NCBI GenBank assembly: GCA_035506175.1
Contig: DATJPZ010000049.1
Coordinates: forward strand, 13,356 to 77,355
Source: Thermoanaerobaculia bacterium
GTDB taxonomy: Bacteria > Acidobacteriota > Thermoanaerobaculia > UBA5066 > Gp7-AA6
Reading direction: 5' to 3'
Length of the DNA: 64,000 bases
Shown here: positions 1 through 64,000 of the stretch, in pieces
Layout: each line of letters starts with the position of its first letter
How positions within the stretch are numbered: position 1 is the stretch's first letter
Program-made: the position numbers and the translations under genes
The notes under the pieces: model-generated
Told to the model about the DNA's origin: nothing
The model's input: only the letters and a program-made list of their open reading frames with translations
The model's database searches: none

Positions 1-1
1 G

Positions 2-556
2 CAGGAGCTCTACGACGTCGCGCCGGATCTGACGACGCTCGGCAAGATACTCGGCGGCGGGCTGCCCGTGGGGGCTTACGGCGGTCGGCGGGACCTCATG
101 GAGAGGATGGCGCCGGTCGGGCCCGTCTATCAGGCCGGCACGCTCTCGGGCAATCCGCTCGCGATGGCGGCCGGCATCGCGATGCTCGACGAGATCGCGC
201 GCCGGCCTCCGTACGCGGATCTGGAGAAGAAAGGCGCGCTCCTCGAGGGCCTCCTGCGCGCGGAGATCGGCAAGCGCGGGCTCGAGGGCCGGCTCTGCCT
301 GACACGACTCGGCTCGCTGCTGACGCTCTTCTTCACGGCCGGCCCCGTGAACGATTTCGCCGACGCGAAGCGCTCCGACACCGCGTCCTACGCGAAGTTC
401 TTTCACGCGATGCGGGAGCGGGGGATCTTTCTCGCGCCGGCGCAGTTCGAAGCCTGGTTCGTGTCCACGGCGCACGCGGAAGGCGACCTGCGCCGCGCGG
501 CCCGCATGGCCGGCGAGAGCCTGGACGTCGCCTTCGCTGACGGCGCGAATCATTAG
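2..556 (+). CDS. hemL: Glutamate-1-semialdehyde 2,1-aminomutase, C-terminal part (5' truncated by window edge)
   Basis: Frame from pos 2 reads QELYDVAPDLTTLGKILGGGLPVGAYGG, then the ORF 68..556 shows the typical HemL C-terminus (SGNPLAMAAG, FFTAGPV). Confidence 0.85.
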   Translation, partial: QELYDVAPDLTTLGKILGGGLPVGAYGGRRDLMERMAPVGPVYQAGTLSGNPLAMAAGIAMLDEIARRPPYADLEKKGALLEGLLRAEIGKRGLEGRLCLTRLGSLLTLFFTAGPVNDFADAKRSDTASYAKFFHAMRERGIFLAPAQFEAWFVSTAHAEGDLRRAARMAGESLDVAFADGANH

Positions 557-595
557 GCGGGACAGGGGTTCTCTGGTAGCCTCGCCGGCGCCTTC

Positions 596-1900
596 ATGAG
601 CCGAGAAGCCGTTCCCTCCACGGCGCACGCCAGCGCGCCGGCCCGGCATCCGCGCGGGCTCTACGTCCTCTTCGCGACCGAGATGTGGGAGCGCTTCAGC
701 TTCTACACGATGCTGGCGCTCTTCACGCTCTACCTGCAGGACAAGGCGGAGGGGTTCGGCTGGACCGCGGCCCAGGCCACGACCCTGCGCGCGAACTATC
801 TCGGCGCGGTCTTCTTCAGCCCCATCATCGGCGGCTGGCTCGCGGACCGGTTCCTCGGGTATCGCCGCGCCGTGATGATCGGCGGGTTCTTCTTCATCGC
901 GGGGCACGTGCTCCTCGCGTTTCCGTCGATCGGGGTCGTGTACGCGGCGCTCCTCTGCCTCGTGATCGGCAACGGCCTGTTCAAGCCGAACGTCTCGACG
1001 ATCGTCGGCAACCTCTACCCGAAGGGGAGCCACCTCCGCGACCGCGGCTACAACATCTTCTACATGGGGATCAATCTCGGCGCGACGGTCGGGCCGATCG
1101 TCGTCGAGTTCGTTCACCGCTACTACGGGTTCCACCCGTCCTTCGCGGTCGCGGCGGTCGGCATGGCGATCTCGGTCCTGACCGTGATCGTCTTCCGCAA
1201 GGACATCGAGCCGGGCGACCGCCGGAAGGGCCACGAGGACGTCGAAGACGCGAGCCCGCCGACGGCGATCGACGCGGTGCCGGCCGGCCGGCGGATCGGG
1301 GCCCTGGTCGTGATCTACCTGATCTCGGTGGTGTTCTGGATGCTCTTCTTCCAGAACGGCTCGACGCTGACGTACTTCGCCAACGACAACACGGACTGGA
1401 ACTTCTCGGGGATCATCTCGAACGCCATCGAGCCCTTCTTCGTCATCGCCTTCTCGCTGCCGCTCGTGTGGCTCTGGAAGAAGCTCGACGAGATCGGGAA
1501 GGAACCCTCGACGACCAGCAAGATCGCGATCGGCATGTTCCTCATGGCGTTCGCCTATTTCGTCATGTACTTCGCCGGGAAGGCCGGCGGCGACACGGGC
1601 AAGGTCTCGCCATGGTGGCTCGTGAGCTGCTACGCGCTGATGGGGCTCGCCGAGATCACCCTCTCGCCGATGGCGCTTTCGCTGGTCTCGAAGGTCGCGC
1701 CGGCGCGGGTGCGGGGACTCATGATGGGCCTGTGGTTCGTCGCCACGGGCCTCGGCGGCAAGCTCACGCAGATCGGCGTCTACTGGACCGAATGGAAGCA
1801 CTCGACCTTCTTCGCGGTGCTCGGCGGGATGTCGCTCGCGACGGCGTTGCTCCTCGTCGCCGTGCTGAAGCCGCTCAAGCGCGCGATGCCCGGCGTCTGA
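596..1900 (+). CDS. POT/PTR2 family proton-dependent oligopeptide transporter
   Basis: 434 aa multi-TM protein with the PTR2 signature ERFSFYTM...LYLQD and GGWLADRFLG. Confidence 0.8.
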   Translation: MSREAVPSTAHASAPARHPRGLYVLFATEMWERFSFYTMLALFTLYLQDKAEGFGWTAAQATTLRANYLGAVFFSPIIGGWLADRFLGYRRAVMIGGFFFIAGHVLLAFPSIGVVYAALLCLVIGNGLFKPNVSTIVGNLYPKGSHLRDRGYNIFYMGINLGATVGPIVVEFVHRYYGFHPSFAVAAVGMAISVLTVIVFRKDIEPGDRRKGHEDVEDASPPTAIDAVPAGRRIGALVVIYLISVVFWMLFFQNGSTLTYFANDNTDWNFSGIISNAIEPFFVIAFSLPLVWLWKKLDEIGKEPSTTSKIAIGMFLMAFAYFVMYFAGKAGGDTGKVSPWWLVSCYALMGLAEITLSPMALSLVSKVAPARVRGLMMGLWFVATGLGGKLTQIGVYWTEWKHSTFFAVLGGMSLATALLLVAVLKPLKRAMPGV

Positions 1901-1908
1901 CGCCGACC

Positions 1909-2793
1909 GTGCGCCTCGGCCGGCGAGTCCGGGCCGCGCTCCTGGCGGGGGCGGCGCTCGCCGCGTGCGCCCGGGCGTCTTCCGGCGCCGATCCCCTCGC
2001 GGCGCTGAAGGCGGCGCTCGAGAGGGGCGACCTCCCCGCGGCGGTGCGCGCCGGCGAGGCCGCGGTGGCGGCGGATCCGCAGAGCTCGGAGGCCAACGAC
2101 CTGCTCGGGCGGGCCTACGGCCTGACGGCCCGGGACGCGCGGCTGCTCGAGCAGATGCATCTGGCCCGGAAGGCCCGCGTCTGTTTCGCGCGCGCGGTCG
2201 AGCTCGACCCGCGCAACGTCGCGGCGCTTTCCGACCTCGCCCGGTACGACATGCGCGCGCCGGGGATTCTGGGCGGCGGCAGGAAGAAGGCGCGGGAAGC
2301 GATCGCCCGGGTCGCCGCCCTCGACCCGGTGCGGGGGCACGTTCTGGCGGGGGAGCTCGCGGAGGCGGAGAAGGAACCCGCGCGGGCCGAAGCCGAGTAC
2401 CGGGCGGCGGTCGCGGCGGACCCGGCGTCCTCCCGGGGGCGCGTCGCGCTCTCCGCGTTCTTCGTGACGCGCCAGGATTACGGGCAGGCGCGGCGCGTCT
2501 GGAGCGAGGCGGGCGAGCCGCAGGCGTCGAGCACGCTCGCGGCCTACGAGCTCGGGGGCATCGCCCTCGCGTCGGGGCAGTGGCTTCCCGAAGCCGCGGA
2601 ACGGCTCGAGGGCGCGCTCGGCCATCCCGATCCGACCGAGGACCCGTCACCGGCCGTCTGCCACGAGCGTCTCGCCGCGATCTACGAGAAGCTCGGCAAG
2701 AAACGGGAGGCCGCCGTGCAGCTCGAGGCGGCCCTGCACCTGGAGCCGGCCCGCGCGGACTGGCGCGAGCGGCTCGACCGGCTGGAGAAGTGA
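1909..2793 (+). CDS. TPR-repeat protein, probable lipoprotein/secreted
   Basis: GTG start just after the transporter stop; N-terminus VRLGRRVRAALLAGAALAACA (signal with Cys); TPR-like repeats; this is the real C-terminal part of track ORF 685..2793. Confidence 0.55.
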   Translation: MRLGRRVRAALLAGAALAACARASSGADPLAALKAALERGDLPAAVRAGEAAVAADPQSSEANDLLGRAYGLTARDARLLEQMHLARKARVCFARAVELDPRNVAALSDLARYDMRAPGILGGGRKKAREAIARVAALDPVRGHVLAGELAEAEKEPARAEAEYRAAVAADPASSRGRVALSAFFVTRQDYGQARRVWSEAGEPQASSTLAAYELGGIALASGQWLPEAAERLEGALGHPDPTEDPSPAVCHERLAAIYEKLGKKREAAVQLEAALHLEPARADWRERLDRLEK

Positions 2794-2800
2794 GCGGGCG

Positions 2801-3964
2801 ATGAGCGGCGCCGCGGTTTCGACGCCGCGGACCGACGAGACCGGCGCGGCGCCGATCCCGGAGCTCGACGGCGTGCGCGGGGTCGCCATCCTGCTCGTGC
2901 TCCTGTTCCACTTCCAGGGCGCCCGGCCTCCCGGTTTTCCGAAGCTGCTGACGTACCCGATGATCCTCGGCTGGTCGGGCGTCGACCTGTTCTTCGTCCT
3001 CTCCGGGTTCCTGATCACGCGGATCCTGATCTCCACGCGCCGCGCCGCCAACTACTTCTCGGCGTTCTACGCGCGCCGGGTGCTCCGGATCTTTCCGCTC
3101 TACTTCGTCGCGGTATTCCTCTTCTTTCGCGTGGCCCTGCCGCTCGCGGCGCGCTGCGGCTGGGACCTTCAGACCGACCCGGGGCTCGAGCCCTGGTTCT
3201 GGTTCCACTTGTCCAACGGCCCGTCTTCCTTTGGACGCGACGCGCGGCCGCTGTCGCACTTCTGGTCGCTCTCGATCGAGGAGCAGTTCTACCTGGTGTG
3301 GCCGGCCGTCGTGCGCGCGGTGTCGCCCCGGTGGCTGGGCGCGGTGTGCGCCGGGGCAGCGGCGCTCGCCGGCGGGCTGCGGGTGGCCGCGGCGGCGCGA
3401 GGCGTGACCCCGGAGGCCCTCCACCGGCTGACGTTCTTCCGCATGGACGCGCTGGCGCTCGGCGGGCTCGTCGCGTGGATCGCGGTGGATCCCGTTCGGC
3501 GGGCCCTGTTGCGGCGCCGGCTCCCGACGGCCTGGACCGCGAGCGGCCTGATCCTCGCCGGCCTGTGCGTCGTCGGGCGCGGCGCCGTCTCTCCCGTGAT
3601 GACGCGCTTCGGCTACACGGCCTTCGCCCTCTTCTATGCCGGGCTCGTCTTTGCCGCGTTCGACCGCGCGGGTTCGCCGGGGGTTCTTTCGCGGACGCTG
3701 CGGTGGCCGTGGCTGCGCGCCTTCGGCAAGTACAGCTACGCGATGTACGTCTTTCACTATCCCGTGGCGCTGGTCGTGGATCGACTCGCTCCGGGCGCGG
3801 GCCTCTCCGGCCTCGCGCGGACCGTCGCCTGGCTCGCTTCGGTGATCGGCGGCATCGCCGTGTCGTTCCTCTTCGCGCTCGTCTCCTGGAACGTTCTCGA
3901 AAAGCGATTCCTCGTCTTCAAGGGCCGGTTCGTGGCACGGCCGGTTCCGGCGGCCGCGCGGTGA
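2801..3964 (+). CDS. Acyltransferase family 3 (OafA/YrhL-like) membrane protein
   Basis: 387 aa; motifs VRGVAILLVLLFH, DLFFVLSGFLIT, LYFVAVFLFF. Confidence 0.8.
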   Translation: MSGAAVSTPRTDETGAAPIPELDGVRGVAILLVLLFHFQGARPPGFPKLLTYPMILGWSGVDLFFVLSGFLITRILISTRRAANYFSAFYARRVLRIFPLYFVAVFLFFRVALPLAARCGWDLQTDPGLEPWFWFHLSNGPSSFGRDARPLSHFWSLSIEEQFYLVWPAVVRAVSPRWLGAVCAGAAALAGGLRVAAAARGVTPEALHRLTFFRMDALALGGLVAWIAVDPVRRALLRRRLPTAWTASGLILAGLCVVGRGAVSPVMTRFGYTAFALFYAGLVFAAFDRAGSPGVLSRTLRWPWLRAFGKYSYAMYVFHYPVALVVDRLAPGAGLSGLARTVAWLASVIGGIAVSFLFALVSWNVLEKRFLVFKGRFVARPVPAAAR

Positions 3965-5445
3965 CCGGGCTCGCCGAGGCGCCCAACCGCGTCGAGCGCG
4001 CGGCCACCGCGGCGGCCATCGTTCTCGGCCTCGCCGTCGTCGCGCGGCTCTGGGCGATGCCCCTGCCGTCGAGTCTCTGGCTGGACGAGTTCGGCACCGT
4101 CTGGGTCACGGACGCCGGCCTCGGCCAGATTCTCGAGCGCTCGCGCCTCTTTCCCCAGTCGATCCCATACGCCGCCGTCGTCGCCGGGACTCGCGCCGTG
4201 CTCGGGTCGAGCGAAGCGGCGCTCCGCCTCCCCTCGCTTCTGGCGATGCTCGTTGCCGTCCGGGTCCTGTTCCGGATGGTTCGGGACTCCCTCGGCAGGA
4301 GCGCCGGCCTTCTGGCCGCCGGAACCTGGCTTCTGTTTCCCCAGGTCGAGTTCGCGGCCGGCGACGCTCGCCCGTACGCCTTCGCGGTTCTTTTCGCGGC
4401 CCTTGCCTCGTGGTCGCTCTGGCGCTGGCAGGAGCGCGGCCGGTTCGGCGACGCCGCGGCGTACGCGGCGTGCGCGGCCGCGACGGTCTACTTCCAGTAC
4501 CTCTTCGCGACGCTGCTCGCGGCGCATGGCCTGTACGTTCTCTGGCGGCGGCGGCGCGGATCGCCGGTTTCGTGGCGGCCGATCGCGGCCACCGGATCGG
4601 CCCTCGTCGTCTTGCTCCTGCCGGCTGCCCGGCTCGTGGTCGAGATCGGCGGGAATCGAGCGCGGCACGCCTTCGGCACGCCCCCGGGCGCCGGCGAGCT
4701 CTTCCAGGCGCTCGTCCCGACGCGCGTGCTCGGCCTGCTCGCGCCGGCGCTGCTCGTCGTTTTCGCCACCCGGCTCGCCCGGGGCTGGCGCGTTCAGCGG
4801 CCGGCGGCGTCCGGGCTCGATGCGATCGTCCTGTTCGTCCTGTCGGCGGCCATCCCCCCGCTCGTTCTCTTCGGCATCGCCCGGGTCGCCGCGACGCCGG
4901 TCTTCGACGGCCGCTATCTGATCGTCACGGCTCCCGCGTGGGCCGCGCTCTTCGGCTGGCTTCTCGATGCGGTGGAGCCGCCGGCGGGGCGCGCCGCCAC
5001 GATCGCCGTTGCTCTCGCGTTGGCACTCGTGTTGCGGGGCGACTTCGGGCGCCGCGGGATCGTCCACGGGCGGGAGGACTGGCGTGGCGCGGTGGCGGCC
5101 CTGGACGCTGCCGCCGGGCCGACGCCCGTCTTTCTTTCAGGGACCTTCGCCGAGTCGAAGGATCCCGGGCTGCTCTCCGACCCCCGCCATCGGGATTACC
5201 TGGCGGCTCCGCTCGAGTACTACCGTCCGCTCGGCCCGGTGCAATTGCTGCCGCTGCGGGCGGTAGAGGGGGCGGAGGCATACGCGCCGGGGCCGACGAC
5301 CGCTCGGTTCGCCGTCGTCGAGAGGTCCTCGCGCTACCCGTCGTGGACGCCTTGGCTGGAGAACCGGGGCTGGACGGCCCGCGAGGTGTTCCGGAGCCCG
5401 GCGCTCTCGGTCCGCGTGTTCGAGCGCCGGAACGCCGGCGGCTGA
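3961..5445 (+). CDS. GT-C fold glycosyltransferase, family 39/ArnT-PMT-like
   Basis: GTG start overlapping the upstream stop (GTGA); multi-TM N-terminus with a DE motif in the first loop (LWLDEFGTVWVTD); large C-terminal soluble domain. Confidence 0.6.
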   Translation: MTGLAEAPNRVERAATAAAIVLGLAVVARLWAMPLPSSLWLDEFGTVWVTDAGLGQILERSRLFPQSIPYAAVVAGTRAVLGSSEAALRLPSLLAMLVAVRVLFRMVRDSLGRSAGLLAAGTWLLFPQVEFAAGDARPYAFAVLFAALASWSLWRWQERGRFGDAAAYAACAAATVYFQYLFATLLAAHGLYVLWRRRRGSPVSWRPIAATGSALVVLLLPAARLVVEIGGNRARHAFGTPPGAGELFQALVPTRVLGLLAPALLVVFATRLARGWRVQRPAASGLDAIVLFVLSAAIPPLVLFGIARVAATPVFDGRYLIVTAPAWAALFGWLLDAVEPPAGRAATIAVALALALVLRGDFGRRGIVHGREDWRGAVAALDAAAGPTPVFLSGTFAESKDPGLLSDPRHRDYLAAPLEYYRPLGPVQLLPLRAVEGAEAYAPGPTTARFAVVERSSRYPSWTPWLENRGWTAREVFRSPALSVRVFERRNAGG

Positions 5446-5451
5446 GGCCCT

Positions 5452-5688
5452 TCAGCCGATCGAGCGGCCGAGCGCCGCTTCGCTCGCGCTGGCGCTCACG
5501 ACGGCGCAGGAGTCGATCGGCTCGACGAGCATGCCCGCCGACTCGATCTCGGAGCCCTCGACGTGAACGCAGCGGCGCTGGCGGATGTCGAGCGCGCCGC
5601 GGCGCCGACAGATGGGGCAGCGGACGATCGGTCGCGCCTGAGACACCATCGCTCCCAGGGGCAGCTTCGTGAAATCCTCGGTCAGCAT
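5452..5688 (-). CDS. Hypothetical small protein with CxxC...CxH motif (possible zinc ribbon)
   Basis: 78-aa ORF downstream of purA on the same strand; GGAGAGGAG SD-like sequence 9 nt upstream of ATG; no recognisable family. Confidence 0.3.
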   Translation of the reverse strand: MLTEDFTKLPLGAMVSQARPIVRCPICRRRGALDIRQRRCVHVEGSEIESAGMLVEPIDSCAVVSASASEAALGRSIG

Positions 5689-5770
5689 CGAAGGGACTCC
5701 TCTCCGGGCACGTGTCGGCGCCTCCGCCGAACCCCTTCTTCAAGAATCGGACCAGCGGGGTGAGGGAGCG

Positions 5771-7087
5771 CTAGCGGGAAAGGGGTTCCGGGAGCGCGGC
5801 GGCGAGCGGTTGATCCGGCCGGAGGATCGTTTCTTCGCGCCGCGGGCCGGTCGAGACGAGGACGGCCGGCGCGCCGACCGCCTGCTCGAGGCGCGCGACG
5901 TAGGCACGAGCCTCCCTGGGCAGGTCCTCGTACCGTGTCACGCCGGTCGTGGTCGTGCGCCAGCCGGGGAGTCGCTCGTAGACGGGCTCGAGACGCGCGA
6001 CGTCCTCCGCGATCGGCGGCAGGTCGGAAAGCGGCTTGCCGTCGAGGCGGTAGCCGACGGCGATCGGGATTTCCGCGAGGTCGTCGAGGCAGTCGAGCTT
6101 CGTGAGGGCGATGGCGGCCGCGCCCGAAAGCTCGACGGCCGTGCGCACCACCACGGCGTCGAACCAGCCGGTGCGGCGCGGGCGGCCGGTGGAGGTCCCG
6201 AACTCGTTGCCGCGCCTGCGCAGGAACTCGCCGGTCGCGTCGTGCAGCTCCGTCGGAAACGGACCCGAGCCGACGCGCGTGGTGTAAGCCTTCACGACCA
6301 GAACGCTCGCGTCGAGGGCGCGCGGCGCGATGGCCAGCCCCGAAGCGACCGCGGCCGAGGTGCAGGCCGAGGACGTGACGAACGGGTAGGTGCCCGCCGA
6401 CAGGTCCAGCATGGCGCCGTGCGCGCCCTCGGCGAGCAGCGTGTCGCCGGCCGCGAGACGATCGCGGAGATACCGGCCCGTGTCGGCCACGTGGGGCTCG
6501 ATCCGCGCGGCGACGGAGCGCAGGGCCGCGACGACCGTCTCCGGGGCCGGCACGTCGCGTTCGCCGAGGGCGGTCAGGAGCGCTCCGGTTTCCGCGTGGG
6601 CGGCCGCCACGCGGACGGCGAGGACGTCGGGGCGGTAGAGCTCGGCGACGCGGACGGCCCGGCGCGCGGCCAGAGCTTCGTAAGCGGGACCGATGCCCCG
6701 AAGCGTCGTCCCGAGCTTCGCGCTGCCCGCCACGCGCTCGCGCGCGGCGTCGAGCAGTCGGTGGTAGGGGAGGATCACGGGCGCGCGGTCCGAGAGCCTC
6801 AGGTTGTCCCCGATGGCGACCCCGGCCGCCCGCACCTGCTCGATCTCGGCGAGAAGGGCCTGCAGGTCGACGACGACGCCGGGACCGATGACCGAGGCCC
6901 GCCCGCGGATGATTCCCGCGGGCAGCAGGTGCAGAGCGAAGTGCTGCGTCCCGAATTTGACCGTGTGCCCGGCGTTGTGGCCGCCGTGATAGCGGGCGAC
7001 GACGTCGAAACGATCGGCGAGCAGGTCCACGACCTTGCCCTTGCCCTCGTCGCCCCACTGTCCGCCCAGGACCGCGAGAACCTTCAC
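5771..7087 (-). CDS. purA: Adenylosuccinate synthetase
   Basis: QWGDEGKGKVVD P-loop, GGHNAGHTV, GTTLRGIGPAYE, TTRVGSGPFPTE. Confidence 0.95.
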   Translation of the reverse strand: MKVLAVLGGQWGDEGKGKVVDLLADRFDVVARYHGGHNAGHTVKFGTQHFALHLLPAGIIRGRASVIGPGVVVDLQALLAEIEQVRAAGVAIGDNLRLSDRAPVILPYHRLLDAARERVAGSAKLGTTLRGIGPAYEALAARRAVRVAELYRPDVLAVRVAAAHAETGALLTALGERDVPAPETVVAALRSVAARIEPHVADTGRYLRDRLAAGDTLLAEGAHGAMLDLSAGTYPFVTSSACTSAAVASGLAIAPRALDASVLVVKAYTTRVGSGPFPTELHDATGEFLRRRGNEFGTSTGRPRRTGWFDAVVVRTAVELSGAAAIALTKLDCLDDLAEIPIAVGYRLDGKPLSDLPPIAEDVARLEPVYERLPGWRTTTTGVTRYEDLPREARAYVARLEQAVGAPAVLVSTGPRREETILRPDQPLAAALPEPLSR

Positions 7088-7160
7088 CGTCGCCCCTCCG
7101 GCTGCCGAAAAACAGCGCAGCCTAGCACACGGCCGCCGGCGCGGCCTGCGGGGCGGGGCT

Positions 7161-7166
7161 TAGAAT
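7161..7166 (+). promoter_or_regulatory. Putative -10 hexamer TAGAAT 9 nt upstream of the hutH ATG (leaderless or very short leader)
   Basis: Sequence gcTTAGAATgccgggcgcATG; the same GTAGAAT motif recurs at five other gene 5' ends. Confidence 0.35.
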
Positions 7167-7175
7167 GCCGGGCGC

Positions 7176-8696
7176 ATGAAGCGGCTGCGCCTGAGCGGGT
7201 CGGACCTCACGCTGGCGGATCTCGTCGCGGTATCCCGGCGCGAGGCCCGTGCGAGCCTCTCGCCCGCCGCGAGGCGCGCGATGGCCGCCTCCCGGCGCGT
7301 GGTGGACCAGGCGGTGCGCGGCGGCGCGAAAGTGTACGGCGTGACGACCGGCTTTGGAAAGTTCGCCGACGTCGCCATCCCGCGGGGCGAGCTCGAGACC
7401 CTGCAGAAGAACCTCGTCCGGAGCCATGCGGCGGGTGTCGGCGACCCGCTCGGCGAGCCGGCGGTTCGCGCGATGATGCTGCTGCGGGCGAACGCGCTGG
7501 CGCGGGGCAACTCCGGCATCCGCGTGACGACGGTCGAGACCCTGCTCGCCATGCTCGCCGCCGACATCCTGCCCGTCGTGCCGGCGCAGGGCTCGGTCGG
7601 CGCCTCGGGGGACCTCGCGCCGCTCTCGCACCTGGCGCTCGGGCTCCTCGGCGAAGGCCGGGTGCGCGTCGGCACACGGGAAACGTCCGCCGCGCAGGCG
7701 CTGCGGCGCGCCGGCATCCGGCCCGTCGCGCTGGCGGCGAAGGAAGGACTCGCGCTGATCAACGGCGTGCAGATGTCGGTCGCGGTCGGCGGCCTCGCGC
7801 TCGCGCGGGCGCTCGAGCTCTCCCGCGTGGCCGACGTGCTCGGCGCCGCCTCGCTCGACGCGTCGCGGGGCTCGGACACGGCGTTCGACCCTCGGATCGT
7901 CGCGGCCCGACCCCATCCGGGCGCCGCGGCCAGCGCCCGGAACCTGCGCTCCCTCCTGCGCGGCAGCGCGATCCGCGAGTCGCACCGGGGCTGCGGCCGC
8001 GTTCAGGACAATTACGCGCTGCGCTGCATGCCTCAGGTGCACGGGGCCGCCCGCGACGCCTTCGACCACGCGCGCGGCGTCCTCGAGCTCGAGATGAACA
8101 GCGCGACGGACAACCCGCTGGTCTTCGCCGGCCGCCGCGGCGACATTCTGTCGGGCGGCAACTTCCACGGGGCGCCCGTCGGCCTCGTCCTCGATTACGC
8201 GGCCATCGCGGCCACGGACCTCGCGTCGATCTCGGAGCGCCGGATCGAGAAGCTCGTGAACCCGGCGCTGTCGGAGCTGCCGGCCTTCCTGGTCCGGGAG
8301 GGCGGCCTCCACTCGGGCCTCATGATGGCGCAGGTCACCGCGGCCGCGCTCGTCTCGGAGTGCAAGGTCCTGGCACATCCCGCGTCGGCGGATTCGATCC
8401 CGACCTCGGCGGCGAAGGAGGACCACGTGTCGATGTCGCCGATCGCGGCGCGCAAGCTCGCGGCGATCGTGGCGAACCTCGAACGCGTCCTGGCGATCGA
8501 GGCGATCGCGGCGTTTCAGGCCATGGAGTTCCTGCGGCCGCTGACCTCGTCGGTGCCGCTCGAGGCGGTCCGGCGCGCGTTCCGCCGGGCGGTTCGCCCC
8601 TGGAACCGGGACCGGGAGATGCATCGCGACATCGAGGCGGCGCGCCGGTTCCTCGGCGGCGACGCGATGAGCCGGGCCATCGCGAGGCTCGCCTGA
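7176..8696 (+). CDS. hutH: Histidine ammonia-lyase
   Basis: GSVGASGDL (Ala-Ser-Gly MIO-forming triad), GVTTGFGKFA, NPLVF. Confidence 0.93.
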   Translation: MKRLRLSGSDLTLADLVAVSRREARASLSPAARRAMAASRRVVDQAVRGGAKVYGVTTGFGKFADVAIPRGELETLQKNLVRSHAAGVGDPLGEPAVRAMMLLRANALARGNSGIRVTTVETLLAMLAADILPVVPAQGSVGASGDLAPLSHLALGLLGEGRVRVGTRETSAAQALRRAGIRPVALAAKEGLALINGVQMSVAVGGLALARALELSRVADVLGAASLDASRGSDTAFDPRIVAARPHPGAAASARNLRSLLRGSAIRESHRGCGRVQDNYALRCMPQVHGAARDAFDHARGVLELEMNSATDNPLVFAGRRGDILSGGNFHGAPVGLVLDYAAIAATDLASISERRIEKLVNPALSELPAFLVREGGLHSGLMMAQVTAAALVSECKVLAHPASADSIPTSAAKEDHVSMSPIAARKLAAIVANLERVLAIEAIAAFQAMEFLRPLTSSVPLEAVRRAFRRAVRPWNRDREMHRDIEAARRFLGGDAMSRAIARLA

Positions 8697-8735
8697 CGCC
8701 CGGCGCCGGACGAGCCCGCGTCCTATAATCGCCCC

Positions 8736-10406
<1,671 letters not shown>

Positions 10407-10434
10407 CCGCCGCCAACCGGCGCATGGCCTGACG

Positions 10435-13400
10435 TTGCAACGCCGGTCGGTTCTCTTCGTCGCGTTCCTGCTCGCGCTGGCGTCTCTCCTCCGGGTTGAC
10501 GGCTGGATCGACTTCGCGCCGGCCCGCCCGCCGAGCGCGCCGCCGCCCGAGCTTTCGCGCCGGCTCGCCGAGGTCGCCGCCGACCTGACGCGGCGCGCTC
10601 AGGCCTTCGCGGCCGACGAGGAAGTGCGCCGGTCGCTCGAAGGCGGCGGCATCGCGCTTCGCCGGCAGGTCCTCTTCTCGGCGGCGCGCGACGTGATGGG
10701 GGACGCGGCGCCGGGGAGCTGGATCGCCCTGGCGGACCCGACCGGGAATCTGCTCGCCTGGTGGGGAGAAGCGCCGACGCGCATGCCGCCGGCGCCGGCC
10801 GACGGTCCGCTCGGCGTTCGCTGGTCGGCGACGCGCGTGGAGCTCGACTACTGGCGTCCGGCGGGCACCGACGCGTTCCCGGGGATCATCTGCGCCGCGC
10901 GCTCCGTGCCCGTCGAGGCCCCGGGCTTCGCCCGCGCCCTGGGTCTTGGTGGAGCGAGCGAGGTCTGGGAGCCCGTCGCTCCGCGGGGCGAGCTGCCGCT
11001 GGTACTCGCCGCGGGAACGCGGCCCCTCGTCGGGGCCCGCCGGGTCGAGGGCGAAGCGCCCCGGCGCTCGAAGACTGCGGGCGTCGCCGTCGCGGCGGCA
11101 GCCGCCCTGCCTTTGCTCGCTGCCGGATCGCTCTCCGTGGGCGCGGGGCTCGTCGTGCTCTTTTTCGCGGCCCTCGCCGCGGTCTCGCCCGGAGTCCACG
11201 TCTTCGCGTCGTGGGCGGTGTGGGCGCTCGCGCTCGGGCCGCTGCTCCTGCCGACCGGTCTGACGGCGCTCGCGCGTCGCGATCGGAAGCTCTCCGCGCC
11301 GGTGGCGATCGGCTACGCACTCCTCGCGGTCTCGATCGTCGTTGCGCGCCAGGCCGACGTGCCGGACCTCGTCCCGGGGCTCGCCGCCCGGAGCCCCGCG
11401 TTCGTCGAGCTCGCGGCTCTGACCGCGCTCTTCGGCGCCGCCCTCGCGATCGGCGCGTCGGCCGGCGATCGGGCGCGGCGCGGCGTGACCGGGCTGGCCG
11501 TCTTCGTGTCGGCCGCGGGCCTTCTCCTCGCCCTCGGCTTCGTCGGCGACTGGCCGCTGTTCCCGGTCGCCGTTGCCGCCGGCGCCGTGATCGCGTACGA
11601 GCTCTGGCGGCGCTCGATCGCCGGAGAGGGTCCGCGCGGCGCGCTCGGGCCCTTTCGGCTGACGGCGGCCGCGACGCTGCTCGTCGTCTTCGTGGCGGCT
11701 CCCTGCCGCGCTCACGACCGCATCGTGGCGGCCTATCGGACGGCGGCCGCGATTCGTCTGCCGGATGCCTCGAGGATCTCGGCCGCCGCGGTCGTCGCCG
11801 TGCGGCGCTCGGTCGAGCGCGTGGAACGCTTCGACCTCGCCCGCGACCTGCCGGCGCCCTGGCCCGAGGTCGATTTGTCGGACCTCGCCTACCGGCTCTG
11901 GCGGGAAGGGGAGGAAGAGGGTACGGCAGCGACGCTGATCGCCTACGAGGTGTACGACGGCTCGGGAGTCCTGCGCAGCCGTTTCTCCCTGATTCCGGAG
12001 GTCGATCTGGCCGGCCCCGCTCCCGAGGGAGCGGTGCTCATCGACCGGCACCGGGTCGCGGTCGTTCGGCGGCGCGCGGCGATTCTCGACGGCGGCTCGG
12101 CCTGGGGCCACGCGGTCGTCGCCGTGGCCGACTGGCCCTCGTGGGATCCGCTGCCCGCGCGCCTGGCGGTGTACCTGCGCCTGGTCGGCGGCGACACCGG
12201 CAGCGCCGAGGCGCGGCCGGTCCTCGCGCTCTACGGCCCCGACGGCGCCCGGCGCGAGGAAGGACCGGAGCTGCCGGAGGCGACGTTCGAGCGGACGCGC
12301 GCGGCGGCCGCGCCGCTGCCGATCCGCACCGCGTACCGGGGCGAGGAGCTCCACGGGGAGCTGCGCCCGCTCAAGGATGGATTCCAGCTGGTGGCGATCC
12401 CGGGTCCGGGATTCCTGGAACGGCTTCTGGCTTCGACGCAGCTCCTGCCGGCGGCGGCCGTTCTCTACGCCCTCGGCGCCGTCGTCGCCGCCTGGCGTCA
12501 CCTCATGCGACGACGGCCCCTGGCGCAGCTCGTTCCCGCGGCGTTCCGGAGCTTCCGCGGCCGGCTCCTCGCGCTCTTTCTCCTCTCGGTCATGGTTCCT
12601 CTGGCGGCCGTGACCGTCTTCCTGCGGTCCTCGATCGCGACGCGTTCGCGGCAGGACACGCTCGACCACGGGCGCACGGCCCTCGAGACGGCACGCCGCG
12701 TCCTCGACGACTACCTGCCGACGGCCGAGGCGGCGCTCGGCCGGTTGAACCTCGTGGACGACACGCTCCTGTCCTGGCTCGCCAACGCCGTCGGTTACGA
12801 CCTGTCGGTGTACTCGCCGGAAGCGCGGCTCGTCGCGACGTCGCGGCGGGACCTCTACGCGGCCGAGCTCCTCCCGCAGCGCGTTCCGGGCGCGACGTAC
12901 GCCGCGATCGGCCTCGGCGCGGCCCGGGAGCGGACGGACGCGCGCCTGATCGCCGGCAGCCGCTTCGAGGAGATCACGACCGAGCTCTCTTCGGTCCCGG
13001 GGGTCCCGGGCGTGCGCAGTCCCGGCCTGCTCTCGCTCCTGTTGCTGCCCCAGCAGCGCGTGGCCGAGGCCGAGGCCGCCCAGCTGACCGCGGCGGTCTC
13101 GGCGTTCAGCCTGCTCGTCTTTCTCGTGTCCGCGGCGGTCGCCGGACGGCTCGCGGTGCGCGTGGCGCGCCCGGTGGCGGATCTCGTCGAAGGCACGCGC
13201 GCGGTGGCCCGCGGCGACTTCTCGCCGCAGCTGGTCGAGCCGCCCGACGAGGAGTTGAAGGAGCTCGTGCGCGCCTTCCTCTACATGTCGCGAAGCCTCA
13301 AGCAGCAGACGGAAGCGCTCTCGCGCGAGAAGGAGAGGCTGGCGACGCTGCTCTCCCAGTTGACCGCCGGCGTCGTCGCCTACGACGACGAGGGCCGGGT

Positions 13401-14322
13401 CCTGCTCGCCAACCCCGCGGCGGCGAGGCTCGGCGGCGGCCGGGCCGACGGGGAGGACCTGGAAGACGTGTTCCCCGGGGAGGCGATGCGCCCGGTGCGC
13501 GCGGCGCTCGGCCGCCGCGACGCGCCGGCGACCACCTCGGACGAGCTCGAGCCGAGGGCGGGCGAGCGGTGGCGCGTCGTGACGGTGCCGTTGCCGCTCG
13601 GCGGCGCCGGCGCCCGCATGGCGGTCATCGAGGACGTTTCGGACGTCGTGCGCTCGAACCGCCTGGCGGCCTGGGCGGAGATGGCGCGCATCATCGCCCA
13701 CGAGATCAAGAACCCGTTGACTCCGATCCGGCTGTCGGTCGAACATCTGCGCGAGGTCTGGAAGCGGGGCTCGCCCGGCTTCGACCGCGTTCTCGAGGAG
13801 TGCGTGCAGAACGTGCTGCGTCAAACGGAATCCCTCCGGCACTCGGCGGCCGAGTTCTCCGACTACGCCCGCCTGCCGCGGCCCGAAATGCGGCCCCTGG
13901 ACGTCCGGGGACTCCTCGAGGAGGCGGCCGCGGCCTACGCGGCGGCGCCCGGAGTGCGTTTCGTGGTTTCGGCGCCCCCGGGCCTCGCGGCCCTGGGGGA
14001 CGCGCGGCTGCTCGCGCGGCTGCTCGCGAACCTTCTCGGCAATTCCGTCGAGGCGCTCGCGCAGGGCGGCGCGATTCGTCTCGAGGCAGCACCGGCGGAC
14101 GGACGGATCCGGGTCACGGTGGACGACGATGGTCCCGGGGTGACGGGGGACATCCTTCCGCGGCTGTTCGATCCGTACTTCTCCGCCAAGAGCGGGGGGA
14201 CGGGGCTCGGCCTCGCGATCGCGAAGAAGATCGTCGAGGAGCACGGCGGGGCGATCACCGCGCGCAATCGCGAGCCGTCGGGCTTGCGCGTCGAGTTCGA
14301 CCTGCCGGCGGTCCGGGCATGA
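10435..14322 (+). CDS. Large multi-TM sensor histidine kinase (HAMP-PAS-HisKA-HATPase_c)
   Basis: TTG start after the hutU stop (the only in-frame ATG lies inside hutU); about 9 TM helices; HAMP (AVARGDFSPQL), PAS, H-box IAHEIKNPLTPI, G-box GGTGLGLAI. Confidence 0.8.
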   Translation: MQRRSVLFVAFLLALASLLRVDGWIDFAPARPPSAPPPELSRRLAEVAADLTRRAQAFAADEEVRRSLEGGGIALRRQVLFSAARDVMGDAAPGSWIALADPTGNLLAWWGEAPTRMPPAPADGPLGVRWSATRVELDYWRPAGTDAFPGIICAARSVPVEAPGFARALGLGGASEVWEPVAPRGELPLVLAAGTRPLVGARRVEGEAPRRSKTAGVAVAAAAALPLLAAGSLSVGAGLVVLFFAALAAVSPGVHVFASWAVWALALGPLLLPTGLTALARRDRKLSAPVAIGYALLAVSIVVARQADVPDLVPGLAARSPAFVELAALTALFGAALAIGASAGDRARRGVTGLAVFVSAAGLLLALGFVGDWPLFPVAVAAGAVIAYELWRRSIAGEGPRGALGPFRLTAAATLLVVFVAAPCRAHDRIVAAYRTAAAIRLPDASRISAAAVVAVRRSVERVERFDLARDLPAPWPEVDLSDLAYRLWREGEEEGTAATLIAYEVYDGSGVLRSRFSLIPEVDLAGPAPEGAVLIDRHRVAVVRRRAAILDGGSAWGHAVVAVADWPSWDPLPARLAVYLRLVGGDTGSAEARPVLALYGPDGARREEGPELPEATFERTRAAAAPLPIRTAYRGEELHGELRPLKDGFQLVAIPGPGFLERLLASTQLLPAAAVLYALGAVVAAWRHLMRRRPLAQLVPAAFRSFRGRLLALFLLSVMVPLAAVTVFLRSSIATRSRQDTLDHGRTALETARRVLDDYLPTAEAALGRLNLVDDTLLSWLANAVGYDLSVYSPEARLVATSRRDLYAAELLPQRVPGATYAAIGLGAARERTDARLIAGSRFEEITTELSSVPGVPGVRSPGLLSLLLLPQQRVAEAEAAQLTAAVSAFSLLVFLVSAAVAGRLAVRVARPVADLVEGTRAVARGDFSPQLVEPPDEELKELVRAFLYMSRSLKQQTEALSREKERLATLLSQLTAGVVAYDDEGRVLLANPAAARLGGGRADGEDLEDVFPGEAMRPVRAALGRRDAPATTSDELEPRAGERWRVVTVPLPLGGAGARMAVIEDVSDVVRSNRLAAWAEMARIIAHEIKNPLTPIRLSVEHLREVWKRGSPGFDRVLEECVQNVLRQTESLRHSAAEFSDYARLPRPEMRPLDVRGLLEEAAAAYAAAPGVRFVVSAPPGLAALGDARLLARLLANLLGNSVEALAQGGAIRLEAAPADGRIRVTVDDDGPGVTGDILPRLFDPYFSAKSGGTGLGLAIAKKIVEEHGGAITARNREPSGLRVEFDLPAVRA

Positions 14323-15812
14323 GGGTTCGACGGGCGGCGGCGGTGTTCCTCGCGGTCGCCTCCGCCTGCCGACGGGCTCCGGCAAGCGCGGCGGCCGCGG
14401 TGGCGCCGAAGCCTCCGAAGGGCGACGTGCTGTGGCTCTCGGACCCGGCAGCCGCGGCCGACGCCGCGCTCGACGCTCAGGCCGAAAAGATCGGGGCCGC
14501 CGCGGTCTTTCTGGCGGCGGGCACTCTGGGGGCTCAACCCGGGCCCGGCGCCTTCGAGGCTGTGGCGCCGCCGCCGAAGCCGCTGACCCACGTTCCGGTC
14601 GTCCTCGTCGTGGCGCCGAGCGCGGCTCTGGCGGCCGCGCTCGCCAGCGGCGAAGGGCCCTCCGCCGCTCCGCTCGGGGCCGCGGGGGCCGCGGCGCTCG
14701 CCGCGGCGATTAGGGACGGGGCGTTCGGACGCGTGATCGGCGTCCACCTCGACTTTCCCTTCGGACCGAAGGCGGCCGCGCGCTACGCGGAGCTCGTCGG
14801 CGCGCTCCGGAAGGGGCTGCCGGCGGGTGTTTTCGTTTCGGTGTCGCTCAAGGCGCTGCCCGCGTCCGAGGACGACCGCAAAAAGGAGACGCCGCTCTAC
14901 GCGGCCGCCGACGCGCTCGTCGCCGTCGTCTTCGGCGTCGGGCCGCGCGTCGACCCGATCGCCACCGATGCCCTGCGCCGGCCCTGGTGGGCCGCCTACG
15001 ACACGCGAGCTGTCGGGGTTTTCACCGGGCCCGGCGGCGAGCCGCGGGGCGACGTGCCGGAGCGCCTGGCCGAGCCCCTTTCCGGAAACGCCCGCTTCCA
15101 ATTCGAGAACGACCTCTCGGTCAACGACGGGAGCGTCTGGGCCTTCACCCTCACGGCTCGCGCCCCGGTTCGACTGGAGGGGCTGGCCTTCGAGAGCGGC
15201 GACAGGGTCAACTTCCGGCTGCCCGCCGTCTCGGAGATGCTGTTCCAGCTCGGATCGAACCTGGCCGGCAAACGCTTCGCCCTCGGCCGCGCCCTCGTCT
15301 TCGGCGGCGCCACCGAAGCCGACCGGCTCTTCGACCTCGAGGCGATGGAAGACGTTCTGCTCGGGCGGGCGCTCGCGCCGCGGCTCGAGACCTCGGTCAG
15401 GCCGGCGGGCCGCAACGCCGTCGCCGTCGACCTCGCCAACCGTTCCGCGCATGCCTCGGTCGCCTCGCGCGTCGATAACTGGGTCGAGGTCGACGTCGCC
15501 CCCGCCCATCCCGCGGACGTCCAGGTCGGCGGCTTCGACCGCTACGAGGTGTTCGACCGCGCGGGCAAGGCGGTGACCCCCGGACGCGCCACCGTCGTGC
15601 GCTTCTACGAGACGCTGATCGCGCCCTTCGAGATCGTGACGCCCGCGCGCGTCGTCGTTCGCGGCAACCTCCCCGCGGCGTGCTGCCGGTACCGCGTCCA
15701 TGCCATGGCGGCGGCGGGACCCGAGGTGACGGAGGACTGGGTCGAGCCGCCCGCGCCGACGCCGAAGCCACGGCCGGAGGCGAAGAGGCCGCCTACGCGG
15801 AAGCGGGGCTGA
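14319..15812 (+). CDS. Hypothetical secreted/lipoprotein co-transcribed with the sensor kinase
   Basis: ATGA overlap with the kinase stop; N-terminus MRVRRAAAVFLAVASACRR (signal plus Cys); no known domain. Confidence 0.55.
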   Translation: MRVRRAAAVFLAVASACRRAPASAAAAVAPKPPKGDVLWLSDPAAAADAALDAQAEKIGAAAVFLAAGTLGAQPGPGAFEAVAPPPKPLTHVPVVLVVAPSAALAAALASGEGPSAAPLGAAGAAALAAAIRDGAFGRVIGVHLDFPFGPKAAARYAELVGALRKGLPAGVFVSVSLKALPASEDDRKKETPLYAAADALVAVVFGVGPRVDPIATDALRRPWWAAYDTRAVGVFTGPGGEPRGDVPERLAEPLSGNARFQFENDLSVNDGSVWAFTLTARAPVRLEGLAFESGDRVNFRLPAVSEMLFQLGSNLAGKRFALGRALVFGGATEADRLFDLEAMEDVLLGRALAPRLETSVRPAGRNAVAVDLANRSAHASVASRVDNWVEVDVAPAHPADVQVGGFDRYEVFDRAGKAVTPGRATVVRFYETLIAPFEIVTPARVVVRGNLPAACCRYRVHAMAAAGPEVTEDWVEPPAPTPKPRPEAKRPPTRKRG

Positions 15813-16539
15813 CCGGGTCCTTCCGGCGGAAGAGGCCGGCGATCTTGCCGACCGGCCCCGACACGACGAAGACGAGCGCGAGGGTCGCCAGCGCCATTTC
15901 CGGCCGGTAGGCGACGATGGCGAAGAAGAGCGCGATCGCCGGCAGGATCCAGGCGGGCCGGCGGCGCTTCAGGTCGAGGTCCTTGAAGGAGCGGTAGCGG
16001 ATCGTCGAGATCATCAGGAACGACAACAGGAACGTCAGCGCGAGCAGGCCTCCCATCCACATGCGGGACACGAGCCGCTCGGGTGTCGCGAGGACGATCG
16101 TCGCGACCGCGCCGGCCGCGGCCGGGATCGGCAGGCCGACGAAGTAGCGCTTGTCGACGATATGGGTCTGAATGTTGAAGCGGGCGAGCCGCATGGAGCC
16201 GCACACGACGAAGAGAAACGACGCCATCCAGCCGAGACGGTCGAAGTCGGCCAGCCCCCATGAATAGGCGAGCACGGCGGGAGCGACGCCGAAGGACACG
16301 AGGTCGGCCAGCGAGTCGTACTCCTCGCCGAATTCGGAAGTCGAGTGGGTCATCCGCGCGATGCGGCCGTCGAGCCCGTCGAGCACGCCGGCGGCGATGA
16401 TGAGGACGGCGGCGACCTCGAAGGTGCCGCGGATCGAGCACCAGAGGGAGAGGTACCCGCAGAAGAGGTTGCCGACCGTGAAGAGGGTCGGGAGGATGAA
16501 GAGGCCGCGCGACAGGCGCTCCCGGGAGAGGCGCGCCAC
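15793..16539 (-). CDS. pssA: CDP-diacylglycerol--serine O-phosphatidyltransferase
   Basis: CDP-alcohol phosphatidyltransferase motif DGLDGRIAR...FGEEYDSLADLVSFG. Confidence 0.9.
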   Translation of the reverse strand: MARLSRERLSRGLFILPTLFTVGNLFCGYLSLWCSIRGTFEVAAVLIIAAGVLDGLDGRIARMTHSTSEFGEEYDSLADLVSFGVAPAVLAYSWGLADFDRLGWMASFLFVVCGSMRLARFNIQTHIVDKRYFVGLPIPAAAGAVATIVLATPERLVSRMWMGGLLALTFLLSFLMISTIRYRSFKDLDLKRRRPAWILPAIALFFAIVAYRPEMALATLALVFVVSGPVGKIAGLFRRKDPVSPASA

Positions 16540-16540
16540 G

Positions 16541-17176
16541 TCAGGCGCCCCGGGGCCAGCGCGCGATCGCCGTCTGCCCGGCCTTGAGCTTGTCGCCCGG
16601 GCCGACGAGGACTTCGGCGCCGTCCGGCACGAAGAGGTCCACGCGGGAGCCGAAGCGGATCAGGCCGATGCGCTGCCCGCGGACCAGCGTGTCGCCGACC
16701 CGCGGATAGAAGATGATCCGGCGCGCGAGGGCACCCGCGATCTGCTTGAAGGTCACGCTGCCCGAGGGGGTGACGAGCGTGATGCGGTTCTGCTCGTTTT
16801 CCGCCGACGCCTTGTCGGAGAAGGCCGCCCCCTTCTGCCCGCGGACGTACGCGTAGTCGGCCAGACGGCCGGAGGCGGGAGCGCGGTTGACGTGGCAGTT
16901 GAAAACCGACATGAAGACCGACAGGCGCCGCCGAGCTCCCGGCGGGGCCTCGGGGGCCTCGGCGACGGAGAGGACGGTGCCGTCCGCGGGCGAGATCAGG
17001 GTGTCGTCGCCGCCCTCGGGCCGCCGCTCCGGATCCCGGAAGAACTGCACGAGAAAAAGCGTGGCGGCGCCCAAAACGGCTGCCGCCAGCGGGTGGCCGG
17101 TGAGGCCGGCCACGCCCCCGGCGGCGAGCGGCGGAACGATGAAGGCCCAGCCTTCGCGGGCGATCGGAACCCTCAG
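16541..17176 (-). CDS. psd: Phosphatidylserine decarboxylase (short/archaeal-type proenzyme), probable CTG start
   Basis: FGSRVD (GS pyruvoyl cleavage site) and FFRDPER; the conserved N-terminal IAREGWAFI is encoded upstream of the first canonical start (GTG 17113); CTG at 17176 has a GAGGAG SD 8 nt upstream and a CTGA overlap with the DUF465 stop. Confidence 0.75.
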   Translation of the reverse strand: MRVPIAREGWAFIVPPLAAGGVAGLTGHPLAAAVLGAATLFLVQFFRDPERRPEGGDDTLISPADGTVLSVAEAPEAPPGARRRLSVFMSVFNCHVNRAPASGRLADYAYVRGQKGAAFSDKASAENEQNRITLVTPSGSVTFKQIAGALARRIIFYPRVGDTLVRGQRIGLIRFGSRVDLFVPDGAEVLVGPGDKLKAGQTAIARWPRGA

Positions 17177-17397
17177 CTTGGGAGCTCCTCTCGGTGATGG
17201 CGGGCGATCGCTTCCATCCGGTCCTTGAGAAGGAGCTTTTCCTTCTTCAGGCGCTTTTCTTCCATCTCCTCGTCCTCGGAAAGGCGAGGCTTCCCGGCCA
17301 GCTCGTGGAGGCGCTGTTCGTGATGCCGGTGCTCTTCGCGCAGGCGGAGAAACTCCGGGTCGGACGCGGCAATCTCGCTGTTCCCGTGCTCCATCAT
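17173..17397 (-). CDS. DUF465 (YdcH-like) small protein
   Basis: 74 aa; HRHHEQRLHEL...LSEDEEMEEKRLKKEKLLLKDRM pattern typical of DUF465; AGGAGG SD 9 nt upstream of ATG. Confidence 0.7.
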   Translation of the reverse strand: MMEHGNSEIAASDPEFLRLREEHRHHEQRLHELAGKPRLSEDEEMEEKRLKKEKLLLKDRMEAIARHHREELPS

Positions 17398-17524
17398 CGG
17401 GTCAATCCTCCTTATCTTGTTCTCGAGAAAAGAGGGCGAGGCGGGTCACGAGTCCTAGTCTAGCCCCGGGTTCGGGGGGTTTCAACGGGGCGCGAAAGGC
17501 CCGCCGGGAGGGGGCTTTCCGCGT

Positions 17525-18013
17525 TCACCGGCCCTCCCCGTCGAGGGGCCGCACGAGGACGAGCGCGTCCTCGCCGTCCTGGTAGTACGCGCGCCGGCGG
17601 TACGCCTCCGTGAAGCCGTACGAGCCGTAAAACGTGCGCGCCGCGGCGTTGGAGATGCGCACCTCGAGGGTGATGGCCGTGGCGCCGATGAAACGCGCGC
17701 GGCCGAGGGCGTCCTCGAGGAGGACGCGGCCCCAGCCCTGGCGGCGCAGGCGCGCGTCGGTCGCGATCTTGTTGATGTGAAACTCCTCGTAGAGGGAGAC
17801 CGCGAACAGATAGCCGCCGATGCGGGGCGCGGCACCGTCCTCGCTCGCGAGGACGCGCAGGTAGCGGTGGGGCTCCACGAGCTCGCTCGCGAAGAAATCG
17901 CGCTTCCACGGCACCGGGAAGGATTCGGATTCGATCCGGGCGATCTCGTCGAGGTCGAAGGGGCTCGGCGGCCGGAGGCGGTACGGCCGCGGGCTCGGCT
18001 CACGCAGCGCCAT
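17525..18013 (-). CDS. rimI: Ribosomal-protein-alanine N-acetyltransferase (GNAT)
   Basis: GNAT motifs RRQGWGRVLLEDAL...FYGSYGF; 14-nt overlap with tsaB, as in rimI-tsaB operons. Confidence 0.8.
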   Translation of the reverse strand: MALREPSPRPYRLRPPSPFDLDEIARIESESFPVPWKRDFFASELVEPHRYLRVLASEDGAAPRIGGYLFAVSLYEEFHINKIATDARLRRQGWGRVLLEDALGRARFIGATAITLEVRISNAAARTFYGSYGFTEAYRRRAYYQDGEDALVLVRPLDGEGR

Positions 18014-18644
18014 GCTTCTCCTCGGCCGCGCTCGGCCGCGCGTAGATGCCGACCGGAGCGGCGGTCCCGGCCGACACCGTCCCCGACGCGCGCCGCACCG
18101 CGGCGGCCAGGGCGGCCGCCGGGGTCCCGGGGAGCGTTGACGCGGCGGGTTCGACGAGGGCCTCGGGCAGCGCGAAGAGGGGGTCGGCTCCCGCGCGTGC
18201 GCGGGCTTCGTTCGCGGCGACGAGCACCGGAGGGCCGAGCGAACGCGCGCGAGACCCCGTCAGGTCGAAACGCTCGAGCACCAGGTCGCCGCGCCCCGCG
18301 TCGAGCACGGCGACGGCGCGTCCGCCGGCCAGAGAACGCGCGGCCTCCGCGAGCGCTTCGAGCGTCGACACGGTTTCGAGCGCGGCGCCGGTCGCCCGCG
18401 CCAGGCCCCAGGCGGTGGCGAGGCCCACGCGCAGCCCGGTGAAGGATCCGGGCCCCGCGCAGACGGCGATCCGCGCGGTCTCGTCGAGCGCGACGCCGGC
18501 CCCGGCGAGGACGCGGCGGATCGCCGGAAGCAGCGCCTCCGATGCGCGGCGATCGAGCGGCAGGCGTTCTTCGTGAATCCCGTCGCGCGACAGCAGCGCG
18601 ACGGAGGGGCTCGGGCTGGCGGCGTCGAGGGCGAGGACGATCAT
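18000..18644 (-). CDS. tsaB: tRNA threonylcarbamoyladenosine biosynthesis protein TsaB (YeaZ)
   Basis: MIVLALDAASPSPSVAL...GPGSFTGLRVGLATA. Confidence 0.85.
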   Translation of the reverse strand: MIVLALDAASPSPSVALLSRDGIHEERLPLDRRASEALLPAIRRVLAGAGVALDETARIAVCAGPGSFTGLRVGLATAWGLARATGAALETVSTLEALAEAARSLAGGRAVAVLDAGRGDLVLERFDLTGSRARSLGPPVLVAANEARARAGADPLFALPEALVEPAASTLPGTPAAALAAAVRRASGTVSAGTAAPVGIYARPSAAEEKHGAA

Positions 18645-18696
18645 CGTTTCTCGGGGCGCGGCGGCCGCCGCGGCCTTGGGGCTATGCTAGCACCCC

Positions 18697-21252
18697 GTGA
18701 GCGCTCCGACCCCGCGCACGACCCCCATGCTCCGCCAGTACTTCGAGATGAAGAACCGCGTCCCGGACGCGATTCTGCTCTACCGCATGGGCGACTTCTA
18801 CGAGATGTTCTTCGACGACGCGCGGGACGCGGCACCCCTGCTCGGGATCGCGCTCACGCGCCGCCACCGCGACTCGGACATCGAAGCGCCGATGTGCGGC
18901 GTGCCGCACCAGAGCGTCGACCACCACGTCGCCAGGCTGGTCGCGGCCGGGCGCAAGGTGGCGATCTGCGACCAGCTCGAGGACGCCAGGGCCGCGAAGG
19001 GCCTGGTCAAACGCGACATCACGCGGATCGTCACGCCCGGGACGGTGCTGGATCCCGAGTCGCTCGTCCCCGGCGCGCCGTCGTACCTCGCGGCGATCTC
19101 GCCGGCGGAGGGCGACTGGGGCGTCGCGTTTCTCGACCTGTCGACCGGCCGCTTCCACGCGGGCACCCTCCGCCCCTCTCGTCTCGGCGACGCGTTCGCG
19201 CTCTTCCGCCCTCGCGAGATTCTCCTGCCGGACGACGCCGAGGCGGGGGAGTGGGAGGCGACGCTCACCCGGCGCCCGGCCGCCTGGTGGGAAGCCGCCC
19301 GCGATCGGCCTGCCGCGCCCGACTCCTTCGCGCCGCCGGCCCGGCGGGCCGCCGACGCGGCGCTCGCCTACGCGCACCAGATGCGGCCCGGAGGGCTCGA
19401 GCACGTCGTGCCGCCGGCGCCCCTCGCCTTCGACGCGCGGATGGGGCTCGACGCCGCCGCGGTCGCCACCCTCGAGCTGTTCGAGTCGAGCGAAGGCGCG
19501 AAGGATCGGAGTCTCCTCGCGCTCCTCGACCGCACGCGGACGCCCCTCGGCGCGCGGGCGCTGCGCGAGACGCTGGCGCACCCGTCCCTCGACCCGGTCG
19601 AGCTCGAGGCCCGGTGGGACGCCGTCGGCGAGCTCGCCGCGCATCCGGCGCCGGCGGACGCCCTGGGCGCCGCCCTCGCGGCGGTCGGCGATCTCGAGCG
19701 GCGGTTCGCGCGCGTGTCCGTCGGCACGGCCGGCCCGCGCGAGGTGGCCGCGCTCGGCGCGGGCCTGAAGGCCGTTTCGGACGTGCTCGCCGCGGCCTTG
19801 CCGCTCCGGGCCGCGCGGCTGCGTGCCCTCGCCGACTCGGTGCCCGGGACGGCCGACTGCGTCGAGCGGATCGAAACGACGCTCGCGGACGACCCGCCCG
19901 TTCTCGCCTCCGCCGGTTCCTTCGTGCGCGAGGGCGCCGACGCCGAGCTCGACCAGCTCCGGGCGCTGCGCCGCGACGCGCAGGGCGCGCTCCTCGCGAT
20001 CGAGGCCGAGGAGCGCCGGCGGTCCGGCATTTCGTCGGTGAAGGTCCGGTTCAACCGGGTCTTCGGGTACTCGCTCGAGGTCGGCAACGCGCATCGGGAG
20101 AAAGTTCCGTCGGATTGGATCCGGCGCCAGTCCCTCGCCAACGCCGAGCGGTTCGTGACACCGGCCCTGAAGGACCTCGAGGAAAGAATCCTGGGGGCCG
20201 AGGATCGCATCGCCGAGATCGAGGGAAGGATTTATCGCGAGCTCCTCGCGGGGCTCGCGCTCGCGGGCGACCGCGTGGCAAAGACGGCCCGCGCCATGGC
20301 GGACCTCGACGTCGCGCTCGCGCTCGCGGAAACGGCGCGCTCGGGCGCCTGGGTCCGTCCGACGCTCTCGGAGGCGCCGCGGCTCAGGATCGTGGGCGGC
20401 CGGCACCCGCTCGTCGAGCGGCTGCGCCGCGACGAAGTCTTCGTCCCGAACGACACCGACCTGGCCGGGGACCGGCGCATCCAGCTCGTGACGGGCCCGA
20501 ACATGGGCGGCAAGTCGACGTACCTGCGCCAGGTCGCGACGATCGTGCTGCTCGCGCAGTGCGGCTCTTTCGTCCCGGCCGAAGCCGCGGAGCTTTCGGT
20601 CGTCGACCGGATCTTCACGCGCGTGGGCGCGTCGGATCACCTGTCGCGCGGGGAGTCGACCTTCATGGTGGAGATGCTGGAGTCGGCGGCGATCCTCCGG
20701 GAGGCGACCGCGAAGAGCCTCGTCATCCTCGACGAGGTCGGCCGCGGCACGTCGACCTTCGACGGGCTTTCGATCGCGTGGGCCCTCCTCGAGCACCTGC
20801 ACGACACGCCCGCGCAGGCCGGGTTCGTGCTGTTCGCGACGCACTACCACGAGCTGACCGAGATCGCGCTCGTGCGGCCGGCCGTCGTCAACACGACAAT
20901 GGCGGTCAAGGAAGCGGGCGGCCGCGTCGTGTTCCTCCGCAAGGTGGTGCCGGGCGCCGCCGACCGCAGCTACGGGATCCACGTCGCCGAGCTCGCGGGA
21001 CTGCCCGCGGCGGTGACGGGGCGGGCGCGCGAGGTGCTCGCCAACCTCGAGAAGCAGGAGCTCGACGTGCAGGGCGCTCCGGTGCTCGCGCGCACGCAGG
21101 GACAGAGCGCCGGGACGGGGCAGTTCCTCCTGTTCTCGGCGGACGAGGAGCTCGCCCTGGAGAAACTCCGGGCGGTGGACGTCAACCAGCTCACGCCGAT
21201 CGCCGCGCTGTCGCTCCTGGCGGCGCTGCAGGAGCGGCTGAAGGGAAAGTGA
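18697..21252 (+). CDS. mutS: DNA mismatch repair protein MutS
   Basis: TPMLRQYFEMK, GDFYEMF, Walker A GPNMGGKST, DEVGRGTSTFDG. Confidence 0.95.
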   Translation: MSAPTPRTTPMLRQYFEMKNRVPDAILLYRMGDFYEMFFDDARDAAPLLGIALTRRHRDSDIEAPMCGVPHQSVDHHVARLVAAGRKVAICDQLEDARAAKGLVKRDITRIVTPGTVLDPESLVPGAPSYLAAISPAEGDWGVAFLDLSTGRFHAGTLRPSRLGDAFALFRPREILLPDDAEAGEWEATLTRRPAAWWEAARDRPAAPDSFAPPARRAADAALAYAHQMRPGGLEHVVPPAPLAFDARMGLDAAAVATLELFESSEGAKDRSLLALLDRTRTPLGARALRETLAHPSLDPVELEARWDAVGELAAHPAPADALGAALAAVGDLERRFARVSVGTAGPREVAALGAGLKAVSDVLAAALPLRAARLRALADSVPGTADCVERIETTLADDPPVLASAGSFVREGADAELDQLRALRRDAQGALLAIEAEERRRSGISSVKVRFNRVFGYSLEVGNAHREKVPSDWIRRQSLANAERFVTPALKDLEERILGAEDRIAEIEGRIYRELLAGLALAGDRVAKTARAMADLDVALALAETARSGAWVRPTLSEAPRLRIVGGRHPLVERLRRDEVFVPNDTDLAGDRRIQLVTGPNMGGKSTYLRQVATIVLLAQCGSFVPAEAAELSVVDRIFTRVGASDHLSRGESTFMVEMLESAAILREATAKSLVILDEVGRGTSTFDGLSIAWALLEHLHDTPAQAGFVLFATHYHELTEIALVRPAVVNTTMAVKEAGGRVVFLRKVVPGAADRSYGIHVAELAGLPAAVTGRAREVLANLEKQELDVQGAPVLARTQGQSAGTGQFLLFSADEELALEKLRAVDVNQLTPIAALSLLAALQERLKGK

Positions 21253-22244
21253 GCTCCCGGCTCTTCGTCGTGGGCCTCGGCGGACCGCGGCTCGACGCGG
21301 AGGAAAGCGCGATCCTGAGGGCCGCGCCCCCGTGGGGCGTGATCCTCTTCCGCCGGAACCTCGAGTCCCTCGAAGGCCTGGAGCGTCTCGTCGGGGAGGT
21401 GCGCCGTCAGGGCGTCGAGCACGTGCTGCTCGACCAGGAAGGCGGCCCGGTCGACCGGCTCCGCGACCTCGTCGCGCCGGCGCCGTCGCTGCGCCGCGTG
21501 ACCGGCGCGGGTACGGCGCGCCGCGCGGGCGCCGCGGCGGGCCGGATGCTCGCGCGGCTGGGGTTCGACGTCGATCTCGCCCCGGTGGTCGACCGCGCCG
21601 TCGACGGCGCGGGGTCACGGGTGCTGGGGGAGCGCTGCGCGTCGGCGGATCCGGAGGAAATCGTCCGCGGCGCCGGGGCATTTCTGGAGGGGCTGCACGA
21701 AGCGGGAGTGGGCGGTTGTCTCAAGCACTTCCCGGGCCTCGGGCGGGCCGCGCTCGACACCCACGCGAGGCTCCCGACGCTGGCGCGCGACGCGCGCGAA
21801 GAGGCGCTCGACCTCGAGCCGTTCCGCGCCCTGATGAGCCGCGCGCGGGCGGTCATGGTGTCCCATGCCGCGTTCCCGGACGGTGTCCCCGCTTCGCTGT
21901 CGCGGGCTGTCGCGTCGGAGCTTCTCCGGGGAGGCCTCGGGTTCGAGGGCGCCGCCCTCTCGGACGACCTCGAGATGGGGGCCCTCTCCGGGTTCGGCGA
22001 GCTTCCGGAGCTCTGCGTTCGCGCGAGCGACGCGGGCTGCGATCTGCTCCTCGTCTGCCGGCGGATCGAGGCGTATCCGGCTTGCTTGGAGGCCATCGAG
22101 GCCAGGGTGCCGGGACCCCGGCGCGCGGAGGCCGCGGGGAGGCTCGAGGGCTACGCCCGTCACCTCGCCGCACTCCGCCGCGCGGCCGGTACTGTCGAAA
22201 CGACGCTCGCCCAGGTTCGAACGGAGCTCGCCGCTCTCGCCTAG
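21249..22244 (+). CDS. nagZ: Beta-N-acetylhexosaminidase (GH3, NagZ-like)
   Basis: GTGA overlap with the mutS stop; GH3 motif KHFPGLGRAALDTHARLP. Confidence 0.8.
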   Translation: MSSRLFVVGLGGPRLDAEESAILRAAPPWGVILFRRNLESLEGLERLVGEVRRQGVEHVLLDQEGGPVDRLRDLVAPAPSLRRVTGAGTARRAGAAAGRMLARLGFDVDLAPVVDRAVDGAGSRVLGERCASADPEEIVRGAGAFLEGLHEAGVGGCLKHFPGLGRAALDTHARLPTLARDAREEALDLEPFRALMSRARAVMVSHAAFPDGVPASLSRAVASELLRGGLGFEGAALSDDLEMGALSGFGELPELCVRASDAGCDLLLVCRRIEAYPACLEAIEARVPGPRRAEAAGRLEGYARHLAALRRAAGTVETTLAQVRTELAALA

Positions 22245-22274
22245 AGGCGCGGCGCCGCGGTCGAACCCGGCGGT

Positions 22275-22709
22275 CTAGAACGGCACGTCGTCGTCGTAGC
22301 TCGTGGCCCCGGCCGTGGCCGGCTCGGGAGCTTCGGCGACTTCGCGTGCCGGGCCCGACGACCGGCCCATGCCATCCTCGCGGCGACCGAGCATCACGAC
22401 GTTGGACGCCTTGATCTCGGTCTTGTACCGCTTCTGCCCGTTCTGGTCTTCCCAGCTCCGGGTCTGGAGGCTGCCCTCGACGTAGACCTGCTTGCCTTTC
22501 TGCAGGTACTCGCCGCAGATCTGCGCGAGCTTCTCCCACGCCACGATGTCGTGCCACTCCGTCCGCTCCTGTTTGGCGCCCGAGGCGTCCTTCCAGGCGG
22601 TCGTGGTCGCGAGCGAGAAGCGCGCGAGCGTGGTGCCCTGGGGCGTCGTCCGAATCTCCGGGTCCTTGCCGAGGTTTCCGATCAAGATCACTTTGTTGAC
22701 GCTGGCCAT
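22275..22709 (-). CDS. ssb: Single-stranded DNA-binding protein
   Basis: VNKVILIGNLGKDPE OB-fold N-terminus, acidic tail DDDVPF; AGGAGG SD. Confidence 0.93.
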   Translation of the reverse strand: MASVNKVILIGNLGKDPEIRTTPQGTTLARFSLATTTAWKDASGAKQERTEWHDIVAWEKLAQICGEYLQKGKQVYVEGSLQTRSWEDQNGQKRYKTEIKASNVVMLGRREDGMGRSSGPAREVAEAPEPATAGATSYDDDVPF

Positions 22710-22802
22710 GTATTCGCCCTCCTTTCAGGTGCTGACACCATATTCCACTTTGGCGGGGACAAGTGATGTCCGGGCGGAGCCGGTTAAACTCTCCTGCAAC
22801 AC

Positions 22803-24383
22803 ATGCCGGCGACCGACAGCGACGAGGTCCGGGGGCGCCTGGTCCGGTCTGCATCCACGATCACGCCCCTGACGCTCCTGTCTCGCGTCACCGGGTACCT
22901 GCGCGAGAAGGTCATCGCGTTCACGCTCGGCGCCGGCATGCGCACGGACGCCTTCTTCGTCGCGTTCCGTATCCCCAACATGCTGCGCGAGATCATCGGC
23001 GAAGGCGCGATGTCGTCGGCGGTGATCCCCGTTTACGCCGAGGTGTCTCACCAGCGTGCCGAGGCGGAGGCCCGGGCGTTCGTCGGCCGCGTCGTCGGGA
23101 CCTTCACGCTTCTCCTGACGGGGATTACCGCGCTCGGCATCCTGGCGTCCCCGTGGCTCGTGCGCCTCCTGGCGGCCCCGTTCGAGGCCGACCCGGCGAA
23201 GTTCGCGCTGACGGTCCTGCTGAACCGCTGGATCTTTCCGTACATCCTGCTCGTCTCGCTCGCGGCGCTGTGTCAGGCGCTGCTGAACGCCCACCACCGA
23301 TTCGCGGCCGCGGCCGCCGCTCCGATCCTGCTGAACCTGTCCCTCATTCTCGCCGCCTGGCTCGTCGCGCCCCGCCTCGCCGAGCCGACGTACGCGCTGG
23401 CAGGCGGCGTGCTCGTCGGCGGTCTTCTCCAGATCGTCGTCCAGATTCCGCAGCTGCGGCGGCTCAAGGCGGTGGGCCGCCCGGCCCTCGGCTGGAGCGA
23501 CCCGGCGGTGCGCTCGGTCCTCCTGTTGATGTCCCCGCGGCTGCTCGCCTACGGCATCAACAGCGTCAACACCGTCGTCGCGACGCGCTTCGCGTCGAGC
23601 CTCGGCGACTCGAGCGTGTCCCACCTCTATTACGCGAACCGGCTCAAGGAGCTCGTCCTCGGCGGCTTCGCGGTTTCGGTCGCGACGGCGATCTTGCCGA
23701 CGCTCTCGAAGCAGGCGCTCGCGGCGGACCGCGGTCCGTTCAAGGACCATCTCGCGTTCGCGCTGCGGCTGATCGCGTTCGTGACCGTCCCGGCGAGCGT
23801 CGGCCTCGTGGCGCTGCAGGTGCCGATCGTGCGGGTCCTCTTCGAGGGCGGCCGCTTCGGGGCGGCCGATACGCGCGCGACGGCCGGGGCTCTGGCGACG
23901 CTCTCCCTCGGGCTCTTTTTCTTCGCGTCGGTGCGTGTCGTGGTTCCCGCGTTCTACGCGCTCAAGTCGACGGCGCTCCCGGTCGCGGCCGCGCTCGCGG
24001 ACGCGGCGGTCTTCGTGACGCTGTGCGCGCTCCTGACGAAGCCGCTGGGGCTGCCCGGGATCGGCGCCGCGAGCTCGGCAGCCGCGGCGGTCAACGTGTC
24101 GGTCCTGGTCCTCGTCCTGAGGCGCCGGGAGGGGCGCCTGCGCGGCCGGGCGCTCGCGTCCTCGCTCGCGCGGATCGTCGGCGCCTCGGCCGCCATGGGG
24201 GCGCTGCTCTGGGCGGCCGGCCGGGTCGTCCCGGAGGCGGCGTACCGGGGCTGGCGGGGCGCGGGCCTTCTCTTCGGGGTCATCGGGGCGGCGACGGCCG
24301 TGTACTGGGTCGCGGCGCACCTGCTCGGTTCCCCGGAACCGGGCGAGTTGAAGCGCCTGGCGGCGCGGAGACGCGCCGCTTGA
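22803..24383 (+). CDS. murJ: Lipid II flippase MurJ (MviN)
   Basis: 526 aa, 14-TM MOP-family protein; GAGMRTDAFFVAFRIPNMLR typical MurJ N-terminus. Confidence 0.9.
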   Translation: MPATDSDEVRGRLVRSASTITPLTLLSRVTGYLREKVIAFTLGAGMRTDAFFVAFRIPNMLREIIGEGAMSSAVIPVYAEVSHQRAEAEARAFVGRVVGTFTLLLTGITALGILASPWLVRLLAAPFEADPAKFALTVLLNRWIFPYILLVSLAALCQALLNAHHRFAAAAAAPILLNLSLILAAWLVAPRLAEPTYALAGGVLVGGLLQIVVQIPQLRRLKAVGRPALGWSDPAVRSVLLLMSPRLLAYGINSVNTVVATRFASSLGDSSVSHLYYANRLKELVLGGFAVSVATAILPTLSKQALAADRGPFKDHLAFALRLIAFVTVPASVGLVALQVPIVRVLFEGGRFGAADTRATAGALATLSLGLFFFASVRVVVPAFYALKSTALPVAAALADAAVFVTLCALLTKPLGLPGIGAASSAAAAVNVSVLVLVLRRREGRLRGRALASSLARIVGASAAMGALLWAAGRVVPEAAYRGWRGAGLLFGVIGAATAVYWVAAHLLGSPEPGELKRLAARRRAA

Positions 24384-24853
24384 AAGCCGTCCTGCAGCGC
24401 GTCCGGCGCGCGTCGGTCCGCGTCGGCGGGGAGACCGTCGGTGCGATCGAGCGGGGATTCCTCGTGCTGGTCGGCGCCGAGGTCGGCGACACGCCCGCGG
24501 CGGCCGACGAGATCGCCCGGAAAGTCGCCGGCCTCCGCGTTTTCGACGACGCCGCCGGGAAGATGAACCTCGCGCTCGCCGACGTCGGCGGCGCCGTGCT
24601 CGCCGTCTCGCAGTTCACGCTCGCGGCGGATCTCTCGCGCGGCCGGCGCCCGGGGTTCGAGAAGGCCCTGCGCGGGCCGGAGGCCCAGCCCCTCTACGAG
24701 CGGTTCGTGGCCGCCCTTCGCGGCGCGGGCGTGCGCGTCGAGACCGGCCGCTTCGGCGCGTCCATGGACGTCGAGCTCGTCAACGAAGGGCCTGCGACGT
24801 TCCTGATCGAGGCGTCTCGGGCAAATCCGGATTCCGAATCGGCGTCAGGCTGA
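24380..24853 (+). CDS. dtd: D-aminoacyl-tRNA deacylase
   Basis: TTG start (TTGA overlap with the murJ stop); MKAVLQRV...VSQFTLAAD...SMDVELVNEGPATF (SQFTL and NxGP motifs). Confidence 0.85.
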   Translation: MKAVLQRVRRASVRVGGETVGAIERGFLVLVGAEVGDTPAAADEIARKVAGLRVFDDAAGKMNLALADVGGAVLAVSQFTLAADLSRGRRPGFEKALRGPEAQPLYERFVAALRGAGVRVETGRFGASMDVELVNEGPATFLIEASRANPDSESASG

Positions 24854-25745
24854 AGCAAACCAGAAACACGCCGACACAGAGGAGCGCGACGAGCTTGCGC
24901 CCGAAGTCGAGCGGTTCGTCGTCGTCGTCGACGGGCGGATGCGAGAGTCCCATGACGAACGTCATGAGCAGCGGCAGGACGATCCAGACGAGCGAGCTGG
25001 TGACGCCGGCGACGAGGCAGAGGCCCAGGATCACCAGGGAAATGCGCGGCTGAAGCTTGCCCGCGGCGGCGCGCAGGACGTGGCCGCCGTCGAGCTGCCC
25101 GATCGGAAGGAGGTTCAGGCACGTGACCAGAAGCCCGAACCACGCGGCCATGAACGTCGGGTGCTCGTGGACCGTCGCGCTCGTGTACGGCCCGACGTGC
25201 ATCCAGTGCTGCGCCCAGCGCACGATCATCGGATAGTCGAAGAGCGTCGTGTCGGCGGTCAACGGCTCCGACGAGGGGCGCGGATGCGCGACGCCGTAGA
25301 GAAGAAACGGGAGCGCCGTGAAGAACCCGGCGAGCGGGCCGGCCGCGCCGACGTCCACGAGCTGCTTCTTGGTGCGGATGGGCTCCTTGATCTGGATCAC
25401 CGCCCCGAACGTCCCGGCCGGCACGAGAAAGGGCGGGATGAGGAACGGCGACGGGATGAAGTACGGCAGGGTGGCGGCGATGCCGTAGCGGCGGCACATG
25501 AGGTAGTGGCCGAGCTCGTGGACGCCGAGGATCGTCAGCAGCGGAACCGAGAAGGCGAAACCGTCGGAGAATCGTCCCTTCGCGAGAAACCCGCCCGTCG
25601 TCGTGAAGGCGAGCCCGCCGGCGAGCGTCGCGGTGACGAAGGTCAGGGCCAGAAGAGCCAGGTGAAAGAGGGGGTGCTCGCGGGGCAGCGTGCGCCGGAC
25701 CGGCGGGGGAGCCGGAGCCAGCGGATCGGGAGCCGGACCGTCCAC
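24780..25745 (-). CDS. Site-2 protease family (peptidase M50) membrane metalloprotease
   Basis: HELGHY HExxH motif in a TM helix; multi-TM; directly abuts the upstream MshEN-domain gene. Confidence 0.8.
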   Translation of the reverse strand: MDGPAPDPLAPAPPPVRRTLPREHPLFHLALLALTFVTATLAGGLAFTTTGGFLAKGRFSDGFAFSVPLLTILGVHELGHYLMCRRYGIAATLPYFIPSPFLIPPFLVPAGTFGAVIQIKEPIRTKKQLVDVGAAGPLAGFFTALPFLLYGVAHPRPSSEPLTADTTLFDYPMIVRWAQHWMHVGPYTSATVHEHPTFMAAWFGLLVTCLNLLPIGQLDGGHVLRAAAGKLQPRISLVILGLCLVAGVTSSLVWIVLPLLMTFVMGLSHPPVDDDDEPLDFGRKLVALLCVGVFLVCFSLTPIRNPDLPETPRSGTSQALR

Positions 25746-27020
25746 TTAGGACGGAACGGCGCGCCGCAGCTCGAGGAGGAGCCGGGCGAGCGAGCTGCCG
25801 AGCGCGCTCGCCGCGATCTCGAGGGCGCGGTAGTCGTCGTCGGAGACGGGCGCGCCGAGGCGGTCGGCGTAGAGGAACGCGACGAGGCGGTCCTTGATCC
25901 GCACCGGATAGACCGCGCACGAGGCGGCGGCCTTGTCGCCGAGCAGCGCCGCGAGCTTCGGCGGCATCAGGATCCGCGAGAGCGCGCCGCGATGCGGCGA
26001 GCCCGAGAGCTTCACGAAGGCGAAAATGGACGGCTCGCCCCAGGGCAAACGAATGCCCGACACCTGGTCTCGCGTCAACCCGGAACCGCGCGCCGTCCAG
26101 CCGCGGATGCCGTCCTGAGCCGACGTCAGGAGCATCGCCCGCGGGAGGCGTCCGCACACGGTCTCGAGCGTCGACTCCGCGAGACGATCCCGACCGGGTC
26201 CGCGCGGATCGGGCGCGGCCGCCTCGGCCGCCTCCGCCCGCGGCGCCCACATCTCGCTGACCGCGGCATCCTCGGATTCCGCCGGCTTCCACATCCGGTC
26301 GGCGAGCTCGTCCGGCGTCAGCGGGTGCGGCGGTTCGAAATCCGGCAGCAGATCGGGGGCATCGGCGATCTCGCTCGACGCGTGCTCGGCCGAAAGGAAC
26401 GGCGCGGCGTAGCTGACCGAAACGGGCGGCCCGGCGGCGCCGGCGCCCGGGGAAATCGGAATCGGCCGCCCGCGGAAATTGACGAAGCGCCCCTGCAGCG
26501 ACGCCGGCTGCGTCGCCCGGGCCCGGTAGAGGCGCCGCTCTTCGTTGCGCTCGAGCTTATGGAGGACGCCGCGGAACTCGATCGGGATCGGGCGTCCGTA
26601 GAAGAGGTGAAACGCCTGGAGCAGTCGCACCTCGGAGATCACGGCGGGGATGACGGGGCGGCTCGTCACCGCGGAGATCTCGTCGACGGCGGCGAGGTTC
26701 GACGGATTCTTGAACGCGACGCGCACGCCGCGACCCTCGAGCGCGTAGGGCACGGCCGCGAGCCGCACGGCCGCGCGCTCGGGCAGGAGACGGACGACCT
26801 GCGGCGGCGCCTTGAGGATGTCCGACCACGAGACGTAGTCGCAGCGATGGATCGCGGAGAGCGCGCGCAGAAGATTCTCTTCGCCGAGCAGATCGCGGTC
26901 GAGCAGGATGGTGCCGAGGCGGAACGGCTCGCCCGTGTGTCGCTGGAATCCGAGGGCGCTCTGGACCGCCGTTTCGGACACGACGCCGTCGGCCACGAGG
27001 AGCTCGCCGATGCGCGGCAT
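25746..27020 (-). CDS. MshEN/T2SSE_N (GspE N-terminal) domain protein, paralog 1
   Basis: N-terminal about 140 aa match the GspE/MshE N-terminal domain (IGELLVADGVVSETAVQSAL...CDYVSWSDI...RVAFKNPSNLAAVDEI); Pro-rich linker; conserved C-terminal domain shared with paralog 2. Confidence 0.65.
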   Translation of the reverse strand: MPRIGELLVADGVVSETAVQSALGFQRHTGEPFRLGTILLDRDLLGEENLLRALSAIHRCDYVSWSDILKAPPQVVRLLPERAAVRLAAVPYALEGRGVRVAFKNPSNLAAVDEISAVTSRPVIPAVISEVRLLQAFHLFYGRPIPIEFRGVLHKLERNEERRLYRARATQPASLQGRFVNFRGRPIPISPGAGAAGPPVSVSYAAPFLSAEHASSEIADAPDLLPDFEPPHPLTPDELADRMWKPAESEDAAVSEMWAPRAEAAEAAAPDPRGPGRDRLAESTLETVCGRLPRAMLLTSAQDGIRGWTARGSGLTRDQVSGIRLPWGEPSIFAFVKLSGSPHRGALSRILMPPKLAALLGDKAAASCAVYPVRIKDRLVAFLYADRLGAPVSDDDYRALEIAASALGSSLARLLLELRRAVPS

Positions 27021-27049
27021 GTCGGGATTCTACTTTTTTTCGAAATCCC

Positions 27050-27319
27050 CTACGGAAGGTCGCGCAGGTCCTTTCCCGGTTTGAAGCGGATCGTGTTGCC
27101 CGGGGGGATGGAGACCTCGACGCCGGTCTTGGGGTTGCGGCCGATGCCGCGCTTGCGGCGCTTGACCTGGAAAACGCCGAAGCCCCTCAACTCGATTCGA
27201 TCCCCGGCGCCGAGCGCCGAGCGCATCGCTTCGATCACCGTCTCCACGGCCGTCGCGGCCTTGGCGCGCGGGATCTGGGCGAGGTCGACCACCCGGTCCA
27301 CGATGTCCGCTTTGATCAT
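27050..27319 (-). CDS. IHF/HU family DNA-binding protein
   Basis: GFGVFQVKRRKRGIGRNPKTGVEVSIPPGNTIRFKPGKDL. Confidence 0.9.
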   Translation of the reverse strand: MIKADIVDRVVDLAQIPRAKAATAVETVIEAMRSALGAGDRIELRGFGVFQVKRRKRGIGRNPKTGVEVSIPPGNTIRFKPGKDLRDLP

Positions 27320-27341
27320 GCTCCCTCCGGGATTGGGAGAA

Positions 27342-28673
27342 TTATATAACCTGCTTTTTCTTCAATCGGATGGACGCCGCGAGGGCCGCGGCCGCCGCCC
27401 CGGCCAGCTCCCGCAGGTAGGTCAGGTCGGCCGGGCTTGCGCCCTGGGCCCCGGCGCATTCGGCATACAAAAAGGCTACGGTTTTTTCGCGCATGCGCAC
27501 GGGTTGGACGACGCATTCGGCCGGCCATCCGCCGAGCGCAGCGGCCAGAGCGTCGTGGCGTGGCAAAGGCGGCAGGGGCCCCAGGTAAAAGGCCTGTCCC
27601 ATCTTGATGTTGAGGAAGACGGAGGGTTCCGACCAGGGGATTTCGAGTTCCCGAATCGCCCGGATGTCGACGCGTTCTCCGGCCCCGCTCCAGCCCGCGA
27701 CCGAGTCGGGCCGGGAGGCAAAGACGGCGCTGCGGGCAAAACGCCGCCGGAGCGCCCGCAGGGCTGCGTCGAAGACGCCGTCGCGATCCCGCGCGGCCAG
27801 CATTTCGCCGAAGTCTGTCGGGGTGGGCATTCCGGAGGGGGGCGCCGACGCCTCGCGGGCCGGGGCGCTGCTGCGGCGCCACTGACCCGGCGCGCTCGGG
27901 GCGGGAACGGGACGCGGCGGCTCCGGCGAGGCCGGCACGGGTGAGGCGTGGGGCTCCGCCCCGGGCATCTCCTCCCACGGAATCGACTCCAGGTGCTCGT
28001 CCGTCGCCCCTTCGGCCGGCGGCGGCGGGAGCCCGCCCCAACCGACCGGAGGCAGGTCGGGCACGACCCAGGCCGGGGCGGATGGGCTCTCGCCCGTCTC
28101 GCGGGAAGCGGCGGGGGGAGGTTCTCCCGGCATCGGCGGCCCGACCGGGGCCGAGAAGTCGGGGGGTGGCGGCAAGGGCTTCCGCACGACCGCCGGGGCC
28201 ACCGGCCGGGACAACTTTTCAGCGAGGATCGCGAAACGAGGACTGCGCCGCTCTCCGTAACACTTTTCGAGGGCCTGGTAGATGCGCACCTCCGGGGCGA
28301 CCGCGGGAACGATCTTCTTGCCGGTGACGAAGAAGAGCTCGTCGAGGATTCGAAGGTTCGAGGGGTCGCGCAACGCGACCCGGACGAACCCCTCGCCGAC
28401 CTCGACCGGGACCGCGGAGTGGCGGATGGCGAACTTCGCCGGGAGCGACGCGACGACCGAGCTCGGGACGCCGCCGAGAATTTTCCAGGGGATGTAGTCG
28501 CAGCCGTGCTGTTCCGCCAGCGCTCTGCCGACGTCGTCTTCGGACACGGAGCCGCGCTCGAGCAGAAGCGTCCCCACGCGTCCGCCCGTGAAACCCTGAA
28601 CGGCGAGGGCGCGGTGCACGTTCTCTTCGCTGACGGCACCGGCCCGGACCAGAAGCACTCCGAGTCGCGGCAT
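27342..28673 (-). CDS. MshEN/T2SSE_N domain protein, paralog 2
   Basis: Start set at internal ATG 28673 (MPRLGVLLVRAG aligns with paralog 1 MPRIGELLVADG); the longer track ORF to 28841 adds a non-homologous basic leader; C-terminal domain homologous to paralog 1. Confidence 0.6.
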   Translation of the reverse strand: MPRLGVLLVRAGAVSEENVHRALAVQGFTGGRVGTLLLERGSVSEDDVGRALAEQHGCDYIPWKILGGVPSSVVASLPAKFAIRHSAVPVEVGEGFVRVALRDPSNLRILDELFFVTGKKIVPAVAPEVRIYQALEKCYGERRSPRFAILAEKLSRPVAPAVVRKPLPPPPDFSAPVGPPMPGEPPPAASRETGESPSAPAWVVPDLPPVGWGGLPPPPAEGATDEHLESIPWEEMPGAEPHASPVPASPEPPRPVPAPSAPGQWRRSSAPAREASAPPSGMPTPTDFGEMLAARDRDGVFDAALRALRRRFARSAVFASRPDSVAGWSGAGERVDIRAIRELEIPWSEPSVFLNIKMGQAFYLGPLPPLPRHDALAAALGGWPAECVVQPVRMREKTVAFLYAECAGAQGASPADLTYLRELAGAAAAALAASIRLKKKQVI

Positions 28674-28816
28674 GAACGTTTCGATTATCGCGTACCCGGC
28701 GCGGAAACGAGCCGCCGATCGGCGGGAGTGCTTCGCTTTCAACGGCTTCGCCGCGACGCTTACCGGCGCGACACGTGCGGCGGCCCGCGACCCGCGAACG
28801 AACGTGCTAAATTGCC

Positions 28817-30730
28817 GTGGTGACGCTGATCTGCGCGGCACTGCTCGCCGTCCTGCCGCTCGCCGGCCCCTCGGGAACCTCCACGAGCGACCCGATCATG
28901 GAGAGCCGGAAGGCTTTTCTGGCGGCACGCCTCGCCGTCGTCGACGGCCGCTATCAGGAGGCTCTGGCGCTCTATCGGAAGGTCCTGACCGTCCTTCCGA
29001 ACGATCCGATCGTGCACCTCGAGTACGCCCAGCTCCTGCGGGACCTGAATGTCGCCGAGGAGGCGACGCGCCAGGCCCGGGACGCGGTGCGGCTGGACCC
29101 CAACCTGGCCGAGGCGCGGCGGCTGCTCGGGACCCTCGAACTCGCCGCGGCGGACAAAGACCCGTCGCGACTACCCGCGGCCATCGACGAGCTCGCCGCG
29201 GCCCATCGACTGGCGCCGAACGACACGGGCACGTCCGTCGCCCTGGCGCGGGCCCTGCTCGCCGGCGACCGCGCGGCCGAAGCCGCGGCGATCCTCGACG
29301 AGCTGCCGGAGCTTTCCGGGCAGCCGGCGATCGAACGCCTCACCGCGGAGGCCAAGGCCAAGAGCGGTCAGTATCGCGAGGCCGAGGAGATCTACCGCGC
29401 GCTCTGGGAGGCCGACCCGGGAGACCGCGAGATCGCGGCGGCCCTGATCGACCTGTACGAGGACGAGGACAAGCTCGACGACGCGCTCGCCGTGCTCGAA
29501 ACGCTGGCGACGCGCGACCCGGAAAATCCCGCCGTGGCCGAGCGGATCGTTCTCGACCTGGCGCGCGCGGGACGCTTCCCGGAGTCCGAGCAGAAGGCGC
29601 GGCAGCTCGTCGCGAAGCGCCCGGAGAACCGGGCCGGGCAACGCCTCCTGGCGACGGTTCTCTTCGAGCGGGACAACCCCGCCGAAGGCGAGAAGATCCT
29701 CCGCGCGCTCCTGGAAGCGGATCCGGACGACCCGACGACGCGCCGGGCGCTCGCCGCGGAGCTCGTCCGCGAGCGGCGGTTCGACGAGGCTCGAGCGATG
29801 TACGAGGACCTGATCAAGCGGACCGGCGCCGACGGCGCGAAGGGGGCCGAAGTGGCCCAGTCCGCCAGCGTCGAGCTCGGCTTCATCGCCTACCTCCAGC
29901 GCGACTACGCCGGGGCGCGGCGCATCCTGACGCCGCTCGCGCTGTCGAACGGTCAGGTCCACGACCGGGCCGCCCGCATCCTGCTCGCCGCCGATCGCGA
30001 CGGGGAGGATTTCGCGGCGGGCATGGACAGCGCGAAGGCTTTCGCCGCGGCCAGGCCGTCGGATCCGGAGTGGGAGGCAGAAACGGCGGAGTTCCGTTTC
30101 CGGCTCGGCGAGACGGCCGCCGCGGCGGCCGCGCTCGACGCCCTCGGCGCGTCCGGCCAGCTCGAGAAGATGACGGCGGCCGCCGACGCGTACGCGCGGC
30201 TGAAGAAGTACGACGCCGCCGTCCGGATCTCGCGCGAGGCGGCGGCGAAGTTCCCCGAGTCGACCGACGCTCTGTTTCGCCTGGGGTCGAGCCTCGAGCG
30301 GGCGGGCGACGGCGCGCAGGCCGAGAAGGTTTTTCTGCAGCTGCTCGAGCTTCGCCCGAACGACGCCGCGACGCTGAACTACCTCGGCTACATGTGGGCG
30401 GACCAGGGCGTGCAGCTCGAACGGGCGCGGGAGATGCTCGAAAAAGCCGTCGCGCGCGAGCCGCGCAACGCCGCCTATCTGGACTCGCTCGGCTGGGCCT
30501 ACTTCCGGCTCGGCCAGATCCAGAGCGCGGAGAAAAACCTCCGCGAGGCGTACCGGCGCGAGCCCGCGGATCCGACGATCGAGGAGCACATCGGCGACCT
30601 CGAGGCGCGGCAGGGCAACGTCGAAGGCGCGATCCGTCACTGGGAGAAGGCTCTCGAGCTCAAGCACGAGGAGCCCGATCGCGTGCGCCAGAAGCTTCAG
30701 CACGCGCGGGCGCCCGTATCCCAGCGTTGA
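28817..30730 (+). CDS. TPR-repeat protein with N-terminal signal peptide
   Basis: 637 aa; multiple TPR units (AYLDSLGWAYFRLGQ etc.); signal VVTLICAALLAVLPLAG. Confidence 0.75.
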   Translation: MVTLICAALLAVLPLAGPSGTSTSDPIMESRKAFLAARLAVVDGRYQEALALYRKVLTVLPNDPIVHLEYAQLLRDLNVAEEATRQARDAVRLDPNLAEARRLLGTLELAAADKDPSRLPAAIDELAAAHRLAPNDTGTSVALARALLAGDRAAEAAAILDELPELSGQPAIERLTAEAKAKSGQYREAEEIYRALWEADPGDREIAAALIDLYEDEDKLDDALAVLETLATRDPENPAVAERIVLDLARAGRFPESEQKARQLVAKRPENRAGQRLLATVLFERDNPAEGEKILRALLEADPDDPTTRRALAAELVRERRFDEARAMYEDLIKRTGADGAKGAEVAQSASVELGFIAYLQRDYAGARRILTPLALSNGQVHDRAARILLAADRDGEDFAAGMDSAKAFAAARPSDPEWEAETAEFRFRLGETAAAAAALDALGASGQLEKMTAAADAYARLKKYDAAVRISREAAAKFPESTDALFRLGSSLERAGDGAQAEKVFLQLLELRPNDAATLNYLGYMWADQGVQLERAREMLEKAVAREPRNAAYLDSLGWAYFRLGQIQSAEKNLREAYRREPADPTIEEHIGDLEARQGNVEGAIRHWEKALELKHEEPDRVRQKLQHARAPVSQR

Positions 30731-31401
30731 CGGCCAGACCTCTCCGTCGCGCCGCCGCCCTTTCCTCCCTGATCGCCCTCGCCGCGTGCGCGACGAACCG
30801 TCCGTCGCGTCGTTTCGAGCCCGGGAACGCGGAGCAGGCGCACGACGCGCTCGCGGCGTGGGACGCCTCGCTCGCGCGGGCGACGTCGCTGCCGGCTTCG
30901 CGTCTGCTCTACGACGCGCGCGTCTCCTCGGGCGCGACCCCGGCGGTGCCGGGAACGCTCGCCGTGACCTATGACGGCAAAGCCGTGGTCACCGCGTCGC
31001 TCACGGGCCCCTTCGGGTCGCGGATCGCCGAGTATCGCGACGGGACGATCACCGGGGAGGATCGGTCGGCGCTGATCGTCGACCCGCAGGCGCTGCGCGC
31101 CGTGCTCACCGGCGCGTGGGACGCGCCGTCGTCGCCGGCCATCGAGGGGTTCGACGCGGGACAGTGTCAATTCGGGCTCGCGGCAGAAGGCGCGCGCGTG
31201 CGCGTCGTCCTCGACCTCGCGACCGCGAACCCGGTCTCGCTCGACGTCACGGGCAAGGGCGGCCACCTCGTCGTGGACTACACGGGCGAAGCGAGCCCGT
31301 GGCCGTCCCGGCTGACGGTGCGGGAGGAGTCGACGAAACGACGGCTCGGCCTGAAGCTCCTCGCCGTCGAGCCCGCGGGGACGGGGGAGACGGCCCGATG
31401 A
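30727..31401 (+). CDS. LolB-like outer-membrane lipoprotein (putative; DUF4292-like)
   Basis: TTGA overlap with the TPR stop; lipoprotein signal LSSLIALAAC; sits immediately upstream of ispE with ATGA overlap (conserved lolB-ispE synteny). Confidence 0.45.
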   Translation: MTARPLRRAAALSSLIALAACATNRPSRRFEPGNAEQAHDALAAWDASLARATSLPASRLLYDARVSSGATPAVPGTLAVTYDGKAVVTASLTGPFGSRIAEYRDGTITGEDRSALIVDPQALRAVLTGAWDAPSSPAIEGFDAGQCQFGLAAEGARVRVVLDLATANPVSLDVTGKGGHLVVDYTGEASPWPSRLTVREESTKRRLGLKLLAVEPAGTGETAR

Positions 31402-32258
31402 GGTGGACGGCCGAGGCGCCGGCCAAGGTGAATCGCGAGCTCCGGGTGGGGCGCCTGCGGTCCGACGGCTTTCACGAGGTGTTCTCGCGCATGGTCTCGA
31501 TCGACCTCGCGGACCGGATCACGGTCGAGCCGTCGGAGACTTTCGAGCTCTCGTGCGACGACCCGGCGGTTCCGTCCGGCCCGGAGAACCTCGTCGCCCG
31601 GGCCGCGCGCCTTCTCGCCGACCGCCTGGGCCTGCCGCCCCGCGGACGCGTCCGGCTCGAGAAGCGCACGCCGGCGGGCGGCGGACTGGGCGGCGGCAGC
31701 GCGGACGCGGCCGTCGCGTTGCGTCTCTTCGCGCGGCTCTGGGGAGTCGAAGCGGCCGCGCGCGGCGTCTTGCCGGAGCTCGCCGGGGCGCTCGGCAGCG
31801 ACGTGCCTTTCTTCCTGACCGGCGGCGAGGCGCAGGTTCGCGGCCGCGGCGAGATCGTCGAGACCGTCCCGGACGGGCCGCCGGCGTCGCTCCTGCTCCT
31901 GGTGCCCCCGTTCTCGGTTTCGACGGCGGCCGTCTACCGCGCCTACGCCGGCCGCGGCACGCTGCCCGAGCGGCTCGACGTCGAGATCCGGGGCACGGAT
32001 CGCTTTCTCGGGCCCAACGACCTGACGCCGGCCGTGCTAGAAGTGGAGCCCAGGATGGAGGCCTACCTCGCATCCGCCGCCCGCGTCAGCGCCGATTGCG
32101 CGATCAGCGGCTCGGGTTCCACCATCGTGCTCCGCGCGGAGCCGGGCGCCCGGGACGCACTGCTCCGGCGCCATCCCGAGGCCCGCGTTTACGCCTGCTC
32201 GACCCTCACCCGCGACGCCCACCAACGACGCATCGATCCCAACGGAGGTCCCCCGTGA
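31398..32258 (+). CDS. ispE: 4-diphosphocytidyl-2-C-methyl-D-erythritol kinase
   Basis: KVNRELRV, GHMP kinase motif PAGGGLGGGSADAA. Confidence 0.9.
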   Translation: MRWTAEAPAKVNRELRVGRLRSDGFHEVFSRMVSIDLADRITVEPSETFELSCDDPAVPSGPENLVARAARLLADRLGLPPRGRVRLEKRTPAGGGLGGGSADAAVALRLFARLWGVEAAARGVLPELAGALGSDVPFFLTGGEAQVRGRGEIVETVPDGPPASLLLLVPPFSVSTAAVYRAYAGRGTLPERLDVEIRGTDRFLGPNDLTPAVLEVEPRMEAYLASAARVSADCAISGSGSTIVLRAEPGARDALLRRHPEARVYACSTLTRDAHQRRIDPNGGPP

Positions 32259-32599
32259 ACATCACCCAGGTCAAGGTTTTTCCGGTCCAGGAGGAGAAGC
32301 TCAAGGCGTACGTCTCCATCGTCATCGACGGCTGTTTTCTCGTGTCGGACCTGAAGATCATCCAGGGCCCCAACGGTCTCTTCATCTCGATGCCGTCCAA
32401 GCGCAAGAAAAACGGGGAGTTCAAGGACGTGGCGCACCCGTTGAATCGCGAGACGCGCGAGCTCCTCGAGAAACACGTCCTCGGCGAATACGAGCGCGTG
32501 AAGGCGACGGCTCCCGCGCTCCCGCCCCCCGCGCCGCCGGAGACCGGATCAGCCGCGCCCTCGGCCGTCTCGCCCGGTCACGAGGAAGCCGGGGAGTAA
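32255..32599 (+). CDS. spoVG: Septation protein SpoVG
   Basis: GTGA overlap with ispE; ITQVKVFPVQEEKLKAYVSIVIDGCFLVSDLKIIQGPNGLFISMPS. Confidence 0.9.
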   Translation: MNITQVKVFPVQEEKLKAYVSIVIDGCFLVSDLKIIQGPNGLFISMPSKRKKNGEFKDVAHPLNRETRELLEKHVLGEYERVKATAPALPPPAPPETGSAAPSAVSPGHEEAGE

Positions 32600-32611
32600 A
32601 ATCGACGCCGA

Positions 32612-32687
32612 TGGGGCGTCGCCAAACTGGTAAGGCACCGGCCTTTGGAGCCGGCATTTCTAGGTTCGAATCCTAGCGCCCCAGCCA
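32612..32687 (+). tRNA. tRNA-Gln (anticodon UUG)
   Basis: Cloverleaf folded by hand: acceptor UGGGGCG/CGCCCCA, anticodon stem CCGGC/GCCGG, loop CUUUGGA, T-arm CTAGG-TTCGAAT-CCTAG, encoded CCA. Confidence 0.85.
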
Positions 32688-32763
32688 CGATCCGGCCCGA
32701 AGTGTGCTACCAATTCCTCCGAAGCTCGTTGCCCTCCAGGAAAGACGGACACAGGAGGTTCTG

Positions 32764-33456
32764 ATGCGTCGACCCGGTTCTCTTCCCACGCTTCTGGCCC
32801 TGGGAGGTTTCCTCGTCCTCTCGACCCTCGCCTTCGGCGGTGTCCAGGCCCCGGTCGCGAATTTCACGTACTCGCCGCACGACGTCAGCCCGAACCAGCT
32901 CGTTCAGTTTACCGACGTGTCGACGGGCTCGCCCACTTCCTGGACCTGGACCTTCGGCGACACGGCATCGGGCGCGGACAATACGTCGACGCTCCAGAAC
33001 CCGACCCACGTCTACACGGCCGTCGGCGACTACACGGTGACCCTGCTCGTGACGGGCGGCAGCACGGCGTCGCAGGTCGTTCACGTCGCCAAGGGCTCGG
33101 GCGCCTGTCAGACCGGGGCGGGGTTCCTCTGCCTCGACAACGGACGGTTCCAGGTCAACGCCAACTGGACGAAGCCGACGGGAGAGAACGGCGCCGGAAC
33201 GGCCGTCAAGCTCACCGATGACTCGGGCTACTTCTGGTTTTTCGACGAGGCCAACATCGAGATGGTCGTCAAGGTCCTCAACGGCTGCTCGCTCAACAAC
33301 GCCTACTGGGTGTTCGCCGCCGGCCTCACCAACGTTCAGGTCAACTGGGAGGTCGTCGACACGCAGACCGGCGCCACCTTCGTGCAGGTCAACCCGCTGG
33401 GGACGCCCTTCGCGCCGATTCAAGCGACGGACGCGTTCAAGACGTCCTGCCCCTGA
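32764..33456 (+). CDS. Secreted PKD-domain protein with conserved Cys-containing C-terminal domain of unknown function
   Basis: AGGAGG SD 6 nt before ATG; signal peptide; PKD motif (FTYSP...WTWTFGD...NPTHVY...GDYTVTLLVT); C-terminal CLDNGRF...GYFWFF...VKVLNGC...YWVFAAGLTNV domain. Confidence 0.65.
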   Translation: MRRPGSLPTLLALGGFLVLSTLAFGGVQAPVANFTYSPHDVSPNQLVQFTDVSTGSPTSWTWTFGDTASGADNTSTLQNPTHVYTAVGDYTVTLLVTGGSTASQVVHVAKGSGACQTGAGFLCLDNGRFQVNANWTKPTGENGAGTAVKLTDDSGYFWFFDEANIEMVVKVLNGCSLNNAYWVFAAGLTNVQVNWEVVDTQTGATFVQVNPLGTPFAPIQATDAFKTSCP

Positions 33457-33481
33457 ACCGGCGGCCCGGCGCGCCGCGAAC

Positions 33482-33510
33482 GGCCCCGAGCCCTCGGGGC
33501 CGTTTTTCTG
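33482..33510 (+). terminator. Rho-independent terminator downstream of the PKD gene
   Basis: GGCCCCGAG-cc-CTCGGGGCC hairpin followed by gTTTTTcTgTT. Confidence 0.7.
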
Positions 33511-33560
33511 TTCGGCGCGAGGTCGACGCGCGGCAGATTCCCGCGTAGAATCCCGCTCGC

Positions 33561-34520
33561 TTGACGTCGCACGCCTTCAACTACGGAGACCTCAAAATCT
33601 TCTCCGGCCGGGCGCACCCGGCCCTCGCGCGGGAGATCTGCGCATACCTGCAGATTCCGCTCGGCGAGCTGACGCTCTACAACTTCTCCGACGGCGAGGA
33701 CTACTGCCAGATCGACGAGAACGTCCGCGGCGCCGACGTCTTCGTCGTGCAGCCGACCTGCTCGCCGGTCAACGACCACGTCATGGAGCTGCTGATCCTC
33801 CTCGACGCCTTCCGGCGCTCGTCGGCGTCGCGGATCACGGCGGTGATGCCCTACTTCGGCTACGCGCGCCAGGACAAGAAGGACAAGCCGCGCGTGCCGA
33901 TCGCGGCCAAGCTCATGGCGGACCTGCTGACGGCGGCGGGCGCGGACCGCATTCTGACGATGGACCTGCACGCCGCCCAGATCCAGGGCTTCTTCAACAT
34001 TCCGGTCGACCATCTCTTCGCCGCGCCGGTCATCCTCGACGCGATCCGCAAGATGGACTTCGAGGACCTCGTGATCGTCTCGCCGGACGTCGGCGGCCTG
34101 ACCCGGGCACGCGCGATCGCCAAGCGGCTGGACGTGGCGCTCGCCGTCATCGACAAACGGCGCACGGGCAAGAACGAGACCGAGATCCTCAACGTCGTCG
34201 GCGAGGTCGAGGGTAAGGACGCGCTGATCCTCGACGACATCATCGACACCGCCGGCACGCTCGTCCAGGCCGAGGAGGCACTGCGCCGGCAGGGGGCGCG
34301 CCGGACCTACGCCGCGGCCGTGCACGGGGTCTTTTCCGGCCCCGCCCTCGAGCGCATCGAGGCCTCGGGGCTCCAGAGCCTCCTGGTCAGCAACACGATC
34401 CCGGTCGAGGCCGCCATGGCCCGCTGCCCGCGGATCCGGGCCCTGTCCGTGGCCCCCCTCCTGGGGGAGGCCATCCAGCGCATCCACGACGGGGCTTCCG
34501 TTTCCTCGCTTTTTGTGTAG
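33561..34520 (+). CDS. prs: Ribose-phosphate pyrophosphokinase
   Basis: TTG start 9 nt after TAGAAT; DLHAAQIQGFF, PRPP-binding loop LILDDIIDTAGT. Confidence 0.9.
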   Translation: MTSHAFNYGDLKIFSGRAHPALAREICAYLQIPLGELTLYNFSDGEDYCQIDENVRGADVFVVQPTCSPVNDHVMELLILLDAFRRSSASRITAVMPYFGYARQDKKDKPRVPIAAKLMADLLTAAGADRILTMDLHAAQIQGFFNIPVDHLFAAPVILDAIRKMDFEDLVIVSPDVGGLTRARAIAKRLDVALAVIDKRRTGKNETEILNVVGEVEGKDALILDDIIDTAGTLVQAEEALRRQGARRTYAAAVHGVFSGPALERIEASGLQSLLVSNTIPVEAAMARCPRIRALSVAPLLGEAIQRIHDGASVSSLFV

Positions 34521-34628
34521 AATCCGCCTCTTTGCGCGGGGGTGCCGCGCGGGTGACGCGGCGAGGGAACGACGCGTCGGAGCCGGGGCCGAGCAGCGAG
34601 GACCGGGCTCCGAGAAGAGGTGCAAGGA

Positions 34629-35330
34629 ATGAAGACCATCGAACTTTCGGTCGAGAAGCGCTCGACCATCGGCAAGAACGAGGCCCGCCGCGAGCGGGCC
34701 GCCGGCCGCATTCCGGCCGTGGTGTACGGCGCCGGCAAGCCCAACGTGCCCATCTCGGTGGACCGCAAGGCCCTGTCGGACGTGTTCCGCGAGGGCGCCG
34801 GGGAAAACGCGATCTTCCTGTTGAAGCTCTCCGGCTCGGACCAGAGCCGGCACGCGATGATCCGGGAGATGCAGCGGGATCCGGTGTCGCGCAGGCCGCT
34901 CCACATCGACTTCGTCCGCGTCCTGATGGACGTCAAGATCACGGTCAAGGTGCCGATCGAGGTCCTCGGCGTCGCGCGCGGCGTCAAGACGGACGGCGGC
35001 ATCCTGGACGTCGTCACCCGCGAGGTCGAGATCGAGTGTCTGCCCGGGAACATCCCGGCGCACCTGGGCGTGGACGTGGCCGACCTCGGGATCGGCGACG
35101 CCATCCGCGTCTCCCAGGTCACGGCCCCGGAGGGCGTGCGCATCGTCGACAACCCGGAGAAGGTCGTCGTCCACGTCGCGCATCCGACGCGCGAAGAGGA
35201 GCCGGTCGCCGCCGCGGAGGGCGCCGCCGAGCCCGCAGAGCCCGAAGTGCTCAAGAAGGGCAAGGCCGTCTCCGAGGAAGAGGGCGCCGAGGAGAAGGGC
35301 GAGAAGAAGGAGAAGGAAAAGGAGAAGTAG
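34629..35330 (+). CDS. rplY: 50S ribosomal protein L25 / general stress protein Ctc
   Basis: MKTIELSVEKR...IPAVVYG L25 N-domain, lysine/glutamate-rich C-tail; start could also be GTG 34620. Confidence 0.85.
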   Translation: MKTIELSVEKRSTIGKNEARRERAAGRIPAVVYGAGKPNVPISVDRKALSDVFREGAGENAIFLLKLSGSDQSRHAMIREMQRDPVSRRPLHIDFVRVLMDVKITVKVPIEVLGVARGVKTDGGILDVVTREVEIECLPGNIPAHLGVDVADLGIGDAIRVSQVTAPEGVRIVDNPEKVVVHVAHPTREEEPVAAAEGAAEPAEPEVLKKGKAVSEEEGAEEKGEKKEKEKEK

Positions 35331-35333
35331 CCT

Positions 35334-35930
35334 CTGCGCGTCATCGTCGGCCTGGGCAACCCCGGGGACGATTACGCGGAGACCCGTCACAACGCCGGGT
35401 TCCGCGTGGTCGAGGCGCTGGCGGCGGAGGAAGGAATCCGGATCCGCTCGCGCGAGTGTTCGTCGAGGGTGGGCCGGGGAAGGGTCGGCGGGGAACCGGT
35501 GCTGCTCGCCCTTCCGCAGACGTACATGAACGCCTCCGGCGAGGCCGTTTCGGCTCTTTGCCAGAAATACAGCGTCGAACCCACGGAGCTCTGCGTCGTC
35601 GTCGACGACATCGATCTCCCGGTCGGGGCGCTGCGCCTGCGGGCGCGCGGCTCGGCGGGAGGGCAGAAGGGCCTGAAGTCGATCATCGCGCATCTCGGGA
35701 CGACGGAGTTTCCGAGGCTGCGCGTCGGGATCCGCGGCGAGCGCTACTCGCGCGACCGCGACCTGGCCGACTACGTGCTGGAGCCGGTGGCGAAGGCCGA
35801 ACGCGAAGCCTTCGCCGACAGTGTCGGGAGAGCCGCCGAGGCGGTGCGGCTGTGGGTCACGCAAGGAATCGACGCCGCGATGCGGCGAGCGAACGTTTCC
35901 CCCTCTCCGGGCGATCACGACCCGGATTGA
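35334..35930 (+). CDS. pth: Peptidyl-tRNA hydrolase, probable CTG start
   Basis: VIVGLGNPG...ETRHNAGF catalytic N-terminus lies upstream of the first canonical start (GTG 35406); CTG 35334 is 3 nt after the rplY TAG with an AAGGAG SD 9 nt upstream. Confidence 0.8.
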   Translation: MRVIVGLGNPGDDYAETRHNAGFRVVEALAAEEGIRIRSRECSSRVGRGRVGGEPVLLALPQTYMNASGEAVSALCQKYSVEPTELCVVVDDIDLPVGALRLRARGSAGGQKGLKSIIAHLGTTEFPRLRVGIRGERYSRDRDLADYVLEPVAKAEREAFADSVGRAAEAVRLWVTQGIDAAMRRANVSPSPGDHDPD

Positions 35931-35948
35931 CATCCACGAGGAGGAGTC

Positions 35949-36359
35949 ATGAGGCTTTATGACATCGTCGTCCTGGTCACGCCCGACCTGAACGACGAGG
36001 ACGCGGCGAAAGTCGCGGCCGAATACAAGAAAGTGCTGACGGACGGCGGGGCGACCGTCGTGAAGGAAGAGCCGTGGGGCAAGCGCCGGCTCGCCTTCCC
36101 AATCCACCGCAAGCGCGACGCCCACTATTTCTACTGGCAGGTCGACGCCGCCCCGGCGGCGGTTGCCGAGGCCGAGCGCCGGATGGGGCTCTCGGACCAG
36201 GTGCTCCGCCACCTCGCCGTGCGGGTGGACGAGGAGCTGAAGCGGAGCGCCAAGATGGCCGAGCGCCTGCGCAAGAAGGCCGCCAAGCGGCCCCCGCGTC
36301 CGGCGCCGGCGACGCCGCCGGCCGAAAGCGGGTCTGCGGCCGAGAGGAGCGAATCATGA
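35949..36359 (+). CDS. rpsF: 30S ribosomal protein S6
   Basis: [14 protein letters not shown]...[10 protein letters not shown]. Confidence 0.92.
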
Positions 36360-36652
36360 GGATGGGAGGCGGAGGCGGCCGCTCGGGCGGCCGCGGCGGC
36401 GCGGGCCGCGACGGCAAGGGCGGACCGCGCAAGAAGTTCTTCGTCCGGCGGCGGAAGGTCTGCAAGTTCTGCGCGGAAAAGATCGAGTACATCGACTGGA
36501 AGGACATCAAACTGCTCCAGGGCTTCATCCCGGAGCGCGGCAAGATCCTTCCGCGCCGGATCTCGGGAACCTGCGCGCTGCACCAGCGCAAGCTCCAGAC
36601 GGCGATCAAGCGCGCCCGCTCGATCGCGCTGCTTCCGTACGCGACGGACTGA
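36356..36652 (+). CDS. rpsR: 30S ribosomal protein S18
   Basis: ATGA overlap with rpsF; [47 protein letters not shown]. Confidence 0.92.
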
Positions 36653-36680
36653 CCGGCACCCGGGGGACCGGTCCGAGGCG

Positions 36681-37670
36681 ATGACGGCTCCGGAGCCGGG
36701 GATCGAGCCGGCATCGCCGTCGGCCGGGCGCTGGGAGGTGCCGCTCGCGGCGCTCGCAGCGTCGGCGGCGCTGTCGGCAGCCTTCCTCGTCCCGATCGTC
36801 GGCGTCCTCGGCGTGCCCGTGGCCGCGGTCCCCGTGGTTCGGTTGGCGCACCGGCAGGGACTCGCCGCGGCGCTGACCGCGTGCGGGCTCGCCGCCGCCG
36901 CGTCGCTCGGCCTCGGGTGGGCGGGCGGGAGCCTCGGCGGGGGGATCGCGATCGCCCTGCTGACGCTCGCGGTGACCGCGCTTCCGGCGGCGTCGGTCGG
37001 CTTCGTCCGAGCCGGGGCCGACCCCTCACGGTGCTACGCGGGTCTGTGCCTCGCGGGGTGCCTGTTGCTGGCCGCGTGCTTCGCCGTGTCGGCCAGCGGT
37101 CCCGGGGCGACGCTGTCCGCCGAGGTCGGCGCGAGCTTCGACCGCATCATCCCGGCCGCCGTCGAGTCGTACGCGCACTCGGGTGCCGATGCGGACGCGG
37201 TGTCCCGGATGCGGCAGACGCTCGAGGCGGCTCGCGACTTCGCGATGGCTTGCCTCTGGGGAATCTTCGGAGCCCTCTGGGTCCTCGGCGGCGCCGTCGC
37301 GTTCTATGCCGGGGCGGCGGCGGCGAGGCCGGCGGGGACGGCCGAGGCCTCCCGGTTCGAGGCGTTGCGCGTCCCGGCCGCCGGGGCCGGCGTTTTCGTG
37401 GCCGCCGGCGCGGCCTTCGGCCTGCTTTCGGGGGAGGGGCGGCGGCTTGCGGGCAACTTGCTGCTGCCCCTCGTGGCCTTGTATTTCGTCGCCGGCCTCT
37501 CTATCATCTGCCACTTCTTCCGGAGGTGGTTCCGGGTCCGCATCCTGAGGATCGGCCTGTACACGCTGGCGTCGTACTTTCCGATCAACCTCGGGGTCGC
37601 CCTCCTGGGCCTGTTCGACTGGTACATGGATTTTCGCCGACGCGGCGAGGGAGTCATCGAGAAGTCATGA
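36681..37670 (+). CDS. DUF2232 (YybS-like) membrane protein
   Basis: Multi-TM protein between rpsR and rplI, the position occupied by yybS in Firmicutes-like operons. Confidence 0.6.
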   Translation: MTAPEPGIEPASPSAGRWEVPLAALAASAALSAAFLVPIVGVLGVPVAAVPVVRLAHRQGLAAALTACGLAAAASLGLGWAGGSLGGGIAIALLTLAVTALPAASVGFVRAGADPSRCYAGLCLAGCLLLAACFAVSASGPGATLSAEVGASFDRIIPAAVESYAHSGADADAVSRMRQTLEAARDFAMACLWGIFGALWVLGGAVAFYAGAAAARPAGTAEASRFEALRVPAAGAGVFVAAGAAFGLLSGEGRRLAGNLLLPLVALYFVAGLSIICHFFRRWFRVRILRIGLYTLASYFPINLGVALLGLFDWYMDFRRRGEGVIEKS

Positions 37671-38119
37671 AAGTCATTCTGGCCGACGACATCCGCGGGC
37701 TCGGGCACCGCGGTGACACCGTGACCGTCAAGCCGGGCTACGCTCGCAACTACCTCTTCCCGCAGGGCGTGGCGTACGAGGCGACCGACGCCAACGTGCG
37801 CCGCCTCTCGGAAGAGAAGCGCAAGTACGACGAGAAAATGCTCCGCGAGAAGGCCGTGGCCGCGGAAGCCGCGGCGCGGGTCGAAGGTCTCACGGTCACG
37901 ATCACGAAGAAGGCCGGCGAGGAAGGGCACCTCTACGGGTCGGTCACGGCTTCGGAGATCGCCGACGCCCTGGCCGCGAAGAACGTCGAGGTCGACCGCC
38001 GCCGCATCGAGCTCGCCGAGCCGATCCGCCGCGTCGGCCCCCACACCGTCCACGTGCGCCTCCACCGCGACGTCGTCGCGACGCTCACCGTGGACGTTCA
38101 CCCCCAGAGTCTTTCTTAG
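37667..38119 (+). CDS. rplI: 50S ribosomal protein L9
   Basis: ATGA overlap; MKVILADDIRGLGHRGDTVTVKPGYARNYLFPQG. Confidence 0.92.
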   Translation: MKVILADDIRGLGHRGDTVTVKPGYARNYLFPQGVAYEATDANVRRLSEEKRKYDEKMLREKAVAAEAAARVEGLTVTITKKAGEEGHLYGSVTASEIADALAAKNVEVDRRRIELAEPIRRVGPHTVHVRLHRDVVATLTVDVHPQSLS

Positions 38120-38185
38120 CGGACCGCGGCGCGGTCCCACCGGAGAGGGCGGGGACCGTCCCGCCGGGTCGTCTCCCGGGAATCC

Positions 38186-40579
38186 TCAGTGTTCCGCCTG
38201 CTCGTTCGGAGGCAGGGGGCCTTCCTCCGGGAGCTCGCCCTTCTTCGGTGTGTAGAAGGGCTGCTGCAGCGACCAGGGAAGTTTCGCGATCTCCTGCGAG
38301 CGCGCCGTCCATTCCTCGGTCGGCTGAGAACCCGCGACGAACGCCTCGAGAACGGGCAGGGGCGTGTCCGCCGTCGCCTTGAGGCCCGTGTCGTAGTCGA
38401 CCGGCATCAGGACGACGTTGGGCGGCGCCTCGAAGTCCTCCTGCGGGTCGATGCGGCCGTGATCCCGCATCTTCTCGAGAATCCGGATCCATATCGGCAG
38501 GGCGACGCGGGCCCCCTCGGCTCCCTTGCCGATCGAGAGCGTCTTCTGGTCGTTGCCGACCCAGACGCCGATCGTGTAGCGGGGCGTCATGCCGATGAAC
38601 CAGGCGTCGGTCCAGTCGTTGGTCGTCCCCGTCTTGCCGGCGATGTTGAGCTTCAGACCGGCGCGGGCGACGGCGGGCGCGGCCGTGCCGCGCTGGGTCA
38701 CGCCGCGCAGAATCTGCAGCAGCTGAAAGGAAGCCTGCGGGCTCGCGACCTCGCGCGGGTCGGGGTGGCTCTGCTCGAGGACGTCGCCGTTGGCGTCCGT
38801 CACGCGCTCGATGAGGTAGGGAGAAAACGCGAGGCCCTGGTTTGCGAAAACCATGTACGCGCCGGCGAGCTCGGTCAGCGTCACCTCGAAGGCGCCGAGA
38901 GCGAGCGAGGGATACGGCTCGAGAGTCTGGCGCACGCCGAGCCGGTGCGCCGTCTCGATGACACGGGGCAGCCCGACCATCTCGGCCACCCGGATCGCGG
39001 GGATGTTGTACGAGTGCTCGAGCGCCTTGCGGAAGGTCACGATGCCGTGGAACTTTCCGTCGTAGTTGCTCGGCCGGTAGGGCGGCTGGTGCGGGTCGAT
39101 CAGGATCGTGAGCGGACCGTCGAAGACCGTGTCTGCCCCGGTGTAGCCCTGCTCGAGCGCCGTCAGGTAGACGAACGGCTTGAACGCGGATCCGGCCTGC
39201 CGGAGGGCCTGCGTCGAGCGGTTGAACTTCGACTGTCCCCAGTCCGAGCCGCCGACCATCGCGCGGATCGCGCCGCTCGAGTTCTCGAGGATGAGCACGG
39301 CGCCCTGCTCGCGGGGCTCCTGGTCGAGCGCGGCAACGAGACCGCCGTCCTTCGCCTTCTCGAGCGTGACCGTGACGAGATCGCCGGGTCGGAGGATTTT
39401 CGCGGCCGAGCTCGCCCCGGTCCAGGCGACGGTGGCGTTGGGGAGAACGAAGACGCGCTTCCCGACGCGCACGTCGGCGCCGGCCGAGCCGGTCTTCGTC
39501 ACGACGGCGGGGAGGGCGGCACCGTCTTCGAGCTTCGCGTTCTCCCATGCCGGGTCGACGTAGACGTCGAGCGATTTGTAGCCGCTCTCGAAGAGGTTGC
39601 GCGGCCTGTGGAATCCGTGCCGGCGGGAGATCTGCCGGAGCCCCCAGCCGAGAGCCTCCTCGGACCAGGCCTGGAGGTCCGGATCCAACGTCGATTCGAC
39701 GCGCAGCCCGCGGCGGTAGAGGTCCTTCTCGCCGTACGTCTTCTCCAGGTACTGCCGGATCTCTTCCGAGAAATACGGACCGACGAGCGACTCCGGCAGC
39801 GAGGGGGCCTTCGGCAGCGGCTCCTGCTCGGCCGCCCGCTGCTCCGCGTCCGTGATGTAGCCCTCGGCGCGCATCCGGCGCAGCGCGGTCGCGCGCCGCG
39901 CGCGGGCGAGCGTCGGATTCCGGAACGGCGACTGGTCCTCGGGGCGCTGAACGATGCCGGAGAGGAGCGCGGCTTCGGCGAGCGAGACGTCCTTGACGCT
40001 CTTGCCGAAGTAGTAGCGGCTGGCGGCCTCGAAGCCGTAGTTGCCGTGGCCGAGGTAGATCTCGTTGGCGTACATCGTGAGGATCTGGTCCTTCGAGTAG
40101 CGCCGCTCGATTTCGAAGGAGACGAGTGCCTCGTTGACCTTGCGCGAGAGCGTCTTGCGGGGCGACAGGAAGATCGCGCGGGCGAGCTGCTGGGTCAGCG
40201 TCGAGCCGCCCTGCGCGTAGCCGCCCTGGCGCATGTTGGCGACGAGCGCGGAGAACGTGCGCCGAACGTCCACGCCGCCGTGTCGGAAGAAGTTCTTGTC
40301 TTCGGTGGCCACCAGGGCGTGCGTCAGGACGGCGGGGATGTCCGCGCGGGTGATCAGGGTCCGCCGCTCGATCGCGTACCGCGCGATCGTCGAGCCGTCG
40401 CGGGCGAAGATCTGGGTGACGATGTCCGGCCGGTACGTCGCGAGCTCCGAGACCCGCGGCACGCGGATGAAATTCGTGGCGAAGGACCCGACCACGGAAC
40501 CGAGAAACGCGATCAGCGCCAGGGGGAGCACGAGCGCGGCCGCACGGGCGAAGCCTTTCACGCTCCGATTGTGAGGCAT
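38186..40579 (-). CDS. mrcA: Penicillin-binding protein 1A (bifunctional transglycosylase/transpeptidase)
   Basis: GT51 motifs ([23 protein letters not shown]), transpeptidase [20 protein letters not shown]. Confidence 0.9.
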
Positions 40580-40613
40580 TCGCCGCGCTTATGCTATAAG
40601 CGGCGGTTCATCC

Positions 40614-42677
40614 ATGGCGCGCGTTTCCGAACCCGGGAGTCCCCGCTCCTCCGGCAAGCCCCCGAGCTACCTCGAGGCCCAGGCGAAGGCGACCGGGCGC
40701 TTCCAGCTCACGACCGAATTCACGCCGCAGGGCGACCAGGTCCAGGCGATCGAGAAGCTCGTCCGCGGCCTCGAGGAGGGGCGCCGCGACCAGGTGCTGC
40801 TCGGCGTGACGGGCTCGGGGAAGACGTTCACGATCGCGAAAGTCATCGAGGCCGTCAACCGGCCGACCCTCGTCCTGTCGCACAACAAGACGCTCGCCGC
40901 CCAGCTCTACCAGGAGTTCCGCGCGTTCTTTCCGCAGAACTCCGTCGAGTATTTCGTCTCGTACTACGACTACTACCAGCCGGAGGCTTACGTCCCGCAG
41001 ACGGACACCTACATCGAGAAAGAGACCTCCCGGAACGAGGAGATCGACAAGCTGCGCCTGGCGGCCTCGAAGGCCCTCTTCGAGAGGCGCGACGTCATCG
41101 TCGTGGCGTCGGTGTCCTGCATCTACGGCCTCGGCGCCCCCGACTCCTACTACGACATGCTGGCGTACCTCGAGGTCGGCGACACGCAGGGGATGCCGGC
41201 CCTTCTCGCCAAGCTGGTCGCGATGCAATACGAGCGCACCCACATGGACCTCGCCCGCGGAAGTTTCCGCGTGCGGGGCGACGTCCTGGAGATCCAGCCG
41301 GCCTACGAGGACACCGCGGTCCGGGTCGAGTTCTTCGGCGACGAGATCGAGAAGATCACCAGGACCGACCCGCTGCGCGGCACGCCCCTCCAGAAAGTGG
41401 ACCGGCTCGCGCTCTATCCCCGGACTTTCTACGCGACGCCGCGCGAGACGCTCGAGCGGGCGATCGGCACGATACGGGTCGAGCTCGACGAGAGACTGGC
41501 CCGGCTGACAGAGGACGGCAAGCTGCTCGAAGCGCAGCGCCTTCACCAGCGCACGATGTTCGACCTCGAGATGATCAAGGAGCTCGGCTATTGCAACGGC
41601 ATCGAGAACTACTCGCGGCACCTCTCGGGCCGCGCCGCGGGCGAGCCGCCGCCGACGCTCCTCGACTATTTCCCGAAGGACTTTCTCCTGGTCGTGGACG
41701 AGTCGCACGTCACGCTGCCGCAGGTGCGCGGCATGTACTTCGGCGACCGGTCCCGCAAGGAGGTGCTCGTCGAGTACGGGTTCCGCCTGCCCTCGGCCCT
41801 CGACAACCGGCCCCTGACGTACGACGAATTCCGCACCCGCATCCATCAGGTCATCGCGGTCAGCGCCACGCCGGGGCCGGAAGAGCTCGAACGCAGCGGG
41901 GGCGAGATCGTCGAGCAGGTCATCCGGCCCACGGGTCTCGTCGACCCGGCGATCGAGGTGCGGCCGGTCAAGGGCCAGGTGGACGACCTGCTGGCGGTCG
42001 TGCGACAGGCCGCCGCGGACGGCGAGCGCGTGCTCGTGACGACGCTGACCAAACGCATGGCCGAAGAGCTGACCAACTACTTCACGGAAGTCGGCGTCCG
42101 ATGCCGCTACCTCCACTCCGACATCGAGGTCATGGAGCGGGTCGCGATCCTGACGGACTTCCGCCGGGGGGTCTTCGACTGCCTCATCGGGATCAACCTG
42201 CTCCGCGAGGGATTGGACCTTCCCGAGGTCGCCGTCGTCGCGATCCTCGACGCCGACAAGGAGGGGTTCCTCCGCAGCGAAACCTCGCTCATCCAGACGG
42301 CCGGGCGCGCCGCACGGAATCTGAAGGGCCGCGTCCTCTTCTACGCCGACGCCGTGACCGATTCCATGCGCCGGGCGATGGAGGAGACGGCGCGGCGGCG
42401 GGCCCTGCAGGAGGCGTACAACCGGGAGCACGGCGTGGTGCCGGCCTCGATCGTCAAGCAGGTCAACTCGCCGCTCGTCCGGATGTCGAACCTCGACTAT
42501 TACGAGGCCCCGTCGATTCCGCGAGCGGACCTGCCCGATCCCGAGTCGCTCCGCCGGCGCACCGCGGAGCTCGAGAAGCAGATGCGGGCCGCCGCCAAGG
42601 AGCTCGACTTCGAGCGGGCCGCCGCGCTCCGGGACGAGCTTCGGGCGCTGCGCGAGCTCGAGATCTTCCGGGGCTAA
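40614..42677 (+). CDS. uvrB: Excinuclease ABC subunit B
   Basis: [10 protein letters not shown] Walker A, DESHVT, beta-hairpin region, C-terminal UVR domain [25 protein letters not shown]. Confidence 0.95.
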
Positions 42678-43045
42678 CCGGGTTTCTGCGCGTCCGGACT
42701 CGCGCCCGCGGGCCTCGCGCCGGCCGGCGTCGCGGCGGGTTTCGGGGTCGGAGTCCGGAGCCCGAGCGGGTTTTTCCGGAGGTAGAGCCGGGCCGCGCCC
42801 TCGACCGGGTCGCCCGAAACCGGCGACGCGATGAGCCTCGGCTTGAAGGCGTTGTCGACCCCGACGCTGACGAGGGCGTTTCCGAGCTGCGCGTCGGGCA
42901 GGTTGGCGACGGCATCCGCCGGGCGCAGGCCGTACGGGACGTTGCAGGGGTAGGCGGCGTGGCACCGCGCGAGCGGCACGAGCTGCGCCGTCGCGGGCGC
43001 CGCGACCGAGGCGAAGACGAGGCCGGCGAGGAGCGCGCGCTTCAT
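42674..43045 (-). CDS. Small secreted hypothetical protein (signal peptide, CHAAYPC pair)
   Basis: Start set at internal ATG 43045 ([21 protein letters not shown] signal) forming an ATGA overlap with the upstream zinc-ribbon gene; the longer ORF to 43243 would overlap that gene. Confidence 0.5.
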
Positions 43046-43257
43046 ATCCAGTGGCACGCGCGGGCGAGACCGGCGAGGACGAGAAGCAGGGCCGCGATCG
43101 CCGCTGCCCACACCGCGGTGCGCGACTTGGTCGGCAGCGGACGCTGCCGCGTGTAGAAGCCCGTCTGCCACCGCTCGAGCTCGCGGTTGCATTTCGGGCA
43201 GACCGGAGTGCCGGGCTCGACCGGGGTGTAGCAGTACGGGCACTCGTACATCGGCAT
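43042..43257 (-). CDS. Small zinc-ribbon membrane protein (CPYC...CPKC plus C-terminal TM helix)
   Basis: 71 aa; two CxxC pairs 13 residues apart, then hydrophobic helix AVWAAAIAALLLVLAGLA. Confidence 0.5.
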   Translation of the reverse strand: MPMYECPYCYTPVEPGTPVCPKCNRELERWQTGFYTRQRPLPTKSRTAVWAAAIAALLLVLAGLARACHWI

Positions 43258-43388
43258 GAGGCGATCATACCGCCGGGCTCCGGCGCGGCGTTCCCCCGCC
43301 GCGAATCTCTCCTTCGGCCCCGGCCCGACGGAGTCGGCCCGGGCTCCGGCGCGGCGTTCCGCCGCCGCGAATCGGGTACACTGACGTC

Positions 43389-45203
43389 GTGGTCGAGGCT
43401 CGCCGCGGACCGGAGAATCTGCCGGATTCCCCGGGTGTCTATCTCTTCCGCGGCGACAGGGGCAGGATCCTCTATGTCGGGAAAGCCCTGTCGCTGCGCA
43501 AGCGCGTGGGGTCCTACTTCAACCCCGCCTACGGCGGCGCGAAGGAGGAGGCCCTGCGCCGGCTCCACCGCGAGGTCGAGACCATCTCGACCCGGACGGA
43601 GCTCGAGGCCCTCCTCCTCGAGAACACCCTCATCAAGAAGCACCGTCCCCGGTACAACGTCTGCCTCCGCGACGACAAGACCTACCCCTACATCAAGGTC
43701 ACGACGGGGGAGGCCTGGCCGCGGGCGCTGGTCACCCGGCGGGTCGAGGAGGACGGCCACTCGTACTACGGGCCCTTCTGGGGAGGTCTCGCCCGCCGGA
43801 TCATGCGAATGATCACGCGGCATTTCCAGATCCGGACCTGCACGATCGAGATCGACGGCAACCTGCCGAGGCCCTGCCTCTACTACGACCTGCACGCGTG
43901 TCTCGGGCCCTGCGTCTCCGGGCTGACGACGAAAGCGGCCTACGACGCGGCGGTCGCCGACGTCGTCCTGTTTCTCGAGGGCCGCAACCGGGAGCTCGAG
44001 GCGAGCCTGACCGAGAAGATGCGCTCCGCCTCGCAGACCGAGAACTTCGAGATGGCGGCCGCTTACCGCGACGCCCTCCGGACCGTGCGCGACGTCTCCG
44101 AGCATCAGGTCGTCCAGTCCCTGAAGGGCGAGAACGTCGACGTCTTCGGTTTCTTCGAATCCGGACAGGACGTGGCGGTGTGCGTGCTCGTCGTGCGCGC
44201 CGGCGTGCTGCAGGACCGCCGGGACTTCTTTTTCGAGAAGGCCCAGGAGCTCGATCCGGCGGCGTTTCTCGAGGCGTTCCTGCCCCAGTTCTACGACGCC
44301 AATCCGTTCCTGCCCGCCGAGATTCACCTGCCCATCGGGATTCCGGGCGCGGCCCTCGTCGAGGGCTACATCGCCGAGCGCCGCGGCGTGAGGGTCGCCG
44401 TCCGGACGCCCCGCCGGGGCCCCGCCGTCGAACGCGTGAAGATGGCCGAGGCGAATGCGCGCGAGCGCCACCGGGTGCGCTTCCGCGGCGCCGGGGGCGA
44501 CGAGGCCGTCGCCGTCGAGCGCCTGGCGCGCGCGATCGGTCTCGGCGTGCCGCCGCGCCGCATCGAGGCCTTCGACATTTCCCACACCCAGGGCACCGAC
44601 AGCGTCGGCTCGCTCGTGGTCTTCGAGGAGGGGAAGCCGAAGAAGGCCGACTACCGGCTCTTCAACGTCGCGTCCCAGGGGCTGCTCGAGCCCGACGACT
44701 TCCGGAGCATGGCCGAGGTCGTGGACCGCCGGTACCGCCGCCTGAAGGCGGAAGAGAGCGCGATGCCCGACCTCGTCCTCGTGGACGGAGGGCGCGGGCA
44801 GCTGCAGGCCGCGCTGACGGCGCTCGATCGCCTCGGACTCGACCTGCCGGCGGTGGGGCTCGCCAAGCGCGAGGAGGAGATCTGGATGCCGGGGCGCCCG
44901 GACCCCGTGCGGTTGTCGCGGAAGGATCCGGCGCTGCAGCTCGTCCAGCGCGTGCGCGACGAAGCGCATCGGTTCGCGATCTCGCGACACCGGGCCCGGC
45001 GAGACAAGCGCATGCGCCAGACCGGCCTGACCGAGATTCCGGGCATCGGGCCGGTGAAGGCCCGCCTCTTGCTTCGGCGCTTCGGCTCGGTCAACGGGTT
45101 GCGCGGCGCCGACCCGACCGAGATCGCGGCCGCCGTCGGGCCGACGACCGCGCGGGCCGTGACGGCGTTTCTCGACTCGCCGGGAGGCTCGGCCGGCGCA
45201 TGA
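43389..45203 (+). CDS. uvrC: Excinuclease ABC subunit C
   Basis: GIY-YIG N-terminus (PGVYLFRGDRGRILYVGKA), UVR domain, EAFDISH, C-terminal HhH. Confidence 0.93.
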   Translation: MVEARRGPENLPDSPGVYLFRGDRGRILYVGKALSLRKRVGSYFNPAYGGAKEEALRRLHREVETISTRTELEALLLENTLIKKHRPRYNVCLRDDKTYPYIKVTTGEAWPRALVTRRVEEDGHSYYGPFWGGLARRIMRMITRHFQIRTCTIEIDGNLPRPCLYYDLHACLGPCVSGLTTKAAYDAAVADVVLFLEGRNRELEASLTEKMRSASQTENFEMAAAYRDALRTVRDVSEHQVVQSLKGENVDVFGFFESGQDVAVCVLVVRAGVLQDRRDFFFEKAQELDPAAFLEAFLPQFYDANPFLPAEIHLPIGIPGAALVEGYIAERRGVRVAVRTPRRGPAVERVKMAEANARERHRVRFRGAGGDEAVAVERLARAIGLGVPPRRIEAFDISHTQGTDSVGSLVVFEEGKPKKADYRLFNVASQGLLEPDDFRSMAEVVDRRYRRLKAEESAMPDLVLVDGGRGQLQAALTALDRLGLDLPAVGLAKREEEIWMPGRPDPVRLSRKDPALQLVQRVRDEAHRFAISRHRARRDKRMRQTGLTEIPGIGPVKARLLLRRFGSVNGLRGADPTEIAAAVGPTTARAVTAFLDSPGGSAGA

Positions 45204-47086
45204 GGGCGGCGTTCGACCACGAGGGCGATATCCGGGGAGTCGACCTCCTCGGGGCCCTCGTCGCCCTGTGGCGCGAAGGCGCCAGCGGCTCGCTCCAGTT
45301 CTCGCGCGCGGGCGCCACGGCGGGGTTCGAGGTCGTGGCGGGAGAGATCGTCGCGACGTCCTCGTCGGACCCGCGCTTCGAGACGGCGGCAATCCTCGTG
45401 CGGGCGGGCAAGCTCGACGCGCGGACCCTCGAGCGCCTGGCCGCGCCGGAGGGAGCCGACCGGGCGCTCCTCGCTCTGCAGGCCGGCGTCCTGACGCGCC
45501 GCGAGTGGCGCTGGGGCGAGAAGATCCGCGCCGTCGAAATCCTCTCGGACCTGCTGACGTGGCTCGAGGGCGAATACTGGTTCCTGCGGACCAACGAGGA
45601 CGGGCGCGAGACGACCGAGCCGCGTCTGCCCATTCCGCGACTCGTGCTCGAGCTGTTCCTGCGGTCCCGGGACCGGAGCCTCGTCCTGAAGCACCTCGGC
45701 GGCGCCGACGTTCCCCTCGCGCGCGCCCCCAGCTTCGACGCCGAGTTTGCGACGTTTGGCCTGACGGCCGACGCGGAGTCGGTCGTCCGGCTGATCGACG
45801 GCACGTCGACCGCCGAGCAGATCGCCAGCGAGGCGCCCGCCGAAGCCTTCGCGGTCGAGAAGCTTCTCGCGGCTCTCGTGACGCTCGGGCTCGTGCACCC
45901 GGAGTTCGGCGCCGGCGGGCGGGCGACGCGGGCGGCCGACGCGACGGACGGTGAGCTCGCCGCGCCCCACGAGGCGCCGGCGCAAGCCGTCGCGGAGGCG
46001 GCGGCCGGGGACGAGGAAGAATGGAAATCAGGGGACGAAGGGGAGGCCGAGGACGGGGACGAACCCTCCGACGACGCCCTGGAGGCCGGCGAGGAAGAGC
46101 CGGAGACCGACGATGAATCCGCCTCGGACATCGAGGAGGTCGAGATCCACGCCGTCGAGGAGGAGCTTCGGGCGTCGTCCGTGGACGAAGGACCGAGCGA
46201 GCTCGGCGACGACGCGGGATGGCGACGCGACCTGGGGTCGGCGCTGGACGAGGCGGCCCCGGGTGCACGGGCGATCCCCGCGGATCTCGAGTTGGCCGCG
46301 CTCCGGTCAGACGACGCCGCCGGCGGGGGCCGCCCGCGCGAGATCGAGATCGGCGGCTCGGCGGATGCCTTCGGCCGCCCGCTCGACTCCGCGACCGGCG
46401 TGGGCGAGCTCGAAAGGCCGAAGCCGCGTGGACTCTCGCCCCTCGTGTGGGTGCTCGCCGCCCTCGGCCTCGCGCTCGTCGTGACGTTGTGGCTCCGGAG
46501 CCGCGGCCCGTCCCCGCCGCCGACCGAGAGCGGCGCCGCCGTGCCGTCGCCCGCCGCAGAAACTCCCGCGGTCGCCGCACCCGAGCCCACGGCGGCCGCC
46601 ACGGTTGCGCCCCTGCCCGCGGCCGAAGCACCGGCGGCCCTGCCGGCGGCGCTCCCGACGACGGCACCGACACCGGTGCCCACGGCGCCACCGCCGCGCG
46701 GCAAACCCACCCCCAGGCCGGCCGTCGCGAAGGGGCCCGCGGCGCCACCCTCCGCGGCCGGATCGCCGCGCGAGGCGTCGTCGTCGCGCCAGCACTGGCT
46801 CGAGCGGGCCGCGCGCGACGCCCAGAAGCTCGCGGCGGACCGGAAGACGCACTACGCCATCCAGCTCGAGCTCGCCTGCGAGGTCCAGTCCCTCACCGAC
46901 GCCTTCCAGCACGACCGTCCGCCGGGCAGCATGTGGCTTCTCGCGACGCCGCATCAGGACAGGACCTGCTTCCGCGTTCTGTGGGGCCACTACCCGACCA
47001 TCGAAGCCGCGCGGCGGGGCCTGTCCGGCACGCCGCGATTCTTCTCGACACCGAAGAACCGGCCGGCCGTCACCGGGGTGCGCTGA
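45200..47086 (+). CDS. DUF4388 domain protein with acidic linker, TM helix, Pro/Ala-rich region and C-terminal SPOR-like domain
   Basis: ATGA overlap with uvrC; N-terminal DUF4388-like (DLLGALVALWREGASGSLQF...ILVRAGKLD); TM LSPLVWVLAALGLALVVTLWL; C-terminal YAIQLELACEV...FRVLWGHYPTIEAARRGL resembles a SPOR peptidoglycan-binding domain. Confidence 0.55.
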   Translation: MRAAFDHEGDIRGVDLLGALVALWREGASGSLQFSRAGATAGFEVVAGEIVATSSSDPRFETAAILVRAGKLDARTLERLAAPEGADRALLALQAGVLTRREWRWGEKIRAVEILSDLLTWLEGEYWFLRTNEDGRETTEPRLPIPRLVLELFLRSRDRSLVLKHLGGADVPLARAPSFDAEFATFGLTADAESVVRLIDGTSTAEQIASEAPAEAFAVEKLLAALVTLGLVHPEFGAGGRATRAADATDGELAAPHEAPAQAVAEAAAGDEEEWKSGDEGEAEDGDEPSDDALEAGEEEPETDDESASDIEEVEIHAVEEELRASSVDEGPSELGDDAGWRRDLGSALDEAAPGARAIPADLELAALRSDDAAGGGRPREIEIGGSADAFGRPLDSATGVGELERPKPRGLSPLVWVLAALGLALVVTLWLRSRGPSPPPTESGAAVPSPAAETPAVAAPEPTAAATVAPLPAAEAPAALPAALPTTAPTPVPTAPPPRGKPTPRPAVAKGPAAPPSAAGSPREASSSRQHWLERAARDAQKLAADRKTHYAIQLELACEVQSLTDAFQHDRPPGSMWLLATPHQDRTCFRVLWGHYPTIEAARRGLSGTPRFFSTPKNRPAVTGVR

Positions 47087-47143
47087 CGGGGCGGCGGCTT
47101 TCTGCTACCCTGAGGAACTCGGCCCACCGACCTTGACGCGCCC

Positions 47144-48769
47144 ATGAGCACACCAGCGGCTTCGGCCGGATTTCGCGGCTCTCTGTCGGAGACGCCGCTG
47201 CCGCAGGTGCTCCGCCGCATCTTTCTCGAGAGCCTGAAGGGAACGCTCTCCCTCGTCCACGGTGACGAGACCCGCCATCTCTTCTTCGAGAAGGGGGAGC
47301 TCCGCACCGCGACCTCGTCCCGCGAAGGCCAGCGCATCGGCGCGTTCCTGAAGCGCCGCGGCTGGATCACCGACACCGACCTGAACTGGGCTCTCGACAC
47401 GGTGGCCAAGCAGGGGCGCGCGCGGCTCGGCAAGATCCTCGTCGAGCGCGGCCTGGTCTCCCGCACCGTGCTCGACGCCGAGATGCGCCGGCTCGTCGAG
47501 GAGATCGTCTTCTCGACCTTCGCGTGGGACTCGGGCGAGTACCGCTACCAGGCCTCCGGCGGCGTCCTCGACCCGGACGTCGCCCTGACGCTCTCGACGG
47601 CGGCGATCATCGTCGAGGGCATTCGCCGGCTGCCGGAGAGCGAGGCGTTCCGCGAGCGGCTGGGCGACGGGCACCGCGTGCCCATGCTCGCCACCGATCC
47701 GATGTCGCGCTACCAGTACCTGCCGCTGGCCCCGCAGGAGGCGTATCTCCTGTCGCGGATCGACGGGATCCTCGACGTCGACTCGCTCTTGAAGATCGCG
47801 GGCACCTCCCGCGCGGCGATGGCGAAGATCCTCTATGCACTCGTCTCCTGCGGCATCGTCGAATGGAAACAGGACGGCGCCCAGCGTCCCGCCAGCGGCC
47901 GGGGCGGCTTCCACGGGTTGAACGTCGAAGTCTCGGCGGCGCCGGCGGACCGGTCGCCCGGCCACGCCGAGCTCGTCAAGAACACCTATCGCCGGATCGA
48001 CTGGCTGACGCACTACGAGCTGCTCGGCATCGTGCGCGACGCGCCGCCCGAAAAGGTCGCCGAGGCTTATTTCGAGCGCAGCCGGCTCTTCCATCCGGAT
48101 CTGCGGCACCGCGAGGACCTCGCGCGCTTCGAGAAGGAGCTGACGGCGGTATTCGAGCGGATGAAGAAGGCCTACGAGACGCTCTCCGATCCAGACAAGC
48201 GAGCGCTCTACGACCAGAGCCTCGACGCGGCGCCCGCGCCCGTCCTGACGGCCGAGGCCGACCCGGAGATGCGCAAGAAGCTCGCCACCCAGAACTTCCG
48301 CCGGGCACGGCAGCTGATCGAGGACAAGGACTACCACCCGGCCGTCGAAATGCTGCGCGAGGCGATCCGGTTCGTCCCGGACAACCCCGAGTACCGGTAC
48401 GTGCTCGCCCAGGTCGAGTTGAAGAATCCGAACTGGACCGACCAGGGGCTCGCGAACCTCAAGGAAGCCGCTCGTCTCGACAGCCGCCGCGTCGCCTATT
48501 CGCTCGAGGCGGCGCGCGCACTCCTCGAACACAAGCGCCCCCACGAAGCCGAGCCCTTCGCGCGCCGCGCGGTGTCGCTCGATCCGTCGCCGGAGAGCGA
48601 AGAGCTCCTGCAGCGGACGCTCGCCGCGCAGGCGGCTTCACCGATGCCGGCGGTTCCGGCCGAGCCCGGAGCCCCGTTGCCGGCCGGCGAGGCGACGCCG
48701 ACCGGGGAAGCGGCGTCGGCCCCGCAGCCCACCGGCCTTCTCTCCCGGCTCTTCCGGCACCGCGGTTGA
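47144..48769 (+). CDS. DUF4388 - J-domain (DnaJ) - TPR protein
   Basis: N-terminal LPQVLRRIFLESLKGTLSLVHGDETRHLFFEKGEL (DUF4388); J-domain with HPD motif (YELLGIVRDA...FHPDL...AYETLSDPDKRALYD); C-terminal TPR-like. Confidence 0.7.
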   Translation: MSTPAASAGFRGSLSETPLPQVLRRIFLESLKGTLSLVHGDETRHLFFEKGELRTATSSREGQRIGAFLKRRGWITDTDLNWALDTVAKQGRARLGKILVERGLVSRTVLDAEMRRLVEEIVFSTFAWDSGEYRYQASGGVLDPDVALTLSTAAIIVEGIRRLPESEAFRERLGDGHRVPMLATDPMSRYQYLPLAPQEAYLLSRIDGILDVDSLLKIAGTSRAAMAKILYALVSCGIVEWKQDGAQRPASGRGGFHGLNVEVSAAPADRSPGHAELVKNTYRRIDWLTHYELLGIVRDAPPEKVAEAYFERSRLFHPDLRHREDLARFEKELTAVFERMKKAYETLSDPDKRALYDQSLDAAPAPVLTAEADPEMRKKLATQNFRRARQLIEDKDYHPAVEMLREAIRFVPDNPEYRYVLAQVELKNPNWTDQGLANLKEAARLDSRRVAYSLEAARALLEHKRPHEAEPFARRAVSLDPSPESEELLQRTLAAQAASPMPAVPAEPGAPLPAGEATPTGEAASAPQPTGLLSRLFRHRG

Positions 48770-49365
48770 CCCCTCTTCTGACGGGCCTCGGCCTGTCCGC
48801 CGCCGCGGGACTGAACGCCTGGGCGATCCTCCTGCTCTTCAACGGCCTCTTTCTGCTTCTGCCTCAGGAGTTCCCCGGTCCCACGGCGGCGATCCTGTCG
48901 AGCCACTTCGCCGTGACCGCCGCGCTCGTGCTGTTCCTGACGGAGTTCGTCGCCGACAAGATTCCGGTCGTGGACCACCTGTGGAACCTGCTGCAGACCC
49001 TCCTGCGGCCCGTCGTCGGCGCCCTGCTCACGCTGGCGGCCGTACCCGAGACGACGCCTGCCGAGCGCGTCGGTCTCGCGCTCGCGGGCGCCGCCGCGAC
49101 CCTCGCCGCGCACCTCGTGAAGTCGACGACGCGGCTCACCTCCACCGCCGCCACGCGCGGCATGGCGCAGCTCGCCCTGTCCCTGGCCGAGGACGCGCTC
49201 GCGCTCGCTCTGGGCGCTCTCGTTTTCTTCGTGCCGTCGTTTACGTGGATCCTGATATTCGCCCTCGTCTTCCTCCTCGTGCTCGACCGCCGCCGAGTCG
49301 GCCACGCCCTGGGCGTCCTCTTCTTCCGTCTCAAGCATCCGAGGCGTCTTCTGCGGCAGTCGTGA
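48766..49365 (+). CDS. DUF4126 family membrane protein
   Basis: TTGA overlap with the upstream stop; LTPLLTGLGLSAAAGLNAWAILLLFNGL typical DUF4126 N-terminus; 4-5 TM. Confidence 0.6.
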   Translation: MTPLLTGLGLSAAAGLNAWAILLLFNGLFLLLPQEFPGPTAAILSSHFAVTAALVLFLTEFVADKIPVVDHLWNLLQTLLRPVVGALLTLAAVPETTPAERVGLALAGAAATLAAHLVKSTTRLTSTAATRGMAQLALSLAEDALALALGALVFFVPSFTWILIFALVFLLVLDRRRVGHALGVLFFRLKHPRRLLRQS

Positions 49366-49366
49366 C

Positions 49367-49810
49367 GTGCCGTATTTCCTCGACGGCAACAACCTGATCG
49401 GCCTGGTTCGCAAGACGGCGCGCCCGTCGCCGGCCGACCGCCAGGCGCTCGTCGGCGAGATCGCAGACCGGCTGCGGCGGACGCGCGCCCGGGCCACGAT
49501 CTTCTTCGACGGCGGCCCCGGCGAGCGACCGGCCTCGCTCGGCCCCCTCTCGGTGCGCGCCGCCGGCGGCAGCGCCGACGACGCGATCGTGCGCGCCGTG
49601 GAGCAGGCCCCGACACCGGCGGAAGCGATCGTGGTCACCGCCGACCGGGAGCTCTCGGCGCGCGTGCGATCGGCCGGCGGCAAAGTGGTCGCGCCGGAGA
49701 GGTTTTTCGAGCGCTTCGGCGCCGGGGAGGCGCCGGTTGCCGGGCCTGGCGCGGTCGACGTCGAGGAGTGGCTGCGGTACTTCGCGGACGAGAGCAATCG
49801 GGACGCTTGA
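49367..49810 (+). CDS. NYN/YacP-like (PIN-like) domain protein
   Basis: GTG start 1 nt after the DUF4126 stop; YFLDGNNLIG...IFFDGGPG...VVTADREL. Confidence 0.6.
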   Translation: MPYFLDGNNLIGLVRKTARPSPADRQALVGEIADRLRRTRARATIFFDGGPGERPASLGPLSVRAAGGSADDAIVRAVEQAPTPAEAIVVTADRELSARVRSAGGKVVAPERFFERFGAGEAPVAGPGAVDVEEWLRYFADESNRDA

Positions 49811-49915
49811 TGCAGCGGCAGATCATCCAAATCCCGGAGACGGGGGTCGGGGCGCACCGTCGTGAGCCCGGCCTCGACCCCGGCCCCCGCCGCCTTCACC
49901 CCGTGTAGAATGGGG

Positions 49916-50320
49916 GCGGCCCCGAGCGGGCCACGCGATCGCTCCGGTCTCCTTTCAACGAGGAGCCGGAGAGGAAAGTCCGAACTCCACACGGGCAGCA
50001 TGCCGGGTAACGCCCGGTCGCGGCGACGCGAAGGAAAGTGCCACAGAGAACAGACCGCCTTCCGAAAGGACGGCAAGGGTGAAACGGTGCGGTAAGAGCG
50101 CACCGCTCCGCCGGCAACGGCGGGGGCACGGTAAACCCCATGCGGAGCAAGGCCAAATAGGGAGGCAGCGGGCGCCCGTCCCGCCTCACCAAAAGTGAGC
50201 TGTCTCCGGGTCGGCTGCTCGAGCCCGAGGGCGACCTCGGGCCCAGAGGAATGATCGCGACCCCGGCCGGCACAACCGGCCGGGACACGGGATTCGGCTT
50301 ACCGGTCCGCTCGGGGCTTT
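49916..50320 (+). ncRNA. rnpB: RNase P RNA, bacterial type A
   Basis: Universal motifs GAGGAAAGUCCG and AGGGUGAAACGGUGCGGUAAGAGCGCACC, ACAGAACC..CGGCUUACCGG 3' region; P1 pairing 49919-49932 with 50304-50317; TAGAAT -10 at 49906-49911. Confidence 0.85.
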
Positions 50321-50390
50321 TCTGGATCGGTTTCGGGGTTTCCGGGTTTCCGGGACTGGGGTTGCGCTCGAGGACGGCGGTGGAGAGACC

Positions 50391-51323
50391 ATGAGCAGCC
50401 TGACTTGTCCCCCGCCGTTGAAGCGGGGCGCGACCGTCGGCGTGGCGGCGATCTCGGGGCCGGTCGACGAGGGCCGTCTCCAGTCCGGCGTCGCACACCT
50501 CGAGAGGCGCGGCTACCGCGTCGTGCTCGCGCCCAACGTCGGCCTCCGGCGCGGCTTCCTCGCCGGCACCGACGAGGAGCGCGCCGAGGGCTACCGGTCT
50601 CTCCTGCGCGATCCCTCGATTGATGCCATATTCTTCGCGCGCGGCGGCTACGGCGCCTCGCGGGTGCTGTCGCGGCTCGATCCGGCCGAGGCCGCGTCGC
50701 GGCCCCGCATCCACCTCGGCGGGTCTGACCTGACGGCGCTCTTCGCGTTTCTCGCCCGGCGCTGCGGCCTTGTCACCTACTACGGGCCGATGGTCGCGGT
50801 CGAGATGGCCAACGGCGAGGAACTCGACTGGGAGACCGTGCTCGCCGGGAACCCGCCGCCGCCCTATCGGATACCGCCCGCCCACGTGCTCGCGCCCGGC
50901 GCGGGGGAGGGGCCTCTCGTCGGCGGCTGCCTCTCGATCCTCGCCTCACTCTGCGGCACCCCGGACGCGATCGACGGCCGGGGTGCCGTCCTGTTCTGGG
51001 AAGACGTGGGCGAGGACACCTACCGGCTCGACCGAATGTTGACCCAACTGGAGCGGTCAGGTACATTCGATGGACTGCACGCCATGCTCATCGGCTCGAT
51101 TTCGCCCGGCCCGCGCGGCGGCGAGTCTCCTGAGATCGTCGGCGCCTGGCTCCGCGACTACTTCGCGGGAGCGCCGTTCCCGGTGGTCTCCGGGTTTCCG
51201 GCGGGCCACCTGCCCCGTCCCCGGACGATTCCGCTCGGCGCGCCGGTCCGGGTCGACGCGGGCTCCGGCCGGCTCGACTTTGGCGTGGCGACCGGGGCCG
51301 CGGGGGCGCCGTGCCCGGCGTGA
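50391..51323 (+). CDS. ldcA: LD-carboxypeptidase (muramoyltetrapeptide carboxypeptidase, peptidase S66)
   Basis: GGYGASR, nucleophile context GGSDLTAL, FWEDVGE, C-terminal His. Confidence 0.8.
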   Translation: MSSLTCPPPLKRGATVGVAAISGPVDEGRLQSGVAHLERRGYRVVLAPNVGLRRGFLAGTDEERAEGYRSLLRDPSIDAIFFARGGYGASRVLSRLDPAEAASRPRIHLGGSDLTALFAFLARRCGLVTYYGPMVAVEMANGEELDWETVLAGNPPPPYRIPPAHVLAPGAGEGPLVGGCLSILASLCGTPDAIDGRGAVLFWEDVGEDTYRLDRMLTQLERSGTFDGLHAMLIGSISPGPRGGESPEIVGAWLRDYFAGAPFPVVSGFPAGHLPRPRTIPLGAPVRVDAGSGRLDFGVATGAAGAPCPA

Positions 51324-52108
51324 AGGCCGTCTTCAAATCGGGGCCGGGGGGCGGCGGCAGGAATCCCTACGAGAAGTTTCTCGTCAGTCACCTGATGGGG
51401 GAGATCCTCTTTTCGGAAGGCGACATCGGCACCGACATGTACATCATTCAGTCGGGCACGGTGGAGCTGCTCAAGGCGATCGGCGGCGAGACCCGCGTCC
51501 TGTCGACCCTCGAGAAGGGCGACTTCTTCGGCGAGATGAGCGTCCTCGAGGACGTCCCCCGGTCGGCCTCCGCGCGCGCGAAGACCGACGTCGAGCTCGT
51601 GCGCATCAATGGCGCGACGTTCGACGCGATGTTGAAGAGCAACACCGAGATCGCCGTCCGGATGATGCGGAAGCTCTCGCGGCGCCTGCGCGAAGTCACG
51701 GCCATGCTCGAAGACGCCGTCGGCCGCCGGGTCCCCGAAGAAGAGAAGCCCGCCCCGCGCCGCGTCGAGCCAGAGCGCAACGCGTGCCGGCTCGTGTGCG
51801 ACGACCCGTCGGCCGAGTTCTACCTGAACCGGGAGGGCGACACCCTCGTCGGCCGGAGCGACCCCGTCACGGGAATCACCCCCGACGTGGACCTGACGCC
51901 GCTCGACCCGCAGCGCTCGACCTCGCGCCGCCACGCCAAGCTCTACCAGATGAGCGACACGTACTACGTCATGGAAGAGATCGGCGTGATGAACGGAACC
52001 TACGTCAACGGCAACCGGCTGACGACCGGCGTCCCGATTGCCGTGCAGAACGGCGACGTCCTGAAGTTCGGCCTGGTCTCGATGACCTTCCACGCCCCCG
52101 AGAGCTAG
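51311..52108 (+). CDS. Cyclic-nucleotide-binding domain + FHA domain protein
   Basis: GTG start overlapping the ldcA end by 13 nt; cNMP-binding motifs (GDIGTDMYIIQSGTVEL, FGEMSVL, RSASARA); C-terminal FHA (TLVGRSD...SRRHAKL...NGTYVNGNRL...GDVLKFG). Confidence 0.7.
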   Translation: MPGVKAVFKSGPGGGGRNPYEKFLVSHLMGEILFSEGDIGTDMYIIQSGTVELLKAIGGETRVLSTLEKGDFFGEMSVLEDVPRSASARAKTDVELVRINGATFDAMLKSNTEIAVRMMRKLSRRLREVTAMLEDAVGRRVPEEEKPAPRRVEPERNACRLVCDDPSAEFYLNREGDTLVGRSDPVTGITPDVDLTPLDPQRSTSRRHAKLYQMSDTYYVMEEIGVMNGTYVNGNRLTTGVPIAVQNGDVLKFGLVSMTFHAPES

Positions 52109-52177
52109 TTCATCGCCGAGCCCGCGTCCCCTCCGGCCCTCCTGAGTCTGCGCGACCCGGTCTCGAGGATTCCCGGC

Positions 52178-54136
52178 GTGGGCCCCGCGCGCGCCGAGAA
52201 GCTCGCGGCCGAGGGATTCCGGACGATCGGCGACTTCCTGCTCGCGTTGCCGTTCCGGTACGAGGACCGCCGGCGCTTCGCGACGATCGCCAGCCTCGAA
52301 TGGGACCGTCCGGCGACGGTCCTCGTGACCTTCCGGGGCGTGCGGTCGGTGCGGATGCGCCGCGGGCTGCTGCGCGTCGAGGCGCTCGCCGACGACGGCA
52401 CCGGGGCGGTCCGCGTCGTCTGGCACAACCGGTATCCATCCTTCGCGAAGGCGCTCGACGGCGCGCGGGCCGCGCTCTACGGCGCTCCGACGGCGTCGTC
52501 CAGGGGCGAGATGCGGATCGAGAACCCCGAGACCGAGTTCATCGCGGCGGGCGAGGAGGCGGACCCCGTCCACTCGGGGCGCGTCGTCGGCGTCTACCAT
52601 CGGGCGGCCGACGTCGGTACACGGCTCTGGCGCAGCCTCGTGCGGAGAACGCTCGACCGCCTGAGCCCGGGCTTCGCCAGCGCGGCGGCCGCCGCTCCCG
52701 CAATCCGCTCGGCGCTCGAGGAGGCGCACTTCCCGTCCTCGGAAGAGGCGGCGGGGGCCGCCCGGCGGCTGCTGGCGCAGGAGGAGCTCCTCGTCCTGGC
52801 CTCCGGCATCGAGGAGAAGCGGGCGCGCCTCCATGCGCGCCGCGGGATCCGGCTCGAAGCCAGCGACGCGTTGCGCCAGCGCACGCGCGAGGCCCTGCCG
52901 TTTTCGCTCACGGGCGCCCAGCGGCGCGCCGTGCGCGAGATCGCGGCCGACCTCGCCTCGGGACGCGCCATGGCCCGGCTCCTCCAGGGCGACGTCGGGT
53001 CGGGCAAGACGGTCGTGGCGGGACTCGCCCTGATGCTGGCCGCGGGCAACCGCGTCCAGGGGGCGCTCATGGCGCCCACCGAGATCCTCGCCGAGCAGCA
53101 CGCCGAGAGCCTCGCGTCGTGGCTGACCGGGGCCGGCGTGCGCCTGGCACTCCTGACCGGGCGCGTGCGCGGCGCCGCGCGCCGCCGCCTGCTCGAGGAG
53201 CTCGCCTCGGGACGAATCGACGTCCTCGTCGGCACGCACGCGCTCGCGGAGGCGCCGGTGACCTTCCGGCGGCTCGGCCTCGTGGTCGTGGACGAGCAGC
53301 ACCGCTTCGGCGTGGCGCACCGCGCGCGCCTGTTCCGGAAGGGCGACGCGCCCCACGTCCTCGTCATGACCGCGACGCCGATTCCCCGGTCCCTCGCGTG
53401 GGCGATCTACGGCGAGCTCGACGTCTCCGTCCTCGACGAAAAGCCCCCCGGGCGCGGCGAGATCGTCACGCGGGTGCGCGACGAGGAAGGGCGGGCGAAG
53501 GTCTACGCGTTCGCCGCCGAGCGGGTCGCGGCCGGCGAGCGGGTTTACGTCGTCGTCCCGGCAATCGAGGAGGGGGAACGCGAGGTGGCGGCCACGCGCG
53601 CGACGGCGCGGCGGCTCGCGGAGGCCCTCCCCGGCGTCCGCGTCGAGGTTCTCCACGGCCGGATGCCGGCGCCCGACCGCACCACCGTGCTGCGGGACTT
53701 CGCCAGCGGCCGCGCCCCGGTCCTCGTGTCGACGACGGTCGTCGAGGTCGGGGTGGACGTGCCCGAGGCGACGCTCATGGTCGTCGAAAACGCCGAGGTG
53801 TTCGGGCTCGCCCAGCTCCACCAGCTCCGCGGCCGCGTCGGCCGGAGCACGCGCGCATCCTGGTGCGCGCTGATCGCGGGGCCCGGGGCGACGCCGGAGG
53901 CCCGCCAGCGCCTCGCCGTCCTCGAGCAGACGTCGGACGGCTTCGCGATCGCCGAGCGCGACCTCGAGGCGCGAGGTCCGGGCGACCTGCTCGGCAGCCG
54001 CCAGTCCGGCCTGCCGGCAATGCGCGTGGCGGATCCCGTTCGGGACCTCGCGGCCCTCGGGGAGGCGCGGCGGCGGGTGGCGGCCCTTCGCGAGGCGGGA
54101 CAGGCGGTGCGGAGCGACCTGTTCGGGTATCCGTAG
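52178..54136 (+). CDS. recG: ATP-dependent DNA helicase RecG
   Basis: GVGPARAEKLAAEGFRTIGDFLLALPFRYEDR wedge region, Walker A GDVGSGKT, DEQHRFGV, QLRGRVGR; GTG start with AGGA 7 nt upstream. Confidence 0.92.
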   Translation: MGPARAEKLAAEGFRTIGDFLLALPFRYEDRRRFATIASLEWDRPATVLVTFRGVRSVRMRRGLLRVEALADDGTGAVRVVWHNRYPSFAKALDGARAALYGAPTASSRGEMRIENPETEFIAAGEEADPVHSGRVVGVYHRAADVGTRLWRSLVRRTLDRLSPGFASAAAAAPAIRSALEEAHFPSSEEAAGAARRLLAQEELLVLASGIEEKRARLHARRGIRLEASDALRQRTREALPFSLTGAQRRAVREIAADLASGRAMARLLQGDVGSGKTVVAGLALMLAAGNRVQGALMAPTEILAEQHAESLASWLTGAGVRLALLTGRVRGAARRRLLEELASGRIDVLVGTHALAEAPVTFRRLGLVVVDEQHRFGVAHRARLFRKGDAPHVLVMTATPIPRSLAWAIYGELDVSVLDEKPPGRGEIVTRVRDEEGRAKVYAFAAERVAAGERVYVVVPAIEEGEREVAATRATARRLAEALPGVRVEVLHGRMPAPDRTTVLRDFASGRAPVLVSTTVVEVGVDVPEATLMVVENAEVFGLAQLHQLRGRVGRSTRASWCALIAGPGATPEARQRLAVLEQTSDGFAIAERDLEARGPGDLLGSRQSGLPAMRVADPVRDLAALGEARRRVAALREAGQAVRSDLFGYP

Positions 54137-54192
54137 AATGCGCGTCGACGCCGCGGGGTCGGCGTGATAGAAGCCCGTGGATCGGAGGAGCA

Positions 54193-55176
54193 ATGAAGGT
54201 TCTCGTCACCGGCGGCACCGGTTTCGTCGGAACCCACCTCGTCAACCGCCTGTTGCGTGCCGGACACGCGGTCGCCGTGCTGGCGCGCGACCCGCGCCGG
54301 ACGCGGAACCGCTACAACCGCGAGGTCGAGACCGCCGAAGGCGACGTGCTCGACCGCGCCTCGCTCGAGGCGGCGGCGCACGGGCGCGACGCGGTCGTGC
54401 ACCTGGTCGGGATCATCAACGAGAAGGGCGCCCAGACGTTCGACCGGATGCACCGCGAGGCCACCGAGAACGCCGTCGCCGCGGCCGAGGCGGCCGGCGT
54501 GCGCCGCTACCTCCACATGAGCGCGATGGGAAGCGCCGAAGACTCCCCCTCCGAGTACGGCCGCACCAAGGCGGCGGGGGAGCGGGCGGTTCGGGCCTCG
54601 AAGCTCGACTGGACCATCTTCCGCCCCTCGATCGTCTTCGGGCCGGGAGACGGGTTCGTGTCGCTGCTGGCCCCGATCGTCCGGCACAACCCGGGGTTCA
54701 TTCCGGTCATCGGCGACGGCCGGACGAGGTTCCAGCCGGTCTCCGTCAGGGACGTCGCCCGGGTCTTCGCGGACGCGCTCGCCAGACCCGAGACGGTCCG
54801 GCACACGTTCGAGGTGGGGGGCCCCGAGGTGTTCACCCTCGACGCGATCTACCGCGAGATCGCCGCCGCGGTCGGGAAGCCGGGAAAGCCCCTCGTGCAT
54901 TTTCCCCTCTGGTACGGCCGGCTTCTCGCGGCCGCCTTCGAACGGCTCGCGCGGTACGGGCTGTTCGACGACCCGCCCCTGACGCGCGACCAGCTCAAGA
55001 GCCTCGGGCGCGATAACGTTGCCGACGTGTCGGCGACCGTCGCCGCCTTCGGCGGAGATTGGAAAACCTTCCGCCCGGGAATTCGCGAATACCTCTCCAC
55101 CGGGCTCCACGACCCGCGTTCCGGGACGGGCGAAGAGGTGGCGCTGGAACCCCGGGCGATCCTGCGGATCCGCTAG
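54193..55176 (+). CDS. NAD(P)-dependent epimerase/dehydratase-family (NmrA/complex-I NDUFA9-like SDR) protein
   Basis: GGAGGAG SD; MKVLVTGGTGFVGTHLV Rossmann N-terminus; YGRTK. Confidence 0.75.
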   Translation: MKVLVTGGTGFVGTHLVNRLLRAGHAVAVLARDPRRTRNRYNREVETAEGDVLDRASLEAAAHGRDAVVHLVGIINEKGAQTFDRMHREATENAVAAAEAAGVRRYLHMSAMGSAEDSPSEYGRTKAAGERAVRASKLDWTIFRPSIVFGPGDGFVSLLAPIVRHNPGFIPVIGDGRTRFQPVSVRDVARVFADALARPETVRHTFEVGGPEVFTLDAIYREIAAAVGKPGKPLVHFPLWYGRLLAAAFERLARYGLFDDPPLTRDQLKSLGRDNVADVSATVAAFGGDWKTFRPGIREYLSTGLHDPRSGTGEEVALEPRAILRIR

Positions 55177-55179
55177 AGG

Positions 55180-57174
55180 CTAGAGCGAGCCCCGGCGCAG
55201 GCGGATCGTTCCGGACGTGGTCCGAACGAGGATCTTCTCTCCGCCGCCGTTGAGGGTCAGCGTCGAGCGCTGCACGCCGTTGCGCCTGGACAGCGTGCTC
55301 TCGGGGAAGTCGGACCGAACGGCCGTCTCGTCCTCGTCGGCGCCCGTGACGACGAGCTCGACCTCGGCCTTGCAGTCGGCGGGCAGAGCGAGCGTGACGT
55401 CGCCCCCGTCGTTGCGGATCGTGACGCCGCCGCCCCGGGCGTCGCAGGCCGAGAGGCCGATGCGGATCTCGCCGCCGGCCGACGCCGCGCGGACGCCGCC
55501 GCCGACGCGCTGGACGCGGATGTCGCCGCCGGAGGTGCGCACGTCGAGGTTGCCGCCGACGCGGTCGATCCGGATGTCGCCGCCGTTGGTGTCGGCCAGC
55601 GCCGAGCCCGAGACCGACTCGACGACGATGTCGCCGGCGAGGGTCGAGGCCTTGAGGTCGCCCGTCACGGGGCCCACCACGATGTCCCCGCCGTAGGTCT
55701 TCAGCTCCGCGCCACCGCCGGCGCCTCCCACGCGGATCTCGCCTGACTGGCTCAGGATCTTGACGCGGCCGCTGACCTTGCCGATGTGGTAGTCGCCTCC
55801 CGAGGTCGAGAGGAAGTCGCCGCCCACGTCCCCGCGCACGATGTCGCCCTCGCCCAGGGGGGCGGGGGGCGCCGCGCGCGGGGCTCGAGACGCCGGCGGC
55901 GGCGGAGGTACGGGCGGCGCCGCGGGAGCGGGCGCCACGGCCACGGGCGGCACGTGAACGTGCACCGGCGGAACCGTCACGACGACGGAGCGCCGTTCGC
56001 TGACGAGGGGCCTGGCGTCCGCTTCTTTCGTGCCGGCCGCCAGCAGCAGGATCCGCCCGTTCAGCGTCTCCATGTGAACGTCGGGCCCGCCCTTGCCGAT
56101 CGAACCCGAGTATTCGCGCTGCGGGTTCGGAATCTCGATGTCCCGAAGCTGGCGTTCGACTTCGCGCATGTTCTTCTCGGCGTCGCGCATGCCGCGCTCG
56201 ACCTGGATCTCGACCTGCCGCATGGATTCCGCCAGCTGGTGGTTGAGCTCCTCGAGGTCGATCTCCTGACGGTTGCCGTCTTCGTCTTCGACCACGATGT
56301 CGGCGGACCCGTCCTTGCTCTTCGACTTGCCCTTGCCTTCGGCTTTGCCCGCCCCTTTGGTGACCCACCAGACCTTGGCCGGCGGCTGCGCGGGCAGAGG
56401 GAACGTCGAGGCGATCGTGCCGTTCATCGTGGACGCGGCGAACTCGAACCGGGCATCCTTCGGCAGCGTCAGCGTCACGTTGCCGTTGACCGACTGGAGC
56501 GAGACTTCCGAGTCTGCCGGAAGGGTCTGCGCCACGGCCTCGATGTGGCCGTTCACCGTCTGCAGGGAGATTCCGTGGCGCGCGCCTCGCGCCTCGATCG
56601 AGCCGTTCACCGACTGGAGATCGAGATCGCCGTCGAGGTCGTGGACGCGCACGTCGCCGTTGACGGTCTGCAGCTCGGCGGTGACGCCCGGCGGGACGAC
56701 GAGCTCGTAGCGGGCGGTGATCCGGCACTGTCCGCAGGGAGAACCGCCGTCGCTGTCGCCGCGGCGCCCCGAATGCGCCCCCGGGATCATCGTCTCGAGA
56801 CTCCAGCCGTCGTCGTCGTGCGAAGAGCGGATCTGGATCTTCCTGAGGATGTCGGCGGCTCTCTGCGGCGTCGCCGCCGTCACGCTCACCGTCACCACGG
56901 CGGAGAACTGTGCGCCGGGGGCGGCGATCACGTCGCCGGTGATGTTCTCGACGTGGATCGTCTGACCCGCGGCGAGGGTGCCATTGAACCGGTCGACGCG
57001 CGTCGCGGGCGCTTGCTCGGCTCTCGCCGCCGAGACGAGCATCAGCAGGAGCCCCAGCCCGAGCACGAGCCACAGCGCCAACCGATCCGCGGCGGCTGGC
57101 CGCGCCTCGGGGACGTCGACGCGTTCGCGCAATGTCGTGTCCTTCATCGTCAGAGAGAGACGTGCGGAAGTCAT
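55180..57174 (-). CDS. DUF4097 repeat (putative adhesin-like) protein with N-terminal TM anchor
   Basis: Repeated GGDI/VNG beta-strand units (SGGDIRVQRVGG, NGGDIRIDRVGG, VNGDVRVHDL) typical of DUF4097; downstream of the anti-sigma gene. Confidence 0.65.
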   Translation of the reverse strand: MTSARLSLTMKDTTLRERVDVPEARPAAADRLALWLVLGLGLLLMLVSAARAEQAPATRVDRFNGTLAAGQTIHVENITGDVIAAPGAQFSAVVTVSVTAATPQRAADILRKIQIRSSHDDDGWSLETMIPGAHSGRRGDSDGGSPCGQCRITARYELVVPPGVTAELQTVNGDVRVHDLDGDLDLQSVNGSIEARGARHGISLQTVNGHIEAVAQTLPADSEVSLQSVNGNVTLTLPKDARFEFAASTMNGTIASTFPLPAQPPAKVWWVTKGAGKAEGKGKSKSKDGSADIVVEDEDGNRQEIDLEELNHQLAESMRQVEIQVERGMRDAEKNMREVERQLRDIEIPNPQREYSGSIGKGGPDVHMETLNGRILLLAAGTKEADARPLVSERRSVVVTVPPVHVHVPPVAVAPAPAAPPVPPPPPASRAPRAAPPAPLGEGDIVRGDVGGDFLSTSGGDYHIGKVSGRVKILSQSGEIRVGGAGGGAELKTYGGDIVVGPVTGDLKASTLAGDIVVESVSGSALADTNGGDIRIDRVGGNLDVRTSGGDIRVQRVGGGVRAASAGGEIRIGLSACDARGGGVTIRNDGGDVTLALPADCKAEVELVVTGADEDETAVRSDFPESTLSRRNGVQRSTLTLNGGGEKILVRTTSGTIRLRRGSL

Positions 57175-57205
57175 CGGAGTTACGCCATCCTCGTCGAGGG
57201 CATCG

Positions 57206-58180
57206 TCAGAAGGACATCGCCTTCAGCGCCGACGCCGCCTTCGCGCGGACGAAGCCGTTTTCCTGCGGGTCGACCGCTTTCTCTTTGAGCGATTCGATCG
57301 TGCTCGCATCCGGCGACTGGCGCGCGGCGGCCGCCAGCGCGTCGATGGCCGCGAGCCTCACGGCGGGGTTCTTGTCCGACTTGAGCGCCTGGAGGAACGC
57401 CGCGCGGATTTCGGGCGTCGACTGGAACGACGCGAGCGTGTCGGCGGCCTTCTTGCGAACCCCGGGGTTGCCGTCGGCCCTGAGCGTCGAGGTCAGCGCG
57501 GCGACGATCTCGGGCGAGGCCGGCGCCGCGTTCGTCCCGTAGTGTTCGGAGACGACCTCGATCGCGCGCGACTTCTCCCCGGCGCTCTCGGAGTTGTGTG
57601 CCACGAGATAGGCGAGGAGCTTCGCGACCTCCGGGTCGTTCGGCTTGCCTTCGACTTCGCGGCGCGTCGTGACGTCGAACCCGATCGCGACGCGGCCGTC
57701 CTTGTCCGCCGGGCGATAGGAGACGTTGGCGAGGCGCGGGTTGCCGGCAAGCCCCGGAACTCCCGCCGCGCCGGGGGCCGTCGGCGTGACGGCGGCCACG
57801 GGCCAGGAAGGAGAGGCCGCGGGCGAGGCGGAGTCGCGGCCCGGAAGACCTCGCGCGAGGAGATAGCCGACGCCCGCGGCGGCGACGAGCGCCGCCGCCT
57901 GGAGGAGCGGGCGCCGGAACGTCGGCGTCGGCCGGAAGGCTTTGACGCGGCCTCGAATCATCTCCTCTTCGAGGAGCCCGAGCGTGCGGCGCCGGAACTC
58001 GGGCGTCACCTCGGGCTCGGGATCGCGGCCGAGCGTCGTCCAGAGCTCTTCGAGCCTTTCGAGGTCGCGGCGGCAGCTTTCGCAGGCGTCCACGTGAGCG
58101 TCGAGCTCGCGGCGCGAGGCCTCGGAGGCCTCGCCGGTCAGGCGTTCGATCCCAAGCGTCGTCAGGTCGCGGCAGTCCAT
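57206..58180 (-). CDS. Anti-sigma factor (ZAS zinc-finger H-x3-C-x2-C, one TM helix, periplasmic HEAT-like repeats)
   Basis: Start set at internal ATG 58180 (MDCRDLTT...ELDAHVDACESC); overlaps the sigma-gene end by 19 nt; HEAT-like repeats (NPGVRKKAADTLA, NPAVRLAAIDALA). Confidence 0.7.
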   Translation of the reverse strand: MDCRDLTTLGIERLTGEASEASRRELDAHVDACESCRRDLERLEELWTTLGRDPEPEVTPEFRRRTLGLLEEEMIRGRVKAFRPTPTFRRPLLQAAALVAAAGVGYLLARGLPGRDSASPAASPSWPVAAVTPTAPGAAGVPGLAGNPRLANVSYRPADKDGRVAIGFDVTTRREVEGKPNDPEVAKLLAYLVAHNSESAGEKSRAIEVVSEHYGTNAAPASPEIVAALTSTLRADGNPGVRKKAADTLASFQSTPEIRAAFLQALKSDKNPAVRLAAIDALAAAARQSPDASTIESLKEKAVDPQENGFVRAKAASALKAMSF

Positions 58181-58731
58181 GAGCTCTCTCCCTCGGAAAA
58201 ACGGGCCTTCAGGGTTTCGACGGCCCGGAAGATGCGGGTCTTGACGGCGCCGACCGAGATGCCGAGCGTCTTCGCGATCTCGGCGTACGGCATGCCGTGG
58301 TAGCGGGCGAGCACGAGGGCCTCGCGCTGTTCTTCGGAGAGCTCCGACAGCGCCTGGCGCACGGCGGCGCGCCGCTCGCGGGAGGCGATGACGGACTCGA
58401 CGCCCTCGGTCCGGGCGCGCGGCTCGGCGACCGACTCGAGGGGCACCACCGCGGCCCGGCGCTCGCGGCGCCGCCGGTCGCGGCACGCGTTGGCCGCGAT
58501 GGCGAAGAGCCACGACGCCACGCCGGCGCGTCCGTCGTACTGGTGCGCTCTCGAAATCACCTTGAGAAACACCTCCTGGGTCACTTCCTCGGCCGACGCC
58601 CTGTCCGACAGCATCCGGTCGGTGAATCGCAGGAGGGCCGGCGCATAGCGTTCGAAGAGCTCCGCCGCGCCGTCGGTGTCCCCACGGCGGATCCGCTCGA
58701 GGAGACCCGCGTCGTCGCTTCCCGCGTTCAT
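58162..58731 (-). CDS. RNA polymerase ECF (sigma-70 family group 4) sigma factor
   Basis: Region 2 (FERYAPALLRF..., EVTQEVFLKV) and region 4 (LSEEQREALVLARYHGMPYAEIAKTLGISVGAVKTRIFRA). Confidence 0.88.
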   Translation of the reverse strand: MNAGSDDAGLLERIRRGDTDGAAELFERYAPALLRFTDRMLSDRASAEEVTQEVFLKVISRAHQYDGRAGVASWLFAIAANACRDRRRRERRAAVVPLESVAEPRARTEGVESVIASRERRAAVRQALSELSEEQREALVLARYHGMPYAEIAKTLGISVGAVKTRIFRAVETLKARFSEGESSWTAAT

Positions 58732-58846
58732 CGGTTATCGGCCCGGCCATCTGGAGAGACGGCGGCCCGGGGGGAAGGTTTCGGCGTCACGAGGCACAAT
58801 CTACGGCTTTTTGACGCCTCGGAACCCCCTGTATAGTGCCGCCTGT

Positions 58847-59527
58847 TTGGAACACAAGGTCGTCGATTTCGCGATCCAACTCGCCGTCGTCCTCTTCGCC
58901 ATCTCCTTTCACGAGTCGGCCCACGCCTACGCCGCGCTCAAGTTCGGGGACACCACGGCACGGGACCTCGGCCGGATCAGCCTCAACCCGCTGCGCCACA
59001 TCGACCCGGTCGGAAGCATCCTCGTCCCGCTGATGCTCTATCTCTTCTCGGGGCTCATCTTCGGCGCCGCCAAGCCGACGCCGGTCGACCTGCGCAACAC
59101 GCGCGACCCCCGGCTGGCGAACCTCGTCGTGTCGGCCGCCGGGCCCGCCTCGAACTTCCTCCTGGCGGCGCTCGGCATCCTCGGTTTTGCCCTGATCCGC
59201 CGGCTGGACCCCTCCGCGATGGGGGACCTCCTCGAAGCCCTCCAGGGCAACCGCTTCGCCTCCGGGGCGCTCGCGCCGATCACGTACGTCCTCTTCTTCT
59301 TCGTGCTGGTCAACGTGATGCTCGGCGTCTTCAACCTCCTGCCCATCCCGCCGCTCGACGGCAGCGGCGTCCTGCTGTCCCTCGGCGGCGCCCCGGTCGC
59401 CCGCGTCTTCGCGGTCATCCGCCCGTTCGGCTTCCTGATCCTGATCCTGCTGATCGCGACGCCGGTTCTCGGCAATCTGTTCCGGCCGATCCAGGGCGTC
59501 GTGCTGCGTCTGATCTTCGGAGCCTGA
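58847..59527 (+). CDS. Site-2 protease family (peptidase M50B, YwhC-like) membrane protein
   Basis: FHESAHAYAALKFGD (HExxH in TM1) and LLPIPPLDGS; start TTG 58847 (alternative TTG 58811); a more upstream start would overlap the divergent sigma gene. Confidence 0.65.
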   Translation: MEHKVVDFAIQLAVVLFAISFHESAHAYAALKFGDTTARDLGRISLNPLRHIDPVGSILVPLMLYLFSGLIFGAAKPTPVDLRNTRDPRLANLVVSAAGPASNFLLAALGILGFALIRRLDPSAMGDLLEALQGNRFASGALAPITYVLFFFVLVNVMLGVFNLLPIPPLDGSGVLLSLGGAPVARVFAVIRPFGFLILILLIATPVLGNLFRPIQGVVLRLIFGA

Positions 59528-59529
59528 GC

Positions 59530-60534
59530 GTGAGCGTCGAGACCGTCCTCTCGGGACTGCGCCCGACCGGCCGCGTCCACCTCGGCAACTACTTCGGCGC
59601 CGTCAGGAACTGGGTCGGCCTGCAGGACTCGGGGAAGTACCGCTGTTATTTCTTCGTCGCGGATCTCCACGCCCTGACGACCGACTACGCCGACACCGCC
59701 GCGCTCGCCGGGAACACGCGGGAAGCCGTGCTCGACTGGCTCGCCGTCGGGCTCGATCCGGAGCGCTCGACGATCTTTCTCCAGTCGCGCGTGCCGCAGC
59801 ATGCCGAGCTCGCGCTCTACTTCTCCATGATCACGCCGCTCGGCTGGCTCGAGCGCGTGCCGACCTACAAGGACCAGATCGAACAGCTCCGCAGCCGGGA
59901 CCTCGGCACGCACGGATTTCTCGGGTACCCGGTCCTTCAGACGGCCGACATCGCCCTCTACCGGGCAACCCTCGTGCCGGTGGGGGAGGACCAGGCGAGC
60001 CATCTCGAGATCTGCCGCGAGATCGTGCGCCGCTTCAACGGCCTTTACGGCGAGGTGTTTCCGGAGCCGAGGGCGTTGTTCACCCCGACGCCCAAGGTCA
60101 ACGGGATCGACGGCCGCAAGATGTCGAAGTCGTACGGCAACACGATCGGCATCACCGAGGCCGCCGAGTCCGTCCGCGACAAGGTGATGGCCATGGTGAC
60201 GGACCCGGCGCGCGCGCGGCGCCAGGACCCGGGAAACCCCGACCACTGCAACCTCTTCCCGTTCCACGAGCTCTTTTCGCCGAAGGACGAGGTCGCGACG
60301 GTCGACCGGGAGTGCCGCACGGCCGCCCGCGGCTGCGTCGACTGCAAGAAGCACCTGATCGGGAACCTGAACGCCGCGCTCGAGCCGTTCCGTCAGAAGC
60401 GCGCGGCCCTGGTCGCTTCCCCGACCGACGTCGTGCGCGACGTGCTCCATGCCGGGGACACCCGCGCGCGGGCCTCGGCCGAAGAGACGATGGAGCGCGT
60501 GCGCGCCGCCGTGCGCCTCTCTCCGGAGCCGTGA
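59530..60534 (+). CDS. trpS: Tryptophan--tRNA ligase
   Basis: Class I HIGH-like region (PTGRVHLGNYFG), KMSKS. Confidence 0.93.
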   Translation: MSVETVLSGLRPTGRVHLGNYFGAVRNWVGLQDSGKYRCYFFVADLHALTTDYADTAALAGNTREAVLDWLAVGLDPERSTIFLQSRVPQHAELALYFSMITPLGWLERVPTYKDQIEQLRSRDLGTHGFLGYPVLQTADIALYRATLVPVGEDQASHLEICREIVRRFNGLYGEVFPEPRALFTPTPKVNGIDGRKMSKSYGNTIGITEAAESVRDKVMAMVTDPARARRQDPGNPDHCNLFPFHELFSPKDEVATVDRECRTAARGCVDCKKHLIGNLNAALEPFRQKRAALVASPTDVVRDVLHAGDTRARASAEETMERVRAAVRLSPEP

Positions 60535-61307
60535 TGCCGGACGAGACCCCGACCCGGGGGGCGCTCCCGCCCGTCGCCATCCCGGCCTTCAACGGCCCGC
60601 TCGACCTCCTGCTCCACCTGATCCGGGTCAACGAGGTCTCCATCACGGACATCCCGATCGCGGAGATCACGGAGCAGTACACGTCGTACCTCGACACGAT
60701 GCGCGAGCTCGACCTCGACGTCGCCTCGGAGTACGTGGCGCTCGCCGCGGAACTGATCTACATCAAGTCGAAGATGCTCCTGCCGAGGGTGCCGGGCGAA
60801 GAGGCGATCGACCCCCGGGCGGACCTCGCCCAGCGCCTGCTCGAGTACGAGAAGTTCAAGCGCTCGGCCGAGACGCTCCACGCCATCGACACCCTGCGCG
60901 GGGGGCTCTGGCCCCGGCCCGAGACCGAGGTGCCGAAGGCGGACGGCTCCGAGGAGACGCTCGAGGTCTCGCTCTTCGACATCATCGAGGCCTTCCGCGG
61001 GGTCACCGAGCGCTACCGCCTCGCCCATCCGCCGGCCCTGGCCATCCACCATCTGCGCTTTTCGGTCGCCGAGAAGATGATCGAGCTCCTCGAGCGCCTC
61101 GACGCGGCGCGGACCATGCCGCTCCTCGAGTTTCTCGGCCAGATGCGCTACCGCGCGGAGGCCGTCACCACCTTCCTCGCCTGTCTCGAGCTGATCCGTC
61201 TGGGCGTCGTGCGGGCGTTCCAGGTCCGCGCGTTCGCCGAGATTCACGCGTCGCGCACCGAAGTCCCGTTCACGGCCCAGCAGATACGCGATAATTACGC
61301 CGAGTGA
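60534..61307 (+). CDS. scpA: Segregation and condensation protein A
   Basis: FNGPLDLLLHLIRVNEVSITDIPIAEITEQY typical ScpA N-terminus. Confidence 0.88.
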   Translation: MPDETPTRGALPPVAIPAFNGPLDLLLHLIRVNEVSITDIPIAEITEQYTSYLDTMRELDLDVASEYVALAAELIYIKSKMLLPRVPGEEAIDPRADLAQRLLEYEKFKRSAETLHAIDTLRGGLWPRPETEVPKADGSEETLEVSLFDIIEAFRGVTERYRLAHPPALAIHHLRFSVAEKMIELLERLDAARTMPLLEFLGQMRYRAEAVTTFLACLELIRLGVVRAFQVRAFAEIHASRTEVPFTAQQIRDNYAE

Positions 61308-61314
61308 TGCCCGC

Positions 61315-62040
61315 ATGAGCGAGACCGAACCCGGAACCGGCGCCGTCGCGGTGGCCGAGAAGGAAGAGCGCCCCCCGCGCGAGACCTCGGGCGCCCGGAT
61401 CCTCGGCGCGGTCGAGGCGGTGCTCTTCTCGTCGCCGCGGCCGGTCCGCGAAAAGGACCTCGGGGAGCTGCTCGACGCGACGCCGGCGGCCGTCTCGGAG
61501 GCGCTCTCGATGCTGGGAACTCGCACCGACGGGGAAGACCGCGGCATCCGCCTCGAGAAGGTCGCCGGCGGCTGGCGCTTCGTGACGCGCCCGGAGTTCG
61601 ACGGGCTCCTGCGGCGGTTCCACGAAGTCACCGAGCGGAGCCGCCTGTCCCTCGCCGCCCTCGAGACGCTCGCCATCATCGCCTACCGCCAGCCGATCAC
61701 GCTGCCCGAAATCCAGGAGATCCGCGGCGTCAACTCCTCGAGCGTGCTGAAGACGCTGTTCGAGAAGAAGCTGATCACGACGGCCGGGAAGAAGGCCGTG
61801 GTGGGTTCCCCGTTTTTCTACCGCACGACGCCCGACTTCCTGATGCGCTTCGGGTTGAACGAGCTCGACGAGCTGCCGCGCCCCGAGGATCTCGATGCGG
61901 ACCTCGCGTCGACGCTGGAGGCGCGGGAGATTGCGGCGCCGACGGCCGCGGCGCCCTCCATCCACGTCGAGGTCGAGACGGGCGAGGACGCGCTCGACGA
62001 CGCGGACGCGCCGGGGCCCGAACCCGACGCGGAGGTCTGA
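61315..62040 (+). CDS. scpB: Segregation and condensation protein B
   Basis: ILGAVEAVLFSSPRPV...ETLAIIAYRQPITLPEIQEIRGV winged-helix repeats. Confidence 0.88.
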   Translation: MSETEPGTGAVAVAEKEERPPRETSGARILGAVEAVLFSSPRPVREKDLGELLDATPAAVSEALSMLGTRTDGEDRGIRLEKVAGGWRFVTRPEFDGLLRRFHEVTERSRLSLAALETLAIIAYRQPITLPEIQEIRGVNSSSVLKTLFEKKLITTAGKKAVVGSPFFYRTTPDFLMRFGLNELDELPRPEDLDADLASTLEAREIAAPTAAAPSIHVEVETGEDALDDADAPGPEPDAEV

Positions 62041-62041
62041 C

Positions 62042-62791
62042 CTGGCGCTCGTCCGCATCCAGAAAATCATCGCGTCGAGCGGCCTCGCCTCCCGCCGCGA
62101 AGCCGAGGAGTGGATCCGGCAAGGGCGGGTGCGCGTCAACGGCAAGCTCGCGAGCCTCGGCGACCGCGCCGACCCGGTCGCCGACTCGATCAAGGTCGAC
62201 GACCGCCGCGTCCGCGCCGCCTCGGGACCGCGGACGTACCTTCTCCTGAACAAGCCGAAAGGCTACGTCACGACGGTGAGCGATCCCGAGGGCCGCGACA
62301 CGGTGCTGCAGCTCCTGCCCGGGCGCCTGCGCCGGACGGTGAAGCCGGTCGGCCGCCTCGACGTGCAGACGGAGGGCCTGCTCCTCCTGACGGACGACGG
62401 CGACCTCGCGCGGCTCGTGACGCATCCGTCGACGGGTTGCCCCAAGGAGTACCTCGTGAAGGTCTCCGGCGAGCCGACGCCCGCGCAGCTCGAAAAGCTG
62501 CGGCGCGGCGTTTTTCTCGACGGCGAGCGGACGCGGCCCTGCGACATCGACCGCGTGTCGGGCACGCCGCGCCGCGAGGGGCAGGAAGGCAACACGTGGC
62601 TTCGGGTCACGCTCCGCGAGGGCCGAAGCCGGCAACTCCGCCGGATGTTCGCGGCGGTCGGCCACCCGGTGTCCAAGCTCCGCCGCGTCGCGATCGGGCC
62701 GGTGCGCGACGAGACCCTGTCGCCCGGGGCGAGCCGGCTCCTGAGCGCCGCCGAAGTCGCCGCCCTGAAGCGGCTCGGAAAACCGCAGTGA
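62042..62791 (+). CDS. rluB: 23S rRNA pseudouridine synthase (RluB/RsuA family), probable CTG start
   Basis: S4 domain (RIQKIIASSGLASRREAEEWIRQGRVRVNGK) plus catalytic GRLDVQTEGLLLLTDDG; no ATG/GTG/TTG between the scpB stop and the S4 domain except TTG 61931 deep inside scpB; CTG 62042 has a GGAGGT SD 5 nt upstream. Confidence 0.75.
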   Translation: MALVRIQKIIASSGLASRREAEEWIRQGRVRVNGKLASLGDRADPVADSIKVDDRRVRAASGPRTYLLLNKPKGYVTTVSDPEGRDTVLQLLPGRLRRTVKPVGRLDVQTEGLLLLTDDGDLARLVTHPSTGCPKEYLVKVSGEPTPAQLEKLRRGVFLDGERTRPCDIDRVSGTPRREGQEGNTWLRVTLREGRSRQLRRMFAAVGHPVSKLRRVAIGPVRDETLSPGASRLLSAAEVAALKRLGKPQ

Positions 62792-63465
62792 GCCCCCCGC
62801 TGATCGTGGCCATCGACGGCCCGTCGGGCGCCGGCAAGTCGTCGGCCGCGCGGGCGCTCGCGGCGCGGCTCGGGGTCCCGTACATCGACACGGGCGCGAT
62901 GTACCGGGCCGTCGGCCTCGCGGCCCGCGAGAGGGGCATCGCCCTGCCGATCGCCGACCCGGACGCCGTCGCCGCGCTCGTGTCCGGCGCCTCGATCGAG
63001 CTCGTGCCTTCGCCCGGGGGCAACCGCGTGCTGCTCGACGGCCGCGACGTCTCCGAGGCGATCCGGGAACCGGAGATCTCCCTCTACGCCTCCGCGGTGT
63101 CAGCCATCCCGGCGGTCCGGCGCTCGCTCGTCGCCGTCCAGCAGCGGCTCGGGAAGGAGCGGGGCGGGGTGATGGAGGGCCGGGACATCGGGACGCGTGT
63201 GTTCCCCGACACCCCCTACAAGTTCTTCCTGACGGCAGATCCCTCCGTCCGGGCACAACGGCGGACGCGCGAGCTCGAAGCCCGGGGGACCCCCCAGCCC
63301 TACGAAGACGTGCTCCGGGACATGGAAAAGCGCGACCGGGACGACGGGTCCCGGGCCGATTCCCCCCTGACCTACGACAGCCGGTACGTGCTGGTCGACT
63401 CGACCGGGAGGCCCCTGGAAGCCGTCGTGGACGAGATCGAGGGCCGGGTTCGCGAGGCCATTTGA
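62788..63465 (+). CDS. cmk: Cytidylate kinase
   Basis: GTGA overlap with rluB; IVAIDGPSGAGKSS P-loop, YIDTGAMYRA. Confidence 0.92.
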   Translation: MSPPLIVAIDGPSGAGKSSAARALAARLGVPYIDTGAMYRAVGLAARERGIALPIADPDAVAALVSGASIELVPSPGGNRVLLDGRDVSEAIREPEISLYASAVSAIPAVRRSLVAVQQRLGKERGGVMEGRDIGTRVFPDTPYKFFLTADPSVRAQRRTRELEARGTPQPYEDVLRDMEKRDRDDGSRADSPLTYDSRYVLVDSTGRPLEAVVDEIEGRVREAI

Positions 63466-63491
63466 CTCAGGCCGACGCGGCAACATAGGAT
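63462..63491 (+). promoter_or_regulatory. Putative sigma-70-type promoter for rpsA (TTGACT-18 nt-TAGGAT)
   Basis: Lower-GC intergenic stretch; the -35 overlaps the cmk stop. Confidence 0.3.
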
Positions 63492-63536
63492 ATTGCTTTG
63501 CGTCTCAGCGACTTATGAGAGGGGATCCCTTATCCG

Positions 63537-64000
63537 ATGGCGGGTGAAAATCGCAGAGAGGGAGGTCGGGAAACCGAGCCGATGGAAACCGAACAGGAAC
63601 TGACGCCGCAGGAGTATCAACACCTCCTGGCCCAGTACGAGAGCTCGTTCAAGAACTTGCAGGAGGGTCAGATCATCCGGGGGCGGGTTCTGTCGATCAC
63701 GCCGTCCGAAGTGATCGTCGACATCGGCTACAAGTCGGAGGGCATGATTCCGCTCTCCGAGTTCACCGACTTCTCCGGCCAGGTCACGATCAAGGCCGGC
63801 GACCCCGTCGACGTCCTTCTCGAGCGTACCGAGGACCAGAACGGCTACGTCGTCCTCTCGAAGGACAAGGCCGAGAAGATGAAGGTCTGGGACGAGGTCG
63901 AGAAGGCCTATCGCTCGGGCTCGACCGTCCGCGGACGGGTCATCGACCGCATCAAGGGCGGCCTGGCGGTGGACATCGGCGTCAAGGCATTCCTGCCGGG
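63537..64000 (+). CDS. rpsA: 30S ribosomal protein S1, N-terminal part (3' truncated by window edge)
   Basis: Open to the window end, so absent from the ORF track; S1 domain GQIIRGRVLSITPSEVIVDIGYKSEGMIPLSEF; conserved cmk-rpsA synteny. Confidence 0.85.
   Translation, partial: MAGENRREGGRETEPMETEQELTPQEYQHLLAQYESSFKNLQEGQIIRGRVLSITPSEVIVDIGYKSEGMIPLSEFTDFSGQVTIKAGDPVDVLLERTEDQNGYVVLSKDKAEKMKVWDEVEKAYRSGSTVRGRVIDRIKGGLAVDIGVKAFLP

Follow-up and report, generated by a model that had tools for sequence, protein, structure and literature searches.

A TAGAAT-type hexamer close to gene starts in a Thermoanaerobaculia genome is likely a housekeeping -10 element of many leaderless or near-leaderless genes

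The histidine ammonia-lyase gene hutH (7176..8696, + strand; Pfam Lyase_aromatic, E = 1e-189, domain from residue 11) starts almost directly behind the hexamer TAGAAT (7161..7166, +), which lies 9 nt 5' of its ATG at 7176. The gene is part of the window, the 64-kb stretch of DNA analyzed here, from a high-GC (72% GC) soil bacterium of the class Thermoanaerobaculia, Acidobacteriota. The TAG within the hexamer is an in-frame stop, and therefore ATG 7176 is the first possible start codon of hutH. No GGAG/GAGG core was found in its upstream region. The divergent purA offers a leadered comparison. Its extended -10 element, TGcTAGGCT (7119..7124, -), is located 31 nt before the GTG at 7087, is followed by a leader with a GGAGGGG Shine-Dalgarno (SD) sequence, and is kept as TAGTCT in three relatives (L081, L082, L084). 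Downstream of hutH, the hexamer TATAAT (8724..8729, +) precedes the GTG of hutU (8736) by 6 nt, a predicted leaderless arrangement; in the protein started from this GTG, the Urocanase_N domain begins at residue 12. Relatives paint a similar picture. Among 22 distinct hutH relatives (65-87% amino acid identity), 20 carry TANNNT 6-10 nt before an ATG, GTG or TTG, and more distant ones have tgcGAGAAT at 8-9 nt. The 13 distinct hutU relatives have TATAAT, TAGAAT, TATACT or TACAAT 6-8 nt before ATG or GTG.

A sequence-only reading of this DNA had located TAGAAT at 7161, 27027 (- strand), 33546, 34518, 49906 and 54134, and had proposed that it recurs at gene 5' ends. All six coordinates are exact, and these are all the copies in the window. 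Taken by itself, the hexamer is modestly enriched: shuffled sequences gave 2.04 ± 1.37 copies, and 2 of 100 shuffles reached six or more. The heptamer GTAGAAT, found five times against 0.70 expected, reached five in none of 100 shuffles. The recurrence at gene 5' ends becomes real enrichment once the broader TANNNT is counted. Both strands of the window hold 65 such hexamers, 36 of which touch non-coding DNA (3.5 kb, 5.5% of the sequence). On a gene map built with a home-made codon-usage (codon log-odds) caller, TANNNT is present 5-10 nt 5' of the start of nine of the 58 window genes, compared with approximately 0.2-1.8 by chance, and the distances peak at 6 nt (five genes) and 9 nt (three genes). 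None of these nine genes has a GGAG/GAGG SD core, as against 22 of the 49 other genes. Four of 20 genes (acn, ccsA, hemB and udg) show the pattern as well in 20 kb of held-out DNA flanking the window. Over the sampled 84 kb, the leaderless pattern probably covers about 15-20% of the genes (about one in six), or roughly one third of the transcription units. A decoy-motif control in the window ranked TA...T highest, with nine genes, but this control was weak because several decoys, such as T..A.T and AT..T., themselves form part of that element. We relied in its place on the distance histogram, the coding and non-coding TANNNT counts, the comparison with held-out flanks and tests of conservation.

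At prs, the hexamer is part of a more complete promoter (33523..33551, +), consisting of a -35-like TCGACG, a 17-nt spacer and TAGAAT (33546-33551), with the TTG start at 33561 lying 9 nt downstream. The intrinsic terminator of the gene upstream (33478..33505, +), a 12-bp stem plus T-run, directly precedes this promoter. In nine relatives the -10 box stands 7-10 nt before a conserved TTG; the sites of distant relatives were extracted by anchoring on the hexamer, given N-terminal indels. A second TAGAAT (34518..34523, +) overlaps the prs stop codon (TAG 34518-20), 105 nt before the rplY ATG at 34629, as first noted. It is probably the -10 of rplY, with a leader of about 98 nt carrying an SD (aagaggtg). 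The site, ttttgtgTAGAATcc, is kept in three relatives (L001, L167, L002). In L002 the stop codon is a TGA and the element sits behind it in intergenic DNA, meaning that it outlasts a moved stop codon.

The first MshEN-domain gene (MshEN-1) has TAGAAT (27027..27032, -) 6 nt before its ATG at 27020 and is predicted to be leaderless. The exact hexamer is found 6-7 nt before ATG in all five genomes compared, with differing spacers. As at hutH, the hexamer at prs and MshEN-1 contributes an in-frame TAG stop, so that the annotated starts are the first possible ones. The second gene of this kind (MshEN/GAF gene 2) has a -10-like cgcGATAAT (28684..28689, -) 10 nt before the ATG at 28673; GATAAT or CATAAT occurs 10 nt before ATG-CCG-CGA in 5/5 genomes.

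Six leaderless-type genes of the window were not on the initial list, namely hutU, mutS, a TPR gene, a zinc-ribbon gene, uvrC and an M50 protease. For mutS, TATGCT on the + strand, part of TATGCTA (18683..18689, both strands), stands 8 nt before the GTG at 18697. In all five genomes the GTG follows TATGCT by 6-9 nt, in frame through N-terminal extensions of 30 or 36 nt. The TPR gene has an extended -10, gTGcTAAATT (28808..28813, +), 6 nt before GTG 28820, and TGcTANNNT, 6 nt and GTG recur in 4/4 genomes. The 71-aa zinc-ribbon gene (TATGAT, 43264..43269, -, 6 nt before ATG 43257) and uvrC (TACACT, 43377..43382, +, 6 nt before GTG 43389) are both predicted to be leaderless, and both sites are present in three of three genomes, the zinc-ribbon start being GTG in L162. 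The M50 peptidase is a near-leaderless candidate with a TTG start (58847), 9 nt after TATAGT (58832..58837, +); in four genomes TATAGT stands 8-9 nt before TTG, TTG, TTG and GTG (4/4). Pfam matches confirm the gene identities.

Other copies of the element lie further from the start codons. The HU gene serves as a leadered control, with TATAAT (27341..27346, -) 21 nt before ATG 27319 and a GGAGG SD between them; its hexamer is invariant in 5/5 genomes. For murJ, TAAACT (22785..22790, +) leaves a short leader without SD before ATG 22803, 12 nt downstream, and its relatives have TAGAAT at 10-13 nt. Between divergent genes, the heptamer TATGCTA contains overlapping -10 hexamers on opposite strands. 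At 18683-18689, opposite the mutS element, TAGCAT on the - strand precedes tsaD by 39 nt. At 40590..40596, TATGCT on the + strand precedes the uvrB ATG (40614) by 18 nt, and TAGCAT on the - strand precedes the ATG of a PBP gene (40579) by 11 nt, an arrangement kept in 3/3 genomes. Such heptamers are reminiscent of promoters made bidirectional by symmetric -10 elements (bioRxiv 10.1101/2020.01.31.928960), the likeness here lying in sequence and conservation.

A non-coding gene bears directly on the nature of the hexamer. The class A RNase P RNA gene rnpB (49919..50317, +; Rfam RF00010, 274 bits) is preceded by TAGAAT (49906..49911, +), and its predicted transcription start is G49918 or G49919. 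The Rfam match begins at 49923, and four further pairs (GCCC/GGGC) carry P1 out to G49919, making this helix 4 bp longer than in the Rfam consensus; together with the following T-run, the 3' strand of P1 resembles a terminator. In all five genomes, an invariable 7 nt separate the hexamer (TAGAAT, TACCAT, TAGTCT, TACCCT or TAAACT, with TGn in three of the five) from the extended P1, which makes 11 nt to Rfam position 1. Because blastn over the first 160 loci gave no rnpB orthologues, these were located through the neighboring NYN-domain gene. In Escherichia coli, the primary transcript of rnpB begins at the mature 5' end of M1 RNA, and here the -10 would likewise put +1 on the first base of P1, the 5' end being deduced from the fold. 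The initial argument, that a 5' end fixed by structure independently supports a -10, thus appears to hold across the five genomes.

One of the six sites fared less well. The TAGAAT over the recG stop codon (54134..54139, +; TAG 54134-6) lies 53 nt before the ATG of an SDR/epimerase gene (54193), close to the 54 nt first estimated. It is absent at the orthologous place in three syntenic relatives (L162, L163, L164). Its promoter status is doubtful, and the site may be due to chance.

Conservation across relatives spanning 61-88% protein identity tells the constrained bases from the free ones. A motif-free search over all three-letter gapped patterns put TA...T first, in 46 of 48 regions upstream of orthologues, compared with 29 of 48 for the best unrelated pattern; because the relatives share phylogenetic history, these counts are larger than the number of independent events. 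In the same 46 regions T1, A2, T6 and the distance to the start are kept, while the spacer and even the start codon vary. Fixed T1, A2 and T6 with a drifting spacer characterize hutH, hutU, prs, MshEN-1, mutS, uvrC, the TPR gene, the zinc-ribbon gene and the M50 protease. All 67 collected sites have these three bases, but each was chosen as TANNNT, and the gapped-pattern search is the unbiased test. Among the 67, position 3 is mostly G or T (26 each), and A prevails at positions 4 (50/67) and 5 (44/67).

The earlier observation of no obvious -35 elements was right. A TTGACA-like hexamer 16-18 nt upstream gave only three two-hexamer matches in 60 kb and is missing from most sites; of the TAGAAT sites, prs alone has a match (TCGACG-17-TAGAAT). 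The absence of a -35 is usual in high-GC bacteria and at extended -10 promoters, and is compatible with membership in the sigma70-type class. TGn precedes TAGCTT, GAGAAT (hutH relatives), TAGTCT, TACCCT, TACCAT (rnpB), TAAATT (TPR gene) and TAGGCT (purA). The extended motif tends to accompany weaker hexamers and may compensate for them. Around the six TAGAAT sites, we found no shared -35 or longer context beyond g/TAGAAT/c. A candidate context, 'cttccgt', is common to two sites at differing distances and was rejected.

The housekeeping -10 consensus of Streptomyces and other actinobacteria is TAGAPuT. TAGAAT fits this consensus, with the differences that G is only as common as T at position 3 of our sites and that the phylum is another one. 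High GC content, acting on a TATAAT-type element in both groups, probably accounts for the likeness.

Together, these observations make it very likely that TAGAAT is the commonest local form of a TANNNT (TA[G/T]AAT) housekeeping sigma70-type -10 element, and that many genes behind it are leaderless or near-leaderless. The comparative evidence thus favors the genuine -10 that had been proposed, as a general TANNNT or TA(G/T)AAT element and not as TAGAAT as such. Motif position, enrichment, SD absence and conservation are direct observations, from which we infer where transcription starts and how the mRNAs are translated. A housekeeping sigma70-type holoenzyme would recognize TA[G/T]AAT, mostly without a -35 box, and transcription would begin approximately 7-8 nt past the hexamer. 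With 6 nt between the hexamer and an ATG or GTG (MshEN-1, hutU, uvrC, the TPR gene and the zinc-ribbon gene), +1 would be the first base of the start codon and the mRNA leaderless. With 8-10 nt (hutH, prs, the M50 protease and mutS), a leader of 1-3 nt would result, probably beginning with a G. Without an SD in either class, translation would begin by direct recognition of the 5'-proximal start codon. The same -10 would drive an mRNA with a leader of about 100 nt at rplY, and an RNA beginning at the P1 helix at rnpB. The distances on which the sequence-only reading had based its leaderless starts (9 nt for hutH and prs, 6 nt for MshEN-1, 7 nt for rnpB P1) are all correct. MshEN-1 agrees with a strictly leaderless start; for hutH and prs, 9 nt predicts a 1-3-nt leader, and conservation supports a near-leaderless state. 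Several points count against the interpretation: a spacing of 9-10 nt leaves +1 off the start codon, most sites lack a -35 element, the 54134 site is unconserved, and two of the nine window candidates begin with TTG.

The hexamers could instead be A/T-rich translation signals within longer leadered mRNAs, for example a patch some 10 nt 5' of the start codon for S1 or non-SD ribosome binding. The short, fixed distance to the start codons and the lack of an SD would suit such a role, and the TTG starts of prs and the M50 protease are hard to fit with classical leaderless initiation. However, the same element stands 7 nt before the non-coding rnpB in all five genomes and far upstream of the SD-led HU, ssb, purA and rplY genes. 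Invariant T1, A2 and T6 with varying inner bases are the signature of sigma recognition and not of mere A/U richness, and weak hexamers are accompanied by TGn. Furthermore, a terminator lies directly before the prs element, and with the modal spacing of 6 nt, +1 is expected precisely at the A or G that opens the start codon. We therefore regard a translation signal as very improbable. We give equally little credit to gTAGAATcc being an alternative-sigma -10 or a regulator site that unites hutH, prs, the MshEN gene, rnpB, rplY and the SDR gene in one regulon. The excess of GTAGAAT (5 against 0.7) and the exact TAGAAT in all five MshEN-1 orthologues speak for it, yet orthologous sites swap TAGAAT freely with TATAAT, TACAAT, TATGAT and TAGCTT, the flanking g and cc are unconserved, and the gene functions are unrelated. 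The motif is also one mismatch off the housekeeping consensus, and a genuine ECF-type promoter in the window, GAAACC...CGTCTC, is quite unlike it.

Chance is the least probable explanation of all. Intergenic DNA, being poorer in GC, could gather A/T-rich hexamers, or TAG stops followed by AAT could give rise to them. The modest enrichment of TAGAAT alone, the use of a stop-codon TAG at two sites and the unconserved 54134 site are what such an origin would leave behind. It is already contradicted for every site except 54134, by the conserved position and T/A/T identity in 46 of the 48 diverged regions, by the sharp peak at 6 nt, by the prediction borne out in the held-out flanks (4/20 genes), and by the prs-stop element of L002, which persists although the stop codon has moved. 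A preference for in-frame spacing owing to TAG acting as a stop was also considered and rejected; by hand count, spacings divisible by three make up about 72% with TAG and about 65% without, showing no specific effect.

Under the preferred reading of a housekeeping -10 element, the start codons deserve attention. Seven of the nine window candidates begin with ATG or GTG, and two (prs and the M50 protease) with a conserved TTG. ATG, GTG and TTG interchange at the same position among orthologues. Wherever TTG is used (prs, M50 and one hutH clade), the hexamer lies 7-10 nt away, never 6. We tentatively suggest, from these sequences, that Thermoanaerobaculia possess a conserved class of near-leaderless mRNAs starting 1-3 nt upstream of UUG, though we consider this less likely than not. 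If this class exists, then either ribosomes initiate efficiently on a 5'-proximal UUG without an SD, or these genes are deliberately throttled. In Deinococcus deserti, dRNA-seq showed TTG at none of 916 genes with a 0-nt leader and at three of 258 with leaders of 1-5 nt (PMC4007540). TTG is thus nearly absent from leaderless genes there, in contrast to prs, the M50 protease and the hutH clade, which keep it at their predicted starts. In other respects the systems resemble each other: dRNA-seq in Deinococcus deserti, mycobacteria and Streptomyces, which likewise are high in GC, revealed TAnnnT -10 elements, poor -35 elements and many mRNAs starting at AUG or GUG or within 5 nt of it.

Genes of this type have been predicted in the phylum before. 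Zheng et al. 2011 (PMC3160421) identified in silico TA-led genes, with the first T of TANNNT about 12 bp upstream and no SD, and read the signal as a leaderless -10; it was present in all three Acidobacteria genomes, at 9.7-19.4% of the genes. We see the same signal, at 9/58 and 4/20 genes. Leaderless TA-led genes in Acidobacteria were therefore already predicted in 2011, and what is added is their likely presence in Thermoanaerobaculia, a little-studied class outside that data set, here known from metagenome-assembled genomes. The kind of evidence also differs, being a genome-wide statistic there and site-by-site orthologue conservation here. A literature search found no study mapping transcription start sites in Acidobacteria.

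These findings are relevant for annotation. In public annotations of these metagenome-assembled genomes, the starts of hutU (524 aa rather than 556) and mutS (841 rather than 851) are called too far downstream, and in L162 the zinc-ribbon gene is shortened as well. As several starts are misplaced, a leaderless-aware start model is advisable for this lineage. For a phylum without experimentally mapped transcription signals, the results provide a conserved promoter model, TA[G/T]AAT with no -35 and an occasional TGn. In this Thermoanaerobaculia genome, translation probably does without a Shine-Dalgarno leader at approximately one gene in six. Conserved near-leaderless TTG genes, if they are what they seem, would be a small oddity compared with the model bacteria with mapped leaderless transcriptomes, which almost never start such genes in this way.

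TAGAAT occurs six times in the 72% G+C window, at each of the places where the sequence-only reading had put it. Shuffled sequences contained 2.0 copies, and two of 100 shuffles reached six; for GTAGAAT, five copies compare with 0.7 expected, and none of 100 shuffles reached five. The nearest prs loci belong to Thermoanaerobaculia MAGs, and a tRNA-Gln lies at 32612-32687. Pfam agrees with the gene names proposed earlier (hutH, prs, two MshEN-domain genes, rplY of the L25/TL5 type, and recG). The distances also hold: the hutH ATG and the prs TTG both lie 9 nt beyond their hexamers, and the ATG of the first MshEN paralogue lies 6 nt beyond its own (MshEN-1; 27020, minus strand, hexamer at 27027-27032). 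Two further hexamers overlap the TAG stops of prs (34518) and recG (54134), 105 nt from the rplY ATG and 53 nt from the SDR gene ATG, respectively.

We mapped 59 window genes with a codon log-odds model and inspected every upstream region. The reading of TAGAAT as a promoter box is supported, but TAGAAT itself is not the motif, as a broader TANNNT precedes further starts: hutU (TATAAT, 6 nt before GTG 8736), mutS (TATGCT, 8 nt before GTG 18697), a TPR gene (TAAATT, 6 nt before GTG 28820), a zinc-ribbon gene (TATGAT, 6 nt before ATG 43257, minus strand), uvrC (TACACT, 6 nt before GTG 43389) and an M50 peptidase gene (TATAGT, 9 nt before TTG 58847). The upstream starts of hutU and mutS are backed by Pfam domain boundaries. 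Just 65 TANNNT hexamers exist on both strands of the window. Of these, 36 lie at least partly in non-coding DNA (3.5 kb in total), and nine sit 5-10 nt before a gene start, most often at a spacing of 6 nt (five genes) or 9 nt (three genes). None of these nine genes has an upstream GGAG/GAGG core, versus 22 of the 49 other window genes. In hutH (7161-7163), prs (33546-33548) and MshEN-1 (27030-27032, minus strand), the TAG of the hexamer is an in-frame stop two to three codons before the start, so that no start codon further upstream is possible. Other genes carry such a hexamer far upstream, together with a clear Shine-Dalgarno sequence: the HU gene (TATAAT, 21 nt), ssb (TATGGT, 27 nt), purA (TGcTAGGCT, 31 nt) and a 73-aa gene (TTGAAA-17-TAGACT, 59 nt). 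The organism thus uses both leadered and leaderless architectures. In held-out flanks of the same organism, 10 kb on each side, TANNNT lies 7-10 nt before the called start in four of 20 genes (aconitase, ccsA, hemB, udg), which agrees with the 15-20% in the window.

The strongest evidence is conservation in relatives. For hutH, 20 of 22 distinct metagenomic relatives (65-87% protein identity, about 70% GC) have TAGAAT, TAGCTT, TACAAT or TATGAT ahead of an ATG, GTG or TTG at a spacing of 6-10 nt, and more distant ones have tgcGAGAAT at 8-9 nt. Upstream of hutU, TATAAT, TAGAAT, TATACT or TACAAT lies 6-8 nt before ATG or GTG in 13 distinct relatives. The prs TTG follows TAGAAT, TATAAT, TACAAT or TATGAT by 7-10 nt in nine relatives; elsewhere among Thermoanaerobaculia, the gene starts with ATG behind a GGAG leader, directly after the tRNA. 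Syntenic 20-kb loci of about 70-80% identity, reached via two neighbouring proteins, keep TAGAAT at MshEN-1 (5/5) and the element at mutS (5/5, where the N-terminus is extended in frame by 30 or 36 nt), the TPR gene (4/4), uvrC (3/3), the zinc-ribbon gene (3/3, once with GTG replacing ATG) and the M50 gene (4/4, start TTG or GTG). Among 67 collected sites, TAGAAT (20) and TATAAT (12) are commonest. G and T each occupy position 3 in 26 sites, and A prevails at position 4 (50 sites) and position 5 (44 sites); T1, A2 and T6 are invariant because each site was picked as TANNNT. The unbiased test of the T/A/T pattern is therefore a motif-free search, which covered every gapped pattern of three letters within the 18 nt before the start, across 48 non-identical relatives. 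Here TA...T ranked top, in 46 of 48 regions, and the best unrelated pattern, CGC, was found in 29.

Public calls of these MAGs pick a downstream ATG and miss the GTG 6-9 nt after the conserved box, a systematic start mis-annotation of leaderless genes. Examples are hutU (524 instead of 556 aa in L169 and L170, at 18237, corresponding to window 8832), mutS (841 instead of 851 aa in L165-L168) and the zinc-ribbon gene (too short in L162, 3886-4095).

At the RNase P RNA gene, the position of the hexamer relative to an RNA 5' end is set without relying on where a start codon is called. Rfam places the class A RNA at 49923-50317, and four additional pairs (GCCC 49919-22 with GGGC 50314-17) extend P1, which then begins 7 nt after the hexamer, as proposed earlier. 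In the window and four relatives, where rnpB neighbours the same NYN-domain gene, TANNNT (TAGAAT, TACCAT, TAGTCT, TACCCT, TAAACT) precedes Rfam position 1 by exactly 11 nt, and hence the extended P1 by 7 nt, in all five genomes. This constant distance strengthens the rnpB argument for a -10 element. TGn precedes three of the four weaker hexamers. After the 3' strand of the extended P1 (50304-50325), GCTCGGGGC, the window has TTTTCT and the relatives have TCTTT; judging from this T-rich run, P1 may double as the rnpB terminator.

The two TAG-stop sites fared differently as promoters. The one at 34518 is kept in two relatives (L001, L167), and in L002, where prs stops earlier at a TGA, ttttgtgTAGAATcc survives as intergenic DNA; it is probably the rplY promoter. 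The one at 54134 has no counterpart in L162, L163 or L164, so as a promoter it is unproven and possibly of chance origin. The rplY leader (34524-34628; about 37 to 105 nt among genomes) has a GC-rich hairpin (gcgcgggg..ccgcgc) right after TAGAAT. This hairpin is kept in L001, L002 and L167 (there upstream of 3606) and might function in L25 autoregulation. Upstream of the SDR/epimerase gene, cGTGATAGAAGC (54164-54196) is kept in L162 and L163. A 10-codon ORF is opened by this sequence in the window, its TGA overlapping the SDR ATG (ATGA), and the public call of L163 begins the gene at the GTG of the sequence. Either a uORF or a promoter-like element of the form TGnTAGAAG may be present here.

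Further promoter-like features were seen. TATGCTA at 18683-18689 (mutS/tsaD) and 40590-40596 (uvrB/PBP), between divergent gene pairs, combines two overlapping -10 hexamers, TATGCT on one strand and TAGCAT on the other, and is kept in all relatives examined. Judged by sequence and conservation, both sites resemble published symmetric bidirectional promoters (bioRxiv 10.1101/2020.01.31.928960). Around the second, an imperfect palindrome, GCTTAT-GCT-ATAAGC (40587-40601), is kept in L162 and L163 and may additionally serve as an operator ahead of uvrB, bound for instance by a DNA-damage regulator. GAAACC ... CGTCTC (58756-58782, minus strand), clearly unlike the TANNNT sites, precedes an ECF sigma (58162-58731)/anti-sigma/DUF4097 operon in the window, L162, L163 and L164, and looks like a typical autoregulated ECF-type promoter. 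At 25746-28841 (minus strand), an HU-family gene lies between the two MshEN paralogues, both starting MPR(I/L)G and one with a GAF domain, an arrangement kept in L165-L168; the HU promoter region gattgaagaaaaagcaggttaTATAAT is invariant in five genomes.

Several features fit a sigma70-type -10 element: T/A/T does not vary, the inner bases are free, weak hexamers carry TGn, and both the rnpB geometry and the strong terminator immediately before the prs element agree with it. As remarked earlier, -35 elements are not obvious; in 60 kb only three are recognisable, one of them that of prs (TCGACG, 17-nt spacer). In E. coli promoters, +1 is the seventh or eighth base after the hexamer, and rnpB is consistent with this in our lineage. 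From this we infer the transcription starts and the translation mode of these genes: with a spacing of 6, +1 would coincide with the first base (A or G) of the start codon, and 8-10 would leave a leader of 1-3 nt. Most spacing-9 sites, with spacers read by eye, have G at position 7 or 8. The starts of hutH, prs and MshEN-1 thus appear to lie near +1, as claimed, but at spacing 9 a 1-3-nt leader is predicted rather than a strictly leaderless mRNA.

Spacing varies with the start codon. ATG and GTG sites have a mode of 6 nt, and the 16 TTG sites, among them 33561 (prs) and 58847 (M50) in the window and hutH in L095 and L097-L099, have 7-10 nt, with a mode of 9 and never 6. This fits the RNA polymerase preference for a purine at +1, and is suggestive, coming from three gene families only. 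In Deinococcus deserti, TTG is the start codon in 0 of 916 genes with 0-nt leaders and in 3 of 258 whose leaders measure 1-5 nt (PMC4007540). Leaderless genes there are nearly devoid of TTG, whereas two of our nine candidates and their orthologues keep it.

Our literature search found no TSS mapping for any Acidobacteria. The window signal is exactly that of Zheng et al. 2011, a TANNNT whose first T precedes the translation start by about 12 bp, read as leaderless genes and present in all three Acidobacteria genomes, at 9.7-19.4% of genes (PMC3160421). Leaderless architecture was confirmed by dRNA-seq in D. deserti (PMC4007540), mycobacteria, Corynebacterium and Streptomyces. Given this earlier description and precedent, the window case is well supported and of a known type. 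The observation is confirmed, and its interpretation is supported with corrections that concern how the motif is defined, the site at 54134 and how strictly "leaderless" applies. The leaderless phenomenon itself was already established, and had been predicted earlier for Acidobacteria.

Follow-up and report, generated by a model that had tools for sequence, protein, structure and literature searches.

A probable CUG initiation codon for phosphatidylserine decarboxylase, overlapping the stop codon of a DUF465 gene in a Thermoanaerobaculia bacterium

Where does translation of a gene begin when the conserved N terminus of its product is encoded upstream of any canonical start codon? The psd gene, on the minus strand of a 64,000-nucleotide stretch of DNA from an uncultured Thermoanaerobaculia bacterium (the window), raises this question. 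Its longest open reading frame with a canonical start runs from 16541 to 17113, begins with GTG and encodes 190 amino acids. The frame remains open 5′ of GTG 17113, where the translation reads ...PKLRVPIAREGWAFIVPPLAAGG-V(GTG), and the open reading frame listing contains no in-frame ATG, GTG or TTG between that codon and the upstream stop. The first-pass annotation proposed that the gene starts at a CTG codon that overlaps the stop of the gene before it. CUG is listed as a start codon in genetic code table 11. The features of the locus are as follows.

16541..17176, minus strand: psd as proposed, 211 codons from CTG 17176 to TGA 16543-16541
17174..17176, minus strand: proposed CTG (CUG) initiation codon of psd, in frame, 21 codons 5′ of GTG 17113
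17114..17173, minus strand: psd codons 2-21, RVPIAREGWAFIVPPLAAGG, the conserved N-terminal segment that is lost with a start at GTG 17113
17173..17176, minus strand: CTGA, the 4-nt overlap of the psd start with the DUF465 TGA stop (-4 spacing)
17185..17190, minus strand: Shine-Dalgarno-like GAGGAG for psd, within the last DUF465 codons, with an 8-nt spacer to the CTG
17173..17397, minus strand: DUF465 gene, 74 amino acids, with its own ATG after an AAGGAGG Shine-Dalgarno sequence
17457..17485, minus strand: sigma-70-like promoter TTGAAA-17 nt-TAGACT upstream of DUF465, a consensus match only
15793..16539, minus strand: pssA (CDP-diacylglycerol-serine O-phosphatidyltransferase), GTG start 1 nt past the psd TGA (TGAcGTG)

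The psd reading frame and its operon

The product of psd is predicted to be a short-form (archaetidylserine-decarboxylase-like) phosphatidylserine decarboxylase proenzyme. It matches Pfam PF02666 with E = 7.9e-38 (130.6 bits against a cutoff of 22), and the window protein shares with nearly all of its relatives the sequence ...LIRFGSRVDLF..., containing the Gly-Ser self-cleavage motif (GS[T/R]). This is the predicted self-cleavage site that generates the pyruvoyl group.

Codons 2-21 include the conserved N-terminal sequence RVPIAREGW. When the protein is started at the CTG, the NCBIfam model NF003685 gives 201.6 bits (cutoff 183), with residues 5-208 aligned to positions 2-194 of the 198 in the model. 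More generally, alignment to the full-length NCBIfam PSD models begins at residue 3-5 of the CTG-started protein, corresponding to model positions 2-12. Orthologous proteins begin MKIPIAREGW, MRIPIA or MPVAREGW. They thus include the IAREGW segment, and do not consistently begin where GTG 17113 would lie. The suggestion that the frame extends upstream of that GTG to encode an IAREGW N terminus was therefore borne out, both by the PSD models and by the orthologues. For the short-form N-terminal segment to lie inside the coding sequence, translation must start at CTG 17176 or close to it. The psd frame is in fact open for 75 codons upstream, yet at a GC content of about 72% an open frame is weak evidence taken by itself, and it is the homology that decides. 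On these sequence comparisons the initiation codon of psd is most likely CUG 17176-17174. The CTG-started protein is identical to the NCBI protein HTY41277.1 (our P0001, 211 amino acids), so the call for this gene is not new, having already been made in the public annotation by the NCBI pipeline.

The TGA at 17175-17173 terminates the 74-amino-acid open reading frame upstream of psd, residues 16-64 of which match Pfam DUF465 (PF04325) with 34.1 bits (cutoff 25). The CTGA start/stop arrangement was thus correctly observed, and the 8-nt spacer from GAGGAG and the other statements made about the sequence are likewise confirmed. In all 25 genome loci, and in some 30 further Acidobacteriota loci, psd is preceded by an orthologous DUF465 reading frame. 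On the other side of psd, the translation of pssA contains the motif DG-x2-AR-x8-G-x3-D-x3-D, and the homologous psd neighbor is recorded as PF01066 in two loci (L169 and L170). A scan of positions 15700-17700 found a single promoter-like site, at 17457..17485, with 0.0 expected from shuffled sequences; judged by its sequence, this is likely the operon promoter of DUF465-psd-pssA. The same scan found no promoter-like or convincing terminator-like site in the interval between DUF465 and psd. Nor was a conserved RNA hairpin sequestering the Shine-Dalgarno sequence or the start supported at the junction, where the RNAalifold consensus has -2.98 kcal/mol and one compensatory pair. The single-sequence fold there gives z = -0.12 relative to shuffles.

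Conservation of the CTG and competing starts

We compared the window with 24 related loci (25 sequences in all), 22 of which are species-representative genomes with 62-95% identity in PSD. The genomes of the CTG clade are all metagenome-assembled genomes of uncultured organisms. CTGA is invariant at the psd start in 25/25 sequences, as a raw count that ignores kinship. GTGA stands at the same position in the three most distant Thermoanaerobaculia loci (L023-L025), and the window and the 27 related Thermoanaerobaculia loci examined all retain an NTGA overlap of psd with the DUF465 reading frame. A core GGAG or GAGG is present 7-10 nt upstream of the psd start in 19/23 CTG-type sequences and in 0/3 of the GTG-type loci.

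The sequence on either side of the CTG behaves differently. At each of the three positions 5′ of it, no more than 12-14 of the 23 tabulated sequences share the commonest base, and the preceding triplet may be AAG, CAG, GAG, GCA, CCA or CAC. Directly after the CTG, at codon 2, codon-periodic conservation with synonymous changes sets in. Codons 2-4 keep their residues (R/K, hydrophobic, P) across 23 sequences, although codon 3 may be GTT, ATC, ATT, GTC, ATA or TTT, among others. P4 is CCG in 15 and CCC in eight, A6 is GCC, GCG or GCT, E8 is divided 11:11 between GAA and GAG, and G9 uses four codons. In one relative (L015) an in-frame TGA lies five codons 5′ of the CTG, and none of the four sense codons that separate the two is an initiator, so that the psd start is bounded from above.

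How much of this invariance speaks for the CTG as such? The T and G are fixed by the overlapping DUF465 stop, which for psd leaves the C as the sole independent evidence. It doubles as the third base of the final DUF465 codon (AGC, CAC or ACC), where a change from C to G would be non-synonymous for DUF465 in most loci, though the residue itself varies (S, H, T or A). A CTG that shows no drift next to a variable flank indicates more than chance conservation.

These data bear directly on other ways of reading the junction. The CTG had been called the only plausible initiator. The comparative data do favor it, but in the single sequence ATC 17164-17162 (codon 5) is a near-cognate competitor, which would produce a protein beginning MAREGW.... 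In E. coli AUC has a strength similar to that of CUG (bioRxiv 10.1101/063800), and GAGGG at 17174-17170, five nucleotides upstream, could serve as its Shine-Dalgarno sequence, the spacing of GAGGG-TTCCG-ATC being acceptable. The NCBI pipeline took codon 5 (ATC or ATT) in two relatives, whose proteins P0037 and P0014 are annotated as MAREGW, and the alignment of residue 5 with position 2 of NF003685 is compatible with such a start. Yet codon 5, which varies between ATC, GTC, CTC, CTT and TTC, is GTC, CTC, CTT or TTC in six of 23 sequences. Moreover, codons 2-4 are evidently translated, because their residues are kept while the proline codon varies synonymously. The more distant orthologues that begin MKIPIAREGW or MRIPIA do so exactly at the CTG position, with which the GTG of L023-L025 also lines up, rather than at codon 5. 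We therefore consider a start at ATC 17164 to be quite improbable. A start at GTG 17113, with the upstream similarity as a relic, has in its favor that this is the only ATG, GTG or TTG in the region, and that dozens of public Psd entries have the 190 amino acids given by Prodigal-type callers. Those entries arise because the gene caller is restricted to three start codons. The 21 codons upstream are under purifying selection at the protein level and match the PSD family models, and GTG at codon 22 is not conserved. The index of the first canonical codon 3′ of the CTG ranges from 13 to 89 among the relatives, and starting there in L013 (index 89) or L022 (index 61) would remove much of the enzyme. 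This reading is very improbable.

Two further explanations would dispense with a CUG start altogether. If ribosomes shifted frame near the end of DUF465 they would make a DUF465-Psd fusion with no separate initiation, and in the window the psd frame is indeed open over most of DUF465 (75 codons). Open alternative frames are expected at 72% GC, however; no slippery heptamer is present, the bases before the CTG are variable, the stop in L015 lies five codons upstream, and outgroups have a plain GTG start at the CTG position. We find such a fusion hardly credible. The remaining suggestion, that an ATG or GTG was turned into CTG by an error of sequencing or assembly, has only the rarity of CTG starts to recommend it. 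The first-pass annotation had itself raised a base-call error as something to be checked. The same CTGA occurs in the 24 other, independently assembled loci, whose contig names indicate short-read (k141_...) and other assemblies, and this refutes the error, the chance of which we regard as negligible.

Other CTG starts in the window

Was CUG initiation at several conserved genes, as had also been proposed, a sound expectation? Three further genes on the plus strand are relevant.

35334..35930, plus strand: pth (peptidyl-tRNA hydrolase), CTG 35334-35336, 9 nt after AAGGAG
62042..62791, plus strand: rluB-type pseudouridine synthase, proposed CTG 62042-62044, in GGAGG-TC-TGA-C-CTG after the scpB stop
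52109..52180, plus strand: N-terminal region of recG, candidate initiators CTG 52142, CTG 52148 and ATC 52112

The expectation held up for pth and rluB. The pth CTG lies one codon past the in-frame TAG of the upstream gene, and all 43 distinct related sequences have it. Codon 7, a conserved internal leucine, is CTC in 33 and CTG in 10 of the same sequences; the difference between start (43/43) and internal position (10/43) has a Fisher p = 6e-15, with kinship ignored. Outgroups (L138-L160) have ATG, GTG or TTG at the homologous codon. As for psd, the start called by the NCBI pipeline is the proposed CTG (HTY41297.1, 198 amino acids). The rluB CTG is kept in six genomes, the window and five of eight syntenic loci, and aligns with ATG in outgroups L167 and L168; here the NCBI start is ATC 62057 (HTY41322.1, 244 amino acids). 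The case of recG is less defined. It has no canonical start ahead of the conserved RDPVSRIPGVGP segment, being preceded by an in-frame TAG at 52106-52108, and its first canonical codon, GTG 52178, falls within the GVGP motif. Alignment to RecG models begins at residue 7-16 of the stop-to-stop translation. From their sequences, then, the apparent CTG-start habit of psd extends to two or three more housekeeping genes of the window.

Candidates elsewhere in the window were sought with a crude GC3-based coding-potential scan that flagged about 10 open reading frames, followed by NCBIfam matching and inspection of the DNA. Acceptable canonical starts are present for uvrB, uvrC, the gene after rpsR and the gene after tRNA-Gln, which were rejected; five flagged frames have no family match, and recG was the sole further candidate left after these checks. 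The window has three other CTGA junctions. Those with stops at 1900 and 59527 have a canonical GTG 2-4 codons 3′ and were not counted. Neither was the one with its stop at 58162, where the Prodigal call in the homologous locus L161 puts the downstream start about 19 nt before the stop.

The three CTG starts have a common setting. All lie within 3 nt of the upstream stop (psd -4, pth +3, rluB +1), and all have a Shine-Dalgarno core of at least 5 nt, compared with 9/50 canonical-start genes in the window. Proximity to a stop together with a strong Shine-Dalgarno sequence suggests weak initiation that is Shine-Dalgarno assisted and translationally coupled. CUG gives about 0.02-3% of the activity of AUG in E. 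coli reporters (bioRxiv 10.1101/063800), and a housekeeping enzyme that relies on it thus needs either compensation or a lineage-specific tolerance.

We can envisage the following sequence of events. DUF465, psd and pssA would form one operon transcribed from a promoter 5′ of DUF465, which would be translated from strong canonical signals (AAGGAGG, then ATG). Ribosomes completing DUF465 would terminate at a UGA overlapping the psd CUG by two bases, where the GAGGAG 8 nt upstream may keep a 30S or 70S particle in register while the initiator tRNA pairs with the near-cognate CUG. Translation beginning at CUG 17176-17174 would yield a 211-amino-acid proenzyme, MRVPIAREGW.... [quoted passage not shown] While the position of the psd start, its conservation, the DUF465 overlap and the Shine-Dalgarno sequence are shown by the sequence comparisons, we infer the decoding of CUG by fMet-tRNA, the dependence on DUF465 translation and the rationale of low expression.

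Among the coupling arrangements of prokaryotes, the -4 NTGA overlap is the most frequent (PMC12548453, PMC6728339). Alternatively, the CUG might be used through ordinary Shine-Dalgarno-driven 30S initiation, independently of DUF465, with CTGA as a by-product of gene packing. The psd CTG does have a strong Shine-Dalgarno sequence at optimal spacing, occluding RNA structure was not found at the junction, and -4 overlaps evolve easily (reviewed in PMC12548453). A packing by-product is at odds with the position of all three window CTG starts within 3 nt of an upstream stop, and with an overlap kept in the window and 27/27 related loci. In the GTG-type loci, furthermore, the overlap is kept without any Shine-Dalgarno sequence, suggesting that ribosomes were ancestrally loaded onto psd by coupling. 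We judge independent initiation to be unlikely, if still a serious contender; coupling of psd to DUF465, taken as a single step, is on balance slightly favored.

A broader reading is that in a deep Thermoanaerobaculia clade CUG has become a regular fourth start codon, above all after termination on a preceding gene, in about 5% of the genes of the window (psd, pth, rluB and probably recG), with the codons held by selection over long divergence. We put this forward tentatively, as something short of an even prospect. Conservation of CTG starts across the clade and in multiple genes appears not to have been described. If the broader reading is true, the proofreading of start codons might have been retuned in this lineage specifically (at the level of IF3, initiator tRNA or the 16S P-site, none of which is encoded in the window), or reinitiation might be tolerant of CUG, and many public proteins of the clade would be N-terminally truncated. 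Callers limited to ATG, GTG and TTG drop 21 residues of Psd, generating the 190-amino-acid entries; they drop 24 residues of Pth, leaving 174-amino-acid entries without the GLGNPG and catalytic His region, and they delete the S4 domain of RluB. The NCBI pipeline rescues CTG genes inconsistently: where one genome is given a CTG start, sister genomes are given ATC or ATT. CUG codons at stop-start junctions with strong Shine-Dalgarno sequences would offer a natural test of whether coupling and the Shine-Dalgarno interaction compensate for a weak codon, and the clade a natural test of whether the stringency of start codon selection differs between phyla.

Comparison with known systems

Compared with short-form PSD proteins (NCBIfam PRK05305 / TIGR00164), the window Psd has the same domain and length and the same I-x-R/K-E-G-W/Y-x-F segment. 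The FGSR cleavage-site motif and the adjacent pssA are also shared, and the start codon alone is unusual.

The junction resembles the overlapping NTGA gene pairs that undergo termination-reinitiation (Huber et al., 2019, PMC6728339; PMC12548453). DUF465 and psd have the same 4-nt overlap of UGA and start, are co-oriented genes of a putative operon with the Shine-Dalgarno sequence within the upstream gene, and keep the overlap across relatives. A text search of those two papers did not find CUG. Those pairs start with AUG, GUG or UUG, whereas the psd start is CUG, and coupling is here predicted from sequence.

Weak initiators retained for a function have precedents, such as the AUU start of infC in E. 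coli. The GTC start of Streptomyces sigR is repressed through IF3 (PMC5472188). In psd, as in these genes, selection has maintained an initiator other than AUG, GUG or UUG in a conserved gene, presumably to set or regulate a low level of expression. The psd case differs in that the codon is CUG, that no regulatory loop is known, and that several unrelated housekeeping genes of one lineage are involved, always beside an upstream stop.

CUG is one of four near-cognate codons, with AUA, AUC and AUU, that support initiation (Hecht et al., bioRxiv 10.1101/063800). Literature searches for CTG or CUG starts in Acidobacteria or Thermoanaerobaculia found nothing. Of all start-codon switches on record, those to CUG are among the least frequent, with two of 61,358 AUG starts and one of 5,080 GUG starts (Belinky et al., 2017, PMC5622118). 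Given that rarity, and the very poor initiation at CUG in E. coli, a clade in which the codon is fixed in several essential or housekeeping genes is informative: here CTG is fixed across a deep clade, and at least three genes carry it within 64 kb.

The psd start codon

We have studied the start of psd, the gene for phosphatidylserine decarboxylase (PSD), co-oriented on the minus strand with DUF465 and pssA. The local features are:

17173..17397, minus strand: DUF465, a 74-codon ORF (Pfam DUF465, 34.1 bits against a cutoff of 25)
17190-17185, minus strand: GAGGAG, psd Shine-Dalgarno (SD) sequence, with an 8-nt spacer to the CTG
17176-17174, minus strand: psd CTG, in frame and 21 codons 5′ of the GTG by base-by-base reading
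17175-17173, minus strand: DUF465 stop codon TGA, forming CTGA with the psd CTG
16541..17113, minus strand: psd as a canonical ORF (190 aa, GTG start) in the mechanical ORF list
15793..16539, minus strand: pssA, a CDP-alcohol phosphatidyltransferase gene, from the ORF list

The first-pass annotation had proposed CTG initiation of psd with this overlap and SD sequence, and a base-by-base check of the window sequence found all of its coordinates for them to be correct. The frame upstream of GTG 17113 encodes ...PKLRVPIAREGWAFIVPPLAAGG, and is open for 75 codons. This carries little weight at a G+C content of ~72% in the window, and the case for psd rests on homology.

The Pfam PSD domain model begins only at residue 40 of the CTG-started protein. 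Alignments to full-length NCBIfam models begin at residue 3-5, against model positions 2-12; for NF003685 (201.6 bits against a cutoff of 183) residues 5-208 correspond to positions 2-194 of 198. More distant orthologues begin MKIPIAREGW (P0120), MRIPIA (P0112) or MPVAREGW (P0071, P0077, P0078). The IAREGW segment, described earlier as a conserved N-terminus, is thus present both in orthologues and in the model alignment. We also tabulated codons for the window and 22 species-representative genomes (23 sequences, counted ignoring phylogeny). Across codons 2-16 the residues are kept and the codons vary synonymously: P4 is CCG in 15 and CCC in 8, A6 is GCC, GCG or GCT, R7 is CGC, CGG or CGA, E8 is GAA in 11 and GAG in 11, and G9 uses four codons. 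The majority base at each of the three positions preceding the CTG occurs in only 12-14 of the 23. Protein-level selection thus starts at the CTG, and on these comparisons we assign the segment from there to GTG 17113 to the PSD protein.

A one-genome-per-species scan gave 25 Thermoanaerobaculia loci with a tblastn match spanning the PSD N-terminus. All of L001-L022 (95% down to 62% PSD identity, phylogeny again ignored) have CTG followed by A at the homologous position, and two further psd contigs (L169, L170) also have CTGA; L023-L025, which are the three most distant (55-59% identity), have GTG followed by A. Since the overlapping DUF465 stop fixes the T and G, only the C counts as independent evidence. 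It doubles as position 3 of the final DUF465 codon (AGC, CAC or ACC; GCG in the GTG group), whose constraint on it is weak, because the encoded residue varies (S/H/T/A), though not zero. Other initiators are unconserved. Codon 3 is variable (GTT, ATC, ATT, GTC, ATA, TTT and others), 6 of the 23 sequences have GTC, CTC, CTT or TTC in place of the window's ATC at codon 5, and the first canonical codon at or after the CTG falls anywhere between codons 13 and 89 among relatives. In L015 an in-frame TGA lies five codons 5′ of the CTG and the four intervening sense codons are non-initiators, so that the start there is not further upstream. The evidence, here as for the other genes below, is comparative and drawn from metagenome-assembled genomes (MAGs); it supports the proposal of CTG initiation at psd.

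A DUF465 ORF adjoins psd upstream on the same strand in ~28 further loci among L026-L080, mostly Acidobacteriota by name (Terracidiphilus, Acidobacteriaceae and others) together with one Coatesbacteria MAG; the alphaproteobacterial loci of this set gave no DUF465 match upstream of psd. This hints at a phylum-wide functional tie between DUF465, an uncharacterised small protein, and phospholipid synthesis.

Further probable CTG starts in the window

CTG starts had also been suggested for pth and rluB, and both are supported by comparison with relatives. The features on the plus strand are:

32612-32687, plus strand: the window's sole tRNA, tRNA-Gln (anticodon UUG), 5′ of a cluster with a prs-like gene, rplY/ctc, pth and rpsF
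35328-35330, plus strand: TAG of the gene upstream of pth (...KEKEKEK tail), probably L25/Ctc
49923-50317, plus strand: bacterial class A RNase P RNA (Rfam RF00010, 274 bits), overlapped in its 3′ part by a long ORF (50199..51323) that looks spurious
52106-52108, plus strand: TAG in frame with recG
62032-62044, plus strand: rluB junction, GGAGG-TC-TGA-C-CTG

In pth the TAG is followed by CCT, then CTG 35334 and RVIVGLGNPG, with no canonical start codon before the GLGNPG motif in the window. The window and 51 metagenome loci (from L081-L135, 64-99% identity) provided 52 sequences, 43 of them distinct. The CTG is invariant in 43/43 (ignoring phylogeny) and follows a hypervariable 3-nt spacer codon (CCT, TCT, CGC, AGC, GGC and others); codon 3 varies synonymously (GCG 21, GCC 15). 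Leu7, an internal residue conserved to an equal degree, is encoded by CTC in 33 sequences and by CTG in 10 (Fisher p = 6e-15, uncorrected for phylogeny). Outgroups of ≤51% identity have ATG, GTG or TTG at exactly the CTG codon.

For rluB, we compared eight 22-kb syntenic loci (L161-L168) fetched via recG homologues. L161, L164 and L165 have the window arrangement GGAGG-NN-TGA-C-CTG, and in L167 and L168 the codon exactly homologous to this CTG is ATG. L162 and L166 have GGAG-TGA-NN-CTG; here a GTG two codons 5′ of the conserved CTG forms GTGA with the scpB stop, overlaps the GGAG core as well, and is taken by gene callers. Spacing from the SD core is 0 nt for this GTG and 5 nt for the CTG, which fits the CTG better. 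The comparison of loci favours the CTG over the ATC 62057 chosen by NCBI (HTY41322.1, 244 aa).

A census of the window, by a crude coding-potential scan with our own crude gene calls, placed the three CTG starts to within one codon and picked out about ten further ORFs; NCBIfam searches and inspection left only recG of these. From the TAG in frame with recG to its conserved RDPVSRIPGVGP segment (52106-52180; around position 9830-10070 of L161-L168) there is no ATG, GTG or TTG; the first canonical codon, GTG 52178, falls within IPGVGP, a conserved segment. Alignments to RecG models begin at residue 7-16, the N-termini of more distant orthologues read MRLRD..., (TTG)LRDP... or MPPAERIRLRDP..., and in L164-L166 a stop lies ≤16 codons 5′ of RDPVSRIPG with no canonical codon. 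The comparison does not separate the candidate initiators CTG 52142, CTG 52148 and ATC 52112, and public RecG entries from the clade vary in length between 589 and 696 aa. Sequence comparison thus points to three firm cases and one probable case of non-canonical starts among ~55 window genes. Reconstructed switches to CUG number 2 of 61,358 AUG starts and 1 of 5,080 GUG starts (Belinky et al., PMC5622118).

Translational context

The CTG starts all lie ≤3 nt from the upstream stop: psd at −4 (CTGA), pth at +3 (TAG NNN CTG) and rluB at +1 (TGA C CTG). An SD core of ≥5 nt precedes each of them by 6-9 nt, and 9/50 other window genes have one by our crude start calls. Coupled genes are most commonly arranged with a −4 NTGA overlap (PMC12548453, PMC6728339). 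Among the −4 overlaps, our crude gene list has ATGA six times, GTGA six, TTGA three and CTGA four, and of the CTGA overlaps only that of psd has no canonical start within a few codons. CTG-type psd genes carry a GGAG/GAGG core 7-10 nt upstream in 19/23 sequences, whereas there is no SD-like core in the 20 nt upstream of the GTG-type genes (…GAAACCGCAACCGC-GTGA; 0/3, anecdotal with three loci only), which would fit compensation for a weak codon.

Within 15700-17700 we found a single promoter-like site (TTGAAA-17-TAGACT, 17485-17457). It lies 5′ of DUF465, which has its own start signals, AAGGAGG-N7-ATG. Because of these features and the stop-adjacent CTG with its SD sequence, we propose that ribosomes terminating on DUF465 would be retained by the SD sequence and reinitiate at the overlapping psd CUG with initiator tRNA, giving low Psd synthesis tied to DUF465 translation. 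SD-driven initiation at the CUG independent of DUF465 is a live alternative. Coupling by unfolding has no support, as we looked for conserved RNA structure at the DUF465-psd junction and found none. Relative to AUG, the output from CUG in E. coli reporters is 1-2%, or 0.02-3% (bioRxiv 10.1101/063800). Either the CTG-started enzymes need very little expression, or the lineage reads CUG better.

Public annotation and known systems

The psd CTG call is not new. The NCBI pipeline has a 211-aa CTG-started Psd for this contig (HTY41277.1) and for a sister genome, and starts psd at ATC or ATT at codon 5 in two other relatives (P0037, P0014). For pth it has CTG here (HTY41297.1, 198 aa), but the sister-genome protein (P0123, 195 aa) starts at ATC; it is thus inconsistent between sister genomes for both genes. 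Many public psd, pth and rluB entries are truncated N-terminally because gene callers allow only ATG, GTG and TTG. The 190-aa psd entries that dominate the protein database (e.g., P0005-P0036) are the product of such callers, Prodigal-type pth entries (174 aa; P0122, P0124-P0128) lack the GLGNPG...RHN region, and rluB calls in L161, L164 and L165 (171-220 aa) lack the S4 domain.

In the literature on CTG/CUG starts in Acidobacteria and Thermoanaerobaculia we found no description of what is apparent here, a clade with CUG fixed in several housekeeping genes that are unrelated to one another, all with a strong SD sequence and a CUG adjoining the preceding stop. The starts might reflect a lineage-wide retuning of start-codon selection, a reading that we hold with more doubt than belief.

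The window Psd is itself an ordinary short-form PSD, with domain, FGSR cleavage motif and adjacent pssA all as in the family. CUG initiation, weak-codon retention and NTGA coupling are likewise all of known kinds. The AUU of infC is a known retained weak start codon, as is the GTC of Streptomyces sigR (PMC5472188 for sigR).

Follow-up and report, generated by a model that had tools for sequence, protein, structure and literature searches.

The window, a stretch of 64,000 nucleotides from a Thermoanaerobaculia genome, carries two small open reading frames on the reverse strand between the excinuclease genes uvrB and uvrC. ORF1 (43042..43257, reverse strand) encodes a predicted tail-anchored zinc-ribbon membrane protein of 71 aa, and ORF2 (42674..43045, reverse strand) a 123-aa protein with a Cys-x5-Cys pair that is predicted to be exported; both translations are identical to those quoted in a preliminary description of this DNA. 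The flanking genes were identified via Pfam as uvrB (40614..42677, forward strand; UvrB_inter, UvrB, Helicase_C, UVR) and uvrC (43389..45203, forward strand; GIY-YIG, UvrC_RNaseH, HHH), in line with the placement given there, ORF1 being divergent from uvrC and ORF2 convergent with uvrB. At the convergent end, the stop codons of ORF2 (TAG, reverse strand) and uvrB (TAA, forward strand) overlap by 4 nt (42674..42677), an overlap that reaches up to 11 nt in relatives. The ORF1 stop codon and the ORF2 start codon share the sequence ATGA (43042..43045, reverse strand), present as described before at 43045-43042 and suggestive of translational coupling. A terminator scan of positions 42400-43600 returned no terminator-like site. 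A PBP1A gene lies close to the locus.

The GC content of the window is 71.5% and long ORFs occur by chance in every frame, so the presence of an ORF is by itself no proof of a gene. For both ORFs, however, codon usage, conservation and selection agree. GC3 amounts to 0.89 in ORF1 and 0.93 in ORF2, compared with 0.93 in uvrB; 55-141 homologue clusters were obtained for ORF1 and 62 for ORF2; and dN/dS ranges from 0.01 to 0.12 in ORF1 and from 0.16 to 0.56 in ORF2, with 0.05-0.16 in uvrB. ORF1 and ORF2 are therefore genuine genes, as had been proposed. Purifying selection acts more strongly on ORF1 than on UvrB, and the dN/dS of ORF1 lies 5-20 times below that of ORF2. Scans of Pfam, NCBIfam and PADLOC yielded a sub-threshold match to a generic zinc ribbon for ORF1 and nothing for ORF2, and the earlier statement that neither belongs to a recognised family thus holds for curated libraries. 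At the uvrB/uvrC locus of relatives, both families were found with many homologues; Thermoanaerobaculia are represented here by metagenome-assembled genomes (MAGs) only.

Architecture of the ORF1 and ORF2 proteins

The ORF1 family comprises 141 homologue clusters and 101 GTDB species. A profile search for distant relatives returned a tight family only, the best 120 matches having E <1e-29, and all matches with names are Thermoanaerobaculia/Acidobacteriota, so that the search offered no further genomic context for ORF1. Across the family, the conserved start codon is the second ATG, at 43251; a start there would make ORF1 69 aa long. Residues 4-28 (43174..43248, reverse strand) make up a Cys4 zinc ribbon, CPYC ... 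CPKC, predicted to be cytoplasmic, in which C6, C9, C20, and C23 are invariant throughout the family alignment. Zn_ribbon_3 (PF13248) is matched by 25 of 26 family members (best E 5.8e-8), the window's ORF1 itself scoring 23 bits against a cut-off of 27 bits, and the AF2 model displays a beta-hairpin zinc knuckle. Based on its two CxxC knuckles, the profile matches and the model, ORF1 is a Cys4 zinc-ribbon protein with a predicted metal site, and the four-Cys ribbon proposed earlier gains support. Foldseek searches against the PDB superposed the ribbon on zinc ribbons of the NZF/RanBP2 type (~1 A, E >0.1); these generic ribbons were the only matches; they are consistent with the Cys4 ribbon, and a closer identification of the ORF1 fold by this route was rejected.

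A juxtamembrane motif, W-Q-T-G-F-Y (residues 30-35; 43153..43170, reverse strand), follows the ribbon, with W30, T32, G33, and F34 invariant and Q31 and Y35 conserved in at least 90%. The single transmembrane helix noted before was recovered by AF2 at residues 43-67 (43057..43131, reverse strand; pLDDT 87-97) and by a hydropathy peak at residues 51-65. Four basic residues, read from the sequence, precede this helix, which contains the conserved small residues G63 and A65; past it, the protein consists of C-H-W-I only, with Cys68 invariant. By sequence and model ORF1 is a tail-anchored protein, and the positive-inside rule places its N-terminal domain in the cytoplasm. It would thus insert with the Cys4 ribbon and WQTGFY on the cytoplasmic side and C-H-W-I alone at the periplasmic face. 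Membrane-anchored zinc-ribbon proteins (Zn_ribbon_3/DZR; 'YvbJ-like', 'TcaA N-terminus') likewise combine CxxC...CxxC with one transmembrane segment, whereas ORF1 is tail-anchored and essentially devoid of an extracytoplasmic domain, has its own WQTGFY motif and terminal Cys, and forms a tight family within one class. We describe ORF1, from sequence and model, as a putative class-specific tail-anchored zinc-ribbon protein.

The ORF2 family consists of 62 clusters at 90% identity and 32 at 50% identity (search of 1.84 billion representatives), and all homologues with names are again Thermoanaerobaculia/Acidobacteriota. Residues 1-20 (42986..43045, reverse strand) resemble a Sec-type signal peptide composed of MKR, a hydrophobic core and the site ATA/Q. 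The n/h/c layout includes a 15-residue core with a hydropathy peak at residues 4-18, and the AxA site and an invariant +1 Gln are conserved through the family. ORF2 thus appears to carry a Sec (SPase I) signal peptide with predicted cleavage after ATA; hydropathy and alignments both favor the signal peptide originally suggested.

Close to the mature N-terminus lies the loop Cys28-x2-Ala31-x2-Cys34 (CHAAYPC; 42944..42964, reverse strand). Among 25 divergent members, no alignment columns other than Q21, C28, A31, and C34 are invariant, and these four are shared by uvr-context and ccm-context proteins; over the remaining positions identity falls to about 25%. A helix motif, D-P-x-E-x-A-A-R-L-Y-[LV]-x-K-N-P (residues 79-93; 42767..42811, reverse strand), in which D79, A84, A85, and R86 are invariant in alignment A1, is followed by a variable Pro/Thr/Ala-rich C-terminal tail (residues 94-123; 42677..42766, reverse strand; AF2 pLDDT <60). 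Cys pair and Pro/Ala-rich tail correspond to the architecture as first described. AF2 modelled ORF2 with low confidence (pLDDT 52) and with a single notable helix, at residues 80-91, a quality too low for claiming any redox-active fold; searching the PDB with a sequence profile of the family gave 0 matches. Sec would export the protein, and cleavage after ATA/Q would leave a mature form of ~102 aa, mostly disordered, made up of the N-terminal Cys-x5-Cys loop, one conserved helix and the Pro-rich tail. Two other assignments were rejected: a RiPP precursor, as the conserved residues sit behind a standard signal peptide, and a cytochrome, as the sequence has no CXXCH.

Distribution of the pair and the ccmF context of the ORF2 family

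Among the loci of 80 species genomes, all those with the flank preserved have ORF1 in divergent orientation to uvrC. The ORF2 family is present at the uvr locus in 54 of these 80 species and absent there in 26. Within the window's clade, ORF1 and ORF2 share an [AG]TGA overlap at 37 of 44 loci, and are separated by gaps of +1 to +5 nt at the others. A second uvr clade also harbors ORF2 downstream of ORF1, with insertions of 1.2-1.3 kb between them and neither gene lost. One MAG (locus-tag prefix VIA45) contains ORF1 at uvrC without ORF2 (locus L067); its ORF2 homologue is found on a separate contig, and the nearest relatives of this homologue are all ccmF-adjacent.

In ~30 Thermoanaerobaculia metagenome contigs a member of the ORF2 family directly follows ccmF on the same strand, its start lying between -4 and +91 nt relative to the stop codon of ccmF in the 25 measurable cases, with a GTGA overlap in four. 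Pfam identified the neighbors as ccmA, ccmB, ccmC, ccmE, and ccmF, arranged in an operon ccmABC(D)EF. These ccmF-linked members likewise stem from Thermoanaerobaculia. Their linkage spans CcmF identities of 58-100%, within one class only, and is kept at two loci (L136 and L137) at which no homologue of the metallo-beta-lactamase-fold (MBL) gene that usually comes next was detected. In a neighbor-joining tree of the family, uvr-context and ccm-context members interleave. The CcmE adjoining ccmF-ORF2 reads VKCPSKY in 6/6 loci, and CcmE with CPSKY, in which CxxxY replaces HxxxY, marks a System I* operon as defined in PMC3601427 (see also PMC9084895). Neither ccmH nor ccmG was seen in the ORF2-carrying Thermoanaerobaculia ccm operons, and none of the 30 ccmF-linked loci has ORF1 in the vicinity of its ccm genes. 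Within the 64-kb window there are no ccm genes; its confident ORFs contain no CXXCH motif either, which is uninformative for c-type cytochromes.

The preliminary reading as a two-gene module therefore does not extend to an obligate unit: ORF1 stands without ORF2 at the locus in 26/80 species, the ORF2 family lies behind ccmF in ~30 other contigs, and one MAG carries the two on different contigs. Judged by synteny, ORF1 is the fixed element of the locus and ORF2 the mobile one. Both families are known so far only from Thermoanaerobaculia, and the pair is probably co-expressed here yet separable. The position of the ORF2 family behind ccmF in sister lineages suggests that the pair probably concerns envelope or cytochrome assembly and not DNA repair.

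Predicted promoters between ORF1 and uvrC and the DNA-damage question

A -10-like hexamer of ORF1, TATGAT (43264..43269, reverse strand), is located 6 nt 5' of the first ATG and 12 nt 5' of the family-conserved ATG. Hexamers of the type TA[TG][GC]AT occur at 76 of 79 distinct ORF1 loci, the most frequent spacing being 12 nt, and the remaining three have TAAGAT or TAACAT. On the opposite strand, the -10-like hexamer TACACT of uvrC (43377..43382, forward strand) is positioned 6 nt before the GTG start at 43389, and TA[CAG]ACT followed after 6-7 nt by GTG/ATG recurs in 80/81 loci. A consensus promoter scan gave no sites; promoters were deduced from cross-species conservation instead. The conserved spacing of TATGAT points to an ORF1 mRNA with little or no leader, whose transcription would start ~7 nt past the hexamer, and TACACT stands at leaderless distance from the GTG codon, suggesting that the uvrC mRNA is leaderless as well. 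At the ATGA overlap, ribosomes would terminate on ORF1 and reinitiate on ORF2.

Across ~80 loci, the two -10 hexamers alone are conserved in the ORF1-uvrC intergenic region; the sequence that separates them varies and accommodates insertions of 70-250 nt. In the window, an insertion specific to its lineage (43273..43373), which contains a direct repeat of 35 nt (copies 43273-43307 and 43339-43373), sits between the divergent -10 boxes and is absent in the closest relative (L008). The repeat was rejected as a structured element, its DNA fold being no better than that of shuffled sequence (z = -1.1). No palindrome or direct repeat common to several clades was found in this region. Candidate SOS boxes, searched by eye in the intergenic alignments as E. 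coli-type CTGT-N8-ACAG, GAAC-N4-GTTC, and GTTC-N7-GTTC, yielded clade-limited fragments only, such as CCTGTCG-TAGGAT, of which the right half is not conserved, and these were rejected; a clade-variable site for a LexA of this class may nonetheless exist. With intergenic conservation limited to the two -10 boxes, no SOS operator is visible.

The position between two excinuclease genes had been read as a hint of co-regulation with DNA-damage responses. The pair would then respond to damage as a module under joint control with uvrC, its expression driven from the divergent region common to both, and could be a small membrane-bound inhibitor of cell division of the SidA, DidA, YneA, or SosA kind. 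The divergence of ORF1 from uvrC at all flank-retaining loci among 80 species, start codons 43-60 nt apart in many relatives and the nearby PBP1A gene would fit such a module. The division inhibitors known to be induced by damage are small, have a single TM segment and are encoded beside SOS genes, and ORF1 resembles SidA, DidA, YneA, SosA, and ChiZ in being small, single-TM, and next to a DNA-repair gene. Such inhibitors, however, evolve fast and lack mutual homology, whereas ORF1 is very strongly conserved, more so than UvrB, and is accompanied by no conserved operator; none of the five named proteins is known to have a zinc ribbon. The variable, insertion-tolerant sequence between the -10 hexamers, which has no repeat or palindrome common across clades, and the association of the ORF2 family with ccmF rather than with repair genes also speak against a damage module. 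In the relatives examined, synteny extends over the whole stretch between DUF4126 and DUF2232, so that position alone tells little about a link to damage. We consider a damage module highly improbable, and a DNA-damage role for ORF1 or ORF2 is unsupported. The fixed place of ORF1 is probably best explained by the back-to-back promoters themselves, which lie within 43-60 nt in relatives and overlap, such that rearrangement would destroy one of them. A conserved place beside repair genes can thus reflect overlapping leaderless promoters and not common function.

A candidate role for ORF2 in cytochrome c maturation

System I* reportedly goes back to Allen et al. 2006. CcmH is encoded elsewhere in about one third of the bacteria that have the variant CcmE. 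Our preferred reading, at slightly less than even odds, is that ORF2 is an exported Cys-x5-Cys accessory of cytochrome c maturation that was relocated behind ORF1, with which it would be co-expressed here while remaining separable. The position of its family directly behind ccmF in System I* operons, sometimes with a GTGA overlap, suggests that ORF2 would act at the periplasmic face together with the CcmF haem lyase, probably handling thiols, either those in the CXXCH motif of the apocytochrome or those in the adduct CcmE-Cys-haem. Its job and its gene position would be those of CcmH in canonical System I, without homology, and in an ancestor of the window's clade the gene would have moved from behind ccmF to behind ORF1.

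System I* is a variant Ccm pathway with CPSKY in CcmE, often without CcmH and CcmG (PMC3601427), a pattern that the ORF2-carrying operons share with their VKCPSKY CcmE and no ccmH or ccmG in the operon. How haem is attached without CcmH in this system and how the thioether-like CcmE-Cys-haem bond is resolved are open questions (PMC3601427, PMC9084895). An exported two-cysteine family that is apparently co-transcribed with ccmF, and in places translationally coupled to it, is a concrete System I* candidate, and PMC3601427, PMC9084895, and PMC3884852 make no mention of an extra small Cys protein in System I*. The Desulfovibrio System I* nevertheless functions in E. coli without CcmH or CcmG (PMC3601427), so no missing factor is required.

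Comparison with CcmH (PF03918; 2HL7, 2KW0) yields both likenesses and differences. ORF2 is small, predicted to be periplasmic, and has two essential-looking cysteines near the mature N-terminus; in many members these follow L-x-R-C, as compared with LRC in CcmH, and in sister lineages the ORF2 relatives take the usual place of ccmH/ccmG after ccmF. By contrast, the redox-active motif of CcmH is LRCxxC (PMC3884852), a CXXC, whereas ORF2 has an invariant C-x2-A-x2-C (C-x5-C). The signal peptide is the sole hydrophobic segment of ORF2, which has a Pro/Ala-rich C-terminus and no TM anchor; a three-helix bundle is not predicted for it, although the AF2 model (pLDDT 52) is too poor to exclude that fold; and the gene in the window lies outside any ccm operon. 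Homology to CcmH was rejected (hhalign of the ORF2 family profile against 2HL7/2KW0, probability 0.06%), and neither the window ORF2 nor any of 25 family members matched a Pfam or NCBIfam family at E<=1. The missing sequence or profile similarity, the different motif and the lack of an anchor, together with the poor structure model and the absence of ccm genes from the window, count against a maturation accessory, which moreover leaves the function of ORF1 unexplained.

This analysis defines two uncharacterised protein families found in Thermoanaerobaculia only, one of them a tail-anchored zinc-ribbon protein with a constraint stronger than that of UvrB. Neither family is broad (that of ORF2 comprises 32 clusters at 50% identity), which limits the impact unless the mechanism generalises.

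Coupling to ORF1 in ~40 species means that ORF2 may partner ORF1, or ORF1 plus CcmF, rather than CcmF alone. ORF1 and ORF2 could accordingly be halves of one membrane/periplasm complex, either a split counterpart of membrane-anchored CcmH, without homology to it, that works with CcmF or part of another envelope thiol pathway, a possibility that we regard as doubtful. ORF1 would then provide the anchor and a cytoplasmic zinc-ribbon dock, with its periplasmic Cys68 pairing with the cysteines of ORF2. Canonical CcmH itself joins a periplasmic Cys domain to a TM anchor (PMC3884852). Such a complex is consistent with the relocated ORF2 sitting directly behind ORF1, with [AG]TGA kept in 37/44 loci, and with its downstream position in the second clade too; both families seem confined to the same class and occur together in one MAG even when unlinked, and the TM helix of ORF1 is capped on its outer side by an invariant Cys and contains conserved small residues, G63 and A65, that suit helix packing. 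Against this, ORF1 does not accompany the ccm genes at any of the 30 ccmF-linked loci, the insertions of 1.2-1.3 kb part the genes in the second clade with both kept, and ORF1 evolves 5-20 times slower than ORF2 (dN/dS), with no sign of co-variation. The specific combination in which the ORF2 family is a hitherto unrecognised, non-homologous stand-in for CcmH in System I*, resolving with CcmF the thiol chemistry of CcmE-Cys-haem or of the apocytochrome, and ORF1 its membrane partner, the two forming a split, relocated haem-lyase accessory, seems to us decidedly unlikely.

The confinement of the ccmF linkage to one class, from which all synteny evidence derives, means that inherited gene order could explain part of it. 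Taken further, adjacency to ccmF would be nothing but inherited order, ORF2 a generic fast-evolving protein of the periplasm or envelope, such as a disordered, Pro-rich linker or surface protein whose single disulphide is structural, and ORF1 an unrelated small membrane protein, with no common pathway. The relaxed constraint on ORF2 (dN/dS up to 0.56), its low-confidence and mostly disordered model, the missing family or structure match and at least one relocation without loss all agree with this account, which we nonetheless hold to be rather unlikely. The linkage is tight and on the same strand, at -4 to +91 nt with GTGA overlaps, and it persists down to 58% CcmF identity and at the two loci without a detected homologue of the MBL gene. 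In preference to a mere linker, the invariant Cys28, Cys34, Ala31, and +1 Gln amid ~25% identity argue for a specific active or binding site in ORF2.

ORF1 and ORF2 between uvrB and uvrC

The segment between uvrB (40614-42677) and uvrC (43389-45203), both assigned via Pfam, encodes on the minus strand ORF1 (43257-43042; 71 aa by translation, beginning MPMYECPYCYTPVEPGTPVCPKCNRELERW) and ORF2 (43045-42674; 123 aa), with the ORF1 stop sharing an ATGA with the ORF2 start (43045-43042, minus strand), exactly as in the preliminary description. The TAG stop of ORF2 and the TAA stop of uvrB overlap convergently by 4 nt (TTAG/CTAA, 42674-42677) and by up to 11 nt in relatives; no terminator-like hairpin was found near this overlap. 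Antisense transcription by read-through between uvrB and ORF1-ORF2 is possible.

At a GC content of 71.5%, long chance ORFs arise in all six frames of the window, including spurious ones of 1655 and 2046 aa around the site, and ORF length is therefore no proof of a gene here. That both ORFs are real genes, argued earlier from their coupling, is borne out by GC3 (ORF1 0.89, ORF2 0.93, uvrB/uvrC 0.92-0.93), by homologues and by substitution rates. ORF2 homologues form 62 clusters of 101-129 aa; for ORF1, single-sequence and profile searches gave 55 and 141 clusters, respectively, with lengths of 68-75 aa in almost all cases. Comparison with ten related genomes gives dN/dS values of 0.01-0.12 (ORF1), 0.16-0.56 (ORF2), 0.05-0.16 (uvrB) and 0.04-0.22 (uvrC). 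ORF1 is thus constrained at least as strongly as UvrB, and ORF2 is fast-evolving, yet remains under purifying selection.

Several loci carry split uvrB, uvrC, or ORF2 frames (L023, L026, and other “MFD” long-read MAGs; uvrB of locus L001 was called as three genes), which probably reflect frameshift errors of assembly and not pseudogenes. In the relatives examined (L001-L004, L006), synteny extends over the whole block, DUF4126 through DUF2232. Downstream of uvrC (45200-48769) lie two genes with similar-looking N-termini (PatA_N/DUF4388-like); homologues in related loci lack a Pfam match for the first (~600 aa) and display PatA_N, DnaJ, and TPR domains for the second.

ORF1 and the divergent uvrC promoter

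ORF1 was described as a zinc ribbon followed by one TM helix, in agreement with invariant C6, C9, C20, and C23 in family alignments (along with W30, T32, G33, F34, G63, and C68) and with an AF2 model (pLDDT 79) that shows a small domain of zinc-knuckle type and, with confidence, a helix spanning residues 43-67. Basic residues precede this helix and only C-H-W-I follows it, from which we infer a tail-anchored protein with a cytoplasmic N-terminus. The statement that neither protein matches a recognized family stands for ORF2, for which Pfam, NCBIfam, PADLOC, and PDB sequence searches returned no recognized match, and only in part for ORF1: 25 of 26 family members match Zn_ribbon_3, the window protein itself falling slightly under the cut-off, and Foldseek found generic NZF/RanBP2 ribbons only. 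Both families are uncharacterized and confined to one class.

A scan with one genome per GTDB species yielded 101 ORF1 relatives, and 80 loci were retrieved for comparison, all from MAGs labelled Thermoanaerobaculia or Acidobacteriota. Conservation of ORF1 at the uvrB/uvrC locus was confirmed, as it is divergent from uvrC in every retrieved locus with the flank retained. Of 79 distinct loci, 76 have an AT-rich hexamer ahead of the family-conserved ORF1 ATG (43251 in the window), with 12 nt the commonest distance (TATGAT in 61, TAGGAT in 10, TATCAT in 4, TAGAAT in 1; the remaining three have TAAGAT or TAACAT); the −10-like hexamer of the window (43269-43264) lies 6 nt before the first ATG (43257). 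On the uvrC side, 80 of 81 loci (L001-L086; window 43377-43391) have TA[CAG]ACT 6-7 nt ahead of the start codon, which is GTG or ATG (GTG in 73). At such short distances, both genes look leaderless or nearly so, uvrC apparently having no leader before its GTG.

Locus alignments revealed no conservation in the ORF1-uvrC spacer beyond these two hexamers. The conserved ORF1 ATG can lie just 43 nt from the uvrC −10 box, and repeat insertions of 70-250 nt also occur. This speaks against conserved operators of the SOS-box kind, and the suggested co-regulation of the pair with DNA damage, also at odds with the ORF2 gene context described below, is the least supported reading and very improbable. The overlap of the promoters would offer a mechanical reason for the fixed ORF1-uvrC linkage, since one of the two would be destroyed by a rearrangement.

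The divergent −10 boxes of the window enclose an insertion of ~71 nt (43273-43373), absent from the closest relative, L008, and marked by a direct repeat of 35 nt (43273-43307 and 43339-43373; 97% identical, 66-nt spacing). The repeat core is a hairpin, CGCGGCGG-NNNAA-CGCCGCG, and recurs at the same place in two related loci, as a 67-nt tandem array of 2.9 copies in L010 and, by eye, as repeat copies in L007. The predicted DNA fold of the insertion is no better than that of shuffled sequence. The repeat may be a small mobile or expanding element with this promoter region as its target. The uvrB/PBP1A divergent intergenic region spans just 34 nt (40580-40613) and includes CTTATGCTATAAG. This can be read as a TATAAG-like −10 box on each strand, the two overlapping, and would give the block a second back-to-back pair of near-leaderless promoters.

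ORF2 relatives at the uvr locus and behind ccmF

The predicted signal peptide, cysteine pair, and Pro/Ala-rich tail of ORF2 were all recovered: it has a standard Sec layout (hydropathy peak at residues 4-18, conserved AxA|Q site), and in 25 divergent members the sole invariant columns are Q21 (+1 after predicted cleavage), C28, A31, and C34. A helix motif, DPxExAARLY, is also kept, whereas the Pro/Thr/Ala-rich tail is variable. The family is small: in a set of 1.84 billion representatives it accounts for just 32 clusters at the 50% identity level.

A family HMM placed ORF2 members in 54 of the 80 uvr loci; the 26 others all belong to clades with a 68-aa ORF1. An [AG]TGA overlap couples the two genes in 37 of 44 loci of the window's clade, the rest being gapped by 1-5 nt. 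In a second clade (sequence type QW.RLQRC...PDPL), the ORF2-family gene follows ORF1 at 31-90 nt or is split from it by a 1.2-1.3-kb insertion with an oppositely oriented oxidoreductase-like gene. Coupling kept in about 40 species would fit ORF1 being the membrane partner of ORF2, a reading we regard as doubtful. In one clade, an opposite-strand gene of ~380 aa, Gfo/Idh/MocA-like at its N-terminus by eye, lies between ORF1 and uvrB, with a ~610-aa membrane protein added or substituted in some loci (L033, L044, L047, L050, L062, L064, L074, L075, L080); ORF1 stays adjacent to uvrC in all of them.

A metagenome scan with the second-clade sequence type returned 54 loci, about 22 of the uvr type and about 30 of other context. 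In the latter, likewise from Thermoanaerobaculia MAGs, the ORF2-family gene follows directly 3′ of a 780-aa gene on the same strand, identified by Pfam as ccmF and preceded by ccmE, ccmC, ccmB, and ccmA, with a 36-aa CcmD-like ORF between ccmC and ccmE (L110, 1150-5240; L122, L125, L131, L133, L139). In 25 loci with the ccmF end present, the distance from the ccmF stop to the ORF2-family start is −4 to +91 nt, with a GTGA overlap in four. This linkage persists to 58% CcmF identity and is kept in loci L136 and L137, where no homolog of the usual downstream metallo-beta-lactamase-fold gene was detected; a general envelope function of ORF2, unconnected to Ccm, is thus considered unlikely. In most ccm loci, the metallo-beta-lactamase-fold gene follows the ORF2-family gene convergently. 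At about 780 aa, CcmF of Thermoanaerobaculia is unusually large.

In 6 of 6 cases, the neighboring CcmE carries VKCPSKY in place of the canonical heme-binding histidine. CPSKY is the signature of System I*, a variant described without CcmH and, in Desulfovibrio, also without CcmG (PMC3601427; PMC9084895), and the operons are accordingly assigned to it; neither ccmH nor ccmG was seen within them. For ORF2, gene context suggests a part in cytochrome c maturation, as an exported protein with two cysteines that would act together with CcmF.

Comparison with CcmH and history of the ORF2 family

The ccmF-adjacent position is that of CcmH in canonical operons. In contrast to CcmH, ORF2 has a C-x5-C motif rather than LRCxxC (PMC3884852), no predicted three-helix bundle (low-confidence AF2 model, pLDDT 52), and no TM anchor. 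An outright CcmH homolog was rejected by hhalign against verified sequences of solved CcmH (probability 0.06%). On these grounds, we tentatively favor, at somewhat less than an even chance for the account as a whole, that ORF2 works like a CcmF accessory and is not a CcmH member. Against it count that the association comes from one class only, that the window itself has no ccm genes, and that System I* works without CcmH in a heterologous host (PMC3601427). Judging from PMC3601427, PMC9084895 and PMC3884852, a small Cys-x5-Cys exported protein linked to System I* is apparently undescribed.

One MAG (prefix VIA45) connects the two locations. Its ORF1, VIA45_13935, is 100% identical to that of uvr locus L067, where the ORF1-uvrB gap of only 169 nt leaves no room for ORF2. 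Its ORF2-family gene, VIA45_08665, resides on a different contig, and the nearest relatives of this gene, at 88% and 77% identity, all lie next to ccmF. In a neighbor-joining tree, the second uvr clade is a neighbor of the ccm clades, and the window's clade sits apart on a long branch. Most simply, each genome would have had a single ORF2-family gene, which left its place after ccmF in the common ancestor of both uvr clades and settled downstream of ORF1; as evidence for a single such event the tree is weak, and ORF2 paralogy in the window's genome is possible.
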